Of a stretch of DNA of 64,000 bases, positions 1-64,000 are shown in pieces. The translations under genes were made by a program, and so were the position numbers. The notes beneath the pieces were generated by a model that searched no databases, was not told where the DNA came from, and was given only the letters and a program-made list of their open reading frames with translations. Position 1 is the first letter of the stretch. Every line of letters starts with the position of its first letter. This DNA is from a virus (Duplodnaviria > Caudoviricetes): IMG/VR virus record IMGVR_UViG_3300033066_002329, positions 24,944 through 88,943 of that record, one strand, 5' to 3'.

Positions 1-222
1 AACAATAGCTCCTAAACTAATATTTTTACGCATTAAACCAACTTCAAGAGAAGGGAATGAAGCCTTATTGAAATTATCAATATTTGCATCGCTTGGGTCC
101 ACATGACCAATCGACATTCCGATGGATGCATAATAACTTGTTTTAGACTTTGTAGAATCTGTTTGTGCTAATGCAGCTGTTGCCATAAGGCAGATGGCTA
201 ATGCCATGATGATTTTTTTCAT
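1..222 (-). CDS. Secreted or outer-membrane protein, 5' part only (runs off the window)
   Basis: Not in the ORF track. Hand-translated from ATG at 222: MKKIIMALAICLMATAALA|QTDSTKS..., a Sec signal peptide cleaved before Gln. Open to position 1 and directly follows the ABC ATPase. Confidence 0.75.
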   Translation of the reverse strand, partial: MKKIIMALAICLMATAALAQTDSTKSKTSYYASIGMSIGHVDPSDANIDNFNKASFPSLEVGLMRKNISLGAIV

Positions 223-239
223 TTTACCTATTTTTTATT

Positions 240-1118
240 TTAAAGATTTACAAATAAGGAATCCAACTCATCACACAAAGAGTGAAATGCTGGCATTTTT
301 TTAATTTCTGGATGCCATGCAAGATTTCTCTCAATCAAGTCATATTCATACTTAATTTTTGCTCCAGGAATTATATCTCCTGCTGGATTTCTATCTCGTC
401 CCATAACCCAAAGAGTATCAGAGATTGCAGCAGTAGAAGGAATATCGTGAGATACAATGATAATTGTATTAAGTTCATGCATATTAGCAACCTCAACAAT
501 AAGATTAGAAACCTTCTTCACCATATTAGGGTCAAGACCAGAGAAAGGCTCATCCATTAACAAGAAATTATTTGAGCACAAAATCTGTTGCGCAATGGCT
601 ACACGTTGTTTTTGTCCTCCTGATAATTGACCAGGGTAAAAGCTTTTTCTATTAGATAAATCAAAACGTTCCAAGATATCATTGATTCTATCTTCACGTT
701 CTTTTTTGTTTTTGTATTTTACCTTAGCAGCTACTTCAAGATTTCCCAATACAGTTCTGTGTTCAAACAAAGGATAAGATTGTTGAATTACTCCAACTTT
801 ACCAATTTTAACTGGTTCAAGCTCGGCTCCTATTTTAATAGAACCATGCGCAAGCCTATCCATTTTTTCAGCCACTCTATCTCCTGGATATTCATGACAA
901 TCAAACGGCATAATGCCAGATAAAAGTTCAAACAATTTTGTCTTACCAATTCCAGATGGACCAAGCAATCCTATAATTTGACCTTGAGACATTCCAGGTC
1001 TTACAATATTCTTAACGTCAATATTGATATCTTTCAATATTGGTGTTTTACCATATTGCAATGATACATTTTCAACCTTAAGAATTGTTTCGTGTTTTTC
1101 GTATTGATAATTTGTCAT
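240..1118 (-). CDS. ABC transporter ATP-binding subunit (TauB/SsuB/NrtD-like)
   Basis: Walker A GPSGIGKT, signature LSGGQKQR, Walker B LLMDEPF, H-loop SHD. Confidence 0.95.
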   Translation of the reverse strand: MTNYQYEKHETILKVENVSLQYGKTPILKDINIDVKNIVRPGMSQGQIIGLLGPSGIGKTKLFELLSGIMPFDCHEYPGDRVAEKMDRLAHGSIKIGAELEPVKIGKVGVIQQSYPLFEHRTVLGNLEVAAKVKYKNKKEREDRINDILERFDLSNRKSFYPGQLSGGQKQRVAIAQQILCSNNFLLMDEPFSGLDPNMVKKVSNLIVEVANMHELNTIIIVSHDIPSTAAISDTLWVMGRDRNPAGDIIPGAKIKYEYDLIERNLAWHPEIKKMPAFHSLCDELDSLFVNL

Positions 1119-1119
1119 T

Positions 1120-1908
1120 TTATTTTTTTTGTGTTCCTAATTGAGAATATGGGCAAATAAGATTGCGAACTACTCCAAACAAATAATCTATCAATATACC
1201 CAAGAAAAATACAGTCATTTGCATTGCAAAAACAGAAGAAAGATTCAAATGTTTATTTTCGTTAAGCATCATGGCGCCAATACCTCCATCAGAACGAACA
1301 AGCCCCTCAGCAAATGTAAGCATTGTCCAAACTATAGCAAAATTTTGTTTAACAGCTGTAATCATTTCATGAACCTTACCAAGAACAACTCTCTCAAATA
1401 CAACTCTCCATTCATTACCAAAAATTGTTCTTGCATGATTATATTGAACATCATTAACACTTTGAACAACTGTAATCATTGATTCTACAATAAATACACT
1501 CATGCCAAATACAAGCAACTTGATTTTAAGGTCATAACCATTTGTAGACATCAAAGTAAATACGAAAGACAAGCCAACCATAGGTAAGAATCTTGACACT
1601 CTCATAAGATATGCAATTGGTTTAAAGAAAGTAATAACAGTTGAGTATGCTATAACCGCTGAAGCTATAATAGCGATTAATAACGCATGAAAACATAAAG
1701 ACAGACTGGCCCATGTATCTTGTATTAAACCACCACTTATGGCAAGTTCAACCCAAGAAGTAAGAATCTCCATAGGCTTAGGTATTAATGGATTTGCAAA
1801 ATAACACCAGTATAATAAAATCAAAACGATTTGACATGATGTCATTATAATAAAATTTCTCTTGCCAATAGCTTTATTAGGAGAGAAAATGTCTAAGAAT
1901 TTCTTCAT
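1120..1908 (-). CDS. ABC transporter permease (TauC/SsuC-like)
   Basis: Several hydrophobic helices, EAA-loop-like ARTIFG, C-terminal AEGL...GGIG; adjacent to the ATPase. Confidence 0.9.
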   Translation of the reverse strand: MKKFLDIFSPNKAIGKRNFIIMTSCQIVLILLYWCYFANPLIPKPMEILTSWVELAISGGLIQDTWASLSLCFHALLIAIIASAVIAYSTVITFFKPIAYLMRVSRFLPMVGLSFVFTLMSTNGYDLKIKLLVFGMSVFIVESMITVVQSVNDVQYNHARTIFGNEWRVVFERVVLGKVHEMITAVKQNFAIVWTMLTFAEGLVRSDGGIGAMMLNENKHLNLSSVFAMQMTVFFLGILIDYLFGVVRNLICPYSQLGTQKK

Positions 1909-1917
1909 ACTATTTTA

Positions 1918-1943
1918 TACGTTAATTATAAAAAAAGGTTACA
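1918..1943 (-). promoter_or_regulatory. ECF/sigmaW-type promoter TGTAAC-N16-CGTA(TAA) for the permease
   Basis: Exact 16-nt spacing; one of nine copies in the window. Confidence 0.8.
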
Positions 1944-1945
1944 AA

Positions 1946-1972
1946 AAAAGCCTGGAAAATTTCCAGGCTTTT
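1946..1972. terminator. Bidirectional intrinsic terminator hairpin
   Basis: AAAAGCCTGGAA-aat-TTCCAGGCTTTT perfect inverted repeat. Confidence 0.75.
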
Positions 1973-2047
1973 CAAATTTATATATTAGAGTTTATTTACC
2001 CATCACGATTTCAATTTTTTTCTATCTATTTATAAAAAAACATATTT

Positions 2048-2764
2048 ATGACACCAGAAGAAAAAGAAAAGCGAAACGAATATATGAGAATGTATCGTGC
2101 AAAAAACAAAGAAAAAACGAGTAAATACAACAAAGAATACATGACTAAATATAGAAGTGGAGAATTTCGTAAAAAATACTTAGAAGGAAAGAAAAAATCT
2201 TATGAGAAAAATAAAGATAAAATTAGAAATGAACAAAAAAATTATTATTTAAAAAATAAAAAAAAACTTAATGAAACCAATAAAGAAAATTATAACCTCA
2301 ATAAAGAAAAAAGAAATTTACAAAGCAAAGAGTGGAGAGAAAAAAATTCTGAAAGAAATAAAGAATTAAAGAAAAATTGGTATGAAAAAAATAAATATAA
2401 GAGGGCTCAGCAAATTAAAAAACGTAAAGAACAAGACCCCTTATTTAAACTTAAGACAGCCATATCATCCAGAATTAGAAGCGGAATTAAAAGTACTGGT
2501 TTCTGCAAAAAATTTAAGACAAAAGAGATTTTGGGTTGTACATATGAAGAATTTAAGTTATATATTGAGTCAAAAATTGAGTCATGGATGACCTGGGAAA
2601 ATTATGGAAAATACAATGGTGATTTAAATTATGGATGGGACCTTGACCACATTGTTCCATTAGCTACTGCTAAAACAGAAGAAGATATTATTAATCTTAA
2701 TCATTATAAAAATTTTCAACCTCTATGTAGCAAAATTAATCGAGATATTAAATGGAAGAATTAA
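2048..2764 (+). mobile_element. Free-standing HNH-like homing endonuclease inserted antisense inside the envelope operon
   Basis: Lys-rich repetitive N-terminus, then WDLDHIVPL...NHYKNFQPL (HNH-type core); flanked by terminators. Confidence 0.75.
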
Positions 2765-2799
2765 AAAAAAAGCAGGACTTAGCAGTCCTGCTTTTTTTT
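2763..2799. terminator. Bidirectional intrinsic terminator
   Basis: A-tract, AGCAGGACT-tagc-AGTCCTGCT, T-tract, between convergent genes. Confidence 0.85.
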
Positions 2800-2811
2800 C
2801 TTTTATTTCAA

Positions 2812-4623
2812 TTAGCGGCCCATCACTATCTCCACACGACGGTTTTTAGCTCTACCGCTTGCGCTATTATTATCAGCAATTGGCTCTAATTGACCTCTAC
2901 CTTGTACCTTTGCAAATCTTGACTCAGGATAATTAGCAGAAGATTTATTTTGTAACCATTGTTTAACAGCTTGAGCACGTGCTTCAGATAATGACATATT
3001 AGAACTTGGATTTCCAACATCGTCTGTATGACCAAATATTTCTACTTGTAAACCACTTGCAATGTTTAATTGGTCATATAAGTTTTCTAATGTATTTAAA
3101 GCTTGTGGTGTAAAATTAGCACTACCAGTTTCAAATTCAATAGACCATGCACGCTTAGCAACTGTCTCACTTAAAGAACCTGTGTTATTATATGTAATTT
3201 TATCAGCAGAAACTAAATTGTTACTTCTTGATTTAACATTTAACATATAGCTTAAATCTAATACACTTGCAATTTCAGGATATGTTTTAACATATTCAGG
3301 GTAAATTGAACTTACGATGTCACCGAACACTTTATAAACAGATGCATATACATTTGTCTTATTGTTACCAATACCATATAATTCAAGATTATCTGATAAA
3401 TTAAACACTTTAGACCCACCTAATGAAACCATATTACCTTGAGCGTCTGATTGTGTTACACCACGATAATATTTAACCCAATATGTACCATCTTTTTCAT
3501 TATAAATTTTAGCACTAATTTCTCCAGCTTTTGTTAAAGCATCAGGATATGTTTTAATTTGGTCTCCTGCATCAGCAATAGCCTTAATCATATCTTCAAC
3601 ATGCTTACGATTATCTTGCATATATTTTTTAATACCAATTACAACATTAGGCATTTGAGAACTATATTCTTTTGTAGATACAATACGAACTAAACCTCCT
3701 TTATTTTCAGCAACCATTACGTCACCAGGAGTCCAAGTAGTTGTACAGTTAACTGTAATTTTCTTTTTATCACCAGTCTTAACTGTTTTACCAGTCTTTT
3801 CATCACGCTTTACTACATCACGCTCTTCAGAGTAACCTGAAATATATTTTTGAGCAGCATCAATAAAATCATTTGCAGCGACAAAATTCATAGCTTGTGG
3901 GTCATAAGTTTTTTCGTCTGTATTAACTGGAATTCCATTGTCTGAACACCATTTAATTACAATATTCCAGTCCCCATCACGAAGAAAAGCAGAACAAACC
4001 ATACCACGAGCATTTTGCGGATTTTCTTTTACGCTTGGAGCAGCCATAAATTGGTCTTCCCCATTAGATTTACCACAAGAATAAATAATTTGTGCAACAT
4101 ATTCATCACCTAACTTAGACAACTCGTTGTTAACACCTGATAAGAAAGCTGCTGCTCCATCTCCCATAATTGCTACGAAATTTGTACCTACAGCTGTTGA
4201 AGGATTGTTTTTATAATCATTAGCAAACTTAATTAAGTTTGCGGCCATTTGATTACAATCGTCCTGTCTTTTAATAGTTAAATTAACATTATTCTTTTCC
4301 ATTAAAGAACCTTGAGTAGTTTGAGGACCACCATTAGCTAAATTTAATCCCATTTGAGAATTCCAAGCCATAATTTCAAATGTCATACGTGGAGAATTTA
4401 CTGTTGCAAGAGCATCTGTAGGCAAACCTGCAAATGCTACAGTTCCGCCTTGAACATCTTTAGGAGCATCTGGTAAAATAACACTATTTACTTCTACTGT
4501 TTGCTTTATTTCTTTAGCGAAAAGCAACTCAGAATCTACGACTAACCATTTGATTCCGAAAATTAACGCTACTACTAATCCTGCTAAGGCTATCTTAGCT
4601 CCTGGTTTGATTTTTGTTTTCAT
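2812..4623 (-). CDS. Membrane-anchored substrate-binding protein fused to a C-terminal OmpA-like peptidoglycan-binding domain
   Basis: N-terminal TM helix; periplasmic-binding-protein-like middle; OmpA motifs FETGSA, GHTDDVG, LSEARAQAV, NRRVEI. Confidence 0.9.
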   Translation of the reverse strand: MKTKIKPGAKIALAGLVVALIFGIKWLVVDSELLFAKEIKQTVEVNSVILPDAPKDVQGGTVAFAGLPTDALATVNSPRMTFEIMAWNSQMGLNLANGGPQTTQGSLMEKNNVNLTIKRQDDCNQMAANLIKFANDYKNNPSTAVGTNFVAIMGDGAAAFLSGVNNELSKLGDEYVAQIIYSCGKSNGEDQFMAAPSVKENPQNARGMVCSAFLRDGDWNIVIKWCSDNGIPVNTDEKTYDPQAMNFVAANDFIDAAQKYISGYSEERDVVKRDEKTGKTVKTGDKKKITVNCTTTWTPGDVMVAENKGGLVRIVSTKEYSSQMPNVVIGIKKYMQDNRKHVEDMIKAIADAGDQIKTYPDALTKAGEISAKIYNEKDGTYWVKYYRGVTQSDAQGNMVSLGGSKVFNLSDNLELYGIGNNKTNVYASVYKVFGDIVSSIYPEYVKTYPEIASVLDLSYMLNVKSRSNNLVSADKITYNNTGSLSETVAKRAWSIEFETGSANFTPQALNTLENLYDQLNIASGLQVEIFGHTDDVGNPSSNMSLSEARAQAVKQWLQNKSSANYPESRFAKVQGRGQLEPIADNNSASGRAKNRRVEIVMGR

Positions 4624-4657
4624 TTTTTGTTTTTAATTTATAATTTATAATAACTTA

Positions 4658-4683
4658 TACGTTGTTTTTTTAAAAAAGTTTCA
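4658..4683 (-). promoter_or_regulatory. ECF/sigmaW-type promoter TGAAAC-N16-CGTA(TAA)
   Basis: Exact motif 35 nt upstream of the SBP-OmpA start. Confidence 0.85.
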
Positions 4684-4684
4684 A

Positions 4685-5815
4685 TTACCAACGTTTAACT
4701 TCACTTCTTAATACACGTCCAATTAAGATTGAAGGCATTGAATGTAATCCATATCTATTAAAATAGATTGTTTTATTATCTCCACTTAAAGCTGTAATAT
4801 AAGTTACTAATAATTTTGTTGCACTAATTAATTGTAATTGATTATAAATTTTTAATGCACCCTTATATGCTTTCTGTTTCTTTTCATCAGCAATTTGTTT
4901 TTCTTGAAGAGATTTATAATATTCTCTATCTTGAATATCTGATAAAAAAGCTTTTAATTTATCAAGATTTACTGGAACCATTTGACCATCTAAAGAAGCA
5001 TCAGGATAAAGTAAAGTTGTAATTGCAAATGCAGCACCTCCTGAAAGATATAATTCATTTCTATCTTCTGCTCCATCAATATTTGAAAAACTGTTTTTAA
5101 TTTCTACTTTAAGAGAATCAAAACATTTATTCATACCTGCAATAAATGCTTGACGTTCTTGGTCTTTATCATCAGGATGAGATGACATATAACTTTTTGT
5201 AATTAACTCAGCAATACGAACAGACCCTAAATCGAAGTTTACTGGAATAGCAGTTAATGAATTACCTTCTTTAACAATATATCCACCTTTTGTATTCGAG
5301 CCTCCTTGGTCAAGGACTAATGCATTATCAATTTTTTCATAAGGAATAGTACCTGCAATTGTATATTTAGCTTCTTCAGTTTCTTTTACTACATATACAC
5401 CATGTCCAGTTTTTGCCTTAACGGCCTCACAAAATTCATCAATATTTTTTGCCACACCAACACCTGAAGACGTATAGAAAAATACATTTTTGTCATCAAG
5501 GCCAGCTGATTTATATCTTTCTAATAATTCACTATATGAATCATAAGAAGCAGAAGCAGCAGAAGCAATATCTTGAGGAGATATTTTACCAGTAGATTGG
5601 AAATTTTTAGACAAACCAATATTTAACTCTTTATTCTCAACTGGAACATAATGTCTAAAAGCTGCATCGGTATAGGCTATTACACCTAATTTAATGCCTT
5701 TACCGCCATATTCAACATACATTGTTAATTTAGTTGTGTTCTTTGGAACATTTGGAGTTTGCGCACCTAAAGTGAAAGCAAATAAAAGTGCGAAGATACA
5801 AAATATTTTTTTCAT
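4685..5815 (-). CDS. Secreted Ppx/GppA-like (ASKHA fold) phosphatase
   Basis: Signal peptide (...FTLGA|QTP); ASKHA-type motifs VEYGGKG, ETEEAKY, LDQGGSNT, LSGGA. Confidence 0.7.
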   Translation of the reverse strand: MKKIFCIFALLFAFTLGAQTPNVPKNTTKLTMYVEYGGKGIKLGVIAYTDAAFRHYVPVENKELNIGLSKNFQSTGKISPQDIASAASASYDSYSELLERYKSAGLDDKNVFFYTSSGVGVAKNIDEFCEAVKAKTGHGVYVVKETEEAKYTIAGTIPYEKIDNALVLDQGGSNTKGGYIVKEGNSLTAIPVNFDLGSVRIAELITKSYMSSHPDDKDQERQAFIAGMNKCFDSLKVEIKNSFSNIDGAEDRNELYLSGGAAFAITTLLYPDASLDGQMVPVNLDKLKAFLSDIQDREYYKSLQEKQIADEKKQKAYKGALKIYNQLQLISATKLLVTYITALSGDNKTIYFNRYGLHSMPSILIGRVLRSEVKRW

Positions 5816-5834
5816 GATTTTGTGTTTTAGTTTT

Positions 5835-6221
5835 TTAATTAAAGTTTACGTTTAAATTTTCTCTGTCTTCTTTTTTCTTTTTTTCTTGTTTTTTCTCAGG
5901 TTTAGCGACAGATTCTTTCTTAACCTTTGAATTTTGTTTTTTTACCTCTGTAGCTACTTCTTGCGTAGATAAATTTTTATTTTCTGTAACTACACTCACT
6001 GTATTAGTTGAAGAAGTTACTGGAACAACTACTGGAGTTTCTGCTACTGTACTTATTGAAGTAGCTTGAACTGATGTAGGTGTAGAGGTAGAAACTTCTG
6101 CATTTGCAGTAGTTGTAACTTCTGTTTTTTTAGGTGCAAATGCAAAGTATAATCCGAATATACCACCTACGATTAATGCAGCTAAAAAGATTTTAAATGC
6201 TGGTTTAATTTTTGTTTTCAT
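5835..6221 (-). CDS. Single-pass membrane protein with a Thr/Ser-rich linker
   Basis: N-terminus MKTKIKPAFKIFLAALIVGGIFG closely parallels that of SBP-OmpA (MKTKIKPGAKIALAGLVVALIFG). Confidence 0.8.
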   Translation of the reverse strand: MKTKIKPAFKIFLAALIVGGIFGLYFAFAPKKTEVTTTANAEVSTSTPTSVQATSISTVAETPVVVPVTSSTNTVSVVTENKNLSTQEVATEVKKQNSKVKKESVAKPEKKQEKKKKEDRENLNVNFN

Positions 6222-6236
6222 TTTTTTATTGGTTTT

Positions 6237-7289
6237 TTATTGATTTTTTAGTTTAAAATATTTACCTGTTTTTCCTGATTCATTATTTGACTTGCTTATT
6301 GGAGTTGGAGAAGGTATTTTAGTTAAGTCAACATAATTATTACTTCCCTGAGAAATAGCATTAGGAGTTGCTTGGTCTTTTTTTCCAAAGATAGCATCAA
6401 TTCCATCTTGGTCAAATTTTTCCAATAATTTCATACCTTTTTCTGCATAAATTTCATCATCAACTTCAACACAACTAATGAATTCCATAGAATCTTCTAA
6501 CATCTTATCCATTTGACCAACTTTACCTCCAATGTCATCAACTACAAATTCCATAGCTTCATCAAAAATAATTTTCTTATCAGAATTTCCTTGAATAATA
6601 CTCATTGCTGATTTCATTACAGAATGACCTTTTGTTATAGACTCTCTTTCTTCTTTAGCCTCTTCAACTTGCATTTCAGTTTCTTTAACCATGATAGAAG
6701 AGTAGTATTTCATTTTTTCTAAAACTCTATAAAGAACTTCCATTCTATTAGCTAAGGCCTGTAACTTATCAATTGATGCTTTAAGACGCATTCCTTGTCT
6801 TGCATGCATTTCTGCTTCGGCCCTTCTGTCTTTATCGTTTTTTAGTTGATTAGCTCTATTTAAAGACATTTCACATTCATCTTTTTTCTTAGCTATTTTT
6901 AAATTTAAAGACCCTATCTGAGCTTTTAATTCAGTAAGCTGTTCTCCCATTTTAACCATTTTCTCTTTAACATCTTCTACATAAGATTCTAAGATTGCTA
7001 TAGGATTAAGTTCAATAGCTAAACCTGTAAAGAAACGCATCAACCCTTTGAAAAGATACCAAATAGTTGTTCTAAATCTATTATTCATCAAAAGTGAAAT
7101 GATGAAAAATAAACCTACTCCAAGACCTATAGCAGTATAAAGATTTTGCATTAAATCAATAATAGATGGGAGCGCTTTATATAAAAAATAACCACCTAGA
7201 CCTATTAATCCTGCTAATACAACCATTCCTGGTTTTCCTTCTGGCTTTTTCCAGAATGATGTTGTTGTTTTTGAAATTTCGTTACTCAT
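6237..7289 (-). CDS. PspA/IM30-like coiled-coil protein with two N-terminal TM helices
   Basis: Two hydrophobic segments, then NPIAILESYVEDVKE and long heptad repeats resembling the PspA helical hairpin. Confidence 0.6.
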   Translation of the reverse strand: MSNEISKTTTSFWKKPEGKPGMVVLAGLIGLGGYFLYKALPSIIDLMQNLYTAIGLGVGLFFIISLLMNNRFRTTIWYLFKGLMRFFTGLAIELNPIAILESYVEDVKEKMVKMGEQLTELKAQIGSLNLKIAKKKDECEMSLNRANQLKNDKDRRAEAEMHARQGMRLKASIDKLQALANRMEVLYRVLEKMKYYSSIMVKETEMQVEEAKEERESITKGHSVMKSAMSIIQGNSDKKIIFDEAMEFVVDDIGGKVGQMDKMLEDSMEFISCVEVDDEIYAEKGMKLLEKFDQDGIDAIFGKKDQATPNAISQGSNNYVDLTKIPSPTPISKSNNESGKTGKYFKLKNQ

Positions 7290-7306
7290 TTTTTCAGTTG
7301 TTTTTA

Positions 7307-8047
7307 TTATTTAATGTAAGTATTGATATTTAATTTATCTCTTTCAATCTCTCCTTTTACGATATCAATAGTTACCTTAAAGTTTTTACCTGTAGCTTCA
7401 ATTTTATCTTTCATTTGCTGAGCCTCTATAGTGTCTTGATTAATAGACATATTTAACTCTGCAATTTCAGCATTTAACTTAGCTATTTGCTCTGTTTTAG
7501 AAACTATAGTTTGTTGTTTTTCTTGAGCTGAATTTAAACGAGACTGAACTTGGTTAGTCATTTCCTTTGCCATTTCAGTGTTAAACTCTACTTCTTCTTT
7601 GTTTAATACATCAATGTAATGGTCAGCTGTTGTTACAAAATGTTCTTTTGCAACATTTTGATTTGATACTTGAGCCATAGCTTGAATTGATTCATATGCC
7701 ATTTGATATTTTTGCGGCTCAGATAAATTTGGAATTGTTTCTTGACGTTTTCTAATTTTTGCAAACTCAAGATAATCATAACCCTCTAAGTTATTTTTAT
7801 CTAAAATCACTTGCAATTCATTGTAAAAATTAGAATCAAATACTCCATTATTTTGTAATGGATTTGGATTTGTAGAATAATTAAATGAACTCGGAATAGG
7901 AGCAGTAGCAGTAATTGTATCTACAACTGTCTCTTTTTTTGAGGGTTGGTCATTAGTATCTGGAACTTCTTCTACAACCCAGCTTTTCATTTTTGAAAAA
8001 AAACTACTTGAGCTTTTTTCTTTATTGTTATCTTTTTCTTGTGACAT
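7307..8047 (-). CDS. Conserved hypothetical coiled-coil protein of the same operon
   Basis: Globular middle (GYDYLEF) plus a C-terminal coiled coil; operonic position. Confidence 0.7.
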   Translation of the reverse strand: MSQEKDNNKEKSSSSFFSKMKSWVVEEVPDTNDQPSKKETVVDTITATAPIPSSFNYSTNPNPLQNNGVFDSNFYNELQVILDKNNLEGYDYLEFAKIRKRQETIPNLSEPQKYQMAYESIQAMAQVSNQNVAKEHFVTTADHYIDVLNKEEVEFNTEMAKEMTNQVQSRLNSAQEKQQTIVSKTEQIAKLNAEIAELNMSINQDTIEAQQMKDKIEATGKNFKVTIDIVKGEIERDKLNINTYIK

Positions 8048-8080
8048 TTTATTTATTTTTTTAACGGTTTTACAAATTTA

Positions 8081-8106
8081 TACGAGCAAAATTAAAAAAA
8101 GTTGCG
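8081..8106 (-). promoter_or_regulatory. ECF-type promoter CGCAAC-N16-CGTA(TAA)
   Basis: Exact 16-nt spacing upstream of 8047. Confidence 0.75.
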
Positions 8107-8129
8107 GGATTTCACAACTTTTTTTAATT

Positions 8130-8534
8130 TTATTTTAAAAATTCACTTAAATTATCAGGTAAAACAATTTTACAAGAATCATTTTCTATTGTAACAGGAA
8201 TACGTACAACCTTTTTAGTTGCAAATACTTTAGCATCTGGATAATTTAAAATAATATTCTCATTTTCTTTAGTTTCTGATTTTAAAGCCCCTAAAGCATA
8301 TCCAAATTTAAATTTATTTTTATAAAATTCTAATACTTTATCCTTTCCATGTTTCTTTATGGATTTTGCACTAGTAAATTTTAACATATAGTCATAATTT
8401 CCTTGTGCATAAAAGATTTTAAACATATTTCCAAAATCAGAACCATAAATCATCGCAGGGTTAGAAAATGGTCCTTTTTGAGAAAAAGAACTTAAACTGG
8501 CAAGTAATAATAAAGTTAAAATTAAATTTTTCAT
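8130..8534 (-). CDS. Secreted hypothetical protein
   Basis: Signal peptide (...SLSSFS|QKG). Confidence 0.8.
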   Translation of the reverse strand: MKNLILTLLLLASLSSFSQKGPFSNPAMIYGSDFGNMFKIFYAQGNYDYMLKFTSAKSIKKHGKDKVLEFYKNKFKFGYALGALKSETKENENIILNYPDAKVFATKKVVRIPVTIENDSCKIVLPDNLSEFLK

Positions 8535-8555
8535 TGTTTTTATTTTATCTTATTA

Positions 8556-8581
8556 TACGTTTTCTTTTAAAAAAAGTTTCA
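8556..8581 (-). promoter_or_regulatory. ECF/sigmaW-type promoter TGAAAC-N16-CGTA(TAA)
   Basis: Exact motif at the head of the envelope operon. Confidence 0.85.
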
Positions 8582-8596
8582 GAATATTTATATTAA

Positions 8597-9262
8597 ATGA
8601 ATAATAACATTAAAATACTTGAATTAAGAAAGTTATTTAAAGAGTTTGGATTTCTTAAAGTAGATGAAGAATATAAAAAAGAAATTCAAAACATCTATGG
8701 ACCAGAATTTTCAAAAACAGTTCAAGCAATTTTTAAAAAAAATCCAGATTTAAATATACTTTATAATAATTCTGAAAATTTATCTGAAGAAATTTCAACC
8801 AGCAATAAAGATAAAACTATTGGAGTTGAATTATATCAAGAAAACAACAATTATAATTCCTTAGAATTATATACTAGTTGTGCAAATAAAAATGCTTTAA
8901 ATGAAATAAAAGAAGAACATAAAAAAAGTGAGGAAATAAAAAAATTATATAGAAAAATAGCGAATAAAACACATCCTGATAAAATACAAATAAAATTTTT
9001 AAATGACTTATATTTAAAGGCAAAAAACGCTTACAATTCTAATGACATCTTTACAATTTATCTCATATGCAATGATTTAGATATAGAATATGATTTTCCA
9101 AAAGAAGAATTTTCTAACTTTAAATTAATTGTAAAAAATCTTAAAGCCCAAAATATGTTTATCGAACAAACATACCTTTGGGCTTGGATTAATGAGGAAA
9201 ATGAAGAGATAAAAAACCAAATAATATTACATTATATCTCTAATGCCTATAAAAAAAATTAA
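8597..9262 (+). CDS. J-domain-like protein
   Basis: IKKLYRKIANKTHPDK (HPD motif in J-domain helix II/loop context). Confidence 0.65.
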   Translation: MNNNIKILELRKLFKEFGFLKVDEEYKKEIQNIYGPEFSKTVQAIFKKNPDLNILYNNSENLSEEISTSNKDKTIGVELYQENNNYNSLELYTSCANKNALNEIKEEHKKSEEIKKLYRKIANKTHPDKIQIKFLNDLYLKAKNAYNSNDIFTIYLICNDLDIEYDFPKEEFSNFKLIVKNLKAQNMFIEQTYLWAWINEENEEIKNQIILHYISNAYKKN

Positions 9263-9885
9263 GATTTTACAATTGCATTTTCAGACCAAAATCTCACAGA
9301 CCAGTCATAAGCTTTTTTATCTAAAGGAACTCCTGAACCACCCTCTTCCATTCCTAATGCATTTCTCATCATTGTGATTGGCTGCATAGGTTCTTCATTG
9401 GAATGACTTTGTCCAAGAATAGCAACAACTCCCCACTCTTCATCTTCAGCTAATTCAAAATCAGGAATAATTGAATTTACATCAGCTTGCATTTTTTGTT
9501 TTTCATACTCTTTAAACAATTGCTCTCTGGAATAAACTACAACAATAAGAAAATTAGCCTTTGGAGCTGGGATTGGTAATTCAAACCATCTTGATAACAC
9601 TGGAAGCTCTTGCTCTGTACGAGAAGAATAACCATGACGTAAATATTGAAAATTTGATAAGTCTATTTTCATAGAGCCAACTTTAGCATCTGTAAAATTA
9701 TCAATTGCTAATAATTTACAAAATGGAGCATATCCATCCATTATTTTTACAAACCCTTGAGATAATTCTTCTTCTAAGTGTTTTTCAAATTGATTAATTG
9801 TTGTATTGGTTATTTTTGTACCGCCCGATTTAGTTTCAAAATGACGTTTACCAAAATTTGTGATTTTTACTTTTCCAAAAGACAT
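9259..9885 (-). CDS. DUF3228-like protein
   Basis: GYAPFCK, YSREQL, WGVVAI, PMQPITMMRNALG-EEGGSGVPLD, recognised from memory of the family. Confidence 0.75.
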   Translation of the reverse strand: MSFGKVKITNFGKRHFETKSGGTKITNTTINQFEKHLEEELSQGFVKIMDGYAPFCKLLAIDNFTDAKVGSMKIDLSNFQYLRHGYSSRTEQELPVLSRWFELPIPAPKANFLIVVVYSREQLFKEYEKQKMQADVNSIIPDFELAEDEEWGVVAILGQSHSNEEPMQPITMMRNALGMEEGGSGVPLDKKAYDWSVRFWSENAIVKS

Positions 9886-9911
9886 AGTTATTTTATTAAA
9901 TTCGTTTTTTA

Positions 9912-9937
9912 TACGAATAGAAATAAAATAAGTTTCA
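9912..9937 (-). promoter_or_regulatory. ECF/sigmaW-type promoter TGAAAC-N16-CGTA(TAA)
   Basis: Exact motif upstream of the DUF3228-like gene. Confidence 0.85.
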
Positions 9938-9948
9938 ATAAAAATAAA

Positions 9949-10272
9949 TTATTTTATAATATAAGCATATTGACCATTCTCAAGCATACTTAAATGTTGC
10001 GGTGCCCTGAATAAATTAGGCCCAACATATGATGTATTTGCAGAAACATAAAATTCCATTATCTCTTTTTCGCTTGTTTGTACTTTGCAAATCCATCCAT
10101 TTCTGATTTTTTTCGCATCTTCAAGAGCTTTGAGCTCATAATTTTCTCCATGAGATGTACATTCATAAAATATATCACCTTTTTTTAATTCTTTTATTTC
10201 TAAATAAAAGTCTTTCCAATCTTCTCCCTCTTTAAATAAAGACGGACTAATAATTTTTGCTTCTTTTTCCAT
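9949..10272 (-). CDS. Hypothetical protein
   Basis: 107-aa ORF in the dominant orientation. Confidence 0.7.
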   Translation of the reverse strand: MEKEAKIISPSLFKEGEDWKDFYLEIKELKKGDIFYECTSHGENYELKALEDAKKIRNGWICKVQTSEKEIMEFYVSANTSYVGPNLFRAPQHLSMLENGQYAYIIK

Positions 10273-10417
10273 AATAACTAAGTTTTTTAGTTTAATAAAG
10301 AACGATTTTATTGTCTTTTATAAATATGTAAAACTTATTTTTATTATAAAAAAGTTAATAAAAAAAGGCTCAAAATTGAGCCTTTAATTTATTGATTTTC
10401 AATATTTTATATATTTT

Positions 10418-11476
10418 TTAACTTCCACATCCACCTCCACAGCCTCCTCCTCCACAGCCGCTACTACAACCGCTTGAACCACAGCCGCTTGAGCCTCCAC
10501 TATCACTTCCGCAACCGTGCCCTCCTCCACTGTCTCCTCCATGACCACTATCTCCTCCGTGACCACCACCATGATTAGAGTCCGCTCCACAGCCTAAAAA
10601 AGAACCAGCTATTGTACAGCCTGTACCTCCTGAATCGCTTGAACTACTGTTACTTTCTTTTTTTGAACTTTCGGAATTTGTTTTTTTAGAAGACGAACTC
10701 TTACTCGAATAACTTGAATTAGTTGTTTTTTTAATATTATCTTTGTTACTTGCATAATATCCTATGTCATTTTTAACATAATTACTATAACTACTGCTAC
10801 GTTTTTCTTTCGTAAAGTATCTATATATACCATGCACAACAAAAAATGTAACAAGACCAGCTAAAAAAAATAAAATTAAATCTGAATTATCTGAATTATC
10901 TGAATTTGATGCAGACATTAAAGTCACACAAGTAAAAAACCCAATTAAAGCTATTGAATATACAATTAAATGTTTTTTAATTTTTGCCTTATTAAGGACA
11001 ATATTATCATTCATATTTACTCTTTTAAAGTTTATATCTTCAAAGCGTTTTTTTGTGTTAGGCCATATGTCTGACGGAGCTTTTTCTCCAAATTCTGACT
11101 CATAAAAGTCAAGAGTGAATTGATATTGGTCTTTATATTTAACTGTTTCCTGATTTCCTCCTTTAGTAGGGCCATGATGTAATGATACACCTAAAGTTTC
11201 TTTACACAAATCAGTCCAATAAGAGTGAGTATAAATCATATGAAGATGCCATGCTTGGTCTACTTCTTCCGAAGGAGTTAAAGACTTACCAGAAATTACT
11301 GAAAGATATAAGAATTTCTTATATTCATTAATTACTCTTTTGGAATATTCACGACTCCAACCATTTTCTTTTGATAATCTACTTGAAAAAGGGAAAGATG
11401 ATGTGGGGCTATCAAGATTAAAATCTGATATTTTTTTCCACAATTCTATTTGTTTATTTTTATCTTGTATTCTCAT
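10418..11476 (-). CDS. Glycine-rich domain-containing membrane protein (GRDP/TIGR04222-like)
   Basis: LSKENGWS, EYKKFLYL, TPSEEVDQAWHLH, HHGPTKGG; two TM helices; Gly/Cys/Ser tail ending GGGGCGGGCGS. Confidence 0.85.
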   Translation of the reverse strand: MRIQDKNKQIELWKKISDFNLDSPTSSFPFSSRLSKENGWSREYSKRVINEYKKFLYLSVISGKSLTPSEEVDQAWHLHMIYTHSYWTDLCKETLGVSLHHGPTKGGNQETVKYKDQYQFTLDFYESEFGEKAPSDIWPNTKKRFEDINFKRVNMNDNIVLNKAKIKKHLIVYSIALIGFFTCVTLMSASNSDNSDNSDLILFFLAGLVTFFVVHGIYRYFTKEKRSSSYSNYVKNDIGYYASNKDNIKKTTNSSYSSKSSSSKKTNSESSKKESNSSSSDSGGTGCTIAGSFLGCGADSNHGGGHGGDSGHGGDSGGGHGCGSDSGGSSGCGSSGCSSGCGGGGCGGGCGS

Positions 11477-11488
11477 ATTATTAATTTA

Positions 11489-11514
11489 TACGAAATTACA
11501 AAAAAAAAGTTACA
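11489..11514 (-). promoter_or_regulatory. ECF/sigmaW-type promoter TGTAAC-N16-CGTA(TAA)
   Basis: Exact motif 13 nt upstream of the GRDP start. Confidence 0.85.
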
Positions 11515-11522
11515 GACAAAAT

Positions 11523-12116
11523 TTATTTTTTAAGATTACCGAACTCATCAAAGTCTTCAACTTCTGGAAATTGTGAAGGAATACCAGGATATGCTCGTAC
11601 AGAACCAGTAGATGAAATATTCATTCCATCTCTCTCTTCTATTTTCTTATCATTTTTTAAGACTTTATTACCTATGCCTATTTCTCTTATTATACCACTT
11701 AATTTTAACTTTTGAATAGGTGTCCAATTAAGTATTTTTTTACTATCTGCAGCAGCAGCTCCAGTAGCTTTATTAAATGCAATGGTAATATGTGGTATAT
11801 CATTTTTTGAATAATATCCAGATACTCCAAAGGCTATAGCATTTTCTGAAATTCCAATCATATCAACAGTGAGTTCAACATCCTTATTTAAATCGCCTCT
11901 TAATCTTAATGTTTCTGGCAATCCACCATGAGCAATTGTCATATGATAATGAGCTGGTTCGCTCCAACCATCAGGAATATAATTTTTAGAAAATTCTTGT
12001 ATCTTCTGTATTTCTGATGGTTCTTCAATTACAACTGCAGAGTATAAAACATCACGATTTAAATATACTTCACTTAATGTTTTTCTAATTATATTACGAA
12101 GTTTATTCAGCATCAA
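11523..12116 (-). CDS. 2H phosphoesterase
   Basis: Two HxT motifs, YHMTIAH and PHITIAF. Confidence 0.75.
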   Translation of the reverse strand: MMLNKLRNIIRKTLSEVYLNRDVLYSAVVIEEPSEIQKIQEFSKNYIPDGWSEPAHYHMTIAHGGLPETLRLRGDLNKDVELTVDMIGISENAIAFGVSGYYSKNDIPHITIAFNKATGAAAADSKKILNWTPIQKLKLSGIIREIGIGNKVLKNDKKIEERDGMNISSTGSVRAYPGIPSQFPEVEDFDEFGNLKK

Positions 12117-13173
12117 AACTTTTCATTAAATTGTAAATCATCTGTCTATACTCATCTGTTTGAGTCATATCTATTCTCTTAAGATTTTGAATATTACCAT
12201 TTCTCAAAATTTGTTTATTTTCTAAGAAGACTTTTAATAAACCTTTCGAATCTGTAAATTGATGTTCTATTTCAAAATTTGTACCAAATGATTCATTAAA
12301 TTCTTTAATTTTTTCTTCAAACATTTTTAATTCTTTAAGATGTTTATTACTCATCAAATCAAGTCCAGATATTTTTGATTCATTTATTTTAGCATCAATT
12401 GAAAACATTACATATTTGTGATTAATTGATTTATTAGAAAACCTCTCATCTAGTATTTCAGATTTTGTAATATTTACAATTTCACTACCTTCAATAAAAT
12501 ACATAAGCCATTCAAACATAAAATCAGGTAATTTAACATTCCCTCCTCTATCTAAAACTCCATTTTTACAGTCAATACCTCTTTCTATGCCAACTTGTAA
12601 ATCATCCTTTAACCTTTTATTGTACATCATCTCACCTGGAGTAACTCCCCTAAATTCAGGTTCATTATTCATTGGGTAAAATCTTCCATTTTTATCTTTA
12701 GGCAAATCTCTTACATCTGTAAATTGCTTATTAACATCATATAACATTCCTCCAACAACATCCTCATATTTTGCTCTTAAATCGTTCTCAGAAGGTTGTA
12801 TTTTTTTTGTTTCTCCAAGAGTATTTCTAATTGATTTAATGCTTTCTATTGGTATACCAGTCCTATTTGAAGCATATTTATAATCAGCTTCTCTTAAATT
12901 TTTTTCTGATATAGAAATAAAATCATCTAAAAATTGTTTTTGAAAATCATCCAAAGGCCATTTAAGATGATTGAATTTTTTTGTTATAGGTTTACCTGCA
13001 TATCTACCATCGCTCTCATTTAAAGAAATAGCCGAATCCATAAAAGAGATAGAACCCATAGGTCTTTTTAAAACTGGAATAGAAACTTTTGAATTCTTTT
13101 TTTTCTTTTTAATTCTTTTAGTTTCTTCAGTTATTAATTTTAAAATAATATCTAAAGTACTTTTTGTATTCAT
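12103..13173 (-). CDS. Hypothetical protein, possibly virion-associated
   Basis: 356-aa ORF overlapping the next start; no recognisable domain. Confidence 0.7.
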   Translation of the reverse strand: MNTKSTLDIILKLITEETKRIKKKKKNSKVSIPVLKRPMGSISFMDSAISLNESDGRYAGKPITKKFNHLKWPLDDFQKQFLDDFISISEKNLREADYKYASNRTGIPIESIKSIRNTLGETKKIQPSENDLRAKYEDVVGGMLYDVNKQFTDVRDLPKDKNGRFYPMNNEPEFRGVTPGEMMYNKRLKDDLQVGIERGIDCKNGVLDRGGNVKLPDFMFEWLMYFIEGSEIVNITKSEILDERFSNKSINHKYVMFSIDAKINESKISGLDLMSNKHLKELKMFEEKIKEFNESFGTNFEIEHQFTDSKGLLKVFLENKQILRNGNIQNLKRIDMTQTDEYRQMIYNLMKSFDAE

Positions 13174-13175
13174 AA

Positions 13176-13595
13176 TTAGTCACCTTCTGTTCCAAAACTT
13201 TTCAATGCATTAGTTTGCATTTTTTCCATTGCTTTATATGGCTCATTTAAAATTTGAATAGACCCATCTAAATTAACTGCAAATAATGGTTCTTCTCCAT
13301 ATTTTTCTTTAAAATCGTTAATATATCCATTCATCTTAAATATTTTATTTGATGTTGGATGAGTCCAAGCCTCAGAACCTAATATATCATCCTTAGATAA
13401 AATATGAGTTTTTCCTATCCCTTCAATTGAAGGCAAATAAGCATTACCTCTATTTTTAAAATCTACCTCTTTTCTAGTTTGTGGCAATTCATTAAATGGT
13501 CTAACCTGAAGAATATCAACCCCTTTAATAATAGGAGTTTTTTCTTGTTCAAATAATCTTTCAAGAGCTTCTCTGATATATTGTCTAAGTTTCAT
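13176..13595 (-). CDS. Hypothetical protein, possibly virion-associated
   Basis: N-terminal LRQYIREALE motif; TATTTAT element upstream. Confidence 0.7.
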   Translation of the reverse strand: MKLRQYIREALERLFEQEKTPIIKGVDILQVRPFNELPQTRKEVDFKNRGNAYLPSIEGIGKTHILSKDDILGSEAWTHPTSNKIFKMNGYINDFKEKYGEEPLFAVNLDGSIQILNEPYKAMEKMQTNALKSFGTEGD

Positions 13596-13621
13596 AACCT
13601 TTTTGTAATAAATAGCCTAAA

Positions 13622-13653
13622 AAAGCAAAAAAGCCTGGCATATACCAGGCTTT
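13622..13653 (-). terminator. Intrinsic terminator closing the tRNA/TrpRS operon
   Basis: AAAGCCTGGTA-t-ATGCCAGGCTTT followed by a T-rich tail, right after TAG TAG. Confidence 0.8.
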
Positions 13654-13656
13654 CTA

Positions 13657-14361
13657 CTACCAATAATCCCATCTTGCAGAATTTCTGTGGTGATATCTGT
13701 ATTCGTATTTATCGAATTCATCACCTCCGAACATCATATTCTTATAGACAGTTTGTTTAGAATTTCTTCTATCTGAACGATGGTATGGTTTTATGAAATC
13801 TTTTGGAGGATTTGCATCTCCCCATATTTGGACATCATAGAATTTTTTGCTAGATAATTCATCATGCTTTTCATTGATTTGGCTTTCTATTACAGAATCA
13901 AACTCTTTATAATGAGTCACCCAACGAGCTTTAATTTTTATAACGAAGAAGTATGTTTGAACCACACATCTGTAACGTGGCCAAAAACTATTGTAGTCTT
14001 TATCTCCATAAGTTATTTTACAGAAGTATTTTTTAACTTCTGGCTCTAAGCCCTCATAGACTCTTTCTGAAATATAACCGAATCCAGGACTTACATATTC
14101 GTATTTCCCTTTTCTGATTTTTTTCTTGAAAGATTTGTCTCTATTCCAGACTCTTTCTCCTACAAGTTGGATACATTTATAGAATACCCAAGCATCATCA
14201 CGATTCTTGATGTCATCTCTTAAGTCCCATACTTTGTAGTAGCCATCTTTATATGGCTTTTCTAATTCTATCCAGTTTTGATTATCCTGGATTTTTTCAA
14301 GCTCCCATTTGTCTCTTTGGACTTTGAGCTTCTCTTTGTAAAGAGGATGTTTTGTGTTCAT
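13657..14361 (-). CDS. Basic, aromatic-rich conserved hypothetical protein
   Basis: WIELEKPYKDGYYKVWDLRDDI resembles Bacteroidota proteins that I recall from RtcB/TROVE RNA-repair neighbourhoods (unverified). Confidence 0.65.
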   Translation of the reverse strand: MNTKHPLYKEKLKVQRDKWELEKIQDNQNWIELEKPYKDGYYKVWDLRDDIKNRDDAWVFYKCIQLVGERVWNRDKSFKKKIRKGKYEYVSPGFGYISERVYEGLEPEVKKYFCKITYGDKDYNSFWPRYRCVVQTYFFVIKIKARWVTHYKEFDSVIESQINEKHDELSSKKFYDVQIWGDANPPKDFIKPYHRSDRRNSKQTVYKNMMFGGDEFDKYEYRYHHRNSARWDYW

Positions 14362-14376
14362 ACGATTTTAGTTTAC

Positions 14377-14427
14377 TTACCAAAATCGCCAAACTCCTCC
14401 TGCAGTGCTTTTTAAGTTATTTTTCAT
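14377..14427 (-). CDS. Leader peptide MKNNLKSTAGGVWRFW*
   Basis: Hand-translated. Its last codons (CGATTTTGGT) form a 10-bp hairpin with ACTAAAATCG directly before the next ATG. Confidence 0.6.
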   Translation of the reverse strand: MKNNLKSTAGGVWRFW

Positions 14428-14451
14428 TTTTTTATTTTTGTTTTTTATCCG

Positions 14452-14523
14452 TAGCCTCGGCAGGAATCGAACCTGCATCTGAAGTTTAGGAAACTTTTAT
14501 TCTATCCATTGAACTACGAAGCC
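14452..14523 (-). tRNA. tRNA-Arg(CCT)
   Basis: Acceptor GGCTTCG/CGAGGCT, anticodon loop TT-CCT-AA, T-loop TTCGATT. Confidence 0.92.
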
Positions 14524-14789
14524 AAATCATCTTGAATATCATTCCAGATTTGCTTATTAATTTTAAACTTTGGAGTACGTTCATATTTTTCATATGTACA
14601 CATCCAACAATTACATGGCCTTGCTGTCGTTCTTAAAAAAGTGCAAGACTCCCCTTTTTCTATCTCCTTAATCCACTCTTCTCTTTTTTGTGGATGATAG
14701 CTATAAGTTCCTTGAGTCCAAACTTTAATTCTTTTCTTAAACTTTACTTTTTTTTTGTAACGTCTTAGGGCTCTTTTATAATTTTTCAT
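14514..14789 (-). CDS. Small basic protein with a CxCxxC motif; stop codon lies inside tRNA-Arg(CCT)
   Basis: Lys/Arg-rich N-terminus, PCNCWMC; the last 10 nt overlap the tRNA 5' end. Confidence 0.75.
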   Translation of the reverse strand: MKNYKRALRRYKKKVKFKKRIKVWTQGTYSYHPQKREEWIKEIEKGESCTFLRTTARPCNCWMCTYEKYERTPKFKINKQIWNDIQDDLAS

Positions 14790-14807
14790 ATACTTCAGGT
14801 GTTATCC

Positions 14808-14883
14808 TCACCAGAATGCGTCGAAGTATTTCGATTTAGCATCTGGCTTAGCGCCTGCAGTATCTGAGTTTAATATTAAACAT
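14808..14883 (-). promoter_or_regulatory. Leader ORF region: MFNIKLRYCRR* in the ATG frame, or ...NSDTAGAKPDAKSKYFDAFW* in the +1 frame
   Basis: Hand-translated. Shares T-A-G and F-W-stop with the 14377-14427 leader; ATACTTC pairs with GAAGTAT just before the next ATG. Confidence 0.5.
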
Positions 14884-14912
14884 AGTTTTATTTTTTATAA
14901 ATATACGAATTT

Positions 14913-15641
14913 TTAAGAGAACTTCTCAATCATTTTACGAGAAATCTCCTCCTTAAGTTGCAAATTTGTTTCATATTTATCAATTTCTACACCTAAATGC
15001 CTGGCAATCAAATGAATATTTTTTGTTCCATCCTCATTCATATTTGCCTTTCTAATCTTTTTATCATAATCTTCATCAAATAGATAAAGTACATGCTTTT
15101 CTCCTGCGGACTTAGACATTTTCTTTGTTGGGTCTATAAGTGACATAACCTTGTCTGCATCTCCAAATTCATATTTATAATATTTTCCATCAACTCTTTT
15201 AGATATGTCATTACAAAGGTCTATATGAGCAACTTGGTCTTTACCAACAATAATTACATCTGGGTCATTCATCATAATATCTGCAGCCATAAGTACAGGA
15301 TATAACAATAGGCCCATATCAAATTTAACATCATCTTTTTTATCCTTGTATTGAGGCATCTTAACAAGAGTAGGTAAACTAAGTTTGCAACATAATTTAA
15401 AAAAAAGTTCAGTATATTCTGGAGTTTGTCTTTTAATGTTTTTACAGCCAAGTCTAATTAATTCTTGCTCTGTTACATCTGAATAATTATCAGTTGTTAG
15501 AGCATGATAATTTGCTATAAGAAATGTTACATCGTGACCCTGCGCTTGAAGCTCAAGTCCTCTCTTAATGCATCCCAAATAGTTTCCGATATGAAGTCGT
15601 CCTGTAGGTTGAATCCCAATAAGATATTTTTTTGTTTCCAT
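14913..15641 (-). CDS. trpS: Tryptophanyl-tRNA synthetase (compact, 242 aa)
   Basis: GIQPTGRLHIGNY (HIGH), YPVLMAADI, VGKDQ, KMSKS. Confidence 0.95.
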   Translation of the reverse strand: METKKYLIGIQPTGRLHIGNYLGCIKRGLELQAQGHDVTFLIANYHALTTDNYSDVTEQELIRLGCKNIKRQTPEYTELFFKLCCKLSLPTLVKMPQYKDKKDDVKFDMGLLLYPVLMAADIMMNDPDVIIVGKDQVAHIDLCNDISKRVDGKYYKYEFGDADKVMSLIDPTKKMSKSAGEKHVLYLFDEDYDKKIRKANMNEDGTKNIHLIARHLGVEIDKYETNLQLKEEISRKMIEKFS

Positions 15642-16084
15642 GATAATGTTTTTAATTTTGTTTCATTTAAATTTTCTTCACAAAAACCGATAAGTGGTTT
15701 TGTTTTAATCCAAGAGTCTTTATCAGAAAGACCTTCAAGAGAAGAATCATCATCAATTAAAATAAAATTATCAAAATTATTTTCAGCAATAAATTTTTCA
15801 AATTCTTCTTTTCTACTTATATAACCATAAATAGGAACGATACCGTCAATTTGTTTTTTGATATTTCTATTTTTAAATATTTGATTTAACTCTTCATTTT
15901 TTTTTGTTCTTCTCCTATCAGAGATAAGCCATAATTCAAAATTTAAATCATCTGTAAGCTCATTAAAATTATCTACAGCTATAGAGTTGAATTTTGAATA
16001 ACCATCGCTTTCTAATTCATCTCTACGCCAAGAAGGAGTTGTAATAAGAACTCCATCCAAGTCTAATATAATTACATTTTTCAT
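15527..16084 (-). CDS. HAD-superfamily phosphatase (Swiss-Army-Knife RNA-repair-like HAD)
   Basis: MKNVIILDLDGVL, ISDRR, ILIDDD. True start placed at 16084 because the track start (16135) lies inside tRNA-Trp. Confidence 0.8.
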   Translation of the reverse strand: MKNVIILDLDGVLITTPSWRRDELESDGYSKFNSIAVDNFNELTDDLNFELWLISDRRRTKKNEELNQIFKNRNIKKQIDGIVPIYGYISRKEEFEKFIAENNFDNFILIDDDSSLEGLSDKDSWIKTKPLIGFCEENLNETKLKTLSWKQKNILLGFNLQDDFISETIWDALREDLSFKRRVTM

Positions 16085-16087
16085 TTG

Positions 16088-16161
16088 CACTAGCGGCAGG
16101 AATCGAACCTGCCCACGGAGATTTGGAGTTTCCATCGCCTACCCTTGGGACATTCGCTAGT
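16088..16161 (-). tRNA. tRNA-Trp(CCA) copy 1
   Basis: Acceptor ACTAGCG/CGCTAGT, G73, loop CT-CCA-AA, T-arm GCAGG-TTCGATT-CCTGC. Confidence 0.9.
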
Positions 16162-16255
16162 ATGTGATGATTCTCATTACTATTGAATCATCATTGAATT
16201 GCATCCTTCCTTTCGTAAGTGAGTAAGAGATTTAAAAATCTCAGCAATTCTATTG

Positions 16256-16326
16256 CACGCCTGGACAGATTCGAACTGCCATCAAAAGTTTTGGAGACTT
16301 CTATTCTACCATTGAACTACAGACGT
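16256..16326 (-). tRNA. tRNA-Trp(CCA) copy 2
   Basis: Acceptor ACGTCTG/CAGGCGT, G73, GAAGT-CTCCAAA-ACTTT, T-loop TTCGAAT. Confidence 0.92.
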
Positions 16327-16335
16327 ATATTTTTG

Positions 16336-16412
16336 CAGCCACCACGGGAGTCGAACCCGTATGTATCCAGTTACTCTTTCAACTGTTTAGAAGACAGAGG
16401 AGTTATGCAGCC
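16336..16412 (-). ncRNA. tRNA-like RNA with an Arg(TCT) anticodon arm but no canonical D-arm
   Basis: CTGT-CTTCTAA-ACAG arm, T-arm ACGGG-TTCGACT-CCCGT, wobble-rich acceptor, D-loop-like AACTGGATA placed 3' of the anticodon arm. Confidence 0.7.
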
Positions 16413-16510
16413 ATAATAAAAAATAATTATGAATAACTGGAATTGCGATATTCCATTACGTTATTAGCGTTGTCGCAGTCTCACTACTATACAGCCATAA
16501 TTATTTTTTG

Positions 16511-16583
16511 TGACCCTAGAGGAATTCGAATCCCCATTAAAAGCTTAGAAGGCTCTTGTCCTATCCAGTTGAACGATAAGGCC
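16511..16583 (-). tRNA. tRNA-Arg(TCT)
   Basis: Acceptor GGCCTTA/TAGGGTC, D-loop AACTGGATA, AGAGC-CTTCTAA-GCTTT, T-loop TTCGAAT. Confidence 0.92.
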
Positions 16584-16664
16584 ATTTATAGTTAGTCTAA
16601 GTAGTTTTATGATGCCAACTATTAAATGCATCCTCATAACGGATTACTACAATCCTTGAATTTG

Positions 16665-16740
16665 TGCTAAGTAGTGGAGTCGAACCACCAGATAATCAGT
16701 ACGTACATAACTATCTTTCCAAATGCATGCTTATTTGACC
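16665..16740 (-). ncRNA. Degenerate tRNA-like element
   Basis: Clear T-arm GGTGG-TTCGACT-CCACT and an AGATAG/TTATCT stem; no assignable anticodon and a poor acceptor stem. Confidence 0.35.
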
Positions 16741-16749
16741 TCAACATTG

Positions 16750-16837
16750 CGGAAGCAGTCGTATTCGAAACGAGCCCAACTAAATGGGTTCTTGTTTTCC
16801 AAACAAGCAAGAGCCACCTGCCCTATCTTCAACTTCC
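16750..16837 (-). tRNA. tRNA-Ser(GGA)
   Basis: CTTGT-TTGGAAA-ACAAG, long variable arm, T-loop TTCGAAT, G73. Confidence 0.88.
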
Positions 16838-16841
16838 ATGG

Positions 16842-16927
16842 CGGAAAACGGAGCAATCGAAGCCCAGTCAAATTAATGACCCTCTCGCTTAGCAGGCGGA
16901 GATAGAACCCTGTCTATTTCGTTTTCC
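16842..16927 (-). tRNA. tRNA-Ser(GCT)
   Basis: Acceptor GGAAAAC/GTTTTCC, loop CT-GCT-AA, variable arm GTCA/TGAC, T-loop TTCGATT, G73. Confidence 0.88.
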
Positions 16928-16996
16928 ATTTTTTATGCGGAACTAAAAAGATTCAAAAATCAATTTTTACCACATATTTATTATAAAACTTAATTT

Positions 16997-17662
16997 ATGA
17001 AACCATTATATACTCAGCAACAATTTGACAGTGCTAAATCAAGAGATAAACTTCCTTGTGAATGTTATATTTGTAAAAATACTTTTTATAAAATAAAGTA
17101 TGATATACAAAAACATTTAAACTCTAATAATATGCACAAAATAAAATACTGCTCTTCTAAATGCACTATTACTAAACAAACAGTTAACTGTATTCAATGT
17201 AATAAATCATTTTCTAAAGTTTTAAATCAAATCAAAAAAACAAAGAATAATTTTTGTTCAAAATCTTGTGCTGCAACTTACAACAATGCTCATAAGACCA
17301 TTGGCACAAGACGTTCAAAACTTGAAATTTATCTTGAACAACAACTTACAACCTTATATCCAAATCTTCATGTTGACTTCAACAAAAAAGAAGCGATTAA
17401 TTCTGAACTTGACATCTACATTCCATCTTTAAAACTTGCATTTGAGCTTAATGGCATCTATCATTATGAGCCAATTCATGGTCAAAATAAATTAAGTCAA
17501 ACACAAAATAACGACCAACGTAAATTCCAGGCTTGTATTGAACAAGGTATATCACTATGTATAATTGATGTCTCTAAACAAAAATACTTTAAAGAAAGTA
17601 CAAGTCAAGAGTTCTTAAGTATTATAACTGATATCATAAACAATATGTCAAAGAACATTTAA
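16997..17662 (+). mobile_element. Zn-finger plus PD-(D/E)xK (Vsr/DUF559-like) putative homing endonuclease inside the tRNA array
   Basis: CECYIC, CIQC, FCSKSC; ELDIYIPSLKLAFELNGIYHY. Confidence 0.75.
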
Positions 17663-17666
17663 TCAG

Positions 17667-17753
17667 AGGAGAGTGGAGGAACCGACCCCCTATCAGCTCA
17701 TCACCGAAACCATAGTTTTCAAGACTATTTGCGCTCCATGCACGGCACTCTCC
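17667..17753 (-). tRNA. tRNA-Ser(TGA), atypical T-loop and U73
   Basis: Acceptor GGAGAGT/ACTCTCC, ATAGT-CTTGAAA-ACTAT, long variable arm, T-loop GTCGGTT. Confidence 0.8.
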
Positions 17754-17763
17754 ATTTTTATTC

Positions 17764-17797
17764 AAAAAAAAATCCTGATTCTTTTGGAACCAGGATT
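17764..17797 (-). terminator. Attenuator terminator (segments 3:4), 11 nt upstream of the first tRNA
   Basis: AATCCTGGTTC-CAAAA-GAATCAGGATT (11 bp) followed by T7. Confidence 0.9.
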
Positions 17798-17838
17798 CAA
17801 TATTGTAATTTAATTTATCTCTTATAACGTAAAAAAAA

Positions 17839-17925
17839 TTATGACAATATATGGCCTGGTTCGGAGTTTCTTGAACTCGAACTTGAACTTCTCCAAGACC
17901 ATCTATATGTTGTTAATACTTTCAT
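17839..17925 (-). CDS. Attenuator leader peptide MKVLTTYRWSWRSSSSSSRNSEPGHILS*
   Basis: Hand-translated 28-aa ORF. Codons 8-19 are AGA TGG TCT TGG AGA AGT TCA AGT TCG AGT TCA AGA. Contains GAACCAGG, complementary to the terminator 5' arm. Confidence 0.85.
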   Translation of the reverse strand: MKVLTTYRWSWRSSSSSSRNSEPGHILS

Positions 17926-17964
17926 TACTTTTAAATAGTGTAAAATTTTATTTTTTATATTTTC

Positions 17965-18002
17965 TACGCACAAATATATAAAAGGTTTCAATTAAATGCA
18001 AA
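17965..18002 (-). promoter_or_regulatory. Overlapping ECF-type (TGAAAC-N16-CGTA, 17965-17990) and Bacteroidota housekeeping-type (TTTG-N20-TATATTTG, 17971-18002) promoters of the tRNA operon
   Basis: Both bipartite consensus patterns are present with canonical spacing. Confidence 0.75.
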
Positions 18003-18050
18003 TATTTTTTTAATTTTATTTCTTTCTACTTGAGAATCAGTGTTTTATTT

Positions 18051-18314
18051 TTAATTACGACGTGAATTATACTTATACCATTCAACTCTTGTAACTTTTT
18101 GTATAAATTTAGGATTTGCTAAAAAAAACATTTTTATTTTTTGACATACTTCATATTTTTCTAACTGACAAAAATATTCAAGTGCCTCTTCTATAACAAA
18201 GCTAGGTATTAGTTTAGATTCTTTTTTCTTAATTTTATTTTCAGCCAAGTCAGCTAAACCATTGTAAACTTTTATAGATTTTTTTTCAACATTTATTTCT
18301 TCATTTATTTTCAT
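18051..18314 (-). CDS. Hypothetical protein
   Basis: UVR-like EALEYFCQLEKYEVCQKIK segment. Confidence 0.65.
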   Translation of the reverse strand: MKINEEINVEKKSIKVYNGLADLAENKIKKKESKLIPSFVIEEALEYFCQLEKYEVCQKIKMFFLANPKFIQKVTRVEWYKYNSRRN

Positions 18315-18320
18315 AACTAA

Positions 18321-18563
18321 TTAACATAATAATCCATTCCCTTTTCCTCCTCCTAAGATATTATTGTGTCGTGGAAGATTTCTTAAAACTTTTTTTGAAA
18401 CTTCAACAGACTCACTCTCTTCTTCACTCCTATCGGGAGTTTCTTTTTTTAATACAAGAGCTAGGTGGTCCTTAATTATTGAAACTTGTTTTTCATTCAA
18501 AGTTTTAGCATCTGAAATCTCAAAATAACCTTGTAACCAATATATAAATGCCTCTGTTGTCAT
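18321..18563 (-). CDS. Hypothetical phage protein
   Basis: FIYWLQGYFE...QVSIIKDHL, a common small phage protein pattern. Confidence 0.75.
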   Translation of the reverse strand: MTTEAFIYWLQGYFEISDAKTLNEKQVSIIKDHLALVLKKETPDRSEEESESVEVSKKVLRNLPRHNNILGGGKGNGLLC

Positions 18564-18648
18564 TGCTTTATTTTCTATTATAAATAACTTATTAAAACTT
18601 AAATTTGTCTTTTTAAAAATATATTTTTTTTATCCCGTTTTTTTCTTT

Positions 18649-18963
18649 TTATTGCATATTTACTGCTCTTAGAGGATTTCTTTCATACAAAAAATCACCT
18701 TGAATGTTATTACAATATGTAATTAACTTAAAATATTTTCTATCTTTTTTTCTTCTAAATAAATACATAGTAATACCATCTTTTTTTTGATGATTATACA
18801 TATGTTCAAATGGAAAATCATCATTGATTTCATATATATCATCTTTAAAAAAAGAACTTAAAGCTTTTTCTTCTCCATATTCAATGCAAACTTCACTAAA
18901 TACTTCATCTACTATTTTAGCAGATTTTAAAAAATTTGAAATTTCGATTTTTTCCATACTCAA
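18649..18963 (-). CDS. Hypothetical protein
   Basis: 104-aa ORF; TATATTTG overlaps the first Met, so the start may be 18957. Confidence 0.65.
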   Translation of the reverse strand: MSMEKIEISNFLKSAKIVDEVFSEVCIEYGEEKALSSFFKDDIYEINDDFPFEHMYNHQKKDGITMYLFRRKKDRKYFKLITYCNNIQGDFLYERNPLRAVNMQ

Positions 18964-18980
18964 ATATAAGAAAAAGTCTT

Positions 18981-19062
18981 AAAAAAAACAAGAGCCGTGG
19001 TAATTTATCCACGACTCTTTAAGCAAACCAGGGTAGGCTTTGCCAGTAATAATTTGCTTATT
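18981..19062 (-). ncRNA. Candidate ~80-nt sRNA with its own promoter and terminator
   Basis: AGTAAC-N16-CGTA(TAA) at 19069-19094; TAAGCAAA/TTTGCTTA stem; AAGAGTCGTGG/CCACGGCTCTT hairpin plus T-tract; no ATG. Confidence 0.55.
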
Positions 19063-19089
19063 GTTTTATACGCAATATAGAATAAAAGG

Positions 19090-19632
19090 TTACTCTTGCT
19101 CTGGGGACATAATAACATAATGCCTCAAAGCCTCATATACACTCTTACCTTCATCATACATAATCTTTATATCTTCCCACTTCATAGATTCTCTATTATA
19201 TTCTTCATAATCTCCATCAATCATTCCCCAATTCATTAAATAAGAAAAAGTAATTTGAAAATCTCTCCACTCACAAGTGTCTTTACTTAAATCATCAGGA
19301 TAATAACTATACTTATTCACAAGCTCTTTCAATTTTAATTGAAACTCTTCTTGAAAAATTGGATTTCCATTCTCGTCTATTTTATCTATTTTAGTTTTAA
19401 GTAAATCTATGTTTTTACAATCTACATGCATACCTGCTTCTCTTGACCAGAATATATCTAAATGTATAATTGATTTTACTTCAGGTTCTGGTAATACCTT
19501 AAAAAGTTCATACCATTTTTTCGTTGGTTTAATCTGAGAAACTTTTAAGCCACCGAATCCAACTCTACAGAATGGACAAGTAATTTCTGGGTGTAACAAG
19601 AATTTTTTACTGATTGGAATTTTTTTTTTCAT
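19090..19632 (-). CDS. Hypothetical protein
   Basis: 180-aa ORF with CPFC. Confidence 0.65.
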   Translation of the reverse strand: MKKKIPISKKFLLHPEITCPFCRVGFGGLKVSQIKPTKKWYELFKVLPEPEVKSIIHLDIFWSREAGMHVDCKNIDLLKTKIDKIDENGNPIFQEEFQLKLKELVNKYSYYPDDLSKDTCEWRDFQITFSYLMNWGMIDGDYEEYNRESMKWEDIKIMYDEGKSVYEALRHYVIMSPEQE

Positions 19633-19787
19633 GAAAAAGCTTTTTCTTTTCCTTGAAAGATAGTCTCAAAACTTCAAGCTCTTCTTTCTTTTTTTTATAC
19701 TCATCTCTAAGTTTATCAATTTCTTGTTCAATCAGTGATGGCTTAATAGATAATTCATAATATTTTTTATTATAAATATGCTAATGT

Positions 19788-20081
19788 TTATAATATCTCA
19801 ACTACTTTTCCAAAAATATTTTTGGTCCATCCATTGACATAGCCACTATTATTGGATATTTGGCACCCCTTCTTTGAATCGACTGCTGATACAAGATGAG
19901 TGTAATAATTACCCTTAACTTTACAATAAACAATATCTCCAACATCAACTTCTTCCCATGTTGCAGGAATAATTTTTACTGGTTGTTTTGATTTTATAAG
20001 AGGAAGCATAGAATTGCCTGGCTCCTTAGAAATAATAGTTTCTCCTAAGGCAAGTTTTTCTATTTTCCAATTTCTTCCCAT
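19788..20081 (-). CDS. S24/S26 peptidase-like small protein
   Basis: GNSMLP, GDIVYC, THLV (Ser-His type). Confidence 0.6.
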   Translation of the reverse strand: MGRNWKIEKLALGETIISKEPGNSMLPLIKSKQPVKIIPATWEEVDVGDIVYCKVKGNYYTHLVSAVDSKKGCQISNNSGYVNGWTKNIFGKVVEIL

Positions 20082-20338
20082 TATTTTTTTTCATTTCTTT
20101 TTTTATACCACACACTTGCATAAGTACCTATAAATGCGCCTATTAATGCAGCAATTACAAAAGTTTTATCATCAACATATGTATTTACAGAAAATGCTCC
20201 ACAAGCCATTATCGCCATAGACCAAACTGCTGCTGCAAAACTTTTTCTTTCTTCTACCTTAATAAAATAATAAGTCCAGCAAATATCGCCTATGCATACT
20301 GCTAAAATTACACTAAAAAATTTAATCCAATATTCCAT
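20081..20338 (-). CDS. Small three-TM membrane protein
   Basis: Three hydrophobic helices; coupled to the next gene. Confidence 0.75.
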   Translation of the reverse strand: MEYWIKFFSVILAVCIGDICWTYYFIKVEERKSFAAAVWSMAIMACGAFSVNTYVDDKTFVIAALIGAFIGTYASVWYKKRNEKK

Positions 20339-20340
20339 AA

Positions 20341-21741
20341 TTATATCCCTTGGCCCCCCTCTTCTTCAATTACTGTTATTATTCCCTTTTTATCTTTAGC
20401 TACACCTAAATATGTAGCTCCTCTATCAAAGTCCATAGTTTTATCATCTTTATCAATGTAAGGAGTATCTATAGCTCCACTATTAATAAGAGTAATTAGT
20501 CTCTTTGGTAATATTATATCTTTATCTTTATTTATTCTTTCAATATTCTCAAAATCAGAAAAACGTTCTCCAGACATTTCTGTATAAGAATAAATACCAT
20601 ATCTACCAAAGAAAATTTTATCTAATTCTGGAGCAGCCTCAAAACATTTTTTACCAGCTTCGATTATAAATAACTCAAAATCTTTCTCTTCTTTATTTTC
20701 AAAATAATTTGTAATATCATATGACCTTACATTTTCTAAAATAACTTTACCATGATGCACAAGAGTGTATGTATCATCATAGATAGATTTTTTATATGCT
20801 TCTTCTGCTGCTTTCTCTTTTTCTTCTATTTCAATCTTAGCTTTTTCATCGTTTGAGTACTTTCTTAAATTAGGATAAGAAGATAAAACAGATTTAGATG
20901 CCTTAACCTCTACTCCTTCTAAATCATAAAATTGACTTATATCCCAATTTGAATTATTAAGAAATTTTATTGTGTGGACTCCAAAATCTTTAAGATTTTT
21001 TATTTTTGTTTTAAGCAAATCTCTATTATCATAGTGAAGCAACTTATTCATGATAGAACTAGTAGGCTTATAAACTCCATCTTTAATATCCATTTTAATA
21101 AAATGGTCTAAGTCAATTTTTCCTATTTTTTCTGCTGCTCCTTCCCACGTATATTCTGGATGTTTTTTTTGAATATAAGCAGATGGAGTCAGGTGAAATT
21201 CATTTGTTGGCTTTTTAGGAAATCCAATAGGACCAACTAATTCCTCTAATTCATATTCTACCAATGGAATATCTGGATTATCTTTTAATAATTCAATCAA
21301 AGTCTCAAGGCCTTCAAAAGATTTATTATAATGTTTTTTTTTATCATATCCAATACACTGCTGTACTTCCATAGCCTTTAATCTATAACCATGATAATCC
21401 ATATAAATTGCATGCTCAAAATAATCTTGTTTATAAAACTCACTTCTGTATACGCCACTCACAAAACCATAAAATGTATAATCTCCTAAAATAAATTTCT
21501 TTCCAGCATATTTATTCCAATCTATGGAGTCATAAATTTTTTCGATTTCTTGAGGAGTAAATACTTTCCCAAATTTTTTGGAAAAATTATTCATACTATA
21601 GTGAGGGTCAAATTTTCCGTCTATTTTTTCATTCCAATTGTATCTTTGTTCTGAAGGTTTTTCATGAAAATACATATGGTCATTTAACCAAAAAGCTGTT
21701 CCATTCCAATAAGATTCGTGAAATTTTTCTATTGTCATCAT
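20341..21741 (-). CDS. Hypothetical protein
   Basis: 466-aa ORF; no domain recognised. Confidence 0.75.
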   Translation of the reverse strand: MMTIEKFHESYWNGTAFWLNDHMYFHEKPSEQRYNWNEKIDGKFDPHYSMNNFSKKFGKVFTPQEIEKIYDSIDWNKYAGKKFILGDYTFYGFVSGVYRSEFYKQDYFEHAIYMDYHGYRLKAMEVQQCIGYDKKKHYNKSFEGLETLIELLKDNPDIPLVEYELEELVGPIGFPKKPTNEFHLTPSAYIQKKHPEYTWEGAAEKIGKIDLDHFIKMDIKDGVYKPTSSIMNKLLHYDNRDLLKTKIKNLKDFGVHTIKFLNNSNWDISQFYDLEGVEVKASKSVLSSYPNLRKYSNDEKAKIEIEEKEKAAEEAYKKSIYDDTYTLVHHGKVILENVRSYDITNYFENKEEKDFELFIIEAGKKCFEAAPELDKIFFGRYGIYSYTEMSGERFSDFENIERINKDKDIILPKRLITLINSGAIDTPYIDKDDKTMDFDRGATYLGVAKDKKGIITVIEEEGGQGI

Positions 21742-21751
21742 AATTCTAAAT

Positions 21752-22699
21752 TTATTTTAGCCATAAATAATCATGGCTGATTTTTGTATCATAAGTTGCA
21801 AATTCTACAATTTCTTTTTTTGGCATAATCCAACCATCATTTCTCAATTGTTCTATTGCTGTTTTTATTTTAAATTCAAATTCCTCTCTACCGACATGAT
21901 AATCTCTAATTGTAATCATTAGAATATACTTACCATCATCAATTTTTTTGAATACATTCTTAGACAAATGGCCATTAACTCTTCTTGCAGACGCTGTCAA
22001 CTCTTCTCTCGCTTCTTTAGACCCATCAAATTCTACTCCTATGTGGCTCTCAAAATAGCAACCTGTAGGCATTGACTCTCCTTCTTTTTGAGGAGCTCCT
22101 GGATGCCAAGGTGCTGTTTCTACTTTTTCTCTAACTACTTTATACCCCAATCGTTTTAGAGAACCTGATATTCTTTGGAGCTCTTCATAAACACCTCTAT
22201 TGTCTCCTACATATTTGGATGATGTCATAACATCATTTGATAAATCTCCTTCGCTATTTTCTAAATCTAATACGATAGCTTTAACATTCAATTTTGTGCA
22301 TGCATTTTGAAAAAGCTTAATAAAATCTTCTAATGGCATTTCATTATCTCTTTCAACTGTTACATGTATTTCATATGGTAGTGGAAAGTTAGCACTCTCT
22401 TCTTTTGCTTGTAATCCTTGCCACATTTGAGATTTTTCAAACATCATTTCTTCAATGTCTTCATGCTCAAACCCAAGGTCATATGCAATTGATATTGCTG
22501 CTAGAACTGTATCTACTACTTCTTCTAATATATTATGCTTATCAACAAATCTATGTCTACAAGCATAAGCAGAATCAAAAGGAAGTGCTACTTTTGCAAG
22601 CTCTCCTCCCTCTTCAAATACTTTAGAAACTTTTTGAGATAAATTTTTCTTATCTCTCTTTGATAACTCCTGAATGTAATCTAATATTTTTTTATCCAT
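21752..22699 (-). CDS. MazG-like NTP pyrophosphohydrolase fused to an uncharacterised C-terminal domain
   Basis: KVFEEGGELAK...ILEEVVDT acidic MazG motif; C-domain YEIHVTV/YFESHIGV. Confidence 0.75.
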   Translation of the reverse strand: MDKKILDYIQELSKRDKKNLSQKVSKVFEEGGELAKVALPFDSAYACRHRFVDKHNILEEVVDTVLAAISIAYDLGFEHEDIEEMMFEKSQMWQGLQAKEESANFPLPYEIHVTVERDNEMPLEDFIKLFQNACTKLNVKAIVLDLENSEGDLSNDVMTSSKYVGDNRGVYEELQRISGSLKRLGYKVVREKVETAPWHPGAPQKEGESMPTGCYFESHIGVEFDGSKEAREELTASARRVNGHLSKNVFKKIDDGKYILMITIRDYHVGREEFEFKIKTAIEQLRNDGWIMPKKEIVEFATYDTKISHDYLWLK

Positions 22700-22805
22700 A
22701 ATGCAAATATAATAAAAAAACAGTTAAAGAACATTTACTGTCGAGCTTAATGGGTATTTCAAGGCTTCAGATTTTGTTCAGTACTATAAGCCTTTTTTCC
22801 TCTGT

Positions 22806-23132
22806 TTATTTTGAAAGTTTTTCGTAATCTTTATTTAAAGATTTAAAACTTGTATATAACTCTTTAGAAATGTTTTTACTCTTATAGTTTTCTTCAAGTC
22901 TTGCTTTAATATCGGAAATATAATTTTTGCCTCTACCTGAATCTTTTGCAGCAGCAGATAAAGATATCTTTCTTCTAATAGCAAGCTTTAAGATTTTAAT
23001 ACCATTTTCAAGGCTAACAACAGAACTACTTCTTCTTAATGTTTTAACAGCAGTTTTTGTGCTTCTTTTTGTAATAACTTTGCCAGTAGCTTTTTTTGCT
23101 ACTTTCTTTTTGCTTTTTAAATTTGTTTTCAT
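22806..23132 (-). CDS. Small basic, probably DNA-binding protein
   Basis: Lys/Thr-rich tail, HTH-like ISLSAAAKDSGRGKNYIS; TTTG-N20-TATATTTG promoter at 23158-23189. Confidence 0.6.
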   Translation of the reverse strand: MKTNLKSKKKVAKKATGKVITKRSTKTAVKTLRRSSSVVSLENGIKILKLAIRRKISLSAAAKDSGRGKNYISDIKARLEENYKSKNISKELYTSFKSLNKDYEKLSK

Positions 23133-23208
23133 TTTTATCTTTTTTTAATTTAACAACCAAATATAATAAAACACAAACTAAAAACCAAATTTTTAAAAAA
23201 TTTTCCCG

Positions 23209-23745
23209 CTATTCTTCTTTTTTTATTTTTGCAATAAGATATTTGGTCACTTCTTCCCATCCGTTAAAAGGTTCAGTACCGAACATAATATGTTCTCCGA
23301 TAAAATTAGATGCGCCATATTTAGTTCTATCATCTACAAGATAATGTCCTATAGACCTATCTTTTCTAAAGGTAAGGTCCATTCTTTTATATCCCCATTC
23401 TCCAAAGTTTTTTTCAACCCAAATTCTTTTTTCAATAAAAGAGTGTGGATTACTCCAAGATGGAGCAGACAAAAATCTAATTTGAAAGTGTTTATCCAAT
23501 TCTTCAATTGCCTCTTTTGCTCCAGGCATTAATTCTAATTCTGCATAGAAATTAGGTTGTCTATATAATTTTTTATCTGCAAATTCTTTAGCTGTTAATC
23601 CTAATTTTTCGCCCCATATTCCTGCTGTTTTTTCAAAATCTGCCACAACTCCATCCATATCTAAATATAGAGTAGGTTTTCCTTCTGCTAATTCAAGAGC
23701 ATTTAATAATGTTTTAATTTGTTCTTCAGTAAGATGTTTTTTCAT
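23209..23745 (-). CDS. 5'(3')-deoxyribonucleotidase (NT5C, HAD)
   Basis: LYLDMDGVVADF, LSAPSW, EKRIWV, YLVDDR. Confidence 0.9.
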   Translation of the reverse strand: MKKHLTEEQIKTLLNALELAEGKPTLYLDMDGVVADFEKTAGIWGEKLGLTAKEFADKKLYRQPNFYAELELMPGAKEAIEELDKHFQIRFLSAPSWSNPHSFIEKRIWVEKNFGEWGYKRMDLTFRKDRSIGHYLVDDRTKYGASNFIGEHIMFGTEPFNGWEEVTKYLIAKIKKEE

Positions 23746-23752
23746 AGTGTTA

Positions 23753-24745
23753 TTATTTTATTAAATGTTTTATTACTGTATGCCAATCTGGAAATTGTTC
23801 ACTTCCAAATTTTATCAATGTCCCTTCAAAATCCAATTGATTAGCATGTATATCATCATCAATCAAATAATTACCTTTTCCGATAACAAGAGATTTATCA
23901 CATGATAAAATTAAATTTTCAAGCACATGAAATCCAAGATAGCGTTTAATCCAATCTGCTTTTTCTGTATAACACATTAAATTATAAATAGAAGGCCTAG
24001 TAAGTATATATACTTCATAATGCTCTTCTAAAATTTTAAAGGCATCTATAGCGCCTGGCAATGGTTCAAGATTACTAAAAAACCCAAATTGAGATTGAGG
24101 ATATTCTATTTCTGGATGGTCTTTTTTCCAAGCTAAATAAGAACCTTTAAAATCACATAATACACCATCCATATCCACAAACATCTTAGGTCTTTGTTTA
24201 TAATTTAATCTTTTATAAACTTCTTTTCTTGTTTGTGTTTTGTCTCCTCCTAAATCTCTAATTAAATATCCCTTTGGATAATACGCTGTTGTATCAATTC
24301 CTAGTTTCAATCCAGCTTTAATTCCAGCCTCATCAAAACCAGTTTGTCCTCCTGAACGAATAGCTTTAATTTTTATCTTAAGTTCAGGATGATTTATTAT
24401 ATCGTATAATAAATCATAAGTAAAAGAATCACATTCTTCTTGAGTCATATGACCCTTCAAAGTATATATACCATTTCCAGCAATATTAAAAACTATAGAA
24501 TGCTTTTTATTTAAAAAAGTAGAATTAATAAGCGGAACGATTTTATCTGCCTTATCTTTAGTATTGCCAGATGGATGAACAGGAATATATAGTTTATTAT
24601 TTCCAACAGCTAATTCTTTAGTCAACTTCTCTCCTGCAGAATCAAATTTGATTGCGATAGCAAAAGTAACATCAGATTTAATTACATTTACTTCTGTTCT
24701 ATCTTTATATGATGAAGATTTATCTTCGGATAAAATAAATTGCAT
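23753..24745 (-). CDS. SLOG-like (circularly permuted YpsA) domain fused to an NT5C nucleotidase
   Basis: RTEVNV, NIAGN, SGGQTGFDEAG; C-terminal FVDMDGVLCDF and YLIDDD. Confidence 0.8.
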   Translation of the reverse strand: MQFILSEDKSSSYKDRTEVNVIKSDVTFAIAIKFDSAGEKLTKELAVGNNKLYIPVHPSGNTKDKADKIVPLINSTFLNKKHSIVFNIAGNGIYTLKGHMTQEECDSFTYDLLYDIINHPELKIKIKAIRSGGQTGFDEAGIKAGLKLGIDTTAYYPKGYLIRDLGGDKTQTRKEVYKRLNYKQRPKMFVDMDGVLCDFKGSYLAWKKDHPEIEYPQSQFGFFSNLEPLPGAIDAFKILEEHYEVYILTRPSIYNLMCYTEKADWIKRYLGFHVLENLILSCDKSLVIGKGNYLIDDDIHANQLDFEGTLIKFGSEQFPDWHTVIKHLIK

Positions 24746-24750
24746 ATTAA

Positions 24751-25068
24751 TTAATCTTTAAATAAAATTTCATTATTACTTTTCATTTCTTTGAAATCAT
24801 TCTCCCAAATGCAAATTCCATTATCAGAAGATAATACTCTTTCAAATAATTTATCTGATATCATAACAGCCCTTAATAATCCTTCAGGCCTTGAATATTC
24901 TGCAGGAGTTTCTTCTGGCAAATCACTATTATATTCTTCAATATATGATTTATAATCTTCCTCACTAAAATGAATTGTATAACCATCTGGTCTTTTTCCC
25001 CAACCTGCCTCTGATTCAATCCAAGTTATTAATAATGCCTCTTTCATGTTTTTATATTTATACCACAA
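24751..25068 (-). CDS. Hypothetical phage protein
   Basis: WIESEAGWGKRPDG. Confidence 0.7.
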   Translation of the reverse strand: MWYKYKNMKEALLITWIESEAGWGKRPDGYTIHFSEEDYKSYIEEYNSDLPEETPAEYSRPEGLLRAVMISDKLFERVLSSDNGICIWENDFKEMKSNNEILFKD

Positions 25069-25160
25069 AGATACAAATATTTTATTATATAAAAAAATTA
25101 CTTTTTTAATGGATTTTTTTTGCTTTTATTATTACTATTTATAAACAAAAATAAGAAAAT

Positions 25161-25601
25161 ATGATTACTAATTTTTTAAAAAATCTATGGAATAAATTAT
25201 TCCCAAAAAAGCAAGAAATTGCTAAAACAACTAATGATTGGACTCCTTCTAAGGAGCTACAGGCTTATATAAAATCGTCAATAAACGATAGCCCAGTTAA
25301 CACTCCTGCTCCTATTGAAATCATCAAAGAAGCAGAAATAGAACCAGTTATTATTGAGCCTCAAATTCAAACTATTGAAATTTCTAATACTACATCTGTT
25401 GCAGAAAATTTCGAAGAGCATGCAACATCAAAAAAAGCTCCTATTAAAAAAGCTACTACTAAAAAAGCAGCCACAAAAAAAACTCCATTGAAAAAAGCTC
25501 CTGCAAAAAAAGCTTCTATAAAAAAGGCTCCTGTGAAAAAAACTCCTGCAAAAAAAACAACAAATAAAACAATAAATAAAACAACAAAAAACAAAAAGTA
25601 A
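25161..25601 (+). CDS. Histone H1-like protein
   Basis: C-terminal 5-aa repeats KKAPI/KKATT/KKAAT/KKTPL/KKAPA/KKASI/KKAPV/KKTPA. Confidence 0.75.
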   Translation: MITNFLKNLWNKLFPKKQEIAKTTNDWTPSKELQAYIKSSINDSPVNTPAPIEIIKEAEIEPVIIEPQIQTIEISNTTSVAENFEEHATSKKAPIKKATTKKAATKKTPLKKAPAKKASIKKAPVKKTPAKKTTNKTINKTTKNKK

Positions 25602-25602
25602 A

Positions 25603-26013
25603 ATGGCAAACAACAATAAAGAAAAAACTTATTTTTTCGGATGGCAAAACATAAAGTGGCTAATACGTGAAATGGCCGCTATGTATAGTAACAGAAAAAG
25701 TTACTTTAGTAAAAAAAGATTTGAAAGCTCTATGGCTTTTTTATCAGCATTAGGAGTTATCCTTGCTCATGTAATTATACATATTCATACAATAAGCAAC
25801 TCTGAAATACTTGCAGATGCAGCGCTTTTATTTGGTGTAGCTGGATATACAGTAGGTCAAATCCAAAAAGAGAAAAAAGAATTGCCTAACTCTGAAGATA
25901 CAGGAGAAACTCAAGAATCCAACTCAATTAAACAAGATAATAAATCTACAAAAAAATTGATAACAGAAAACACAGATAAAACTGATTATTCAAAAGATGA
26001 AGATGCAGTGTAA
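25603..26013 (+). CDS. Two-TM membrane protein (holin-like)
   Basis: SKKRFES then two TM helices and a charged tail. Confidence 0.5.
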   Translation: MANNNKEKTYFFGWQNIKWLIREMAAMYSNRKSYFSKKRFESSMAFLSALGVILAHVIIHIHTISNSEILADAALLFGVAGYTVGQIQKEKKELPNSEDTGETQESNSIKQDNKSTKKLITENTDKTDYSKDEDAV

Positions 26014-26043
26014 AAAAAGCGACCTAAATTAGGTCGCTTTTTT
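26012..26043. terminator. Bidirectional terminator
   Basis: AAAAAAGCGACCTA-aat-TAGGTCGCTTTTTT. Confidence 0.85.
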
Positions 26044-26373
26044 ATTTAATGTAGACATTTCTTCTATTGCTTGAAAATTATCATCTATTTTTTTACAAAT
26101 AGCTTTAAAGTTTTTTATAATTTCATCAGAGAATCTAAACCATTCACCTTCAAGTTTATTTCCATCTTCTTCATGAGCTTGAAATGATGAATAACTATTA
26201 TGGATAGCTGCTTCTATTTGAGAAGCTCTATTTGTTTTATAAAAATCAGTAACAAGCAATTTTTTTGCACTGCCAGTTTGCAATTCTTTTAAACGTTTTT
26301 GAGGATTTTTCTTGGTAAAGCCAACCTTACAAACATTTGAGCCTTCTACTTGTATTAAATAAACAAATTTCAC
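26029..26373 (-). CDS. GIY-YIG nuclease (T5orf172/MUG113-like); start probably non-ATG
   Basis: VYLIQ, KVGFT, RLKELQTG, GEWF. Confidence 0.8.
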   Translation of the reverse strand: MKFVYLIQVEGSNVCKVGFTKKNPQKRLKELQTGSAKKLLVTDFYKTNRASQIEAAIHNSYSSFQAHEEDGNKLEGEWFRFSDEIIKNFKAICKKIDDNFQAIEEMSTLNKKAT

Positions 26374-26408
26374 AATTAAATATATAACTTATTTTTTTAA
26401 TAAACAAA

Positions 26409-26825
26409 TTATTGCATACCTGAATTATCAAAATAATATTTATATCCTTCTTCATTATTATCAATTTCTGACATAGGAATTTTATGAGCAATTGATTTTA
26501 TATATGGTATTAACTCTACAATTATTTCATTGTCTTCGGATTCAGTTAATCTATTAATTTCCATATATCCTCTAAGTAATCCTCCATAAATAATATAACA
26601 CCTTTTCCCAGGTATTGTTTTGGGGACTGAACCTACTATAATATCAAGAGTTTGAGAATTAGCTTTTAATTTTATAAAATAAGCTATATATTCAGACCAA
26701 CTTCTATCTTTAGGTAAAGATATAATTATATCTCTATCTTGTAAATCTGTTATTTTTTTAAGGATATCCATATACAATAAATAATATTCAAAAAAACAAA
26801 ACCCCGCTTTACAGCAGGGTTTCAT
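26409..26825 (-). CDS. Hypothetical protein (probable start MDILKK)
   Basis: ORF between TROVE and GIY-YIG. Confidence 0.55.
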   Translation of the reverse strand: MKPCCKAGFCFFEYYLLYMDILKKITDLQDRDIIISLPKDRSWSEYIAYFIKLKANSQTLDIIVGSVPKTIPGKRCYIIYGGLLRGYMEINRLTESEDNEIIVELIPYIKSIAHKIPMSEIDNNEEGYKYYFDNSGMQ

Positions 26826-26843
26826 AAGAATAATATTATTTTA

Positions 26844-28295
26844 TTATAATTCTACACTATTTTTAATTGTATTAGTAAGAATGTTAATATCTTGCTCTGC
26901 AAGTTTCATAAGGTCAAAAATCTTTTCAGAAAATCCAACTAAAAAAATCACCTTATTTCCAACAAATTGAATTGTTGGATTACCTGCTAAATCAAAATTA
27001 TATAAAAATGGATTTGCCCCTGTTTTCTTTTTATAATCATTAAAGCAATATTGACTTGAATTCATTTGACCCCAAGCTTCTCCATCTGATAATATAATCA
27101 AACGGTCATATTTATTTTTTTCTTTATCCATTAATTCAAAAAACTTACTATATTTTGTTCCTCCAAGGTCAATTCCATTAAACTTTTCACTGATAGTAAA
27201 AATACTATCTTTTAAATTAAAGTTTACATAATTAGCAGTATCTCCAAATACAATTACATCAGCATTATTTGATTTTGCTAATACAGCAGCAAATAAACCT
27301 CCAATTTTAGTTGGTTGACCACGCATAGAACCTGAACGGTCATATATTACACAAGTTTTTCCTGGTAATGCTGGAACATTAGAACAAGATATTTCAATAG
27401 CATCTTCTAATGCTGAGATAACTTGTCTCGAATTGCTTCCTCCTACTTTTTGCAATTCCTCAATTGCAGTTACAAATTGAAAAGGTAATATTAAAGACTT
27501 GGAAATTAAATTTTTATCTCTAAGCAAATTACATGCAGCATCTATAGACTCAGGAGATTGAATCATTATATTTCTCAAATTTCTTACAAGAGCTAAATAA
27601 CCAATCTTCTTAGTTTCAATAAGTTCTTTCCAAACTTGAGCCTTTTTTTCATTTTTATCATTACCTGAATTAGACTGTCCTGCCTCAGAAAGTTTTGCCT
27701 CCCATGTATCTGTATTTTTTAAAGTACCATTAATAAGTTCAGCAAGAGCTTTCTTGTTTTTATTTGTTGCTTTAGGATGTACTAAATTAACAATATCAAC
27801 AAGAGAAACTTCATTTCCTTCTCCTTTATATTTTGCCAATTGATATCCATCAAATTTATCAAATGCCTTCGAAAATCCTTTTTTCAGAGAATTTGGTAAA
27901 GCCTTATTTTTATTTTTAATAAAATAATAAGATATAATTTCACTCATATCATCTGGTCTATTAATAATATCTTCAAAGAATTTTTTACTCCATTCTTTAC
28001 CTGACAAGTATTTCGCAACTTCAACTGCAAGTACATGAGTAATAGAACGCATACCAAATGTAGTTCTTGCATATATAGCAGCTTTTGCTGCAAATTTTGG
28101 GTCTACTTTTGTTAGTAATTCAGGAATCCTTTTTAAGGTATCTGTAGACTTTTTATAAAATTGGTCTTGTACAAATGAAGTTAAAAGAATTGACACTAAT
28201 TCTACTTCTGCTGTTTTTTCATATGCTTGACCACCTGCATAATTAACAGCTTCAACTCTCTGTGGAGTTATCTTTTTTGTGTTAAATTTTCCCAT
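26844..28295 (-). CDS. TROVE/Ro60 (Rsr-like) RNA-binding protein with a vWA domain
   Basis: RPDDM, FDGYQLAKY, LVDIVNLVHPK, TWE, YLALVRNLRN, LPFQF, MIDAS DRSGSM. Confidence 0.95.
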   Translation of the reverse strand: MGKFNTKKITPQRVEAVNYAGGQAYEKTAEVELVSILLTSFVQDQFYKKSTDTLKRIPELLTKVDPKFAAKAAIYARTTFGMRSITHVLAVEVAKYLSGKEWSKKFFEDIINRPDDMSEIISYYFIKNKNKALPNSLKKGFSKAFDKFDGYQLAKYKGEGNEVSLVDIVNLVHPKATNKNKKALAELINGTLKNTDTWEAKLSEAGQSNSGNDKNEKKAQVWKELIETKKIGYLALVRNLRNIMIQSPESIDAACNLLRDKNLISKSLILPFQFVTAIEELQKVGGSNSRQVISALEDAIEISCSNVPALPGKTCVIYDRSGSMRGQPTKIGGLFAAVLAKSNNADVIVFGDTANYVNFNLKDSIFTISEKFNGIDLGGTKYSKFFELMDKEKNKYDRLIILSDGEAWGQMNSSQYCFNDYKKKTGANPFLYNFDLAGNPTIQFVGNKVIFLVGFSEKIFDLMKLAEQDINILTNTIKNSVEL

Positions 28296-28327
28296 TTTCT
28301 TTTTTTTAAGGGTTAAACATTTTATGC

Positions 28328-28361
28328 AAAAAAAAAGGACATCATCTTACGACAATATCCC
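28328..28361 (-). terminator. Leader (attenuator) terminator upstream of the TROVE start
   Basis: GGGATATTGTC-GTAA-GATGATGTCCT, 11-bp stem with GNRA loop, ending in a T9 tract 33 nt before the ATG. Confidence 0.85.
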
Positions 28362-28440
28362 ATTCAAACACACTAAAATAAGTTGTATAATTTTATAGCC
28401 TGAAATATTCAGGCACTTCCTTATCTTAGTATTTATTTTT

Positions 28441-28510
28441 ATAGGGATATTGTAAAAAGAGTATTTTGATAAATCTTGGTAATCGAAGTAACTCTTTTAG
28501 TCGCCACTAT
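28441..28510 (-). ncRNA. Y-RNA-like stem in the TROVE leader
   Basis: Terminal helix ATAGTGG/TCCCTAT, bulged C followed by GA, internal loop, second helix AAAAGAGT/ACTCTTTT. Its 3' strand ACAATATCCC is the exact complement of the terminator 5' arm. Confidence 0.65.
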
Positions 28511-28697
28511 TTTTTTACTTTTATAAATAACTAATATTATATATATTTAAAATTTAATAAAACACTTCTCTTAAATCAAATATTTTTATGTTTTTTTTGT
28601 AACTTATTGATTTTCAATGCTAAAATTACTTATTAACTTATATTTTTTTTTCTTTTTACGCAAAAAAACATTTATATTTATAAATAAACAGGTTGAT

Positions 28698-28961
28698 ATG
28701 GAAAACAATAAAGAAGAAACAAAAGACAAAGCAATCAATGAAGAAATAAAAGATACAGAAATCTTTTCATTTAGTTGTCTCGTTAATATTATTTTAGATT
28801 ATTATAGTGAAACTTCTTCTGAAGAAGATTCGTCTGAAGCTTGGAAAAAAGGAACAGAACACGAAGAAAAAGGTGGAGTATCAGTTCCTAATGATGTAGA
28901 TGATTTAGTAAAGAAAGCATTTAAATCTCAATTAAAAAAATTTATAAATAAAAATGTTTAG
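28698..28961 (+). CDS. Hypothetical acidic protein
   Basis: Start re-placed at MENNKEE, downstream of a TATTTATA element. Confidence 0.7.
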   Translation: MENNKEETKDKAINEEIKDTEIFSFSCLVNIILDYYSETSSEEDSSEAWKKGTEHEEKGGVSVPNDVDDLVKKAFKSQLKKFINKNV

Positions 28962-29769
28962 TGATAACAATTTAATATTATTTTTACTTTGTATTATACC
29001 AGTAGTATTTTATTCACTTTTTATTTTTGCTAATTCTCCTTCTTTTTCAATAAGATTAAAGGCTTCTTTCACTTATTTGTATACAGGTTTATTATCAGTT
29101 ACTTTGTTACAATTTATTCATTTTATATTTCCTCATTTACATGATGTATTTTTACAAATTAATGTAGAAAAATTTACAATACAAAATGAGAATTTTAATT
29201 TTGTACAACCTACACTTGGCTCAATCATTCTATTTGCATTTATTCAAGTAGCATTATTTGAAGAACTATCAAAATGGGTAGCTTTTAAATGCGTAAGCTA
29301 TATGCGTGGCAGAAGAAGAAAAAACTTAGACCATCCTTATGCTATAATGTTTTATTCCTCATTAGTAGCAGCAGCTTTTTCTATAGTTGAAAATATTCAA
29401 TATGCTCAACGAGCTATGTCTGGTGAATTTGGAATTGTAGAACCTTCAGATATTTTAACCATAAGAGCTGTTACATCAGTAATTGTTCATATGGCCTGTG
29501 GTTTATTTATGGGTTATTATATGGGTCTGTCCAAAGGTTGCAACAAGCCAAAGGTAATTTTATATAATACAATAGGTATTATATTAGCAACTTTTACGCA
29601 TGGAATCTATGATTTTAATTTAATGAGAACAAATACTGCAAGTGATTTTTTTCATTGCTTCGGAACTGAAATACACATTCCAAGTTTAGTGATAATAAGT
29701 TTCAGCTTATTATCTTGCTATTTAATGTCTTGCTACTTAAAAACTAAAGAGACTACTAATCTTCAGTAA
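28954..29769 (+). CDS. prsW: PrsW-family intramembrane protease
   Basis: LFEELSK, FSIVENIQY, HMACG, HGIYDF motifs in a multi-TM protein. Confidence 0.9.
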   Translation: MFSDNNLILFLLCIIPVVFYSLFIFANSPSFSIRLKASFTYLYTGLLSVTLLQFIHFIFPHLHDVFLQINVEKFTIQNENFNFVQPTLGSIILFAFIQVALFEELSKWVAFKCVSYMRGRRRKNLDHPYAIMFYSSLVAAAFSIVENIQYAQRAMSGEFGIVEPSDILTIRAVTSVIVHMACGLFMGYYMGLSKGCNKPKVILYNTIGIILATFTHGIYDFNLMRTNTASDFFHCFGTEIHIPSLVIISFSLLSCYLMSCYLKTKETTNLQ

Positions 29770-30304
29770 CAACTGTACCATTTTTAATATAATAACTCAT
29801 TTCATCAAAGATACAAGTTAATATATCCATCAATGTAAATTTTACTTTTAGCTTTAAATTTACATCATTATGTTTAAGCTCAATATTATCATCTATAATC
29901 AAAGATAAACTTCCAAGCTTATCAGAACCTATCTCACCTTCTAAAGCTTCTATAAACTCAATTTCTGGAAGAATATAGACAAATTCTTCATCTGATAAAA
30001 ACTCATCTGATTCTATAACCATTTTTTTATACAATCTTACTGCTTTATATTTTTTATCTAATTTAGTTGCAGTCGCAAATGCTCTAACAACTTCATATTC
30101 TTCTGAAAAATATCCCTTAATAAATTCTCTAAGGCCATAAAGTCCATGAACAAGTTCTTCAATTTTTACATCTTCATCAATTGTAACATAGAAACCCAGA
30201 AGTTGCATTAAATATTCATTTATATTTTCTACTCCTTCTGTTGTTACTAATCCATCTTCTATGTAAAAATTACCATTCTTTTTTATGCTTAATAAATTCT
30301 TCAT
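29756..30304 (-). CDS. Hypothetical protein
   Basis: 182-aa acidic ORF coupled to the ClpC C-half. Confidence 0.7.
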   Translation of the reverse strand: MKNLLSIKKNGNFYIEDGLVTTEGVENINEYLMQLLGFYVTIDEDVKIEELVHGLYGLREFIKGYFSEEYEVVRAFATATKLDKKYKAVRLYKKMVIESDEFLSDEEFVYILPEIEFIEALEGEIGSDKLGSLSLIIDDNIELKHNDVNLKLKVKFTLMDILTCIFDEMSYYIKNGTVVTED

Positions 30305-31524
30305 TATTTTACAGTTACAGCATTTAATTTTTCATCAAACTTCAGTTTTAATACAGTTCCTGGCTTAACTTTTTTACCTAATAAAAATTTAGCAATTGGA
30401 GTTTCTACATATGATGTAATTGCTCTCTTAAGAGGTCTTGCTCCATAGTCTCTATCATATCCATTATCCATAAGAAATTTCTTAACAGACATATCAATAT
30501 TTACTTTGTAACCTTTATTCTCAATTCTACTAATCATATGACCCAATTCAATATCAACAATTTTTAAAATATTTTCTTCTGAAAGAGGCTGAAAAACTAT
30601 CTTTTCATCAATTCTATTTAATAACTCAGGTCTAAATTCTTTTTTAAGTTCAGACATGACTTTTTCTGTAACTGAATCATCAATAGAATTGCCTACTGCA
30701 AAACCAAGTTTTTTATCGGTTAATATTTTTTCTGTTCCAATGTTAGAAGTCATGATGATAATTGTATTCTTAAAATTTATTTCTTTACCATGAGAATCAG
30801 AAAGTTTACCCTCATCAAGAACTTGTAATAAAATATTAAAAATATCCTTATGAGCTTTTTCAATTTCATCAAATAAAACAATTGAATATGGTTTGTTTTT
30901 TACTTTTTCTGTTAGTAAACCCTTTTCTTCATGGCCAACATATCCAGGAGGAGCACCTATTAATTTAGATACATTAAATTTCTCCATATATTCAGACATA
31001 TCAAATCGTATAAATGATTCATCAGTATCAAACAAATACCTTGATAATATCTTTGCTAAGTGAGTATTGTGAGACAATATACCATTTGTATAATATCTCC
31101 TATTAGAATTTTCATCCAATTCAAGGTCATACATTTCTTCGAAAAACCCAGTAGCAACTATTGATTTTATTTCGTCAATCTCAAGTTCTCCATTCCCGCT
31201 ATCTACATATATTAAATCACCCACTGACAAGTTTGCAACAAAAATTTCATCCATTAAATAGTCGAAAACTATATGGTTATCTGCGCACCTTATTTCTTTT
31301 CCAGATTTAGTTTTTAGTTCATACACTTCATATGGTATGGTTGTATGTAAATTAACAATATCAATAAACCCTTCGTCAGTCAACACTTCATAATCTAATA
31401 CTTTTTTTGTTTCTACTATTTTTTTATATCCATCAAACTCTTTTTTGTCTAATATAAAAAACTGTGGTCCATTTTCTCTTTTTCCTTCTATCATAATTTT
31501 TAAGTTAAATATTAAAATACTCAA
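30304..31524 (-). CDS. clpC: C-intein (31066-31524) fused to the C-terminal half of ClpC (AAA-2 domain)
   Basis: CADNHIVF (block B), YYTNGILSHN|T (block G); then DMSEYME, GAPPGYVG, LFDEIEKAH, RPELLNRID, GARPLKR. Confidence 0.93.
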   Translation of the reverse strand: MSILIFNLKIMIEGKRENGPQFFILDKKEFDGYKKIVETKKVLDYEVLTDEGFIDIVNLHTTIPYEVYELKTKSGKEIRCADNHIVFDYLMDEIFVANLSVGDLIYVDSGNGELEIDEIKSIVATGFFEEMYDLELDENSNRRYYTNGILSHNTHLAKILSRYLFDTDESFIRFDMSEYMEKFNVSKLIGAPPGYVGHEEKGLLTEKVKNKPYSIVLFDEIEKAHKDIFNILLQVLDEGKLSDSHGKEINFKNTIIIMTSNIGTEKILTDKKLGFAVGNSIDDSVTEKVMSELKKEFRPELLNRIDEKIVFQPLSEENILKIVDIELGHMISRIENKGYKVNIDMSVKKFLMDNGYDRDYGARPLKRAITSYVETPIAKFLLGKKVKPGTVLKLKFDEKLNAVTVK

Positions 31525-31932
31525 TTATTTTTTTATCATATTACTTTTAATGCTTTTATGAATATTATATTTAATACTCTCGCCATATTCTAAAATTTTT
31601 TTAATAATATAACTATTTAACTCACCATTTAAAGTTGCCATTACTTCTTCATCAATAATATCTTCACTTTCACATATTCTTAAAGTTAAATGAAATATTT
31701 CATGTGATAACGTACTTATATCTATAATATAATTGTCTCTTTTTATAAATAGAATAATTTTATTTGTATTATAAAAACAAATTACACATCCATTTATTTT
31801 TTCTATTTTAGATTTTACAATACTGTGTTTTTCATATAATTTTGTTACACTTTTAAAGTCTGACGAAATTAATACATGTATTAATTTCGTCACATTTTTA
31901 ATTTTTATAATAAACTCTAAATCTTTCACCAT
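31525..31932 (-). CDS. Hypothetical protein with a HExxH-like motif, between the split clpC halves
   Basis: TLSHEIFHL...DEE. Confidence 0.6.
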   Translation of the reverse strand: MVKDLEFIIKIKNVTKLIHVLISSDFKSVTKLYEKHSIVKSKIEKINGCVICFYNTNKIILFIKRDNYIIDISTLSHEIFHLTLRICESEDIIDEEVMATLNGELNSYIIKKILEYGESIKYNIHKSIKSNMIKK

Positions 31933-31937
31933 GCCTA

Positions 31938-32513
31938 TTATATATTATATATGAACAATGCAGAATACTCTTTTTTTGAATTAAATTCTTTAATCTGTTT
32001 CATATACATACCATATGATAAATTTTTTTGCATATTGTTATCTAAAACAACTTTATAAGTTTCACCAATAATTCCCATTATTTTTTGCGTTTTTAGAGAA
32101 TTTAATTCTTTTTTTTCTTCTTCATTAAACTCTCTAAAATATTCACTATCTCTAATTATACTTAAGATTTCACTTGAAACAAAGATAGTGTTTATTTTTT
32201 TACCACTTCTATACATATGAACATTTGATAGTTGTGAAACACTTTTAATAAAAGTTGCGTTCCATTCCTTTTGGTTTCCATGAAAATTTGATTTATTTTT
32301 AAAACCATTATAATCCCATGATGCAGTACAAGGCAAAACAAACTCCTTAATATCTTCCCCCAATTCTGCAACTTCATCCTCAGCTAATATGTCATTATCA
32401 TATTTTTTAAATATCTTTGTATATACTTTGTTTTTTTTAATATCATAATTTAGAGTTGATATTGTTTTCATTGTTTTCATTGTTTTCATTGTTTTTAAAT
32501 TATTAATAAACAA
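31938..32513 (-). CDS. Hypothetical protein between the split clpC halves
   Basis: 191-aa ORF; ATGAAAACA repeated three times (MKTMKTMKT) near the start. Confidence 0.65.
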   Translation of the reverse strand: MFINNLKTMKTMKTMKTISTLNYDIKKNKVYTKIFKKYDNDILAEDEVAELGEDIKEFVLPCTASWDYNGFKNKSNFHGNQKEWNATFIKSVSQLSNVHMYRSGKKINTIFVSSEILSIIRDSEYFREFNEEEKKELNSLKTQKIMGIIGETYKVVLDNNMQKNLSYGMYMKQIKEFNSKKEYSALFIYNI

Positions 32514-32523
32514 ATATACATTT

Positions 32524-34056
32524 TTATTTAATTATTTCCAAAAATTTTAGGCATTTATCTACAACTTCTTGTTTATTGTTTTTATATTCATTTTCACTCA
32601 CATGTAAAACTTCATATCCACAACTTTTTATAGATATATCTCGCCTTTCTTCTCTTTTTTTATTTTCTGGATTCAATCTGTGATAATAAGTACCATCAAA
32701 TTCGATTATTTTTTTATCTTCTAACACGAAAAAATCTGGTAATACAACTTTATCATCCAGACTCAATCTATATTCATTGTTTTTATCCTCAATCTCTTTT
32801 TCTTTTATCTCTTGGTTTAATGTAGCAAAAAACACCTGCCTCTTAAGTTTATAGCACAAAGGCATCTCTTTGTAAATCTCCCAAAATAATTTCTGTGATA
32901 TTTTTGAGTAATTATTTCTCTTGTAATTTTTTAGCCACTTTTCCTGTCTATCTCTCCATCTTTTTTCTCCATCTTCTTTTCCATGATTTTCAATACACTT
33001 TTCTAAAGAAAATGTAGACTGTCTTTCTCTTAATTTTTCTTTTGCATCTTCTTCTGAGTGACCGTTGTTTATCCAATACCCAATTTGTGTTTGTGTCACA
33101 GCTGAATATGCGCCAGGATTTTCTTCTCTTTTTTTTGTAAACTTAATTGAGTTACTTTTTTGTAACTCTCTCACCTTGTATTTTGACTCGACTTCTGAAA
33201 ACCCTTTCTTTGTCCAAAATTCTTCTTGAGTAGGAGATAAACATATTTCATCAATTTCCAAATCAGAATATCCATATTTTTTAAGATTTTCTTTTGTTGG
33301 TATGAATGGATTTATTCTTTTTTTAGAATTTTCAGATTGTATTTTAAATATTTCTTTTTTTGCGTCTTCCTCAGAATATCCTTTTTTCATCCAACTTTCA
33401 ATAGATAAGGTGTTTTTTTCTTTAATTTTCTTTGCTATATTTCCAATCATCTTAATAGCAACATCATTCGGCAAAAAAGATAAATATTTATCATTTTTTT
33501 TCATGTTATGCGTTTTACAGTCATTAGACGAACATCCAATTATTTTATAATAAAATTTATCAGATATATTATTTATATTAACTCTTTTTAAAATTAAATC
33601 GCTATTACACTCATTGCAAATAGGTTTATTTTTTGAATAAAATATTCCAGATATAAATCTAAATTCTTTTTCTGAACCATTTACAATTAACACATTCTTG
33701 TCCTTATTATGTATATTCCTTGTATTAGACTGCTTTATTGCTCTTTCTGATTTATCTTTCTGTATTATGTTATTTGATTCATCATTGCTCCAACCACGTT
33801 CAATCCAGAACTCTTTTTTTGTTACATTTTTATACTTAAAACTAAATCCTCTATGTAAATTTCTTGTTAGTCTTGTATATTGAATAACTTCATCTGTTAT
33901 GGAAAAAAAACTATAGGCCTGTTTTATTTTATCTTCTATAATTTTACTATCAAATTTAAGAGAAGAATAATTTATTTTTAAATATTCAATAAACGAATCA
34001 ACTGTTGGAAACAATATTACAAACTCTTTTCTTTTTCTTTCATGCACTATTAACAT
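32524..34056 (-). mobile_element. Vsr-like (PD-(D/E)xK) homing endonuclease inside the fractured clpC
   Basis: Repeats of W-x-x-x-G-Y/W-S-E-E-D-A-K; C-terminal LPDF...IIEFDGTYYH. Confidence 0.8.
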
Positions 34057-34149
34057 ATTTTTTTAATTTTATTATAAATAGTAATTAAAAAATACTTAAA
34101 CCAACAAATAGAAACTAAAAAGTGGGTTGAAGTGGGTTAGGAAAACGAT

Positions 34150-35496
34150 TTATAATCTTTTTTTCAACTCATCTATACTAATAGACTCAATCACTCCAGT
34201 AGACTTTCGCCTTGTAACTATTTGACTATCAGAACAAAAACATTTACCTACACCAGTTGAACCCAAAAATAAAAATGAAGCAATAGGCTTATTAGGGTCT
34301 TGGACTCCTATTCTTGACCTTTGAATTGCATCCGTAATTTTAGTTATTGCTTCATCTTGACCTATAATTCTTTCTTTTAAATAAGAATCTAATTGAAGTA
34401 GTTTTTCATTTTCAGAATCTGTCAATTTATTAAGAGGAATTCCCGTTTGTTTAGAAATTATTTTTGCTACATCTTCAACAGTTACTTGAATTTTAATTTC
34501 TTTAGATTTCTTATGCCAGCTAATATTCTCTTCTTCAATTTTGATATTAATATCTCTAATTGAGTCTCTGAATTTTGCCGCAGATTCATAATTTTGTTGA
34601 CGTGCTGCTTCTTTCTTTTTTAATTCAGCTTCTTTTAATTCTAATTCTAATTTTTTGATTTCTTCTGAAACAAATACATTTGATAATTTAACCCTTGAAC
34701 CTACTTCATCCATTAAATCAATTGCTTTATCTGGAAAGTTTCTATAAGTAATATATCTATCTGCTAATTCAACACATTTTTCAAGTATTTCATCTGAAAA
34801 TACTACGCCATGATATTCTTCATATTTATCACTAATTTGTTTTAATATACTTACGGTTTCTTCTTTGGTTGGTATATTAACATATACTTTTTGAAATCGT
34901 CTTTCAAGAGCGCTATCTGTCTCTATTACTTTCTTATATTCATCAACAGTAGTTGCTCCAATACATCTCATATCTCCTCTTGCAAGAGCAGGTTTAATAA
35001 TATTTGCAGCATCCATAGAACCAGAAGCTCCACCAGCACCAATTACATTATGTAATTCATCAATAAAAAGAATAATATCTGGATTATTTTGAACTTCTTT
35101 AATAATCTCTTCCATTCTTTGTTCGAATTCTCCACGATATTTAGTTCCTGATACAACAGAAGTAATATTTAACTCAATAATTCTTTTATTGAATAACCAT
35201 CTATCAATTTGCTTATTGTGTATTCTAATTGCTAAACCTTCAACTATAGCTGTTTTACCAACGCCTGGTTCTCCAATTAAAATAGGATTGTTTTTTTTCT
35301 TCTTATTTAAGATTTGAATAGTTTGGTCTATTTCATCTTCTCTGCCTATTACAGGGCTTAAAGTTCCCTTAGCTGCTAACACTGTTAAGTCCTTGCCAAA
35401 ATTGTCCAAAAAAGGAGTGCTTGTCTTAGTCTTTTTGATTTTATCAATACTTGACCCTTCATCTTCTTCTGGGCCGAATGCTCTATTTTTGTCCAT
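34150..35496 (-). CDS. clpC: N-terminal half of ClpC (AAA-1, UVR middle domain) ending in a 30-aa N-intein (34153-34242)
   Basis: GEPGVGKT, FIDELH, ALERRFQ, PDKAIDLMDE, GQDEA, GSTGVGK|CFCSDSQIV...*; no Clp N-domain. Confidence 0.93.
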   Translation of the reverse strand: MDKNRAFGPEEDEGSSIDKIKKTKTSTPFLDNFGKDLTVLAAKGTLSPVIGREDEIDQTIQILNKKKKNNPILIGEPGVGKTAIVEGLAIRIHNKQIDRWLFNKRIIELNITSVVSGTKYRGEFEQRMEEIIKEVQNNPDIILFIDELHNVIGAGGASGSMDAANIIKPALARGDMRCIGATTVDEYKKVIETDSALERRFQKVYVNIPTKEETVSILKQISDKYEEYHGVVFSDEILEKCVELADRYITYRNFPDKAIDLMDEVGSRVKLSNVFVSEEIKKLELELKEAELKKKEAARQQNYESAAKFRDSIRDINIKIEEENISWHKKSKEIKIQVTVEDVAKIISKQTGIPLNKLTDSENEKLLQLDSYLKERIIGQDEAITKITDAIQRSRIGVQDPNKPIASFLFLGSTGVGKCFCSDSQIVTRRKSTGVIESISIDELKKRL

Positions 35497-35552
35497 ATTT
35501 TTATTTCTTTTTTTAAATATAATTGTTAAAACTTAAAAAACCAAAAAATTAA

Positions 35553-35747
35553 TTAACTCTTTGGCTTAAGCTCTATAAAATAAATATTATTATTTTTTTT
35601 GTCTGCAGATATAGATAATACATCAAATTTATTAACAGAATAAGCAGCTCTAACCTTATCCCATATAGCATCGAATCCCTCTTTCTCTATTTCTCTGGAA
35701 GTAACTGATATTACTATCTTTTCCAGAGTTCTTTGTATAAACTCCAT
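35553..35747 (-). CDS. Small hypothetical protein
   Basis: 64-aa ORF in the dominant orientation. Confidence 0.55.
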   Translation of the reverse strand: MEFIQRTLEKIVISVTSREIEKEGFDAIWDKVRAAYSVNKFDVLSISADKKNNNIYFIELKPKS

Positions 35748-35858
35748 AATATAAATTATATATTATAAATAATAATATAATTCTTTTAAATATCAATGTT
35801 TATAAGTGTTTTAAAAAAAATAAATAAAAAAAATCCGAGAAAAAATCTCGGATTTATA

Positions 35859-36089
35859 TTAACTGTTTATTTTTTTCTGAAATCTTTTTAGAATCTTTAT
35901 CTTTAAATTAATCTCTGAAAAATTTTCTTGATTAATTCTTAATTCTATATTATCTGATTTTGCAGCGGATGAAGGATTATTTTCAATAAAAGACTGAATT
36001 ATATTTCTTTTTTTATTTTCTAATAAATATATTTTCTTTTTAACGCATAAGCGTTTTATTAGTTTGTGTATTTTATTTTTATAAACCAT
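35859..36089 (-). CDS. Small basic hypothetical protein
   Basis: Overlaps the stop of the RadA-like gene; followed by a hairpin. Confidence 0.45.
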   Translation of the reverse strand: MVYKNKIHKLIKRLCVKKKIYLLENKKRNIIQSFIENNPSSAAKSDNIELRINQENFSEINLKIKILKRFQKKINS

Positions 36090-36984
36090 ATTTTACATTC
36101 AATCTTTTTAACTCAGCAAATAACTGCATTGTTATTTCAAAAGTATCCGAACTTGAAGCATCTAAATTAGATAAAAATAAAGTCCATTCAGCTATAAATT
36201 CACTATAAGAAGAAATGTTTTTATCTAAATTTTCAATGTATTCGAATACTGTTTTAGTTAAATAGTCGTCAAATATAATTTTTTTACCTTTTAATGCAAA
36301 TTCTTTTTCAGAATAAAATTTTAAAGTTTCTGAAGAATCTAAAATTTCATAATATAATTTAACAAGTTTACCCATTCTGTTTTTTGTAGTCTCAATGGTT
36401 CTTGTATTTCTCTTTTCATCAAATACCATATGAACATGAGCATCTGAATCAAATTTTAAAAAACTTGCTCCTTCAAAGTCACCATCTTTAGTAAGTTGCC
36501 CAATTAAAATAACAACACCACCAGTTCTATCTTTCCATTCTGTTAAAACATCATAAATATGTCTCATAGCAGCTTCTCTTGTCATTCCTTCTTTTACGAA
36601 GTCAACAGCAATTCTTTGAATAGAATCTAAGATTAAAATTTTAACATCTCCACGCTCTTCAATCATTTTCATAAATAAATTAAAATGAGGAAAGTCTTTG
36701 CTATCAGCAATAAAAGCATTTTTATGAGTAATTTCTAAACGTAAAGTTTGTTTTTTTACCAAAGAACTTAACATCTCTCTTGAGTAAAAAGCTGAAACAT
36801 GGTCTGAAATAAGAGATTGTATTTTTTTACAAAGAGTTGTTTTACCAGCCCCTGAAGTACCAGTTAAAAATATTAAATTAGCCCATTCAATACCACCTTG
36901 TGTAGAAAATAAGTTGTCTAATTTTTCATCTCCAGTTCTTACTGCTGCTACTGAGGATAATTCAACGTCTTGATAATTTTTCAT
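36079..36984 (-). CDS. RadA/Sms-like RecA-fold ATPase lacking the Zn finger and Lon-like domain
   Basis: TGDEKLD, GTSGAGKTT, LILDSIQ, GQLTKDGDFEG, KNRMG (KNRFG motif). Confidence 0.8.
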   Translation of the reverse strand: MKNYQDVELSSVAAVRTGDEKLDNLFSTQGGIEWANLIFLTGTSGAGKTTLCKKIQSLISDHVSAFYSREMLSSLVKKQTLRLEITHKNAFIADSKDFPHFNLFMKMIEERGDVKILILDSIQRIAVDFVKEGMTREAAMRHIYDVLTEWKDRTGGVVILIGQLTKDGDFEGASFLKFDSDAHVHMVFDEKRNTRTIETTKNRMGKLVKLYYEILDSSETLKFYSEKEFALKGKKIIFDDYLTKTVFEYIENLDKNISSYSEFIAEWTLFLSNLDASSSDTFEITMQLFAELKRLNVKYGL

Positions 36985-37012
36985 TTTCTTTGTTTTTGTT
37001 TCTAAATTATTA

Positions 37013-37038
37013 TACGTTTACAATTTAGAAAGGTTTCA
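37013..37038 (-). promoter_or_regulatory. ECF/sigmaW-type promoter TGAAAC-N16-CGTA(TAA)
   Basis: Exact motif upstream of the RadA-like gene. Confidence 0.85.
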
Positions 37039-37051
37039 AAAAAAATGAAAA

Positions 37052-38389
37052 TTATGATAATAAGGAAATTATATTTTTTGCATCTTGATAAGATTTAGCC
37101 AAATATCTTCTCTGGCCTGTCTCTTTAGACATATGAGTTATCTTAAAAAGATTGCAAATTGTTAAAAAATCTAATACTTCCTTTTCTTTATATTGAATTC
37201 CTTCTTTAGTTAATTCACTTAATAGAGTTGGATAAGACATTAAATCATCACCAACTTGCAAAGTCCCCTTATTAAATAAAACTTCTAAAAAAGAAATATA
37301 ACTTGAGTTTTTCTCAATTCCCTGAGCCTTTAGTTCTTCTAACGATGATTTTGGAATTTCAACTTTTATTTCTTTCACATCTTCTTTAACAGGTATAAAC
37401 TCGCCTGAATTATCGGCTATATATTTCATTACTTCTTCTTTATTTGAAGTATCTACTACAACTTCTGATATAGGCTCAATTGCAGCTTCAACTTCTTTTG
37501 AAATATCCTCTTTGGCTTCTATCAAAACATCGCCTAAAGATTCTGCTGTGTTATTTGGCTCAGGCTCCTTTTTATTATCTACATTTTTCTTAAATTCTTT
37601 TTCTATAGAAAGATTGGTTGCAATTACAAGAGATACAGCTAATGGGTCAAAAACAAATATTAATAATAAAATAAAAAAATTAACAACAGAATCCATATCT
37701 TTACCTGTTAATTTAGCTATATATCTTAAAGGTCCTACTTCACTATTAATGTCATTATTTTTTAAATCAATAACTTCAAGGTCTAAACTTGAAATCTCTG
37801 AATATTTTCTTTGTATCTGAGCTGTTAGTGTATCTACTTCTACAGTAGTCATTGATATTTCTTTAGTTGATTGCTCTATTTGAGTTTCTACTCTTTTTGC
37901 CGCTGCAGTTTGTCTTCTATTATATAAACTATCTACTCTAGCTTCTTGTTTTGTTCTTAAATCTACAAGTGATTGAACTCTATTGCTTTTTAATTTTTTA
38001 TTTTCTTCCAATCTTGTTATCTCTGAGTTTATAATAGTTTTTTTCTTATCAACTAATTCAACCTGAGAATCTACATTTTGAAGTTTATTAGATGTTACAG
38101 AATAAGCATTTGAAAGGAAGCCATAAATACCAAGGCTTGTAATAATCATTACAGTTATTACACCCAACGTTAAATAAGTTTTCATTTGCCATTTAAGGTC
38201 ATTCCAATATCTATGTAAGAATGATGCTGTAACTAATTTAGCAAATTCTAAAGCAGATGCCATAATGATAACTTCTGTCTTAGCTCCACCAAATAATTTT
38301 GATAAACCTGTAACTGAAAAAAAAGCTGCTGCGCCAGCTAATGATAATGCAGATAAAGCTATTAGTAATGGAAATATATATTTTTTCAT
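37052..38389 (-). CDS. Multi-TM coiled-coil membrane protein
   Basis: Three N-terminal TM helices, a long coiled coil, VGPLRYIA, then FVFDPLAVSL. Confidence 0.75.
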   Translation of the reverse strand: MKKYIFPLLIALSALSLAGAAAFFSVTGLSKLFGGAKTEVIIMASALEFAKLVTASFLHRYWNDLKWQMKTYLTLGVITVMIITSLGIYGFLSNAYSVTSNKLQNVDSQVELVDKKKTIINSEITRLEENKKLKSNRVQSLVDLRTKQEARVDSLYNRRQTAAAKRVETQIEQSTKEISMTTVEVDTLTAQIQRKYSEISSLDLEVIDLKNNDINSEVGPLRYIAKLTGKDMDSVVNFFILLLIFVFDPLAVSLVIATNLSIEKEFKKNVDNKKEPEPNNTAESLGDVLIEAKEDISKEVEAAIEPISEVVVDTSNKEEVMKYIADNSGEFIPVKEDVKEIKVEIPKSSLEELKAQGIEKNSSYISFLEVLFNKGTLQVGDDLMSYPTLLSELTKEGIQYKEKEVLDFLTICNLFKITHMSKETGQRRYLAKSYQDAKNIISLLS

Positions 38390-38425
38390 AAGTGAAAAAT
38401 AATAATTTATTTGTAAAAAATCAAA

Positions 38426-38887
38426 TTACTTTTCACCTGGTTCTAAATCACTATGATTATTATCTCCAATTCCATGAGCTTTTTTAAATTTTTTTATTAA
38501 GCCCTGTAAATAAGAAGTAGGTCTTCCTTGAGTTTTAGAGTTTGGTCTAAGGTCTTCTAAGTGTTTTTTCGTCCACTTATTAACTTCCCCATCATCATTT
38601 ATATAATCATCATAATTGTAATACCAAGTGTCTTTATACCATAAGTATAAAGGATGTTGTTCTCCATAAGAATAAGCTACATACATTTCACCTAAATCTC
38701 CAAGGTCTTCACCATAAGTATGAGAACCAACAAAATTTTGTCTATTATTTACACTTTCTGCAGCTTCTTTATTTGTAATTCTTTCCTCATCCAAGATTTG
38801 TTCATCCATCATACCTTGAAATTCCTGTATAATAGATTCTGCTATCTCAAAAGATTCTTTAATTATTTTATTGATGTTGATATTCAT
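38426..38887 (-). CDS. Hypothetical protein, possibly virion-associated
   Basis: N-terminal INKIIKES motif; TATTTAT upstream. Confidence 0.7.
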   Translation of the reverse strand: MNININKIIKESFEIAESIIQEFQGMMDEQILDEERITNKEAAESVNNRQNFVGSHTYGEDLGDLGEMYVAYSYGEQHPLYLWYKDTWYYNYDDYINDDGEVNKWTKKHLEDLRPNSKTQGRPTSYLQGLIKKFKKAHGIGDNNHSDLEPGEK

Positions 38888-38964
38888 GTAAATTTTATTA
38901 TAAATATCCTAAAAAACAAAAAACCCTCTAAAATTAGAGGGTTTTTTAATTGTTTTATTTCAAA

Positions 38965-39441
38965 TTAGAATGGTAAATCATCCATTGCTTCACTTGAAAA
39001 AGAATTGTTTGCAAATGCACCAGCTGGTGTATTTGCATAAGCCTCAGCTTGCTTAGAAGCTTCTGTTACAGCTTGTTTTTCTACTCCTGCTTCTCCGTTA
39101 GAAGATTTTCCTTTAGCAACAAGTAAAATTTTTGATGCTGCTATTTTTGTAAATTTTTGTTTTTTACCTTCTTTATCAGTATACTCTTCATATCTTAAAG
39201 AACCTTCTACATACCATCTGTCTCCAGATTTTACATAGTTACCAGCAAATTTAGCTTGTTCTCCCCAAAGCTCAATGTTATGCCACTCTGTTTGAGTTTG
39301 TTTAACACCATCTTTGTCTTTATAAGACCTGTTAGTAGCTAAAGAAAATTTAGCCACTTGCTGGCTACCATCTTTTACAAATTTCACTTCGGCATCTTTG
39401 CCTACTGAACCCATTAGGGTTACGTTGTTTACTCCATCCAT
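38965..39441 (-). CDS. ssb: Single-stranded DNA-binding protein
   Basis: NNVTLMGSVGKDAE, TEWHNI, YVEGSL, acidic DDLPF tail. Confidence 0.97.
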   Translation of the reverse strand: MDGVNNVTLMGSVGKDAEVKFVKDGSQQVAKFSLATNRSYKDKDGVKQTQTEWHNIELWGEQAKFAGNYVKSGDRWYVEGSLRYEEYTDKEGKKQKFTKIAASKILLVAKGKSSNGEAGVEKQAVTEASKQAEAYANTPAGAFANNSFSSEAMDDLPF

Positions 39442-39543
39442 GTTATATTTTATTTTAAATTAAGTTATACAAATATAGGTATATTACAGGGAAATATCAA
39501 CTTTTTTTCACTATTTATTATAAAACTTATTAACATTTTTATT

Positions 39544-41277
39544 ATGTCACAAGAATTAAAAAAAATAATTAGAGAAGCTTTCAATAATGCTTATAAAAAC
39601 TATACTTCTAAAATTATATCAGAAGCTATTACAGGAAATGTAGAGCAGGCCCTTAAGAGTGTTATTGCAAATCCAGAAATAGCTAAAAGATATGCTTGGG
39701 TACCTCAAGGGTCATCAAATAAAGCTCTTAATCAAACAGAGTTTAATTCATTTGTAAATGAATTATATAAAATGCTTTCTAAAACAGATTTACCAAAGTT
39801 AAAACAAATTATGTTATCATTATATGGACCAGATAATACAGCCTTATATAATGTAGCAAAAAATCAAATAATATCAACACTTAAAACAGTTCCAAACGAA
39901 GAAGATATGGTAGATTCTTATCTTGATGGATGGAATAAGATATTTTTAGGTAATGTTGAAACTAAAACAAGTAAAGATAATAGACACTTAAACCCTGAAG
40001 CACAACCAGAATTTTATAAAAATTTTGACCAATTTGTAGCAGAATATGACCCAAGAAAAAACCCAAATTTCGGTTCTTATATTTCTCAAGTCTTACAAAA
40101 CGCTATATTAGATTCTTATAAATTTGCTATTGAAGATTCTAATAAGAAAACTTCTCTCGATGCACCTTCAAGAACTACAGGCAAGCCTACAGATGTTGAT
40201 TCTGGAGAAGATTTTGGTTCAGATGCATTACACGCAGGAAGCACTGAAGATACACTAAGAGATTTTGGAGGAGCATTTGATGATACTGAAAATTCTGCAT
40301 CATCTTCTACAGATGATTTAGAAAATGTAGATTCAGAATTTGAATTAAGTTCAGATGATGAATCTGGAAACACATTAGGCTCAGATTTAGAGAATGATTT
40401 AGGAGATTCAGGAGATGGGTCTTCTAATGAAAAAACAGCCAAAGGAGTTGCAAGGTTAATGATTAAGAGATTATTTAAATCTTTAACAGAAGCTATCTCT
40501 GAATTTAGACAAGATGAAAATCCAACTCAAAATACAGAAAAAGCATTTTTAGCGATTGAAAAATTAATGACTGGCATGAGACCAAAAGAAGCAAGTGAAG
40601 CTTTAGGTTATAATGCTACAACAGCCCTAGCGGATTTAAAGAAAAACAAGAAATTTATCAAAATGATAGACCTTTATTTACGTGCTAATAAATTTGTAAA
40701 TTCCAGAGGTAAAATAGATTCTTTCTTAAATATTGCACCAATATATATATCTGATGCAGCTAAGTTTTTACAAACTGGAGAATTTACAAATGTAGACTTA
40801 GACGCAAGAAATAATGGTGCATCATATGCTGACGAAACAGATTTATCTCCTGATAGTCCTAATAGCTTAAAAGATATGCTGAAAGCTGTTATAGCTCTCA
40901 AGAAAGCTTCTAAAAATTTATCTAATGATTCAGACCATCAAGTTATAAATTCTCTTTTACAAGGAATAAGCCCTGAAACTATCAATAAAAAAACTGGTGT
41001 TAATCCAGATGAGGTTTTAAATACATTAAAAGCTAATCCTGCTTTTGAAATGTTTAATAAGTTAACCGCTCAAGATGTTGCTGATGCTGCAAAATCAATT
41101 AAAGCAGGTAAAATTTCAAAAGCTACGCCAGCTAATACAGAAGAAGAATTACAAGAAAGTACTTTTTGGTTTTTGCAAAATGTCATTAAAGAAGAAGTAG
41201 AAATGAAAAAATTTATTTCAGAAAACATTACTACGATAATGGAAAATGTTTATAAAAAACTCGCTAAAAATCTATAA
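39544..41277 (+). CDS. Divergent sigma-factor-like protein
   Basis: YDPRKNPNFGSYISQVLQNAILD resembles region 2.3-2.4; TSLDAP resembles region 3.2; long acidic tract; two HTH-like segments. Confidence 0.5.
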   Translation: MSQELKKIIREAFNNAYKNYTSKIISEAITGNVEQALKSVIANPEIAKRYAWVPQGSSNKALNQTEFNSFVNELYKMLSKTDLPKLKQIMLSLYGPDNTALYNVAKNQIISTLKTVPNEEDMVDSYLDGWNKIFLGNVETKTSKDNRHLNPEAQPEFYKNFDQFVAEYDPRKNPNFGSYISQVLQNAILDSYKFAIEDSNKKTSLDAPSRTTGKPTDVDSGEDFGSDALHAGSTEDTLRDFGGAFDDTENSASSSTDDLENVDSEFELSSDDESGNTLGSDLENDLGDSGDGSSNEKTAKGVARLMIKRLFKSLTEAISEFRQDENPTQNTEKAFLAIEKLMTGMRPKEASEALGYNATTALADLKKNKKFIKMIDLYLRANKFVNSRGKIDSFLNIAPIYISDAAKFLQTGEFTNVDLDARNNGASYADETDLSPDSPNSLKDMLKAVIALKKASKNLSNDSDHQVINSLLQGISPETINKKTGVNPDEVLNTLKANPAFEMFNKLTAQDVADAAKSIKAGKISKATPANTEEELQESTFWFLQNVIKEEVEMKKFISENITTIMENVYKKLAKNL

Positions 41278-41306
41278 CAAAAAAGCCCGAAATTAATCGG
41301 GCTTTT

Positions 41307-41552
41307 TTATTGTTCTCTCATTACAATAGTTTCAAAATTATCATTCTCCACTTTTAATAATTTACCATCATTATCAATTTTGTATATGTTTAAGTCTGCA
41401 TCAAACAGAACTTTAGAATAATTCATATTCTTCTCTGAAAGAATAGAATCTTTTAGTATGTCTCTAACTCTTAATTGTAATCTATCTTTTTTTGGAGATA
41501 GATAGTTTTCAAACATTACTTTTACTTCGCTATAAAATTTTTCATTATTCAT
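41307..41552 (-). CDS. Hypothetical protein
   Basis: 81-aa ORF. Confidence 0.6.
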   Translation of the reverse strand: MNNEKFYSEVKVMFENYLSPKKDRLQLRVRDILKDSILSEKNMNYSKVLFDADLNIYKIDNDGKLLKVENDNFETIVMREQ

Positions 41553-41561
41553 GTAACAAAT

Positions 41562-42044
41562 TTAGCATTTTTTACTATAAAAACAAATTATATGTTTAAG
41601 AGTTTTTTCTTTTTTTGTTATAGATTCTTTGAATCCTGTTAATAATTTTTCTGGCAAATTATCTATATCAAACCAGCCATAATCCATTGCTTCTCCAGCG
41701 CTTTTTAAGTCTGGTATAAATTCCTCTGAAAATATACCTACATAAGTATAAAATGAACTATGATTATTATTATTAACATAAAGTGGTAAACGAGAAATAT
41801 TATACTTACCAGTATATTTACTTTCTTCTGCAAACTCTCTTTTTGCAGTATCTTTTGGACCATTATCAACTCCTTCTTCAAATTTACCACCAAAACAAGC
41901 CCATGTACCTGGATTAGATTGGTGCATACCTCTTTGAACTAGAAGAATTTTTCCAGTTGTTCCACAAATAGGCAATATGCCAGCTGCTATTTTTTTTCCA
42001 GTTTCCATATTAATAAATATAAAATAATTACTATTTTTCACCAA
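41562..42044 (-). CDS. NUDIX hydrolase
   Basis: GGKFEEGVDNGPKDTAKREFAEE Nudix box. Confidence 0.9.
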   Translation of the reverse strand: MVKNSNYFIFINMETGKKIAAGILPICGTTGKILLVQRGMHQSNPGTWACFGGKFEEGVDNGPKDTAKREFAEESKYTGKYNISRLPLYVNNNNHSSFYTYVGIFSEEFIPDLKSAGEAMDYGWFDIDNLPEKLLTGFKESITKKEKTLKHIICFYSKKC

Positions 42045-43524
42045 ATAAACTTACCATAAAATATAATTTATGTTTACTCCTTGAAACTGCTACATAATGT
42101 ATATTTCTTGGCTCTATATTTATCTCATCTTCTGGGTCAAATGATATTTTTTCAAGTTGTTTTTTTGATAGATAAGGAAGTAGTCCAACTTCTTCCAATA
42201 AAGTAGGAGCTATAGAATTAACAACAATACAAGTGTCAAATTCTCTACCCTTACTTTTATGTATGGTAGTAATAAATTTATTAGAATTTTTATTTCTTTC
42301 AATGAAATGCATTATTTCATTTTCATCTGAAAAATAATCTTTAAGTTTTTTTAATTTATTTCTGAGAGTTTGATGTATCTCTCCTTTATTAAAGTTTTTT
42401 AAATCTGTAGGAGTAATAAAATTAAAATATCTCATAGGAACTTTTCGTGATAATAAAATCATTTCTAATTTTTTAATCACATCATTTGTTCTAACAAGAA
42501 CAGCCACTTCTTCATTAGTATCAAGCATTTCCATAAGATGGTCAACACTTCTGATTACCTTATTATCTACATAACCTTCTTCTTGGCTATTTGCATGAGC
42601 TTTTAACGATGAATATTTATTAGAATTTTCGACTATAAGTTTATCACTCCTGAAATTTACAGACAAAGACATTTCTACTGTATCTGGTCTCCTTTCTTTA
42701 AGCATTTCCTCTAAAAGTTCGCAGTTAGCACCAGAATAACCATATATACTTTGATTTCTATCTCCAATCAAATAATAACATTTGGCATTTAATGATAATA
42801 AAATTTGCAATTGAATAGTACTTGTATCTTGATATTCATCAACAAATATATAATCATATTTTCCTCTAAACATTTTAAGCCACTTATCTTCTCTGAATAA
42901 ATCTCTAACCTCAATAAGCATATCAGAAAAATCTCTTGAGCGAGTTTGTTTTAAAAATTTACTATATTCAATAAGATATTGTGGAACCATACATTTAATT
43001 CCTTCAGCTGCTTGTAATTTATAAGCTGCTATAGCAGAAGAAAAGTAATCACTGTCCTCATACAATGAACCTATAGTATTATAATAAAAATCTTTTTCTT
43101 CAGAAGTAGCGCTGTGAGAAGGTTTATATTCATCTTGAAACCATTGAATAAAATCATAAAAAGTTACTACTTTTTTAAATTTACCAGTTTTCATTAAAAT
43201 GGCTTGACAAAAAGAATGTATAGTAGTAATTTTTATTTGGTCATTTCCAATTCTTTTTTGTAACTCTTCAGTTGCAGCTCTTGTAAAAGAGAAAAAAATA
43301 AGTCTTGATGGGTCTACTCCTCTTGCTAATAATTCTTTTAATCTTTGAGTACAGCTATATGTTTTACCAGCGCCAGCTGTAGCAGCTAATATTATAGAAT
43401 TATCTCCATCATGCTTAATAAATGTATATTGTTCCTCTGTATATTTAGGCCCTTCAATTTCATCCAATAGACTTAACTGAGGAGAGTTTTCCGCTTTCCT
43501 TAAAACAAGTTTTCTTTTGGCCAT
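42031..43524 (-). CDS. UvrD/Rep-family helicase
   Basis: AGAGKT, TIHSF, VDEYQD, GDRNQSIY, TIHKSKGREF, YVAVSR. Confidence 0.95.
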   Translation of the reverse strand: MAKRKLVLRKAENSPQLSLLDEIEGPKYTEEQYTFIKHDGDNSIILAATAGAGKTYSCTQRLKELLARGVDPSRLIFFSFTRAATEELQKRIGNDQIKITTIHSFCQAILMKTGKFKKVVTFYDFIQWFQDEYKPSHSATSEEKDFYYNTIGSLYEDSDYFSSAIAAYKLQAAEGIKCMVPQYLIEYSKFLKQTRSRDFSDMLIEVRDLFREDKWLKMFRGKYDYIFVDEYQDTSTIQLQILLSLNAKCYYLIGDRNQSIYGYSGANCELLEEMLKERRPDTVEMSLSVNFRSDKLIVENSNKYSSLKAHANSQEEGYVDNKVIRSVDHLMEMLDTNEEVAVLVRTNDVIKKLEMILLSRKVPMRYFNFITPTDLKNFNKGEIHQTLRNKLKKLKDYFSDENEIMHFIERNKNSNKFITTIHKSKGREFDTCIVVNSIAPTLLEEVGLLPYLSKKQLEKISFDPEDEINIEPRNIHYVAVSRSKHKLYFMVSLFGEK

Positions 43525-43531
43525 AATTTAA

Positions 43532-44374
43532 TTACTTTACAGTAGTAGCAGTTTTAGCTTTTTCAACAATTTTTTTAATTATTGTTTTAGTATCTGCAGG
43601 AAAATCAGACGCATTAACATACCAATCATAATATCCTGGGTCTCCAATCATTGACTCTGCAACTAATTTTCCTGCATATTTTAATTTTACAGCAGGATTA
43701 AACACAGGCCTTTGCTGTTCATTCATAACAATTAAACCTCCAATATCCAGATGTTTTTTATTCTTACAAAAAGCACTACTCAAAGATTCTGCCGTAGCTT
43801 CTATTTTAACATTCTCATTGTTTTGATTCACATGCTCAATACCATTGTATTTAGAAATCATACCGTTTAAAATATCAAAATACATTTCTGTAGTTTGTTC
43901 AGAACCTGGCTTTTTTTCTAATTGAGAATTACAATAGAATTTATATGCTGCATTTAAATCTCTTGGCTCCATTGAATGATAAATTGTTGCTAAATCTATA
44001 ATATTTCTATTATGAGCTAAAAATTCAATACCAGCTCTATTAAACTCTTCAGATAAAATTCTTAAGTCAAACTTAGAGATATTAAATCCAACAAAATCAC
44101 AACCTTCAAGAAATTTAGATACTGATTCAGCAATATCCTTAAATTTAGGTTTTGATTTTACCATTTCATCTGTAATACCATGAATGTTTGTTGCTTCTTG
44201 AGAAATAGGCATTTCTGGATTAATCAATCTTGTACCTGTTGTTTTTTCTCCTGTAACATTGTCTACTTTTGTAAAAGACATTTCAACTATTCTATCTTTT
44301 GATAAAGATAAGCCTGTAGTTTGAACCTTAATGAATACTAAAGGTTTTGTGTGCGCTAAATTTAAATTACCCAT
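43532..44374 (-). CDS. DnaQ/epsilon-like exonuclease homologue with degenerate catalytic residues
   Basis: LVFIKVQTTG where FDLETTG is expected; GFNISKFD retained; ExoIII His/Asp not evident. Confidence 0.8.
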   Translation of the reverse strand: MGNLNLAHTKPLVFIKVQTTGLSLSKDRIVEMSFTKVDNVTGEKTTGTRLINPEMPISQEATNIHGITDEMVKSKPKFKDIAESVSKFLEGCDFVGFNISKFDLRILSEEFNRAGIEFLAHNRNIIDLATIYHSMEPRDLNAAYKFYCNSQLEKKPGSEQTTEMYFDILNGMISKYNGIEHVNQNNENVKIEATAESLSSAFCKNKKHLDIGGLIVMNEQQRPVFNPAVKLKYAGKLVAESMIGDPGYYDWYVNASDFPADTKTIIKKIVEKAKTATTVK

Positions 44375-44384
44375 TTTTATTTTT

Positions 44385-44651
44385 TTAAATTGTTATAAAT
44401 TCTTCTTTTATAATACTATCAATAATTTTTTTATCTTTTTCAGAAATTTCTTCTTCAATTTCTTCTAAAAATTTAACTTCATTTTTTTTTGTACAAAAGA
44501 CAATCATACAATCATCTTTAACAATTAAAAATCTCATTGAATCTTTATTAGTGCAAAGATATAAAATTTTTTCATTTATAATAATTTTTTTTTCACCATT
44601 TTGAAAAAATTTTTCTTTCTCTAAAAGAAAATATTTATTTTTTATTATCAT
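44385..44651 (-). CDS. Hypothetical protein
   Basis: 88-aa ORF coupled to the sigma gene. Confidence 0.55.
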   Translation of the reverse strand: MIIKNKYFLLEKEKFFQNGEKKIIINEKILYLCTNKDSMRFLIVKDDCMIVFCTKKNEVKFLEEIEEEISEKDKKIIDSIIKEEFITI

Positions 44652-45541
44652 GAAAGCTTACAATTTAAAAACTCTCTTAATTTTGAACTTTTTTCATAAG
44701 CTCTTAACTTACGTATAGATTGCTCTTTAATTTGTCTAACCCTTTCATTTGTAAGGCCCAGTTTATCACCTATTTCCTTAAGAGTAAGTTCAGGGAATCC
44801 ATTAAGTCCAAAAAAGTAATTTAAAATTTGAGTTTCTCTTTCAGTTAAACCATCTAAAACATTGTTAATTTCTGTTTTTAAAGATTCTCCATTCATTTTA
44901 CCATCTACATCTTCTAATGTCTCTCCAGGAATAATATCTATCAATTCTCCCTCTGAATCTTCAGATAATTTTTGGTCAAATGAATAACATCTATTTGTAT
45001 CTATATATGTTGATTTTATTTCTTCATCACTAAGCTCTGTAATTTCCTGTATTTCTTCGGGAGTAGGTTCTCTATCTAATTGATGAGTTAAATATTCAGT
45101 TGCTTTACTCACTTTTCCAATTACATTAATTTTATTAATTGGAAGTCTTACTAAACTACCTTTTTCATAAATGTATTGCATAATTGATTGTCTAATCCAC
45201 CATACAGCATATGAAATAAATTTATATCCTTTTGTTTCATCGAATTTATCTACAGCCTTAATTAAACCAATATTTCCTTCATTTATTAAGTCTTCTACTT
45301 CTATGTTAAACCTCTGATATTCTTTTGCAATAGTTAATACGAATCTTAAGTTACATTCTATTAATTTTTGCATAGCTTTTCCGTCTCCAGCTTTAGCTAA
45401 TTTTGCCAATTCTATTTGTTCTTTACCGTCAATTTGTTCAATTTTTCTTAAATCTTTAAAATAATTTTTTAAAGATATACTGTTGCCACTAATTGTTAAT
45501 TCTGTCTTGCTTGCCATATTTATTTTTTTTAATCGTTCCAA
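44648..45541 (-). CDS. Sigma70-family factor resembling the compact Bacteroidota primary sigma
   Basis: NLRFVLTIAK, DLINEGNIGL, KGYKFISYAVWWIRQSI, VRLP, LGLTNERVRQI. Confidence 0.95.
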   Translation of the reverse strand: MERLKKINMASKTELTISGNSISLKNYFKDLRKIEQIDGKEQIELAKLAKAGDGKAMQKLIECNLRFVLTIAKEYQRFNIEVEDLINEGNIGLIKAVDKFDETKGYKFISYAVWWIRQSIMQYIYEKGSLVRLPINKINVIGKVSKATEYLTHQLDREPTPEEIQEITELSDEEIKSTYIDTNRCYSFDQKLSEDSEGELIDIIPGETLEDVDGKMNGESLKTEINNVLDGLTERETQILNYFFGLNGFPELTLKEIGDKLGLTNERVRQIKEQSIRKLRAYEKSSKLREFLNCKLS

Positions 45542-45924
45542 TTTAATTTTTCGACAAATGATTTTAATGCTTTTAATTGAGCTTCGCTCAACAAAAACAT
45601 TTCCGCTTTGCCAAATTCATTATTATCATTTAATCCTGTAACAGATATAGAAAGAAATCTATTTTCTACACCTCTTTGTTTATTAGACCTTAAATCTATT
45701 TCAAGAATTCCTCCATCACTTGAAAGTCTGCAAAATGAACCATTTTCTTCAAAGCTAACGCCTGAAGGCATTTCAATTTGTTCCCCTGTAGGATTAGGAT
45801 TATTGCTTGCGCTAATACCCTCATTCCCCATCATACCAGTATCTTGATTGAAGTTATACATGTCCTTGCCATTATTATCACCAAAATCATATTGTTTTTT
45901 GTTATTATTTTCTCCTGAATTCAT
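45529..45924 (-). CDS. Hypothetical protein
   Basis: 131-aa ORF overlapping the sigma start. Confidence 0.65.
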   Translation of the reverse strand: MNSGENNNKKQYDFGDNNGKDMYNFNQDTGMMGNEGISASNNPNPTGEQIEMPSGVSFEENGSFCRLSSDGGILEIDLRSNKQRGVENRFLSISVTGLNDNNEFGKAEMFLLSEAQLKALKSFVEKLNWND

Positions 45925-46191
45925 ATTTTTTAATTAAATGTTAGAGACAAATATAAACAAAACCAAGCAATATTCAAAAATTTAGGAGCCCTATTTTCAT
46001 AAAATGACAATAAATGGTAATTTTCTCCCATTAGAGCCATTTTTGAATAGTCTCCTAGTACAAATGTTGTTTCCGATAAAAAGGTTGCTAAATTCAACGC
46101 ATTTGAATACTGCGTCAGGTTGTTTTGTGTTTTCATTAAGTAAAAGCTAATAATTAATCAATTTATTTTTTTGTTCTTCTCTTTTGACCTT

Positions 46192-46536
46192 TTAAAAAAG
46201 GTCTTTATATTTTAAAATTTTTTGCATTTTTACAGCATCTAAAGCCATGCCATTGCCACCATCTAAAGTGATATTATAATTTTTTGAAATAGCTGTTTCT
46301 AATTCTTCGAAGCTCAATCTTGTTCCATTAAGAGAAAATCCTCTCTCTGAAAAAATAACTGAAAATGGATTTTCAGAATCCTTATCAAAATTAACTTTTG
46401 TAGGTTTTCTTTTAGGAGCTTCAGCTGGAATTTCAGAACCTGGAGTAGCAGAAGCCATAGGAGCTGCACCCATTTGTTCTGAAAGAATACTTTTGAAATC
46501 TTTCAATAAATTTATAATATTTTGACTTTCTGCCAT
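46192..46536 (-). CDS. Hypothetical protein, possibly virion-associated
   Basis: TATTTAT upstream; 114 aa. Confidence 0.65.
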   Translation of the reverse strand: MAESQNIINLLKDFKSILSEQMGAAPMASATPGSEIPAEAPKRKPTKVNFDKDSENPFSVIFSERGFSLNGTRLSFEELETAISKNYNITLDGGNGMALDAVKMQKILKYKDLF

Positions 46537-46594
46537 ATGTTATAAATATGGTAGAAAAAACAAAATAAGCCCATTTTAGGGCTTATTTTTAAAA

Positions 46595-46789
46595 TTATTT
46601 TTCAGTTTTAGCTTTTAAAATTTTCTGGAAAGCTTCAATAAATTTTTGTTCTTTGGCTTTCTTTTCAGCTCTTAACTTTTCTTGTCTTAAAGGTTTTTCA
46701 GCTTGAGTTTTTTTCAATCTGTCACTTCTTTTTTTACCTCTTTTTTGAGCAGCCTGTCTTTCTGCTGCTGTACGTTTATCTTTTTTCAT
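46595..46789 (-). CDS. Small Lys/Arg-rich protein
   Basis: 64 aa, helical and basic; followed by a terminator. Confidence 0.6.
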   Translation of the reverse strand: MKKDKRTAAERQAAQKRGKKRSDRLKKTQAEKPLRQEKLRAEKKAKEQKFIEAFQKILKAKTEK

Positions 46790-46846
46790 AATGTATTTAT
46801 TTTACAAATAATAATACTTTTTTTATATAAAAACAAATATTAAATT

Positions 46847-46880
46847 AAAAAGGCCTACTAAATTTTAGTAGGCCTTTTTT
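46847..46880. terminator. Intrinsic terminator after nrdA
   Basis: AAAAAGGCCTACTAA-att-TTAGTAGGCCTTTTT. Confidence 0.85.
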
Positions 46881-49303
46881 TAACTTGAACATCCGAAACA
46901 TTCAAATTGACTATTTTCAGGTTTTGGCGGCAATACCATTTCAGCAAAAGGTTTTTCAATTTCTACTGCTTTAATTTCAAAACTTTTAGACATATCTTGA
47001 GCTAAATGTTTTGCTCCCTGTGATTTAGATTTTGTTTTAAAGTAATAGCATCCAGTTTTAAGACCTTTTTTAAATGCATACATATGAGAAGATGAAACTT
47101 TTTGCAAAGTAGGCTCATTCATATAAATATTCATTGATTGTGACTGGTCTATAAAAGGAGCTCTATCTGCAGCCATATCAATTAAGTCTTTCTGCTTAAC
47201 TTCCCAGATAGTTTTATATTTCAATAAAATTTTTTCAATTCTTTTAACTTTTTTCTCATATCCTTTAGCATCAGAATCAAGATAATTTAAAAACTTTACA
47301 TTTTGAATAGAACCATCATTTGATATGATTTCTTGTTTTAATTCTTCAGACCATATACCAATTGCCTCTAAATCAGCAATCAAATATTTATTTGATATTG
47401 TAAATTCTCCTTGAGTTACGCTTCTCACCATTAAATTTGAAGTAGCTACTTCAAACATTTCATAAGAATTAAAAACTCTTGCTGAAGAAGCAGTAGGCAT
47501 CTCTGCTGTTAATAAACTATTTGTAACACCATATTTAATAACACTTTCTCTTAAAGATTTCCAATCATGCATCCCGCTCAAATCTTCATCTTTTAAACCC
47601 CACATATTAAATTGAAATTCACCCTTTGAGAAAGGAGACCCTTCAAAATGCTCATATATTGGAAATTCTTTATTTTTAGCAAGTTCATTACTTTCTGTTA
47701 ATGCTGCAAAATAAATTGTTTCAAATATTTCTTTGTTTAACTTTTTTGCTTCATCTGAGGTAAATTCATAATCCATTAAAAAGAATGCATCAGCAAGACC
47801 TTGAACTCCTATTCCAATAGCTCTCTGTGATAAGCCTCCTTTTTTTCCTTTTTCTGTAGAGTAATGATTAATATCTACAACTTTATTTAAAGCTTTCACT
47901 ATTTTTCTAACTGCCTTAATAAGTAATTCAAAATCAAATTTGCCATCTTTTACATAATTTTTTAAAACTATAGAAGACAATGTACAAATAGCAGTAGTAT
48001 CTGTTTCATTTGTATATTGAAATACTTCAATACATAAATTAGAACTCTTAATTGTACCAATGTTTTTATGATTTGATTTTTTATTAGCGTGGTCTTTAAA
48101 AGCTAAATAGGGAACTCCTGTTTCAACTTGAGATTCGTATATTTTTTTCCATAAATCTTGAGCTTTGATTTTTTTACCAAGACCCATTTCTACTGCTTTA
48201 TTATATTCAGCCTCAAATTCTTCACCATATATTTCATAAAATGGTTTTAATCCAGCCTTAATAATATCATTAGGACAAAATAAATAATAATCTCCATCCT
48301 CTTCTACTGCTTTCATAAAATTATCTGGAATCCACAATGCAGAGAAAATATCTCTTGCTGCAAATTCATCCTTAGTTGTATTTTTTCTAACATCCATAAG
48401 GTCAAAAACATCTTTATGCCATGGCTCTAAATAAATGGCAGCAGCTCCAGGTCTTCTACCTTGTTGATTAAAGAATCTAAGAGATTCATTAATAATTTTT
48501 ATATACTTTAATAAGCCACCTGCATATCCACCAGTCTTTGATATTCTTGATTCTTTACTTCTAATGTTACTCATGCATAATCCAATTCCAGCAGCATCTG
48601 CAGAATAAGAAGAAACATCATTAATCGTTCTAAGCAAGCCTTCTCTTGAATCTCCATCATTCATGTGAAGAACACAAGATGCTAATTGAGCATTTTTTGT
48701 TCCTGAATTAATCATGATAGGTGTAGCAGGAGATATTAAATGATTAGATAATAAATCATAATATTCAATAGCATCTTCAAAAGTATTTGTTACCCATAAT
48801 GCAATTCTCATAAACATATGCTGCGGTCTTTCAAGCGTAACTCCCTTGTCATTTTTTAATAAATAAGTCCCTTCAAGGGCTTTCCATCCAAAATAATCAA
48901 ATCTAAAATCTCTGTCAAATTTTAATTCTTCTTGAATTCTTTCAGCTCCATATTTATCAATGATTTCTATTAATTTATCATTTACAATTCCAATTTTATT
49001 AAGACCTTTCATTGTCTCTGCAAAATTTTCATTTGTACTTTTGTAAAAAGATGTAATTGCAACATTAGATGCAAACAAACTATAGTCTGAATGTGTACCT
49101 GTATATGATGCAGCAATTTCACAAACTAACTTATCAAGTTCTGCTGTTTTAATAGAACCTTCAGTTGGCATTGAAGTAATTACTTTAATGAAAATTTCAT
49201 CTGAATTTATCTTTAATCCTTTAGCTGCTTTTTTAATTCTATTTTGAATTTTTTTAGGGTCAAACGATGTCCCTTTTCCGTCTCTTTTTTGTATTGTTAA
49301 CAT
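46880..49303 (-). CDS. nrdA: Ribonucleotide reductase class Ia alpha subunit
   Basis: ATP cone, SPATP, LASC, SSNLCIE, MPTASS, C-terminal CFGCSS. Confidence 0.97.
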   Translation of the reverse strand: MLTIQKRDGKGTSFDPKKIQNRIKKAAKGLKINSDEIFIKVITSMPTEGSIKTAELDKLVCEIAASYTGTHSDYSLFASNVAITSFYKSTNENFAETMKGLNKIGIVNDKLIEIIDKYGAERIQEELKFDRDFRFDYFGWKALEGTYLLKNDKGVTLERPQHMFMRIALWVTNTFEDAIEYYDLLSNHLISPATPIMINSGTKNAQLASCVLHMNDGDSREGLLRTINDVSSYSADAAGIGLCMSNIRSKESRISKTGGYAGGLLKYIKIINESLRFFNQQGRRPGAAAIYLEPWHKDVFDLMDVRKNTTKDEFAARDIFSALWIPDNFMKAVEEDGDYYLFCPNDIIKAGLKPFYEIYGEEFEAEYNKAVEMGLGKKIKAQDLWKKIYESQVETGVPYLAFKDHANKKSNHKNIGTIKSSNLCIEVFQYTNETDTTAICTLSSIVLKNYVKDGKFDFELLIKAVRKIVKALNKVVDINHYSTEKGKKGGLSQRAIGIGVQGLADAFFLMDYEFTSDEAKKLNKEIFETIYFAALTESNELAKNKEFPIYEHFEGSPFSKGEFQFNMWGLKDEDLSGMHDWKSLRESVIKYGVTNSLLTAEMPTASSARVFNSYEMFEVATSNLMVRSVTQGEFTISNKYLIADLEAIGIWSEELKQEIISNDGSIQNVKFLNYLDSDAKGYEKKVKRIEKILLKYKTIWEVKQKDLIDMAADRAPFIDQSQSMNIYMNEPTLQKVSSSHMYAFKKGLKTGCYYFKTKSKSQGAKHLAQDMSKSFEIKAVEIEKPFAEMVLPPKPENSQFECFGCSS

Positions 49304-49315
49304 ATATATATTTCT

Positions 49316-50362
49316 TTAAAAATCTTCATTAAAACTTACATTACCACTTAAATCTGCTTTTCTATATTCTACAGCTCTTCCTTCAAAGAAATTTTCTTTA
49401 GATTCTAGCGCAATTTGTTCCATGAATTTAAATGGTTGCTCTACATTAAATTCTTTTTTACAACCAAGTTTAACTAATAATTGGTCTACTACAAACTCAA
49501 GATATTGCTTCATTAAATTGGCATTCATACCAATCATTGATACAGGTATAGATTCTGTAATAAATTCTTTTTCTATTGCTAATGCAGATAATAAGATTTC
49601 TCTTATCTTTTTTTCACTAGGTTTATTTACAACATGTCTATTTAATAAATTAATTGCAAATTCACAGTGTAAATTTTCATCTTTAAAAATTAAAGAGTTT
49701 GCTTTACATAATCCAGGCATTAGACCTTTTGATTTAAGCCAAAATATAGCAGAAAATGAACCTGAAAAAAATATTCCTTCTACAGCTACAAATGCTATCA
49801 ATCTTTCAGCAAAAGAATCTGACTCAATCCAATTTAATGCCCAATCTGCTTTCTTTTTAACAGCAGGTAAATAATCAAGAGCTTGAAAGCATTCGTTCTT
49901 TTCTTTTAAATCTTTTATGTAAGTATCAATCAATAGAGAATATGTTTCTGAATGCACATTTTCCATTGCTATTTGAAATCCATAAAAGCTTTTTGCTTCT
50001 GGATATTGAACTTCTCTTTGAAAATTTTCTGCTATGTTTTCATTTACAATACCATCACTTGCTGCAAAAAAAGCTAAAATATTTTTTATAAAAAATCTTT
50101 CTTTATCATTTAGACTTTCCCAATCATTTATATCTTTTGATAAGTCTATTTCTTCTGCACTCCAAAGTGTGGAAAAATGTGTTTTGTAAAATTGCCAAAT
50201 ATCTTGGTGTTCTATTGGATACATCACAAAGCGATGTGGATTTGGTTTTAAAATTGGTTCTTCTTTCATTATTGTTTTTTTGTCTTCTGTTATTTTGTTT
50301 TCTTCCATAATTAAATTTGTTTCGAGGTAAAGATAAATAAAATTAAAAAATTCTTTTTCCAA
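49316..50362 (-). CDS. nrdB: Ribonucleotide reductase class Ia beta subunit
   Basis: [37 protein letters not shown]. Confidence 0.97.
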
Positions 50363-50384
50363 AAAACTTATTAACCTTTTATAA

Positions 50385-51818
50385 TTAAATTGGAAATTGA
50401 TTCATATCTTGTTCAAGATTAAATACACTTTCTTGCGTTTTTTCCTTTTTTTCGCTGGTTTTGACTGTTTTTTTAATACCCATACCTTCTGGAGTAATTG
50501 GCTTAATGTCAATAAATATTTTTGATGTATTGAATATTGCATCTAAAAATATATTTGCTTGTCCATTTCTATTTTTCAAAATACCAATTTTGGCAGCATC
50601 AGGATTTTCAGCTACTTCATCAGGGTCTCTACCTATAGATATAATAACATCAGCAGTTCTCGCATTACCAAGAGACTCAGCTATTGAACTAAGCGAAACT
50701 TTATCTGTATCCATTCCACTTCTACCTGTTTGAGCCGCATTCCAAATAGGTATCTTTAATTCATCAGCCATACCTCTTATTCCAACATATATACTATCTA
50801 ACGCATGCCTTTTTTCACTATAATTATCAACAGGCTTTAATAAATCTCCATAATCAATAAAAATAATATCTGGCTTAAATCCTTCAGTAGTTTCCAGAGT
50901 TCTAATATGAGCCATTAATGTATTAATTGAGGCCTGACCACTTGGAAATTTTTTAATAATTAACTCTCCACCTGCTTCAACTATTTCATCTGCTTTTTCT
51001 TTAATAACATCTGGAAAATCCCAAACGTTTTTTAAATGTATTTGATTAATACAAGCATCAAATCTTTGACCTACAACTTCTTCTGATAATTCAAGGGTAT
51101 AATATAAAACTTTTTTACCAGCCATAAAAGCATTACATGCAAATGCAACTAGAAACATTGACTTACCTCCACCTGCTTGAGCTAATACAACTCCCATTTC
51201 TCCCGCAGCAAGACCTCCTCCTATATATTGGTCAAGACTTGGTAATGCAGTAATCGGACTTCTAAAATTTTTATCTAAACGTTTCGCAATATCTTGCGCA
51301 TAATTATGTCCTGTTTCTTTAGGCTCTCCTGCTTTTAAGGCATCTTCTAACATTTTCTTCATAGAATCATAATTATGCTTTTTCCATTCCATAACTAATT
51401 TATGAAGACAATTTTTTACAGACCTTTCTTTAAAATATCTATAAGAAGAATTCTGAATGTGTTCTGCATTGTCAATTTTTATCGCTTCTATTTTTTCAAT
51501 CAATCCAAGTAAATGGTCTTTATTAAGGCCTTTTTCTTTTTCATTAATTAAATCTCTAAGAGTTGAAAATCTTGCTATTTCTTTATATTGATTAAAAAAC
51601 TTAATTTGATAATCAAGTAAAATTTTTTGATATGCATCGAAATATTCTGGTTCTACAATATCAATTATTCTTTCAGGAAATCCATGTCTATCATTTGTGA
51701 ATACATTTAAAAATCTATTCTGATAATCTACATCAAATTGCTCTGTAATATCTTCTTGTAAAAAAGACATTACACCTTCCATTTCCTTTTCTTTATTTTC
51801 ACCTTTTACCTGAGTCAT
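50385..51818 (-). CDS. DnaB-like (T4 gp41-type) replicative helicase
   Basis: [31 protein letters not shown]. Confidence 0.9.
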
Positions 51819-52068
51819 CTTTTTTCTTATTTAAATCATCCCAAATTTTTTTCTTATGTACTTCTGTTATTTTTTCTTCAAGTTTATTTGCCATATCTTT
51901 TAGAAAATAGTAAAAAGTTATTTCTTCTTTTTCTATAATTTCACTTGCATAATCTGGTAGTTCAATTTTTTGTTTTTGTATAATTTTACCATTATACTCA
52001 AGCTTAATAGAAAATTCATTTTTTTCAGTATTTAATTTTTTTAATTTTTCCCGAATATTATTTGACAT
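51799..52068 (-). CDS. Hypothetical protein
   Basis: 89-aa ORF between the exonuclease and helicase. Confidence 0.6.
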   Translation of the reverse strand: MSNNIREKLKKLNTEKNEFSIKLEYNGKIIQKQKIELPDYASEIIEKEEITFYYFLKDMANKLEEKITEVHKKKIWDDLNKKKDDSGKR

Positions 52069-52069
52069 A

Positions 52070-53107
52070 TTAAAGTTTCATTTTTTGCGTATATTCTTTT
52101 TCTTTCAACATTACCATGTAAAATGTAGAAAAAAAATCTTGTGAATACTCTTCTCCTACATAATTCATTAAGCCCTCTTCTCTAAACAGACTAATAGCAC
52201 TAGTTATTTCTCTTGAATCATCTAAAATACCATTTTTAACAATATTCACCTGCTTCACTGCTTCAGAACTTAAAAAAGGTTTTTTTAAATTCATTAATTT
52301 TGCATTTCTATACAAAACATCTTCAGCTTGAATAATCTTATCGTAAATTTTTCTTTTTCCTATTTTCTTGTCTTTTTTTGCCTCATATGCTTCTTCTCTC
52401 AATCTTGCATATGTATATTTCTCAGTTTTAATTGCTGGAAAATATTTCATTAAAGTATCTCTTGTAATCCCATTAACTCCTGCAATATCATCGCCCTTAT
52501 CTCCTTCAAAACACTTCATTAACAATTCATTATCTAAAGTATGACCATATTTTTCTTCATATTCTTCTCTATTAAAAACCCATAAATTATCATTAGTTAT
52601 AATAGATACTTTATCAGACATTAACTGAAGATAATCCTTATCTTTACTAAGAATAAATATTTTTTCATCATCATCTTCTGACTTAAGAACGTATTGAGCA
52701 ATAATATCGTCTGCCTCAATATAATCAACCTCAACTTGTCTTATAAACATTTCTTCTAATATATTTTGCAAAGCTATTTTTTGCCTATATATTTCGAATC
52801 TTTCCATATCTTCTGGACTTCCTGTTCCTTCTGTGATAATAGCTCTATTCTCATTCTCAAAATTTTTACCACGGCTTATTTTATAAGGTTTATAAATATT
52901 ATATCTTAATTTTCCTGCATTAAAACCGTCCCAAGCAATCACTATCCTATCTGGAAGTAATTTATTTATTACCTTTTTAAGACTAAATAAAAAGCCTATA
53001 ATACCTCCGCACTTAGTGAATTTACTACTCATTAAATTTCCTTGACCTTTAATGTGTTTTTTTAAAAGCCACTGACCATCTATTAATAATGTTTTTTGTA
53101 CTGACAT
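52070..53107 (-). CDS. 5'-3' exonuclease/flap endonuclease (T4 RNase H/PolI-like)
   Basis: LLIDG, IAWD, YKISR, EADDII, KDKDYLQL, GDKGDDIAGV. Confidence 0.9.
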   Translation of the reverse strand: MSVQKTLLIDGQWLLKKHIKGQGNLMSSKFTKCGGIIGFLFSLKKVINKLLPDRIVIAWDGFNAGKLRYNIYKPYKISRGKNFENENRAIITEGTGSPEDMERFEIYRQKIALQNILEEMFIRQVEVDYIEADDIIAQYVLKSEDDDEKIFILSKDKDYLQLMSDKVSIITNDNLWVFNREEYEEKYGHTLDNELLMKCFEGDKGDDIAGVNGITRDTLMKYFPAIKTEKYTYARLREEAYEAKKDKKIGKRKIYDKIIQAEDVLYRNAKLMNLKKPFLSSEAVKQVNIVKNGILDDSREITSAISLFREEGLMNYVGEEYSQDFFSTFYMVMLKEKEYTQKMKL

Positions 53108-53219
53108 ATTTTATTGTTGCAAATATAGAATTAATTATTTCGAGTTGCAAAAAAAATTTAATATCGAAGATAAAAAAAGCTCCTTTTTAGGAGCTTCTTT
53201 ATTAGTATATTAATATTTT

Positions 53220-54284
53220 TTATTGTAAATTTTCTTTATCATCTTTTAAATTCCAATATTCATCGTATTTAAGGTCCCAACCATCAGCATATTCTTTTTT
53301 ATATGCATCAATTGATTCTTTATTGTCTAATATAAATCCATGGTCAGTACATAATATTTTACCTTTGCTAGTTGAAACATTGGTAATATGATTTTTAAAT
53401 ACTACTAAATCTGTTTTTAAAGCAAAAGAAAGTTCTTCTTTATTTTTTGTCGCAGTAACTTTAGAAGACCTACCCATAATACCACCAGTTCTAAATACTA
53501 GTGTAGCAACATAAATAATACCATCTCCACCATAAGGCTCTAAACTTGGAGGCCCACCTGGCATTTTTGGAGGTGCAGTATAAGCTTGATTTACAAATAT
53601 AACAGTTGATGTAAATGCATAAGATTCATTTCTTGTAGCATTAATTCTTGGCCCAAGATAACGTGTAATTTCTTCTCTTAAAACTCTTGCAGTAACCATC
53701 ATACCACCGCCACTTTCTCCATCTTCTTTTTTTCCTAATTCTTTTTCTGAAGGAGTACCTCCAATAGAATCCCAAATAAATAATACATCATATGGTAAAT
53801 CACCACTTTCTTGTGCATCAAGAATTTCTTTCATGTATTTACAGCCTTCTTCAATTGTTGCAACTCCATTATGAACAATACATTCATCAAAGTTAATTCC
53901 CATTGTTTCTCCTCTTTCGAAGCTAAATTTATTTTCTGTAATTATAAACACAGGAAGTATTCCTTGTTTTTGAGCATTTGCAGCAGCTTCTAAGGCCATT
54001 GTACTCTTACCTGTATCAGATTTACCATAATTCATTATTACGTGTCCAGTAGGTATTCCTGGAAGCTTTGTCACCTCTTTAAAAGCAGGAGACATATTAA
54101 TCCACTCTTGAGGCTTATATTTAACATCCTTAAAGTTAATTTTAGATTTATAATCTTGTAACTTACCGAATTTTTTACTCAATACTGGTTTTTCTTTTTC
54201 CGTTCCGTTGTTTTCATTTTGGTTTTCTAAAGAATTTTCTAAATTCTCATCTTCCTGATTTTTCTTTGTCGTTTTCTTAGCCAT
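53220..54284 (-). CDS. RecA/UvsX-like recombinase
   Basis: YGKSDTGKST, IWDSIG, IFVNQ, YGGDG. Confidence 0.88.
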   Translation of the reverse strand: MAKKTTKKNQEDENLENSLENQNENNGTEKEKPVLSKKFGKLQDYKSKINFKDVKYKPQEWINMSPAFKEVTKLPGIPTGHVIMNYGKSDTGKSTMALEAAANAQKQGILPVFIITENKFSFERGETMGINFDECIVHNGVATIEEGCKYMKEILDAQESGDLPYDVLFIWDSIGGTPSEKELGKKEDGESGGGMMVTARVLREEITRYLGPRINATRNESYAFTSTVIFVNQAYTAPPKMPGGPPSLEPYGGDGIIYVATLVFRTGGIMGRSSKVTATKNKEELSFALKTDLVVFKNHITNVSTSKGKILCTDHGFILDNKESIDAYKKEYADGWDLKYDEYWNLKDDKENLQ

Positions 54285-54424
54285 AGTTATAATTTAATTT
54301 GATGTTAAATAATAAACTATGAAGCAAAAAAATTAAATGGTTTTTTTATAAATGTTAATAATTTTATAGAACTATTTTAATAAAAAAAGGAGCTAATTTT
54401 TTTAGCTCCTTTTCTTGTGTTTAT

Positions 54425-54802
54425 TTATTCCTCAGTATGTAGAGGAACAGTACCTTCTTGCCAATCAAGAGTTTTTTTAACTTTTCCATCTGGAAGTTTT
54501 TCTTCTTTTGTACGAAGATAATAAACTTCTGGATTTTCTTGTTGTTGACCAAAATTTAAATATGCTTTACATTTTTTACACTTAATAAGAGTATAATTAT
54601 ATGCCATTTTACCAGCTTTATTTTTTCCTACATGCGCAGTTAATGCTAAGTCATCATGTCCACACTTTCCACACTTATCAATGTCATTAAACGATAAGTT
54701 TTTAGATGTCATTACAACATCATGCAAATTTTCACCTTCAACTGAAAAGCTGTGAATTTCTTTACCAATTTTCTTTTTTACAAAGTACGTAATTTTTCCC
54801 AT
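54425..54802 (-). CDS. Zn-ribbon hypothetical protein
   Basis: CGKCG...CKKC. Confidence 0.65.
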   Translation of the reverse strand: MGKITYFVKKKIGKEIHSFSVEGENLHDVVMTSKNLSFNDIDKCGKCGHDDLALTAHVGKNKAGKMAYNYTLIKCKKCKAYLNFGQQQENPEVYYLRTKEEKLPDGKVKKTLDWQEGTVPLHTEE

Positions 54803-54888
54803 TTTATTTGATTTTAATTAATTTAATAATAAAATATAATAATTAATGTTACTATTATAAAGAAAAACAATAAAAATGTTAATAACTT

Positions 54889-56517
54889 TTAATGAGCAGA
54901 TTTAAAATCATTTCCAATATTATGATTTATAGAAAAATACATATTATTATTATTAGATAATATCTCTTTTAATTTATCAATTAAAAAATGTTCTTCAGGA
55001 TGTAAATCAAAAACAAGAGAGTCATGTACTTGAAATATAAAATGTGTTTTATAATTTTTTAAGAATTCTTTTATCTCAAATAATTTATCAACAACAATTT
55101 CAGAAGCATAACAAGATATATAATTATGATATGAAGCGTGTTCTTTTTCTGCTCTTACAATATAACCCCAAGGATTAATCATATAACCCATAATTTTAGA
55201 TTGAGATTTTATCTTTGTAGAATGCTGTATTATAGGATTTAAAAACTGCTTTATATAATATAATTTCTCTTCAGGGTTATTAAAATACTTAGATATATTT
55301 GTAAGCATTGTTTCTTCTGAAGCACCATAAAGCAAAGAGTGATTGATTATTTTTGAATACGAGCGTTCTTCTTCTGAAATTTCTTTCCTATTAAATAATC
55401 TTACAGCAGTTTCATAATGTAAATCTTTATCCTCAAATTCTTTTATAAATGAATCATCTTCGCACAAATATAAAGAAATTTTTGTTTCAAATGAAACATA
55501 GTCCATTACTAATATTTTCCCGTCATCAAATCTTGATATTATATCTTCTCTTTCTTTATTGGATTTATTAAGCATTTGAGGATTATATTTTGATTCATCT
55601 GCAGCATTAATACGACCAGTGATAGTTCTTTTATTTGAATACTTGATTTTAGCTAACTTAAAATTTTTTCTATTTTTAAATTTAAGCTTATCATTTTGAA
55701 AATTATTTTTAAATGCAATTTCTCTTCCAGATAACCAACAAGTAATTTTATCTCTTTGGCACATTCTTAAATAAAAATTTTTTTCATTTTCATCCAATGA
55801 AATAGAATTCATTTTACTCATTAAAAAAGGAGCATATTTTGAAGTTTTGATATTAGGGATGATTTTTAAATAACTCTCTAATGTTTCAACTCCAAACTTA
55901 ACCCATCTTAAACTATCTATAACAGCCAATTCTTTTAGGTTAAATATATTTACATATTCATTTATATTATTATAAGAAAATATAACAGAGTCAAAACTAT
56001 TTAAAATTTCAGAAAGTCTATTTTTAAATTGCGAATCAATTGCAAATAAAGATTTTATGTTTACAATAAAATTTTTTCCATCATTATACACATACATAGC
56101 CCCTTCATCAAAATAGAAAAAAACTTTAGCTGTTTTATTAATATTGTTTTCAAAAAATTCTTCAACACTTTCAGAATTTAAAAAAGAATCATGAATTTTA
56201 AAATTAGTAGGTAGCCAACTTTTAATAGACTCATTAAAAAAAGAATCTATTTGTTTAAAAAATTCTTTTTCATTTTCACTTTTACTAAAACTCCAATATA
56301 AATTTTCACTTACCTTTTTATCTAAGATATTTTGTTTTTCAAATCTAAATTTCAAACTATTCCAACCTATCACTAAGGTAGGTCTATCAAAATACATTTC
56401 AGTAGGAAATTCTTTAGATATAAATACAGGATAACTACTCAAATATTCACGGAGTATTTGAAAGTCTGCTTCATTTTCAGCAATAAAATTGCATATCTCT
56501 ATATTCTTACGGCTCAT
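54889..56517 (-). CDS. Family A DNA polymerase (divergent)
   Basis: TITGRI, motif A MDYVSFE, motif B KIINHSLLYG, motif C QVHDS. Confidence 0.85.
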   Translation of the reverse strand: MSRKNIEICNFIAENEADFQILREYLSSYPVFISKEFPTEMYFDRPTLVIGWNSLKFRFEKQNILDKKVSENLYWSFSKSENEKEFFKQIDSFFNESIKSWLPTNFKIHDSFLNSESVEEFFENNINKTAKVFFYFDEGAMYVYNDGKNFIVNIKSLFAIDSQFKNRLSEILNSFDSVIFSYNNINEYVNIFNLKELAVIDSLRWVKFGVETLESYLKIIPNIKTSKYAPFLMSKMNSISLDENEKNFYLRMCQRDKITCWLSGREIAFKNNFQNDKLKFKNRKNFKLAKIKYSNKRTITGRINAADESKYNPQMLNKSNKEREDIISRFDDGKILVMDYVSFETKISLYLCEDDSFIKEFEDKDLHYETAVRLFNRKEISEEERSYSKIINHSLLYGASEETMLTNISKYFNNPEEKLYYIKQFLNPIIQHSTKIKSQSKIMGYMINPWGYIVRAEKEHASYHNYISCYASEIVVDKLFEIKEFLKNYKTHFIFQVHDSLVFDLHPEEHFLIDKLKEILSNNNNMYFSINHNIGNDFKSAH

Positions 56518-56543
56518 TTGTACCGCAAATATACAAAAAAATT

Positions 56544-59500
56544 TTATACTCCTAAAACAATTTGTGAATCAGTAACTCCAGGAAGCACATAACTACCAGT
56601 AGTATTCACTTTTGCAGTTCTATTGGTTTTATCATCTACAAATCTCAATAGCATTAATCTATTATCATTCCTCTTATATGACCAGTGAATCCAATTAGAC
56701 GCAGGCTTTCTTGTTTCCCAAAGTATTTGGTCATATCCAACAGGGTTTTGCTTATACCATGTTAAAATAGCATTTAAAAATTCAAGATTAGCTTTTTGCC
56801 ACTCTATACTACCTTTTGCTCCTATTACAATTTGACTATCAATTGCTTGACCTTTTTGATGTTGAGAAATTTTAGCTCCACCAGAAGGTACATAATTTCT
56901 TTGAGCAGAAGTAATATACCAATTTTTATATAAATTAGGATAATTCTGTTTTAAAAAAGTTGCAAAAGGCCCAAGTACATCAGTTATAAATTCATTTAAA
57001 TTTTGAATAATAACTTCTTTAGTATAAACTTTATCTGTATCTCCAATAGGAATTGCATTATTACCATCTGAAGATTGTGTAAGACGAATAGAATTCTTTA
57101 CAGCTTTTAAATCTGGAGGTAATATAACTCCAGATGTTGTCACCGCACCATTTGGTTTAATGTCAGAACCCCCCTTACTTACAGCAACAGGAGAAGCTGC
57201 ACCTCCAGAACCTCCAACAACTTGGGAGCCACTTGAACCATCTTGTGCTCCAGCTCCTTGGTCTAATACTGCATTAGCAAAATCACCATCTTGAAATTGA
57301 GCTGGAGGTGCAGTAGTAAGTTCAGGTAAATCTTTTAATGTATCTAAAGTTATAGGTTGTATTCCTCCAAATTTTGCTTGACCATAATCCATTCTCATTC
57401 TAATACCTTCTGCGCTTGTTGACATATCATTTGGTTTTATAGAATGTTTTACTTTCATAATTTGATACAATCCATTAAACAATGGAATTGAATCTAAGAA
57501 GAAAAATTGCATAGGGAAAACTTGTGCATTACCTAACATGTCTATAGTAGACTTATAGCTTCTACCTTCCATTACTGGAAGCATAGAGCAATCTGTAGTA
57601 ACTTTTTTATTTTGATTTTCATTATCAACTAATCTTTGTAAATTAACAATACTCTCTGCTGTAGCTTTACTTTCTTGAGTATCAACAGTCACATTTTTTA
57701 CTATCTGATTAGATGGAGAACCAAATTTAACTAAAAAAGTTCCAGGAGGCGCATTGTCTTGTAAATTTTCAGCAAAAGATAATACTGCAGACCCATCATC
57801 ATTAGAAAGCTTAGACCTTGATTCTGGAGTAGGAGCAAATTGTACATAAAAAAAGTTTTTCACTTTTGGTGGACTTACTACTTGTGGCGAAAAAATTTCT
57901 GCTGTTGAAAATGCTGAAGACTCTCCAGGCATTGGTATAAATATAAAATTATTTTTTGTACAAATTTGTTGAATAATATTTAAAACAGTTGTACTGCCAT
58001 TTGGTTTATACAAAGGCTCTATATTAATAAGAGAGTTTTTTACATTAACTTCTTTTCTACCTGGAATAGAACCAAGAGGATAAGCATATAAAAAAGTATT
58101 ATCAGAAGCACTATCTGCTACACTTTGAACTAAATTAAAATCAATATGTTTTGCAGAACCTTTATACCTATTTTCAAGTTCAGCCAATACTTCTCCTCTG
58201 CTAAATCCTTTTGTATCTTGATTATTTGCAGAATCAGAATCTTTTATCATAAGAACTTCCCATTGCTGATATAATACATGCATTTGTTTATATAGCAAAT
58301 CTTTTTGTTCTCCAGATTTACCTAATACATCTGAAATAACTTGATTCCTTTTCTGTTCAACATTGTTAAGCTTTTCTTTAAGCTTAGAACACATTCTTTT
58401 TATATATCCTCTATGAATATTAGAACTTTCATCATTTGCGCCTCCTTTAGCAAAAGGACCAAAAACAAGTTCTGTTTTAGCAGGATGAAAAGCAACAGAC
58501 AAAACAACTCCTTTTGTAGTTATCTTATCTGCAGCTAAATTATCTGGATTACCAAATAAAACTGCTTGTGTAGCGTTAAGTGGCCAACCAGCAAAGAAAT
58601 AACCTTGTGTATCATCTGTATTAGTATTATTTTGAAAAAAAGCATTGCTTGGATTAACCAATCTTGAATAGCTAAGTAATGTTCTTGTAGGAATAACATC
58701 CTCATTCATTCTTTCTACTGGAGTAATAAAATCTGTAGAATTTTCTTTAAAAGGATTCTGTATATTTAAAAATCCAAGAAAATCTTTCTCATCTCTTTGT
58801 GAATCTGCTTCGCTTTTGATTTCTCCATCGCTTTCTGCAGACATAACTTCTTGAGTTTTACCTGCATCAGGACCATCGAACATTACAAAAACATGTTCAT
58901 CATCTGAAACTGTGAATTGTGGATTAAAATATGATATTCCATTATTAATTATTTTTTTTGCTTGTAACTTATTTAAATCAATAAATCTTGAATTTGTAGT
59001 ATCATTTGTTCCTCCATTGCCAGAAATTGGTCTGAAGATTTCAGATATGACTTTTCTAAGAGTAGTTTTTTGCAACCCTTCTACATCTTTATAAACCACA
59101 ATAGAACTTGAACTTGTAGTAGCCCCATCCCAATTTGCAGGTTTTTCAATCATTACTTCATAATCTAATAAATCTGCACTTAAATCATCTCCTGGATTTG
59201 TCAAATATGAATCTATAGAATTTCCCTCAACTAAGACTCCTGTGCTATCAGCAACTCTTAAATTATCACAATCCTCTGTTAATAAATTATCCCAAAATAC
59301 ACAAAAATTCTTTAAAGCTTTAAAGTCAGAATCAGATAATTGACTTATCATAGAGTCTGTTATATTTTCAAGGTCAGCATCAGCAAGAGATATTACATCT
59401 TCTGCTTGCGTTGCTCTATCTGCATTAAGTTTATAAAATTTAGTAGCATAATCACCAGGATAATTTGGGTCTGGACTTCTCACTAAATAACCAACTATCC

Positions 59501-60992
59501 CGCCTCTTACTAAAATATTTTCAGCTATACTTTGATAAAATGGTTTATAAGGATTTTCCTTTAAGGCTTCAAGATTACAAATTCTTTTCTTAATTAAATT
59601 ACTACCAGCTGCATCTGCAGCTGTTGTATCTTCTGCAAGCTCTGTTGCTATACCTTCACTAATCGAGTCAATAAAATCATTTACAAATTGCAATTCTCCT
59701 GTTTCTACTCCAACATCTTTTCCAAAATTTACAGCAGTTGCTGGTTTTTCTTCACTGTTTTCTCCTGATAAACATAAAGGAAAATTTCTGCCAATTAAAT
59801 TAGGGTCATTTTTTCTTGTATTTTCATTATCAATATAACCTCTATAGCCAGCCTCTAATATTCTCCCCATTATATAACCTGCATCTTCAGCTAGTTGTCT
59901 GAAAACTTCACCAATTGTTATTTTTTCTAATTGAGTCTTACTTGAATCGTATGTTTTTCTCTTTATAGCATTTTCAATATTTTCTATATTTTTAGTTATA
60001 AGAGCTTGTCTTGCTGCAACCTTTGCATCAAAATCTGGAACACTTTCTCTTAATACACCTTTTGAAACAGTGTCAAATGTTATTCCAGGTTCAGGATTTA
60101 ACGTTCCTATATTTGCACTTAATAATAAAAAAGCATTAATTCTATTTAAGCCATCAGCGCTATTACCATATGACTTCATTTTCTCGGCACTATCAATAGA
60201 AGAATTTCCAGCACCTTTAGGAGAATTTATTTTTATTCCGCTAAAATTGGGAACTGTCTGATTCCCAACTTGACCATTTATTAATTCATCAAAATTTATA
60301 ACCTTACTAACACTAACTGCATCATAAACTCTAAGAGATTTTAATAAAGTCATTTGTTTTAAAATATTATCAAACTCTTTAGTAGTTTCTTTTGTTTTTA
60401 CTTCAACTTGTTTACCAATTTTTATAAGGTCGAATATAGTTTGAACTTTAGCAAACTCAGCCTCAGCTAAACTTTTTTTCTTTAAAGATTTTACTGCTAA
60501 TAAAAATAAAAATGGCAAATCAGATAAAAATCCCCATTGATTAGGGACAAATTCACACTTTATATCATAACTACCATCACTTGAATCATAAGATACAGAT
60601 GATTTTTTCATATTTAGAACCCATGTAGCTGAATGGCCAAGAAATCCTTTAAATGTAAATAAAAATTTTGGCGGTGGCCAATTAAATAAAACTGAAAAAT
60701 CATTTTCTTCGCCAGTTGTATCTGTTACATCTGAATTAGCAGTTCTTGTTTTTCCAAATACAGTATTACCATATAAATCTTTAAAAGTAATAGTAATAAG
60801 AGGTTGCAATGAAGTATTAACATCTATATCAATATTAGTAATACCAAAACTAATTCCTTTTCTAAAGAAATCAACAGAGAATATTTTTTTACCAGTAAAA
60901 TCCCTTCTAACTCCTTCTACAATAGCCTCAAGCCTTACATCAAGTGTAAGGTCTCTCATATTAAAAGGTCCTGGTTGTTGCTCTAAAGCCAT
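56544..60992 (-). CDS. Large baseplate-hub-like virion protein with a C-terminal M15 peptidase domain
   Basis: 1482 aa; hub-like segment IDMLGNAQVFPMQFFFL...GLYQIMKVKH; C-terminal SQHQKGQAID...WIHWSY. Confidence 0.7.
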   Translation of the reverse strand: MALEQQPGPFNMRDLTLDVRLEAIVEGVRRDFTGKKIFSVDFFRKGISFGITNIDIDVNTSLQPLITITFKDLYGNTVFGKTRTANSDVTDTTGEENDFSVLFNWPPPKFLFTFKGFLGHSATWVLNMKKSSVSYDSSDGSYDIKCEFVPNQWGFLSDLPFLFLLAVKSLKKKSLAEAEFAKVQTIFDLIKIGKQVEVKTKETTKEFDNILKQMTLLKSLRVYDAVSVSKVINFDELINGQVGNQTVPNFSGIKINSPKGAGNSSIDSAEKMKSYGNSADGLNRINAFLLLSANIGTLNPEPGITFDTVSKGVLRESVPDFDAKVAARQALITKNIENIENAIKRKTYDSSKTQLEKITIGEVFRQLAEDAGYIMGRILEAGYRGYIDNENTRKNDPNLIGRNFPLCLSGENSEEKPATAVNFGKDVGVETGELQFVNDFIDSISEGIATELAEDTTAADAAGSNLIKKRICNLEALKENPYKPFYQSIAENILVRGGIVGYLVRSPDPNYPGDYATKFYKLNADRATQAEDVISLADADLENITDSMISQLSDSDFKALKNFCVFWDNLLTEDCDNLRVADSTGVLVEGNSIDSYLTNPGDDLSADLLDYEVMIEKPANWDGATTSSSSIVVYKDVEGLQKTTLRKVISEIFRPISGNGGTNDTTNSRFIDLNKLQAKKIINNGISYFNPQFTVSDDEHVFVMFDGPDAGKTQEVMSAESDGEIKSEADSQRDEKDFLGFLNIQNPFKENSTDFITPVERMNEDVIPTRTLLSYSRLVNPSNAFFQNNTNTDDTQGYFFAGWPLNATQAVLFGNPDNLAADKITTKGVVLSVAFHPAKTELVFGPFAKGGANDESSNIHRGYIKRMCSKLKEKLNNVEQKRNQVISDVLGKSGEQKDLLYKQMHVLYQQWEVLMIKDSDSANNQDTKGFSRGEVLAELENRYKGSAKHIDFNLVQSVADSASDNTFLYAYPLGSIPGRKEVNVKNSLINIEPLYKPNGSTTVLNIIQQICTKNNFIFIPMPGESSAFSTAEIFSPQVVSPPKVKNFFYVQFAPTPESRSKLSNDDGSAVLSFAENLQDNAPPGTFLVKFGSPSNQIVKNVTVDTQESKATAESIVNLQRLVDNENQNKKVTTDCSMLPVMEGRSYKSTIDMLGNAQVFPMQFFFLDSIPLFNGLYQIMKVKHSIKPNDMSTSAEGIRMRMDYGQAKFGGIQPITLDTLKDLPELTTAPPAQFQDGDFANAVLDQGAGAQDGSSGSQVVGGSGGAASPVAVSKGGSDIKPNGAVTTSGVILPPDLKAVKNSIRLTQSSDGNNAIPIGDTDKVYTKEVIIQNLNEFITDVLGPFATFLKQNYPNLYKNWYITSAQRNYVPSGGAKISQHQKGQAIDSQIVIGAKGSIEWQKANLEFLNAILTWYKQNPVGYDQILWETRKPASNWIHWSYKRNDNRLMLLRFVDDKTNRTAKVNTTGSYVLPGVTDSQIVLGV

Positions 60993-61294
60993 TATTTATC
61001 TTTATTATTAGTTATAAATGCATTCACTTCTGCCAATACATCATTTAAAGGAAAAGGTATTCTAATAATTGAATTATTAGGAATATCAAATTCTAAAGCC
61101 CATTCAGGATTCGCCCACATGATTAATCTCCACAGAGTTTCATCCTCATAAATTTGACCAGCTATATAATCAAGTCTCATTAGATTTCGATTATAAGTAA
61201 TAAACTTATCAGTTTTTCTTTTTTTGATTTGCACTGGAGGCATATCTTTTAAAGAATCATTATTTTTTAATGGTTTATAAAAATTAAATGGCAT
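60992..61294 (-). CDS. LysM-like small baseplate protein
   Basis: RLDYIAGQIYEDETLWRLIMWANP...IRIP. Confidence 0.8.
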   Translation of the reverse strand: MPFNFYKPLKNNDSLKDMPPVQIKKRKTDKFITYNRNLMRLDYIAGQIYEDETLWRLIMWANPEWALEFDIPNNSIIRIPFPLNDVLAEVNAFITNNKDK

Positions 61295-61336
61295 AGTTAA
61301 ATATATTTATTATGTTAAAAAAATTAAACAGAAATT

Positions 61337-64000
61337 TTATTTTCTATCTTGATAAAAGCCTCCGCTGTCAGAAGATAATACTGGACCTCCCTTTTGTCCA
61401 CGATATGGACCAATAAATTTAAAATTAATAGTAACTACTGACCACATCGGCTGAACCCTACCTTCATCTAATGTCCAAGGAACATCATCATAATTATTGC
61501 TAACACTATCAACAACAATATCATTATTCCACCAATCTCCTAAGTGAATATGACAAATTGGAGGTCTTGTAAATGAAAAACCAGAACCTTCATCTGCTTC
61601 AGCAGGTCTTGTCATTTTAGCTAAAAATTCCATTTTTGTTAAAAAATCAACCTTATCACCTGAAAAAAAAGCAGGCTGAAAAGCTAAGCTTTTTATCATT
61701 TCATCAATTCTTTTTTTAGAATCTTCTGCTTTATAATCTAAAGCCCCTCTTTCTCTTGACGGAACCGAAGTCATAAAATCATTAATATTACCTACAGTAG
61801 AATTAGTTTCAGAATATACGGTTCCATGATTAGCTTCTACTAATAAATTCTCCTGCTTTTGTTGAATTGAATTTGATTGTTTTTGTAAACTTTCAATATC
61901 TTGTTGTAACACATTCGACTCTGGAGTTCCACCGCTCACAATATTATTATATTGCTTATATTCTTTTTTTGTATTGTTAATTTCTCTTTGTTTTGCTTCT
62001 GCTTCTTGATTTGATAATGCTCTACTTTTATTTTGAGCACTATCTTTAGAAGTGAAATGCTGTCTAGGATTTATTGTAACATCACTAACACTATCAGAAT
62101 TGAAATTTCTACCAATAATTAAATTTTGCGTATAATCAGTTAAAACAATAAATGATATACTACCTTCTCTTGTAGAATTATTATATGTATAAACAGCTTC
62201 TGGTCTTCCAAGAAAATTTACACTATTCCAATTAGCTCCATAACTATCAGAATAATTTTGGATATATGGAGGAAAATAAAATGATTCTCCAGTTGAATAA
62301 TTTTTCAAAGAAAACAATAAAGATTTTGCATTACCAGGTTTATAAGGATTAGCTAGGGTAAATCTCTGTCTTGCAAACTTTGGAGCTCCATCAACTGTTG
62401 TACCAATAACAAATTTCTTTGCATTTTGTACATCATAGTTTATAGTAAATTTCGCTGCATCAGAATTCTTTATTGTATTTATAATATGAGATACACCTTT
62501 AGTTCCTGCTTGAAATTCTATATCCATTAAAGGATTACCAGCAATAGTTTGTGCCATCATTGAAGCTGCTGTACCAACTTCTAAACCGCCTCCTTGCTGT
62601 GGCCTTAGAAGTAATTCAATTCCACCTCCCTTAATATAAGCACCTTCGTTTGCAACAAGCATACCTCTTGGGATAAGATTACTTTGAAGTTGTGAACCTA
62701 TTGCATCATTTCCTCTTAAATATCCTATTGTTTTAGAAATTAAATCTTGAAATCCTTCGTCATTGTTATTTTTAAGAGTAGTCATTGACTCTAAATCTCC
62801 AGGAGTTAATTTATATAAATTATATAAATTTCTTGATAAGTTATAGTTTCTAATCGCATCTGTAATAGAACCAGCAAAAATATTATTTGCATATTCTACT
62901 CCTTTAGCATTTCCAAAAGCCAACATATCTCCTCCTTTAGGAGAAACAGTATTAACAGAAAAAAATCCACCTCCTATTTTAGCTTGTATAGGGCTCGTTC
63001 TCTGTTCAAGAGATGAATCATTAGAACCATATTTTGTTTGTAAATCAACTGAAACTGTTCTATTAAAAATCTTATGTTTTTCAAACATATTATTAACTTC
63101 ATCGCTTACACTTTTTCCAAAATAACCAACAATATTAGCGGATGTAAGTCCCACTGCAGTACCTGGATTATATTCTGAATTTTGAATTTGATATAAATTT
63201 TTAGAAATAAGAGAATTTTTTGTATCATCTGCAGAAGACTTATCTAATGTCATAGAACTTACAAAAGTATCAATATTATATTTTGATGGTTTGTTCTTTG
63301 TCATTAAAATTTGCTTTAATACAATGCCTTGAGTTAAAACTCTTGATACACCTAAAAAAGTTGATGTGCCTATACCTTCTATATTAACACCAAGAGGGTC
63401 TACAGGAGGATTAGCTGATAAATTATTATCTCTAAAAGGTTTTGAAAAAGCTTCTAAGTCTTCGTTCTTTGAAACATTGGCTGATAAGTTATTTTTATAA
63501 TAGTCTCCTGAATCAGTCAACAAGTCACCTCCTCCTGGCACATTCGCAGCAGTATTATTATGTAAAAACGTAGTCGAATCAGTCAATAAATCACCTCCTG
63601 CTGGCACATTCGCAGCAGTATTATTATGTAAAAACGTAGTCGAATCAGTCAACAAGTCACCTCCTGCTGGTACATTTACAGCAGTATTATTATGTAAAAA
63701 CGTAGTCGAATCAGTCAATAAATCACCTCCTGCTGGCACATTCGCAGCAGTATTATTATGTAAAAACGTAGTCGAATCAGTCAACAAGTCACCTCCTGCT
63801 GGTACATTTACAGCAGTATTATTATGTAAAAAAGTCTCTGAATCAGTTAATAAGTCGCCTGTATCTGGTTTATTTGGAGATGTATTATTCTTTAAATAAG
63901 TCTCTGAATCAGTTAATAAGTCGCCTGTATCTGGTTTATTTGGAGATGTATTATTCTTTAAATAAGTCTCTGAATCAGTTAATAAGTCGCCTGTATCTGG
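61337..64000 (-). CDS. Baseplate/tail-associated structural protein, 5'-truncated by the window edge
   Basis: The frame stays open from 64000 (PDTGDLLTDSETYLKNN...). Contains FPPYIQNYSD, WNSVNFLGRPE and PPICHIHLGD motifs typical of tube-initiator-like phage proteins. Confidence 0.75.
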   Translation of the reverse strand, partial: PDTGDLLTDSETYLKNNTSPNKPDTGDLLTDSETYLKNNTSPNKPDTGDLLTDSETFLHNNTAVNVPAGGDLLTDSTTFLHNNTAANVPAGGDLLTDSTTFLHNNTAVNVPAGGDLLTDSTTFLHNNTAANVPAGGDLLTDSTTFLHNNTAANVPGGGDLLTDSGDYYKNNLSANVSKNEDLEAFSKPFRDNNLSANPPVDPLGVNIEGIGTSTFLGVSRVLTQGIVLKQILMTKNKPSKYNIDTFVSSMTLDKSSADDTKNSLISKNLYQIQNSEYNPGTAVGLTSANIVGYFGKSVSDEVNNMFEKHKIFNRTVSVDLQTKYGSNDSSLEQRTSPIQAKIGGGFFSVNTVSPKGGDMLAFGNAKGVEYANNIFAGSITDAIRNYNLSRNLYNLYKLTPGDLESMTTLKNNNDEGFQDLISKTIGYLRGNDAIGSQLQSNLIPRGMLVANEGAYIKGGGIELLLRPQQGGGLEVGTAASMMAQTIAGNPLMDIEFQAGTKGVSHIINTIKNSDAAKFTINYDVQNAKKFVIGTTVDGAPKFARQRFTLANPYKPGNAKSLLFSLKNYSTGESFYFPPYIQNYSDSYGANWNSVNFLGRPEAVYTYNNSTREGSISFIVLTDYTQNLIIGRNFNSDSVSDVTINPRQHFTSKDSAQNKSRALSNQEAEAKQREINNTKKEYKQYNNIVSGGTPESNVLQQDIESLQKQSNSIQQKQENLLVEANHGTVYSETNSTVGNINDFMTSVPSRERGALDYKAEDSKKRIDEMIKSLAFQPAFFSGDKVDFLTKMEFLAKMTRPAEADEGSGFSFTRPPICHIHLGDWWNNDIVVDSVSNNYDDVPWTLDEGRVQPMWSVVTINFKFIGPYRGQKGGPVLSSDSGGFYQDRK
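63410..64000 (-). repeat. 66-bp in-frame tandem repeat (22 aa, GDLLTDSxTFLHNNTAxNVPAG and variants)
   Basis: Period 66 verified at 63840/63906/63972; about 8 good units of two subtypes plus a degenerate one. Confidence 0.95.

Follow-up and report, generated by a model that had tools for sequence, protein, structure and literature searches.

Organization of the tRNA array and its leader region

The window analyzed here is a 64,000-nucleotide stretch (positions 24,944 to 88,943) of the Caudoviricetes record IMGVR_UViG_3300033066_002329 in IMG/VR; coordinates below are those of the window and, unless stated otherwise, all features are on the minus strand. A promoter box, a short ORF and an intrinsic terminator are followed by an array whose first gene is tRNA-Ser(UGA) (17753-17666). 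Further along lie a tRNA-Ser(GCU)-like gene with encoded CCA (about 16927-16839), tRNA-Ser(GGA) (16833-16751), two genes of tRNA-Arg(UCU) (16583-16510 and 16428-16335, the second 98% identical to that of the related contig L012), two dissimilar genes of tRNA-Trp(CCA) (16326-16255 and 16161-16087), a gene of an RNA-repair HAD phosphatase of the "Swiss army knife" type (16135-15527; PF18143, E 1.3e-20), a gene of a short, 242-aa tryptophanyl-tRNA synthetase (TrpRS; 15641-14913; PF00579, E 3e-38), tRNA-Arg(CCU) (14523-14451), and a 234-aa ORF (14361-13657) located directly before the next strong terminator revealed by a terminator scan (13655-13628). The TrpRS is 65-78% identical to gene products of ten IMG/VR contigs and of LR756501-3. 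As the operon content we take the three Ser, two Arg(UCU) and two Trp tRNAs, the HAD phosphatase, the TrpRS and tRNA-Arg(CCU). From 17764 to 13655 the scans showed a single weak, 5-pair terminator-like site on the minus strand (16824-16810, inside the tRNA-Ser(GGA) gene), and the end of the unit is probably the terminator at 13655-13628. A homing-endonuclease-like gene (16997-17662, plus strand; PHROG 559/3339, E 1.5e-12) is inserted in the array on the opposite strand, outside the switch described below; it is missing there in L012 and L014.

Several tRNAs of the window are non-canonical. With default settings, ARAGORN called only the two Trp-CCA genes, the first Arg-TCT and Arg-CCT, each also matched by Rfam. 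Ser-TGA and the second Arg-TCT (both with -ps90) and Ser-GGA were called at relaxed thresholds only; the Rfam tRNA-clan match of tRNA-Ser(UGA), 32.5 bits, is below the cut-off. The tRNA-Ser(GCU)-like gene received no call from ARAGORN (default or relaxed) or Rfam and was recognized by hand from an RNAfold cloverleaf with a CUGCUAA loop; it is 78% identical to the same element in L012. The first-pass annotation had proposed that every codon of the regulatory run considered below is read by a tRNA encoded downstream, which held at default stringency for Trp-CCA and Arg-TCT, while Ser-TGA and Ser-GGA depend on relaxed thresholds and Ser-GCT on the manual assignment.

The promoter box (18002-17965) combines a sigma-70-like pair of TTTGCA and TATATT separated by 18 nt (18002-17973) with a GAAAC-N16-CGTA box (17989-17965), which contains TAnnTTTG and occurs 5 times on the minus strand of the window, compared to an expectation of 0.12. 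The promoter box is kept in L012, L014, L006 and L020 and is also present before a second unit of the same contig. A minus-strand scan revealed no promoter-like site between 17925 and 17754, and the 10 nt that separate the terminator from tRNA-Ser(UGA) leave no room for a promoter.

The leader ORF (17925-17839) consists of 28 codons and a TAA, with the ATG at 17925 and the stop codon at 17841-17839. Of 61 phage genes, just 3 have a Shine-Dalgarno motif, and the second codon is most often AAA; the start context of the leader ORF is thus typical of phage genes. The encoded peptide starts with M-K-V-L-T-T-Y, continues with the core RWSWRSSSSSSR and ends with EPGHILS. Both the ORF and the order of its 12 consecutive Arg/Trp/Ser codons (codons 8-19, 17904-17869: AGA TGG TCT TGG AGA AGT TCA AGT TCG AGT TCA AGA) were verified on the minus strand as first annotated. 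This regulatory run is composed of three AGA, two TGG and seven Ser codons drawn from both Ser boxes; Arg, Ser and Trp make up 14 of 27 leader residues, while the ORFs of the phage would give an expectation of 12% (binomial p 3.5e-7). All Arg codons of the run are AGA and the Arg tRNAs encoded downstream have the anticodons UCU (in two copies) and CCU. The Ser run is built of a tandemly repeated hexamer, AGTTCR, and in isolation might be no more than a simple repeat; it is the comparison with relatives, presented below, that takes it beyond chance. Another frame, 17902-17822, which is rich in Phe, Lys and Glu, was considered as the leader and rejected: in L006 it is truncated to 10 codons, and the tRNAs encoded downstream include none for Phe, Lys or Glu.

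Predicted RNA structures of the leader transcript

The minimum-energy fold of the leader contains a hairpin of segments 1 and 2 (17903-17851) with an outer helix of AUGGUCU with GGCCAU and inner helices of GUUCG with CGAAC and of AGUU with AACU. The energy of this fold, -14.8 kcal/mol (z -2.0), was equalled by 8 of 200 shuffles. The core of segment 2, GAACCAGG (17862-17855), is located inside codons 22-24 and is the antiterminator strand: it can form with CCTGGTTC (17794-17787) an exact 8-bp duplex of -13 kcal/mol, matched by 2.7% of dinucleotide shuffles and by 0.4% of natural 50-nt windows. The intrinsic terminator (17798-17764) has a 12-pair stem with one G-U (17798-17770; 5-nt loop CAAAA, -14.7 kcal/mol) and a U9 tract ending at 17764, and its 5' arm holds segment 3, CCUGGUUC (17794-17787). 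The 2:3 antiterminator proposed in the first-pass annotation was recovered exactly as an 8-bp complement. The terminator proposed there is present as a stem with a U-run, with 12 pairs, U9 and a gap of 10 nt in place of the 11 bp, T7 and 11 nt given originally. The proposed 1:2 protector is weak: its helices do belong to the minimum-energy fold, but this fold exceeds shuffles only slightly, and the folding proxy described next prefers 2:3 when no ribosome is present.

When equilibrium folding was combined with a ribosome mask, the terminator was dominant in most units at any ribosome position. Since the terminator dominates at thermodynamic equilibrium, the switch must be kinetic; the equilibrium model was judged uninformative for a switch of this kind and was replaced by a proxy of co-transcriptional folding, in which transcripts ended before the terminator 3' arm are folded with a 28-nt ribosome mask. 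In the proxy, pairing of the terminator 5' arm is high with the A site on the regulatory codons and lower once the ribosome is beyond them, which is the switch expected of an attenuator. Without a ribosome, the antiterminator (2:3) forms and 1:2 does not, and thus an untranslated leader is predicted to give read-through rather than super-attenuation.

Conservation of the leader

Orthologues of the leader were identified at the peptide level in L012/L013, L014, L020 and L006/L019/L021. Conservation in relatives, another check proposed with the original annotation, bore the proposal out: five other contigs with orthologous leaders retain the peptide, the hairpin and the antiterminator. In L012/L013, L014, L020 and L006/L019 the peptide is kept, with variable N-terminal codons and spacer and with synonymous changes such as GAA to GAG and swaps of Ser codons. 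An A to G change in segment 2 of L006/L019 (giving GAGCCAGG) is accompanied by a compensatory U to C change in segment 3 (giving CCUGGCUC), while the leader hairpin of L006 has the same architecture with GCUC/GAGC for AGUU/AACU and U-G for U-A, again compensating; the orthologues of the window leader are close and this covariation comes from one lineage. The terminator is kept in L012, L014 and L020, in each case 9-12 nt ahead of tRNA-Ser(UGA), and in L006 and L010 the terminator is separated from the tRNAs by an ORF with no assigned function.

When 16000-19000 was the query in a DNA search of a phage collection, the sole match was a tRNA-like stretch of 65 nt in Streptomyces phages. An exact 32-nt leader pattern had no match in IMG/VR, and degenerate leader patterns retrieved the L006 contig only in IMG/VR and three contigs in metagenomes. 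No relative of the 87-aa protein encoded upstream was found in IMG/VR; among contigs with remoter homologues of its gene, L016-L018 end before the leader region, and in L015 the leader region is missing. One of the three metagenome contigs, L021, becomes GC-rich beyond the leader and looks chimeric.

The target genes of the unit, tRNAs and an aminoacyl-tRNA synthetase (aaRS), are those controlled by T-boxes in Firmicutes, and the codon run is complementary to the anticodons of the downstream tRNAs. One could thus imagine that the leader RNA senses tRNA directly, with uncharged anticodons pairing with the codon run and stabilizing the antiterminator with no involvement of the ribosome. We regard this as extremely unlikely: the peptide is conserved despite synonymous changes, and every unit of the huge phages compared in the next section has an in-frame ATG, a stop codon and a shared M-K-T-type start, with up to eight isotypes spelled in one frame. 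In addition, a cmscan of 13500-19000 with E values of up to 1 reported only tRNA-clan matches and two chance-level hits, with neither a T-box nor another Rfam leader family among them.

Leaders and tRNA blocks of related huge phages

In the contig studied here and in related huge phages of the Mahaphage type, including LR756502.1, almost all tRNA blocks are preceded by a promoter, a mini-ORF and a terminator of their own, and each mini-ORF spells the amino acids of the tRNAs encoded downstream, down to their codon boxes. The second unit of the same contig lies beyond the window (at about 23110-22815 of G000); in its leader Met, Pro, Ala, Gly, Tyr and Asp are abundant, and tRNAs for Pro, Asp, Tyr, Ala, Gly and Met follow. 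Altogether, ten loci yielded 17 units, every one with a tRNA block to itself. Leaders with Lys precede Lys tRNAs, a Gln run precedes four Gln tRNAs, and an Ile/Arg leader precedes Ile and Arg tRNAs. The match extends to complex sets: a His/Lys/Phe/Trp leader stands ahead of His, Lys, Phe and Trp tRNAs, a Glu/Tyr/Gly/Ile(AUA)/Ala leader ahead of Glu, Tyr, Gly, Ile(UAU) and Ala tRNAs, and a Leu/Asn/Thr/Val/Ile/Met leader ahead of the tRNAs of these six isotypes. The published 642-kb genome LR756502.1 contributes two more units, with a His/Lys/Phe/Trp and a Ser/Arg leader. Some leaders precede protein-coding genes: in L008 a leader with His-Phe repeated three times and a terminator stand ahead of HisRS-like and PheRS-like genes, and LR756502.1 has a leader of 13 codons, its antiterminator laid out in the same way, ahead of two RNA-ligase-like genes and a HisRS-like gene. 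The expectation that matching codon and tRNA sets would be seen in relatives was therefore borne out, with other tRNA blocks carrying other, matching leader codons.

The strength of the match was evaluated on 11 non-redundant classes. The mean amino-acid match of a leader to its own block is 0.42, compared to 0.16 for mismatched pairings (z 8.4), and the codon/anticodon match is 0.38 compared to 0.13 (z 9.9). Leader Arg codons are AGR where UCU/CCU tRNAs lie downstream and CGN in 8 of 8 cases with ACG/GCG/UCG tRNAs, even though AGR accounts for 86% of Arg codons in phage ORFs. In all relatives an intrinsic terminator follows the leader and precedes the first regulated gene, and in 14 of 15 units the best partner of the terminator 5' arm falls within the final third of the leader ORF; when this placement is compared to natural sequence windows, the Fisher combined p is 1.6e-7 (12 classes). 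The antiterminators of L023, of the first unit of L024 and of the L008 Ser/Arg unit are weak (p 0.25-0.34), and many units have a weak 1:2 anti-antiterminator or none.

A similar arrangement is found in Caulobacter phage phiCbK, which belongs to an unrelated lineage with a GC-rich host, the comparison covering codons and terminators. Its gp083 (45 aa, rich in Ser, Leu, Pro and Lys) and an annotated terminator precede a matching block of two Pro, two Lys, three Leu and two Ser tRNAs, and a second mini-ORF rich in Gln, Phe, Val and Ile is followed by a terminator and by Phe, Val, Ile and Gln tRNAs. The phiCbK genome paper leaves these features uninterpreted, and a word search of it found neither "attenuation" nor "leader".

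These data bear on another explanation of the locus, namely that the mini-ORF is an ordinary small gene or is untranslated, that the hairpin is a leaky terminator or an insulator, that the codon match is coincidental or repeat-driven, and that the tRNAs arise from constitutive read-through or unseen promoters. The hexameric nature of the Ser run, the weakness of the 1:2 structure and the terminators before the phiCbK tRNA genes, which were annotated with no further comment, would all be at home in such an explanation. However, the match recurs in 11 independent classes of differing sequence and not one of 100,000 derangements, i.e., mismatched pairings of leaders with blocks, reached the observed value, the Arg codon box tracks the tRNA box, the antiterminator complementarity is located in the 3' end of the ORF, and the competing frame of the window (17902-17822) is not kept in L006. 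We therefore consider this explanation very unlikely.

Discussion

We have considerable confidence that the element is a ribosome-mediated (leader-peptide) transcription attenuator gating a translation-supply operon of the phage, as the original trp/his-type proposal for the Ser/Arg/Trp array and the TrpRS had it; conservation, matching codon sets and the folding proxy all back this interpretation. The Ser, Arg and Trp tRNAs and the TrpRS are probably made only when ribosomes read the respective codons slowly. From the anatomy we infer the following course of events. The host RNA polymerase would start at the box at 18002-17965 and transcribe the 28-codon leader, on which a ribosome would begin translation. 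As long as Arg-AGA, Trp and Ser codons are decoded without delay, the ribosome should reach codons 19-28 and the stop codon and cover GAACCAGG (segment 2); the terminator hairpin would then form and transcription would stop at U9, 10 nt before the first tRNA. When any cognate aminoacyl-tRNA is scarce, the ribosome would stall in codons 8-17, leaving segment 2 free to pair with CCUGGUUC in the terminator 5' arm before the 3' arm exists, and the polymerase would continue into the tRNAs and TrpRS. Because the products (tRNAs and the synthetase) are what relieves the stall, the circuit would constitute a closed negative-feedback loop on decoding capacity, with several isotypes acting as an OR gate, and the same module with other codon sets precedes the other tRNA blocks of the lineage and at least one aaRS operon.

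Leader-peptide attenuators of enterobacteria include trpL, hisL, leuL and pheL as well as the multivalent leaders of thr and ilvGMEDA. The phage units share with the trpL/hisL type the promoter, the short ORF with regulatory codons, the intrinsic terminator and the strand-sharing antiterminator that is masked by a ribosome finishing the ORF, and they likewise can have several amino acids per leader. They differ in that 1:2 is often weak or absent, in that they match no Rfam leader family, and in their output, which consists of tRNA, aaRS and RNA-repair genes instead of biosynthetic enzymes, so that the product feeds back directly on the sensor. The E. coli pheST attenuator, in which a Phe-rich leader controls phenylalanyl-tRNA synthetase, is similar in that the leader codon matches the amino acid of the enzyme and a translation-supply gene is controlled; its close analogues are the His/Phe leader before the HisRS-like and PheRS-like genes of L008 and, in the window, the pair of Trp codons ahead of TrpRS. 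Unlike pheST, the phage units are phage-borne, multi-isotype and unrelated in sequence, and in the unit of the window tRNAs come first. T-box riboswitches serve the same purpose, as the shortage of a specific charged tRNA causes antitermination into translation-supply genes, but they bind tRNA directly and have no ORF, while the phage units keep an in-frame ORF. To our knowledge, leader-peptide attenuation is established for amino-acid biosynthesis operons and a synthetase and not for tRNA genes; the literature searched, including the huge-phage paper, yielded no description of an attenuator for tRNA genes, which does not prove absence.

Where defences cleave tRNAs, phage-encoded tRNAs can rescue infection, and the first-pass annotation had viewed the attenuator as an anti-defence circuit. 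This view is a special case of the attenuator and not an alternative mechanism: host anticodon nucleases, or other defences that deplete tRNAs, would slow the reading of the leader and thus induce the tRNAs, the synthetase and RNA-repair enzymes. The leaders might then be damage sensors as well as supply gauges, with stalling opening the matched tRNAs, the synthetase and enzymes such as the HAD phosphatase of the window and the RNA ligases of LR756502.1. The presence of this phosphatase within the attenuated operon, the position of the 13-codon leader before the RNA-ligase-like and HisRS-like genes, and the occurrence of each isoacceptor in two dissimilar copies speak for such a role. On the other hand, the design spans almost all isotypes, some of them not known as nuclease targets, and general supply control in an AT-rich genome (29% GC) fits this breadth at least as well. 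Plain supply-and-demand feedback on the tRNA output of the phage explains the same anatomy, and we hold the counter-defence role to be possible but rather doubtful. If true, damage sensing would provide huge phages with a modular, isotype-addressed inducible counter-defence.

Returning to the attenuator as such, its regulated product would be the sensed molecule, and each phage tRNA block would be a self-tuning closed-loop supply unit. For phages that have 20 to 70 tRNA genes, this would account for how over-expression, wasteful or harmful, is prevented, and it offers a testable answer to the question of when and why huge phages express large tRNA and aaRS repertoires. The leaders would also be a natural read-out of codon-specific decoding speed within infected cells. 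The design is modular, with 11 codon-set classes, and has gone unremarked in the published genomes LR756502.1 and phiCbK. The latter is a cultured phage of a model bacterium, which makes experiments feasible.

Leader and terminator ahead of the tRNA array

The parent contig is 88.9 kb long with 29% GC; the window is its right-hand 64 kb, in which all tRNAs and almost all genes are on the minus strand. The first-pass annotation had placed a ribosome-stalling attenuator in front of the tRNA array, and when the minus strand was rechecked all of its coordinates were found to be correct within one base. On this strand, a promoter-like box (18002-17965) is followed by a 28-codon leader ORF (17925 to 17839), an AU-rich spacer of 40 nt and a terminator with a 12-pair stem and a U9 tail (17798-17764). 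The terminator indeed lies just ahead of the first tRNA, tRNA-Ser(UGA) (17753-17666, minus strand), although the gap is 10 nt and not 11 nt as claimed. In leader codons 8-19, AGA occurs three times and TGG twice; the other seven are Ser codons, with both Ser boxes represented. The ORF contains a branched hairpin (17903-17851, minus strand, -14.8 kcal/mol), whose strands are referred to as segments 1 and 2, and the 8-mer GAACCAGG of codons 22-24 is exactly complementary to CCUGGUUC of the terminator 5' arm (segment 3).

Scanned for promoter-like sites, the interval from the leader to the first tRNA yielded none. The pattern GAAAC-N16-CGTA occurs at five minus-strand sites of the window (4658-4682, 8556-8580, 9912-9936, 17965-17989 and 37013-37037) versus 0.12 expected, and the site at 17989-17965 overlaps TAnnTTTG, a Bacteroidota-type motif. 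Judged by sequence, GAAAC-N16-CGTA is a putative ECF-sigma-like promoter class common to the attenuator and other phage operons. A Shine-Dalgarno motif is present in only 3 of the contig's 61 long ORFs, which are preceded by A-rich sequence and most often have AAA as the second codon; the leader's AUG AAA in A-rich surroundings is thus typical.

Genes behind the terminator

The putative attenuated unit probably extends from 17753 to the next strong minus-strand terminator (13655-13628). It begins with tRNA-Ser(UGA) and, antisense within the array, a homing-endonuclease-like gene (16997-17662, plus strand). Ser(GCU)-like and Ser(GGA) tRNAs come next, then a conserved tRNA-like element and two genes each for Arg(UCU) and Trp(CCA). 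The remainder comprises, in order, a HAD phosphatase belonging to the 'Swiss army knife' class of RNA-repair enzymes, TrpRS (242 aa), a 91-aa ORF, tRNA-Arg(CCU) and a 234-aa ORF. Among the tRNAs claimed for this array, Ser-UGA, Ser-GGA and the second Arg-UCU require relaxed ARAGORN thresholds, and Ser-GCU was recognized from a manually assigned cloverleaf and from a conserved counterpart in L012; several of the window's tRNAs have a non-canonical form. The homing-endonuclease-like gene is missing at the same place in the closest related loci, L012 and L014, which have a second Ser(UGA)-like tRNA there.

The HAD ORF (15527-16135) has 202 codons and runs 114 nt past the start of TrpRS. In L012 and L014, a 149-aa HAD is followed by an ArgRS-like gene of ~394 aa (compared over L012:7769-9392); there is none in the window, from which it was therefore probably removed by deletion. 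The tRNA-like element (16655-16750, minus strand), with T-arm-like GGUGGUUCGACUCCAC, is 85% identical to L006:4356-4447 and has no callable cloverleaf. It is possible that it serves as a Y-RNA-like partner of the Ro60/TROVE-like gene (PHROG 850), because such a gene is present at 26844-28295 of the window.

Orthologous leaders

A TrpRS search matched ten IMG/VR contigs, two of them of 482 and 508 kb, and GenBank records LR756501-3 of the 642- and 735-kb huge phages, which belong to the Mahaphage clade and have Bacteroidetes hosts as predicted by the authors (Al-Shayeb et al. 2020). Leader orthologues are present in L012/L013 and L014, both found via an upstream 87-aa gene, and in L020, with a more distant form in L006/L019/L021. 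The conserved peptide reads M-K, 4-5 variable residues, R(S)WSWR, a Ser run, R, 2 variable residues, EPGH and (I/V/L)LS, while the N-terminal codons and the spacer diverge. Conservation of the leader, one of the expectations of the first-pass annotation, extends to its pairing: L006/L019 carry GAGCCAGG as segment 2 and CCUGGCUC in the terminator arm, so that the two changes, both from one diverged lineage, compensate each other, and the inner leader helix AGUU/AACU is replaced by GCUC/GAGC. The distance from terminator end to tRNA-Ser(UGA) is 9-12 nt in all except L006/L019.

Other units with other codon sets

The contig carries a second unit beyond the window, on the minus strand at about 23110-22815 of G000:C1, 1.8 kb ahead of where the window starts. 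It shares the promoter box of the window unit, and its ORF of 39 codons is enriched for Met, Pro, Ala, Gly, Tyr and Asp; past its terminator lie ~16 tRNAs for exactly these six isotypes. Isoacceptors in both arrays (window 14451-17753, G000 16989-22765) are mostly paired, i.e., two neighbouring genes share an anticodon but differ strongly in sequence and GC content (Trp, Arg-UCU, Pro, Asp, Tyr, Ala, Gly), and one member of a pair is often overlooked by ARAGORN or Rfam.

In related contigs, a terminator lies 10-35 nt ahead of almost every tRNA block and is preceded by a short ORF encoding isotypes of the tRNAs behind it. Such leaders are Ser/Arg before Ser and Arg tRNAs (L001, L003, L008, L026), Lys before Lys tRNAs (L003, L005), His/Lys/Phe/Trp before His, Lys, Phe and Trp tRNAs (L008, L009, L026, L004), and, in L010, His/Trp before Trp and His tRNAs and Ile/Arg before Ile and Arg tRNAs. 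The 508-kb record has 68 tRNAs; listing them and inspecting its remaining tRNA regions yielded four more units: Leu/Asn/Thr/Val/Ile/Met before tRNAs for these same residues, Pro/Asp before Asp, Glu and Pro tRNAs, a Gln run before four Gln tRNAs, and Ile(AUA)/Tyr/Gly/Ala/Glu before Glu, Tyr, Gly, Ile(UAU) and Ala tRNAs. As the attenuator proposal predicts, leader codon sets differ according to the block that each precedes. At L008:9674-11579, a leader with three His-Phe repeats and a terminator precede HisRS-like (211 aa) and PheRS-like (366 aa) genes, and therefore the module is apparently also in control of synthetase genes without tRNAs. Relaxed ARAGORN reports two tRNAs at L008:2238-2390; the anticodon of one is UUA and would decode the stop UAA, and that of the other comprises four bases.

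It is the comparison of leader and tRNA-block sequences across units that we regard as decisive. Own-block isotypes are enriched in each leader (binomial p 2e-2 to 3e-7), and for the 11 non-redundant classes leaders match their own blocks with a mean of 0.42 and mismatched blocks with a mean of 0.16 (z 8.4). The corresponding codon/anticodon-level means are 0.38 and 0.13 (z 9.9), and in 100,000 derangements the observed match was never attained. In the eight units with Arg tRNAs, the Arg codon box tracks the Arg tRNA box with two exceptions among 25 Arg codons. All 8 Arg codons of leaders ahead of ACG/GCG/UCG tRNAs are CGN; AGR accounts for 86% of Arg codons across the phage's ORFs.

Antiterminator and folding

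In 14 of 15 units, the best partner of the terminator 5' arm falls within the final 35 nt of the leader ORF; L007 is the exception, with an 11-bp partner immediately upstream of the arm. Compared with natural 50-nt windows from the same loci, this pairing gives a combined Fisher p of 1.6e-7 (12 classes), with weak antiterminators in three units. At equilibrium the terminator prevails nearly everywhere, as it does in classical attenuators, and the choice must therefore be kinetic. In transcripts cut before the 3' arm, our proxy of co-transcriptional folding, a 28-nt ribosome mask leaves 5'-arm pairing high with the A site on regulatory codons, and pairing drops stepwise after the ribosome clears them. 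For the window leader, this proxy gives the proposed switch: the minimum-energy fold contains the 2:3 helix at A-site codons 9-17 and no longer does so from codon 19 on. The 1:2 'protector' helix of the first-pass annotation is present in the full-length fold and is conserved, but its protective role is not strongly supported, since 2:3 also forms in the proxy without a ribosome.

Mechanism and significance

We infer that read-through would be regulated via leader translation and stalling. When decoding is rapid, the ribosome would cover segment 2 and the terminator would form; should any Arg(AGA), Trp or Ser codon be decoded slowly, the ribosome would be held upstream, segment 2 would capture the terminator arm and the polymerase would enter the tRNAs and TrpRS. 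Because these products would relieve the stall, the loop would be self-limiting.

Candidate triggers are the codon demand of the AT-rich genome, host tRNA loss in infection, or a tRNA-targeting defence. The last, though less likely than not, stays plausible given the RNA-repair genes within such units, both in the window and in the 642-kb LR756502.1 (L026). In the latter (9399-12172), two RNA-ligase-like genes and one HisRS-like gene follow a 13-codon leader that includes codons for His, Thr, Tyr, Lys, Asn, Val, Ile, Asp, Trp and Met; a 9-bp pairing joins the 3' end of this leader to its terminator arm. Classic anticodon-nuclease targets are His, Tyr, Asn, Asp and Lys tRNAs. This leader may be a tRNA-damage sensor, or a coincidence given so short an ORF.

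The proposed working resembles that of the trp, his, leu, ilv and pheST leader-peptide attenuators, whose leader ORF, regulatory codon run, intrinsic terminator and antiterminator all have counterparts in the window element; the phage element differs from them in its tRNA-gene target, closed loop, breadth of codon sets and phage setting. The window leader matched no Rfam family, our literature search found no description of such a device, and neither the huge-phage paper (Al-Shayeb et al. 2020) nor the phiCbK genome paper mentions attenuation or leaders. In Caulobacter phage phiCbK (JX100813), gp083 and a second, unannotated mini-ORF (49540-50937 and about 51290-52216), each with an annotated terminator, match the isotypes of the tRNA blocks behind them. 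Since phiCbK is a cultured phage, an experimental system is at hand.

What the first reader, a model, noticed from the sequence alone, without database searches (positions are those of the whole stretch)
28328..28530. Y-RNA mimic acting as antiterminator: probable Ro60 autoregulatory attenuator
Seen: the TROVE leader holds a 70-nt stem with Y-RNA architecture (terminal helix, bulged C then GA, internal loop, AAAAGAGT/ACTCTTTT helix). About 80 nt downstream is an 11-bp GUAA-loop terminator with T9, 33 nt before the ATG. The 3' strand of the Y-like stem (ACAATATCCC, 28444-28453) is a perfect 10-nt complement of the terminator 5' arm (GGGATATTGT, 28352-28361), so the two folds are mutually exclusive. 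Established: Ro60/Rsr binds the bulged helix of Y RNAs, and bacterial Y RNA genes lie next to rsr. Inference: free Ro60 locks the Y-fold, the terminator forms and a ~190-nt Y-containing RNA is released. When Ro60 is titrated by damaged RNA, antitermination makes more protein. That would make the Y RNA a cis-acting protein-sensing switch.
Basis: partly seen in the sequence, partly recalled or inferred. Interest (0 to 1): 0.86.

Follow-up and report, generated by a model that had tools for sequence, protein, structure and literature searches.

The report
Y-RNA hairpin wired to Ro60 terminator
In front of a giant phage's Ro60 (TROVE) gene sits a genuine Y-RNA-type hairpin whose 3' strand can pair with the 5' arm of the terminator before the gene; related phages keep this pairing while its sequence changes, so the RNA probably lets Ro60 limit its own synthesis, but no binding or termination experiment has been done.

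Summary
The hairpin at 28435-28517 (minus strand) belongs to a large family of Y-RNA-type hairpins that lie upstream of TROVE/Ro60 genes on the same strand. In 47 aligned members, 90% of cells are paired and 12 of 14 pairs show compensatory changes. The family has no Rfam model. Its tRNA-bearing relatives hit Rfam YrlA weakly.

An intrinsic terminator (28328-28361) ends 32 nt before the ATG. Its 5' arm is a perfect 10-nt complement of the hairpin's 3' strand (P about 2e-4).

The new result is that this complement is kept in relatives while the sequence changes, in at least seven sequence classes. A 22-cluster derangement test gave 0 of 5000. The three other strand combinations are at background by exact match, so a simple 5'/3' closing helix is disfavoured.

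Most likely (about 0.5) this is a protein-sensed attenuator. Ro60 bound to the Y stem would block the antiterminator, so transcription stops and a Y RNA is released. Ro60 binding, the direction of the effect, and the lack of a separate promoter for the gene are all inferred.

Earlier notes of this scan described the same leader layout in other phages, with feedback untested. Novelty: a new variant of a known kind.

The parts
28435..28517 (-). Y-RNA-type hairpin (short form, no tRNA-like module). Layout: P1, bulged U, P2, internal loop carrying the Ro-type motif, P3, then a conserved loop that starts UACUUCG and ends in an A-rich run.
   Evidence: Covariance model R1 scores it 70 bits, E 2e-11, and it is the only hit in the window. 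Family alignment A2 shows covariation.
28500..28505 (-). GGCGAC, at the place of the bacterial Y-RNA motif GNCGAA thought to contact Ro60. Five of six positions match.
   Evidence: Sequence. The motif is defined in Chen et al. 2014, PMC4201824. In A2 the A at the end of CGA (28501) is invariant; flanking positions are at least 90% conserved.
28444..28453 (-). Segment 2: the 3' side of the Y internal loop, plus P2' and the first base of P1'. It is the proposed partner of the terminator's 5' arm, forming the antiterminator.
   Evidence: Exact 10-nt complement. The duplex is -14.8 kcal/mol.
28362..28440 (-). Middle domain: an irregular long hairpin capped by a GC-rich stem-loop at 28398-28414. 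It would stack on the segment 2:3 helix.
   Evidence: MFE folds. No Rfam match.
28328..28361 (-). Intrinsic terminator: segment 3 is the 5' arm (28351-28361), then a GUAA loop, segment 4 is the 3' arm (28337-28346), then nine U.
   Evidence: Terminator scan. Fold energy -12.3 kcal/mol. Terminator-like hairpins lie upstream of the ATG, mostly 24-60 nt before it, in 102 of 137 related loci.
28306..28320 (-). Conserved motif between the terminator and the start codon. It can be read as a four-codon mini-ORF (M-F-N-P-stop). Its role is unknown.
   Evidence: Sequence. Similar motifs occur in L002, L134 and L050. It is not repeated elsewhere in the window.
26844..28295 (-). Ro60/TROVE gene (483 aa), the presumed regulated gene and the presumed sensor protein.
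   Evidence: Pfam TROVE 1.4e-23 and vWA_Ro60 2.5e-07. PDB 9kop and 9l5y (phage phiLo Ro60) at E 1e-18, and 2nvo. The N-terminus matches the family consensus.

Best explanation
The leader is both a phage Y RNA gene and a transcription attenuator for the Ro60 gene behind it. Three pairings are conserved and mutually exclusive:
- 1:2, the basal stem of the Y hairpin, which carries the Ro60-type motif.
- 2:3, the Y 3' strand paired with the terminator's 5' arm (the antiterminator).
- 3:4, the terminator.

Proposed mechanism (inferred):
- When free Ro60 binds the nascent Y stem, segment 2 is held or occluded. The terminator then forms, and a roughly 190-nt Y-type RNA is released, possibly already loaded with Ro60.
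- When free Ro60 is scarce, because it is bound by the phage's other Y RNAs or by misfolded RNAs, segment 3 invades the weak basal stem. The terminator cannot form and the polymerase reads into the Ro60 gene.

This is the logic of PyrR-type anti-antiterminator control, used for negative autoregulation.

What is shown: the three pairings, their conservation, and their mutual exclusivity. What is inferred: Ro60 binding, the direction of the effect, and the gene's dependence on read-through.
For: - Y identity. In A2, 47 hairpins are 90.4% paired. The covariation score is 0.565 against 0.235 in shuffles (0 of 500) and 0.08-0.24 in slid controls. Twelve of 14 pairs show compensatory change.
- Association with the gene. 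All 204 R1 hits across 217 related loci (137 phage/metagenome, 80 bacterial-genome) lie on the gene's strand, and nearly all are upstream of it.
- Link to known Y RNAs. tRNA-bearing relatives with the same 5' strand hit Rfam YrlA at E 1e-6 to 1.4e-3.
- Terminators. They lie mostly 24-60 nt before the ATG in 102 of 137 loci.
- Coupling. The terminator's 5' arm has an exact complement of 7 nt or more in the Y 3' strand in 41 of 90 loci. It always falls in the P2'/P1' region, and the sequence classes differ, for example the window's AUAUCCC type, a UCUGGUC type, a UCGGUC type and a CUCUGAUU type. L216 adds another class.
- Cluster-level derangement. Own pairs average 4.9 nt against 3.88 nt (0 of 5000). 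By energy, -7.67 against -5.10 kcal/mol (0 of 2000).
- Specificity. Segments 4:1, 3:1 and 4:2 are at background by exact match.
- Folding. In all 12 representatives, the fold of the transcript up to the terminator loop has 2:3 formed and the Y base opened. The full-length fold has 1:2 plus 3:4 in 11 of 12.
- Window energies. In the window, 2:3 (-14.8) beats both the terminator (-12.3) and the basal 1:2 duplex (-4.2).
- Other Y RNAs in the phage. A tRNA-like Y RNA with a near-identical basal stem, and a possible second one beside it, sit in a tRNA array. These are natural competitors for Ro60.
- An independent wiring. In L090 the terminator arm instead complements 9 nt of a Y 5' strand, which gives the same logic by a different route.
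- Precedent for binding. Phage Ro60 binds Y-like RNAs encoded upstream of its gene in Thermus phage phiLo (PMC12135203).
Against: - There is no experimental evidence of binding, termination or read-through.
- Coupling is absent or weak in several phage loci (L149, L154, L160, L141). Among the five bacterial-genome loci that could be scored it is weak at best, and only 19 of 80 such loci have a terminator there.
- In the commonest class, 250-300 nt carrying a second large Y-like RNA separate segments 2 and 3, so the switch would have to act at long range.
- About 50 coupled loci belong to one related class, so independent support comes from roughly seven classes.
- A weak 1:4 signal appears in the energy test (31 of 2000).
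- A promoter for the gene overlapping or downstream of the terminator cannot be excluded, because the host's or phage's promoter type is unknown.
- Ro60 is reported to pry the Y helix apart (text of PMC12135203). If so, binding could free segment 2 and act in the opposite direction.
Confidence: 0.5

Rival explanations
1. Constitutive ratio-setter. The Y RNA and the Ro60 gene share one promoter. The terminator is simply leaky, and the 2:3 pairing tunes a fixed fraction of read-through, giving many Y RNAs per Ro60 mRNA. No protein is sensed.
For: The terminator sits close to the ATG in most loci. The 2:3 pairing is conserved. Nothing here shows protein dependence. An earlier scan note on another phage reached the read-through reading.
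Against: Segment 2 is part of the helix and internal loop that carry the Ro60-type motif. Any Ro60 binding there would therefore be expected to change access to segment 2. A fixed leak could be set by terminator strength alone, without a pairing that tracks the Y stem.
Confidence: 0.2
2. Structural or maturation helix. The 2:3 pairing is part of the mature fold of the released RNA, possibly with a 1:4 closing helix as a four-way junction isomer. Alternatively, it is a processing stalk flanking the middle domain or the second Y RNA. It does not act during transcription.
For: The full-length MFE of the window RNA keeps 2:3 and pairs the 5' end with the terminator's 3' arm and U tail. In the common class, segments 2 and 3 flank the second Y-like RNA in the way rRNA processing stems flank their RNA. 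A weak 1:4 signal appears in the energy test.
Against: The 1:4 pairing is at background by exact match, and it is weak in 10 of 12 representatives. The A-run that pairs with the U tail in the window is not seen in relatives. In 11 of 12 relatives the full-length MFE has 1:2 plus 3:4, not 2:3. The helices are only 6-10 bp, which is short for RNase III. The Y basal stem that 2:3 destroys is itself supported by covariation.
Confidence: 0.15
3. Same switch, opposite sign or a different sensor. Ro60 binding might open the Y stem and promote read-through (positive feedback). Alternatively, another factor, such as a Y-RNA-binding nuclease or polymerase pausing, decides between the folds.
For: Ro60 is reported to separate the strands of the Y helix and to contact mainly the 5' strand (PMC4201824; PMC12135203). 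The conserved hairpin loop suggests that a second partner also binds.
Against: Positive feedback on an RNA-binding protein lacks an obvious set point. In the window, 7 of the 10 nucleotides of segment 2 lie in the internal loop opposite the motif, where a bound protein would be expected to block access.
Confidence: 0.1
4. Coincidence or shared ancestry. The terminator arm resembles the Y stem by chance or through an old duplication, and the resemblance has no function.
For: The sequence is AT-rich, and many of the coupled loci are related to each other.
Against: P is about 2e-4 in the window. Derangement tests at cluster level gave 0 of 5000 and 0 of 2000. The register and sequence of the complement differ between classes. 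A duplication would also make segment 3 resemble segment 1, and it does not.
Confidence: 0.05

Closest known systems
Bacterial and phage Y RNAs bound by Ro60/Rsr (YrlA, YrlB, Yrn1/Yrn2; Rfam RF02553; Chen et al. 2014, PMC4201824; phiLo Yrl1/Yrl2, PMC12135203)
   Same: It is encoded just upstream of the Ro60 gene on the same strand. It has a basal stem with a bulge and an internal loop carrying a CGA-type motif on the 5' strand. Several Y RNAs occur per genome, one type with a tRNA-like module and one a plain long hairpin.
   Different: The window hairpin has no tRNA-like module and gets no Rfam hit. Its loop carries a conserved motif of its own. Its 3' strand is wired to the downstream terminator. 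The two Y-RNA papers I could read (PMC4201824, PMC12135203) mention neither terminators nor autoregulation.
Protein-dependent transcription attenuation through an anti-antiterminator (for example PyrR on pyr leaders; from my own knowledge)
   Same: There are three overlapping pairings: a protein-binding hairpin, an antiterminator and a terminator. The protein is proposed to stabilise the first hairpin and so allow termination.
   Different: Here the proposed sensor is the product of the regulated gene. The binding hairpin is itself a functional small RNA that is released on termination. Nothing has been tested biochemically.
Autoregulatory ribosomal-protein leaders that mimic the protein's rRNA site (for example the L20 leader, RF00558; from my own knowledge)
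   Same: An RNA-binding protein would repress its own gene by binding a leader copy of its normal RNA ligand. Free protein is sensed through competition with the main ligand.
   Different: The weak Rfam L20_leader hit (25 bits, gathering score 58.7) covers the middle-domain stem-loop and the terminator and is not a membership signal. The ligand here is a Y RNA, and control would act on termination.

Membership tests
Bacterial/phage Y RNA (Chen et al. 2014) | Encoded within a few kb of the Ro60/rsr gene, usually on the same strand | tested here: met
   The hairpin ends 140 nt upstream of the ATG on the same strand. All 204 family hits in related loci are on the gene's strand.
Bacterial/phage Y RNA (Chen et al. 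2014) | A stem carrying the motif GNCGAA(N0-1)G near the 5' end | tested here: inconclusive
   The window has GGCGAC at 28500-28505, matching five of six positions. The base after GA varies across the family.
Bacterial/phage Y RNA (Chen et al. 2014) | A conserved secondary structure with a bulged basal helix, supported by covariation | tested here: met
   90.4% of cells paired, 12 of 14 pairs with compensatory changes, and shuffled and slid controls much lower.
Bacterial/phage Y RNA (Chen et al. 2014) | Bound by Ro60 and dependent on it for stability | not testable with these tools
   Needs EMSA or co-purification.
YrlA subfamily (Rfam RF02553) | A tRNA-like module (T arm, acceptor-like hairpin, D arm) and a match to the Rfam model | tested here: not met
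   There is no RF02553 hit at E up to 10 in 27800-29200, and the loop has no T or D arm. A Y RNA carrying a tRNA-like module lies elsewhere in the same phage (L163:1501-1626), with a possible second one beside it.
Protein-sensed transcription attenuator | An intrinsic terminator between the promoter and the regulated ORF | tested here: met
   The promoter itself was not mapped.
Protein-sensed transcription attenuator | An alternative pairing that sequesters the terminator's 5' arm, conserved in relatives | tested here: met
Protein-sensed transcription attenuator | A protein-binding structure that competes with the antiterminator | tested here: inconclusive
   The structural overlap is shown: segment 2 is shared by 1:2 and 2:3. 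Protein binding is inferred from family membership only.
Protein-sensed transcription attenuator | The downstream gene depends on read-through, with no promoter of its own | tested here: inconclusive
   Only 32 nt separate the U run from the ATG. The sigma-70-type scan lists no promoter-like site on the gene's strand in that gap, but the relevant promoter type is unknown.

The most novel reading that the evidence does not exclude
In a large group of mostly giant phages, a Y RNA acts in cis as the sensor of free Ro60. The same transcript either ends as a Ro60-loaded Y RNA or continues as Ro60 mRNA, depending on whether Ro60 clamps the Y stem. This would be the first described autoregulatory circuit for any Ro60, and the first cis-regulatory role for a Y RNA.
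Probability: 0.45. Interest if true: 0.8.

Novelty: new variant of a known kind. Interest (0 to 1): 0.62.

Why it matters
How cells or phages set the balance between Ro60 and its Y RNAs is not known. The two Y-RNA papers I could read (PMC4201824, PMC12135203) mention neither terminators nor autoregulation, and my paper searches turned up no such circuit. A Y stem coupled to the terminator of the Ro60 gene gives a concrete hypothesis that can be tested by mutation: Y RNAs would be not only tethers or gates for Ro60 but also its dosage sensor. It also gives a compact natural example of a small RNA gene that doubles as an attenuator. Finally, it defines a phage Y-RNA hairpin family that has no Rfam model.

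Tried and rejected
- Rfam on the region and on the whole window found no Y_RNA or YrlA hit. The only hit was a sub-threshold L20_leader match over the middle-domain stem-loop and terminator, which I rejected as irrelevant.
- Closing-helix reading. It was suggested by the window's MFE, where the 5' end pairs with the terminator's 3' arm and U tail. I tested it across relatives. It is at background by exact match and only a weak echo by energy. The window's A-run is not conserved.
- Duplication origin of the terminator is rejected, because segment 3 does not resemble segment 1.
- A control using Y RNAs that are not next to Ro60 failed. Most of the 119 pattern matches in viral contigs were chance (only 19 model hits). 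The real ones sit in tRNA arrays without terminators, so the test could not be made.
A protein-pattern scan and a strict DNA pattern found none in viral contigs.
- The bacterial-genome set shows little of the coupling.
- A repeated promoter or leader motif search found that TTATTTATAA, just upstream of the hairpin, is not significantly enriched in the window. The AATGTTTAAC motif is unique to this leader.
- My first clustering threshold for the derangement test merged nearly all loci into one cluster and was redone.

Full report
**Setting.** The window is part of an 88.9-kb viral contig, estimated 29% complete, so it comes from a large phage. It carries tRNA genes. The ORF at 26844-28295 (minus strand, 483 aa) is a Ro60 homologue. 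It matches Pfam TROVE and the Ro60 vWA domain. It also matches the solved Ro60 of Thermus phage phiLo (9kop, 9l5y, E 1e-18) and D. radiodurans Rsr (2nvo). Its N-terminus fits the family consensus, so the leader runs from 28296 upward.

**Observation.**
- The hairpin has P1 (28507-28510 with 28441-28444), a bulged U28506, and P2 (28504-28505 with 28445-28446).
- Its internal loop has CGACU on the 5' side.
- P3 is an 8-bp helix (28491-28498 with 28455-28462).
- The terminator is 28328-28361, with a GUAA loop and nine U. The U run ends 32 nt before the ATG.
- The 10-nt complement between 28444-28453 and 28352-28361 is exact. It arises in about 2 of 10000 resampled leaders.
- Alone, the hairpin is not unusually stable, so I turned to relatives.

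**What the hairpin is.** I fetched 160 loci encoding relatives of the protein from metagenomes and viral contigs, and later 80 more from bacterial genomes. A short motif from the hairpin loop recurs 150-450 nt upstream of the gene, on the gene's strand, in most loci, often twice.

An alignment of 47 short hairpins that includes the window's copy gives one consensus fold:
- 90.4% of cells are paired.
- The covariation score is 0.565, against 0.235 in shuffles (0 of 500) and 0.08-0.24 in slid controls.
- 12 of 14 pairs show compensatory change.

A covariance model built from the alignment finds the window element at 70 bits, and nothing else in the window. It finds 204 further hits in related loci, all on the gene's strand.

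Relatives in which the same 5' strand and loop start are followed by a T arm, an acceptor-like hairpin and a D arm hit Rfam YrlA at E 1e-6 to 1.4e-3, below the gathering score. The 5' strand carries a CGA-type motif at the position of the GNCGAA motif that Chen et al. 2014 link to Ro60 contact.

So the element is a real phage Y RNA of the plain-hairpin kind, comparable to YrlB-type RNAs. It is not a YrlA, and it has no Rfam family. The same phage also has a tRNA-like Y RNA with a near-identical basal stem, and a possible second one beside it, inside a tRNA array 33 kb away on the contig.

**The terminator link.** Terminator-like hairpins lie upstream of the ATG, mostly 24-60 nt before it, in 102 of 137 distinct loci. 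Their stem bases are not random. In 41 of 90 scorable loci, the 5' arm has an exact complement of 7 nt or more in the 3' strand of a Y hairpin of the same locus, always in the P2'/P1' region. The sequences differ between classes:
- the window's type (10 nt here; 8, 8 and 7 nt in L002, L134 and L082);
- a very common UCUGGUC type;
- a UCGGUC type;
- a 9-nt type in L106;
- several further types, including a 9-nt one in L216 that extends to the other side of the shared CCC.

I clustered loci by the Y 3' strand into 22 clusters and deranged the terminators between clusters. Own pairs average 4.9 nt against 3.88 nt (0 of 5000). By duplex energy the figures are -7.67 against -5.10 kcal/mol (0 of 2000).

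The three other strand combinations are at background by exact match. The 1:4 combination gives only a weak echo by energy (31 of 2000), which is expected from transitivity. The conserved feature is therefore the pairing of the Y 3' strand with the terminator's 5' arm. It is not a 5'/3' closing helix, and it is not a duplicated stem.

In L090 the terminator arm instead complements 9 nt of a Y 5' strand. That is a different wiring with the same consequence.

**Mechanism.** Three pairings are each supported by conservation and cannot coexist: the Y basal stem (1:2), the 2:3 helix and the terminator (3:4). That is the anatomy of an attenuator.
- In 12 representatives from different classes, the predicted fold of the transcript up to the terminator loop has 2:3 formed and the Y base opened.
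- With the 3' arm added, 11 of 12 switch to 1:2 plus 3:4.
- The window RNA keeps 2:3, because its antiterminator (-14.8 kcal/mol) is stronger than its terminator (-12.3) and its basal Y duplex (-4.2).
- In the window, 7 of the 10 nucleotides of segment 2 lie in the internal loop opposite the Ro-type motif. A bound protein would be expected to block exactly the toehold that the antiterminator needs.

Ro60 clamps the Y stem, the terminator forms, and a Y RNA is released. Without free Ro60 the antiterminator wins and Ro60 mRNA is made. The phage's other Y RNAs would compete for Ro60 and set the threshold.

Binding, the sign of the effect, and dependence on read-through are all inferred. Phage Ro60 binding to Y-like RNAs encoded upstream of its gene has been shown only for phiLo.

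**Limits and rivals.**
- Coupling is missing in some phage loci and in nearly all bacterial-genome loci, where terminators at this place are rare.
- About 50 coupled loci form one related class.
- In that class, a second Y-like RNA of about 250-300 nt lies between segments 2 and 3.
- A constitutive leak-setting role (0.2), a role in the mature fold or in processing (0.15), an opposite or different sensor (0.1) and coincidence (0.05) remain open.

**Known or new.** Y RNAs upstream of phage Ro60 genes are known (PMC4201824, PMC12135203). Those two papers mention neither terminators nor autoregulation, and my searches found no paper on such a circuit. The main review was not held.

Earlier notes of this scan described the same leader layout in other phages and left feedback untested. 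What is added here is the covariation between the Y stem and the terminator, and the four-way control. I class the finding as a new variant of a known kind.

Noticed in passing
G000:C1:19601-19726 (minus), which is L163:1501-1626; also about L163:1330-1495 (minus). Both lie outside the window.: The same phage encodes a Y RNA with a tRNA-like module (T arm, acceptor-like hairpin, D-like arm) and a basal stem nearly identical to the leader hairpin's. It sits inside a tRNA array. A second, more divergent candidate follows it directly.
   Followed up: partly
window 28306-28320 (minus): A conserved motif lies between the terminator and the Ro60 start codon. It reads as a four-codon mini-ORF. Similar short ORFs or motifs sit at the same place in L002, L134 and L050. 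It is not repeated elsewhere in the window.
   Followed up: partly
L001:2620-2920, L016:1180-1440 and many other loci of the common class: A second, much larger Y-like RNA of about 250-300 nt, with its own conserved 5' and 3' strands, lies between the short Y hairpin and the terminator. It has no Rfam family. An earlier scan note describes the pair as one RNA of about 390 nt.
   Followed up: partly
L090:1450-1490: The terminator's 5' arm is a 9-nt complement of the 5' strand of the second Y hairpin (6 nt for the other two), not of a 3' strand. This is an alternative wiring with the same logic.
   Followed up: partly
L278:2069-2170: Here the 3' strand of the Y hairpin runs straight into a U run, so the Y stem itself may serve as the terminator.
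   Followed up: no
L029, L064, L093, L095, L114, L126, L145, L147 (upstream of the TROVE gene): In the tRNA-like Y RNAs, the conserved loop start forms a 5-bp stem with a 7-nt loop resembling an anticodon arm. The loop triplets differ between phages.
   Followed up: no
window 26029-26825 (minus): Downstream of the Ro60 gene on the same strand lie a 138-aa ORF with no Pfam match and a 114-aa T5orf172/MUG113-type protein. Whether they belong to the same transcription unit was not examined.
   Followed up: no
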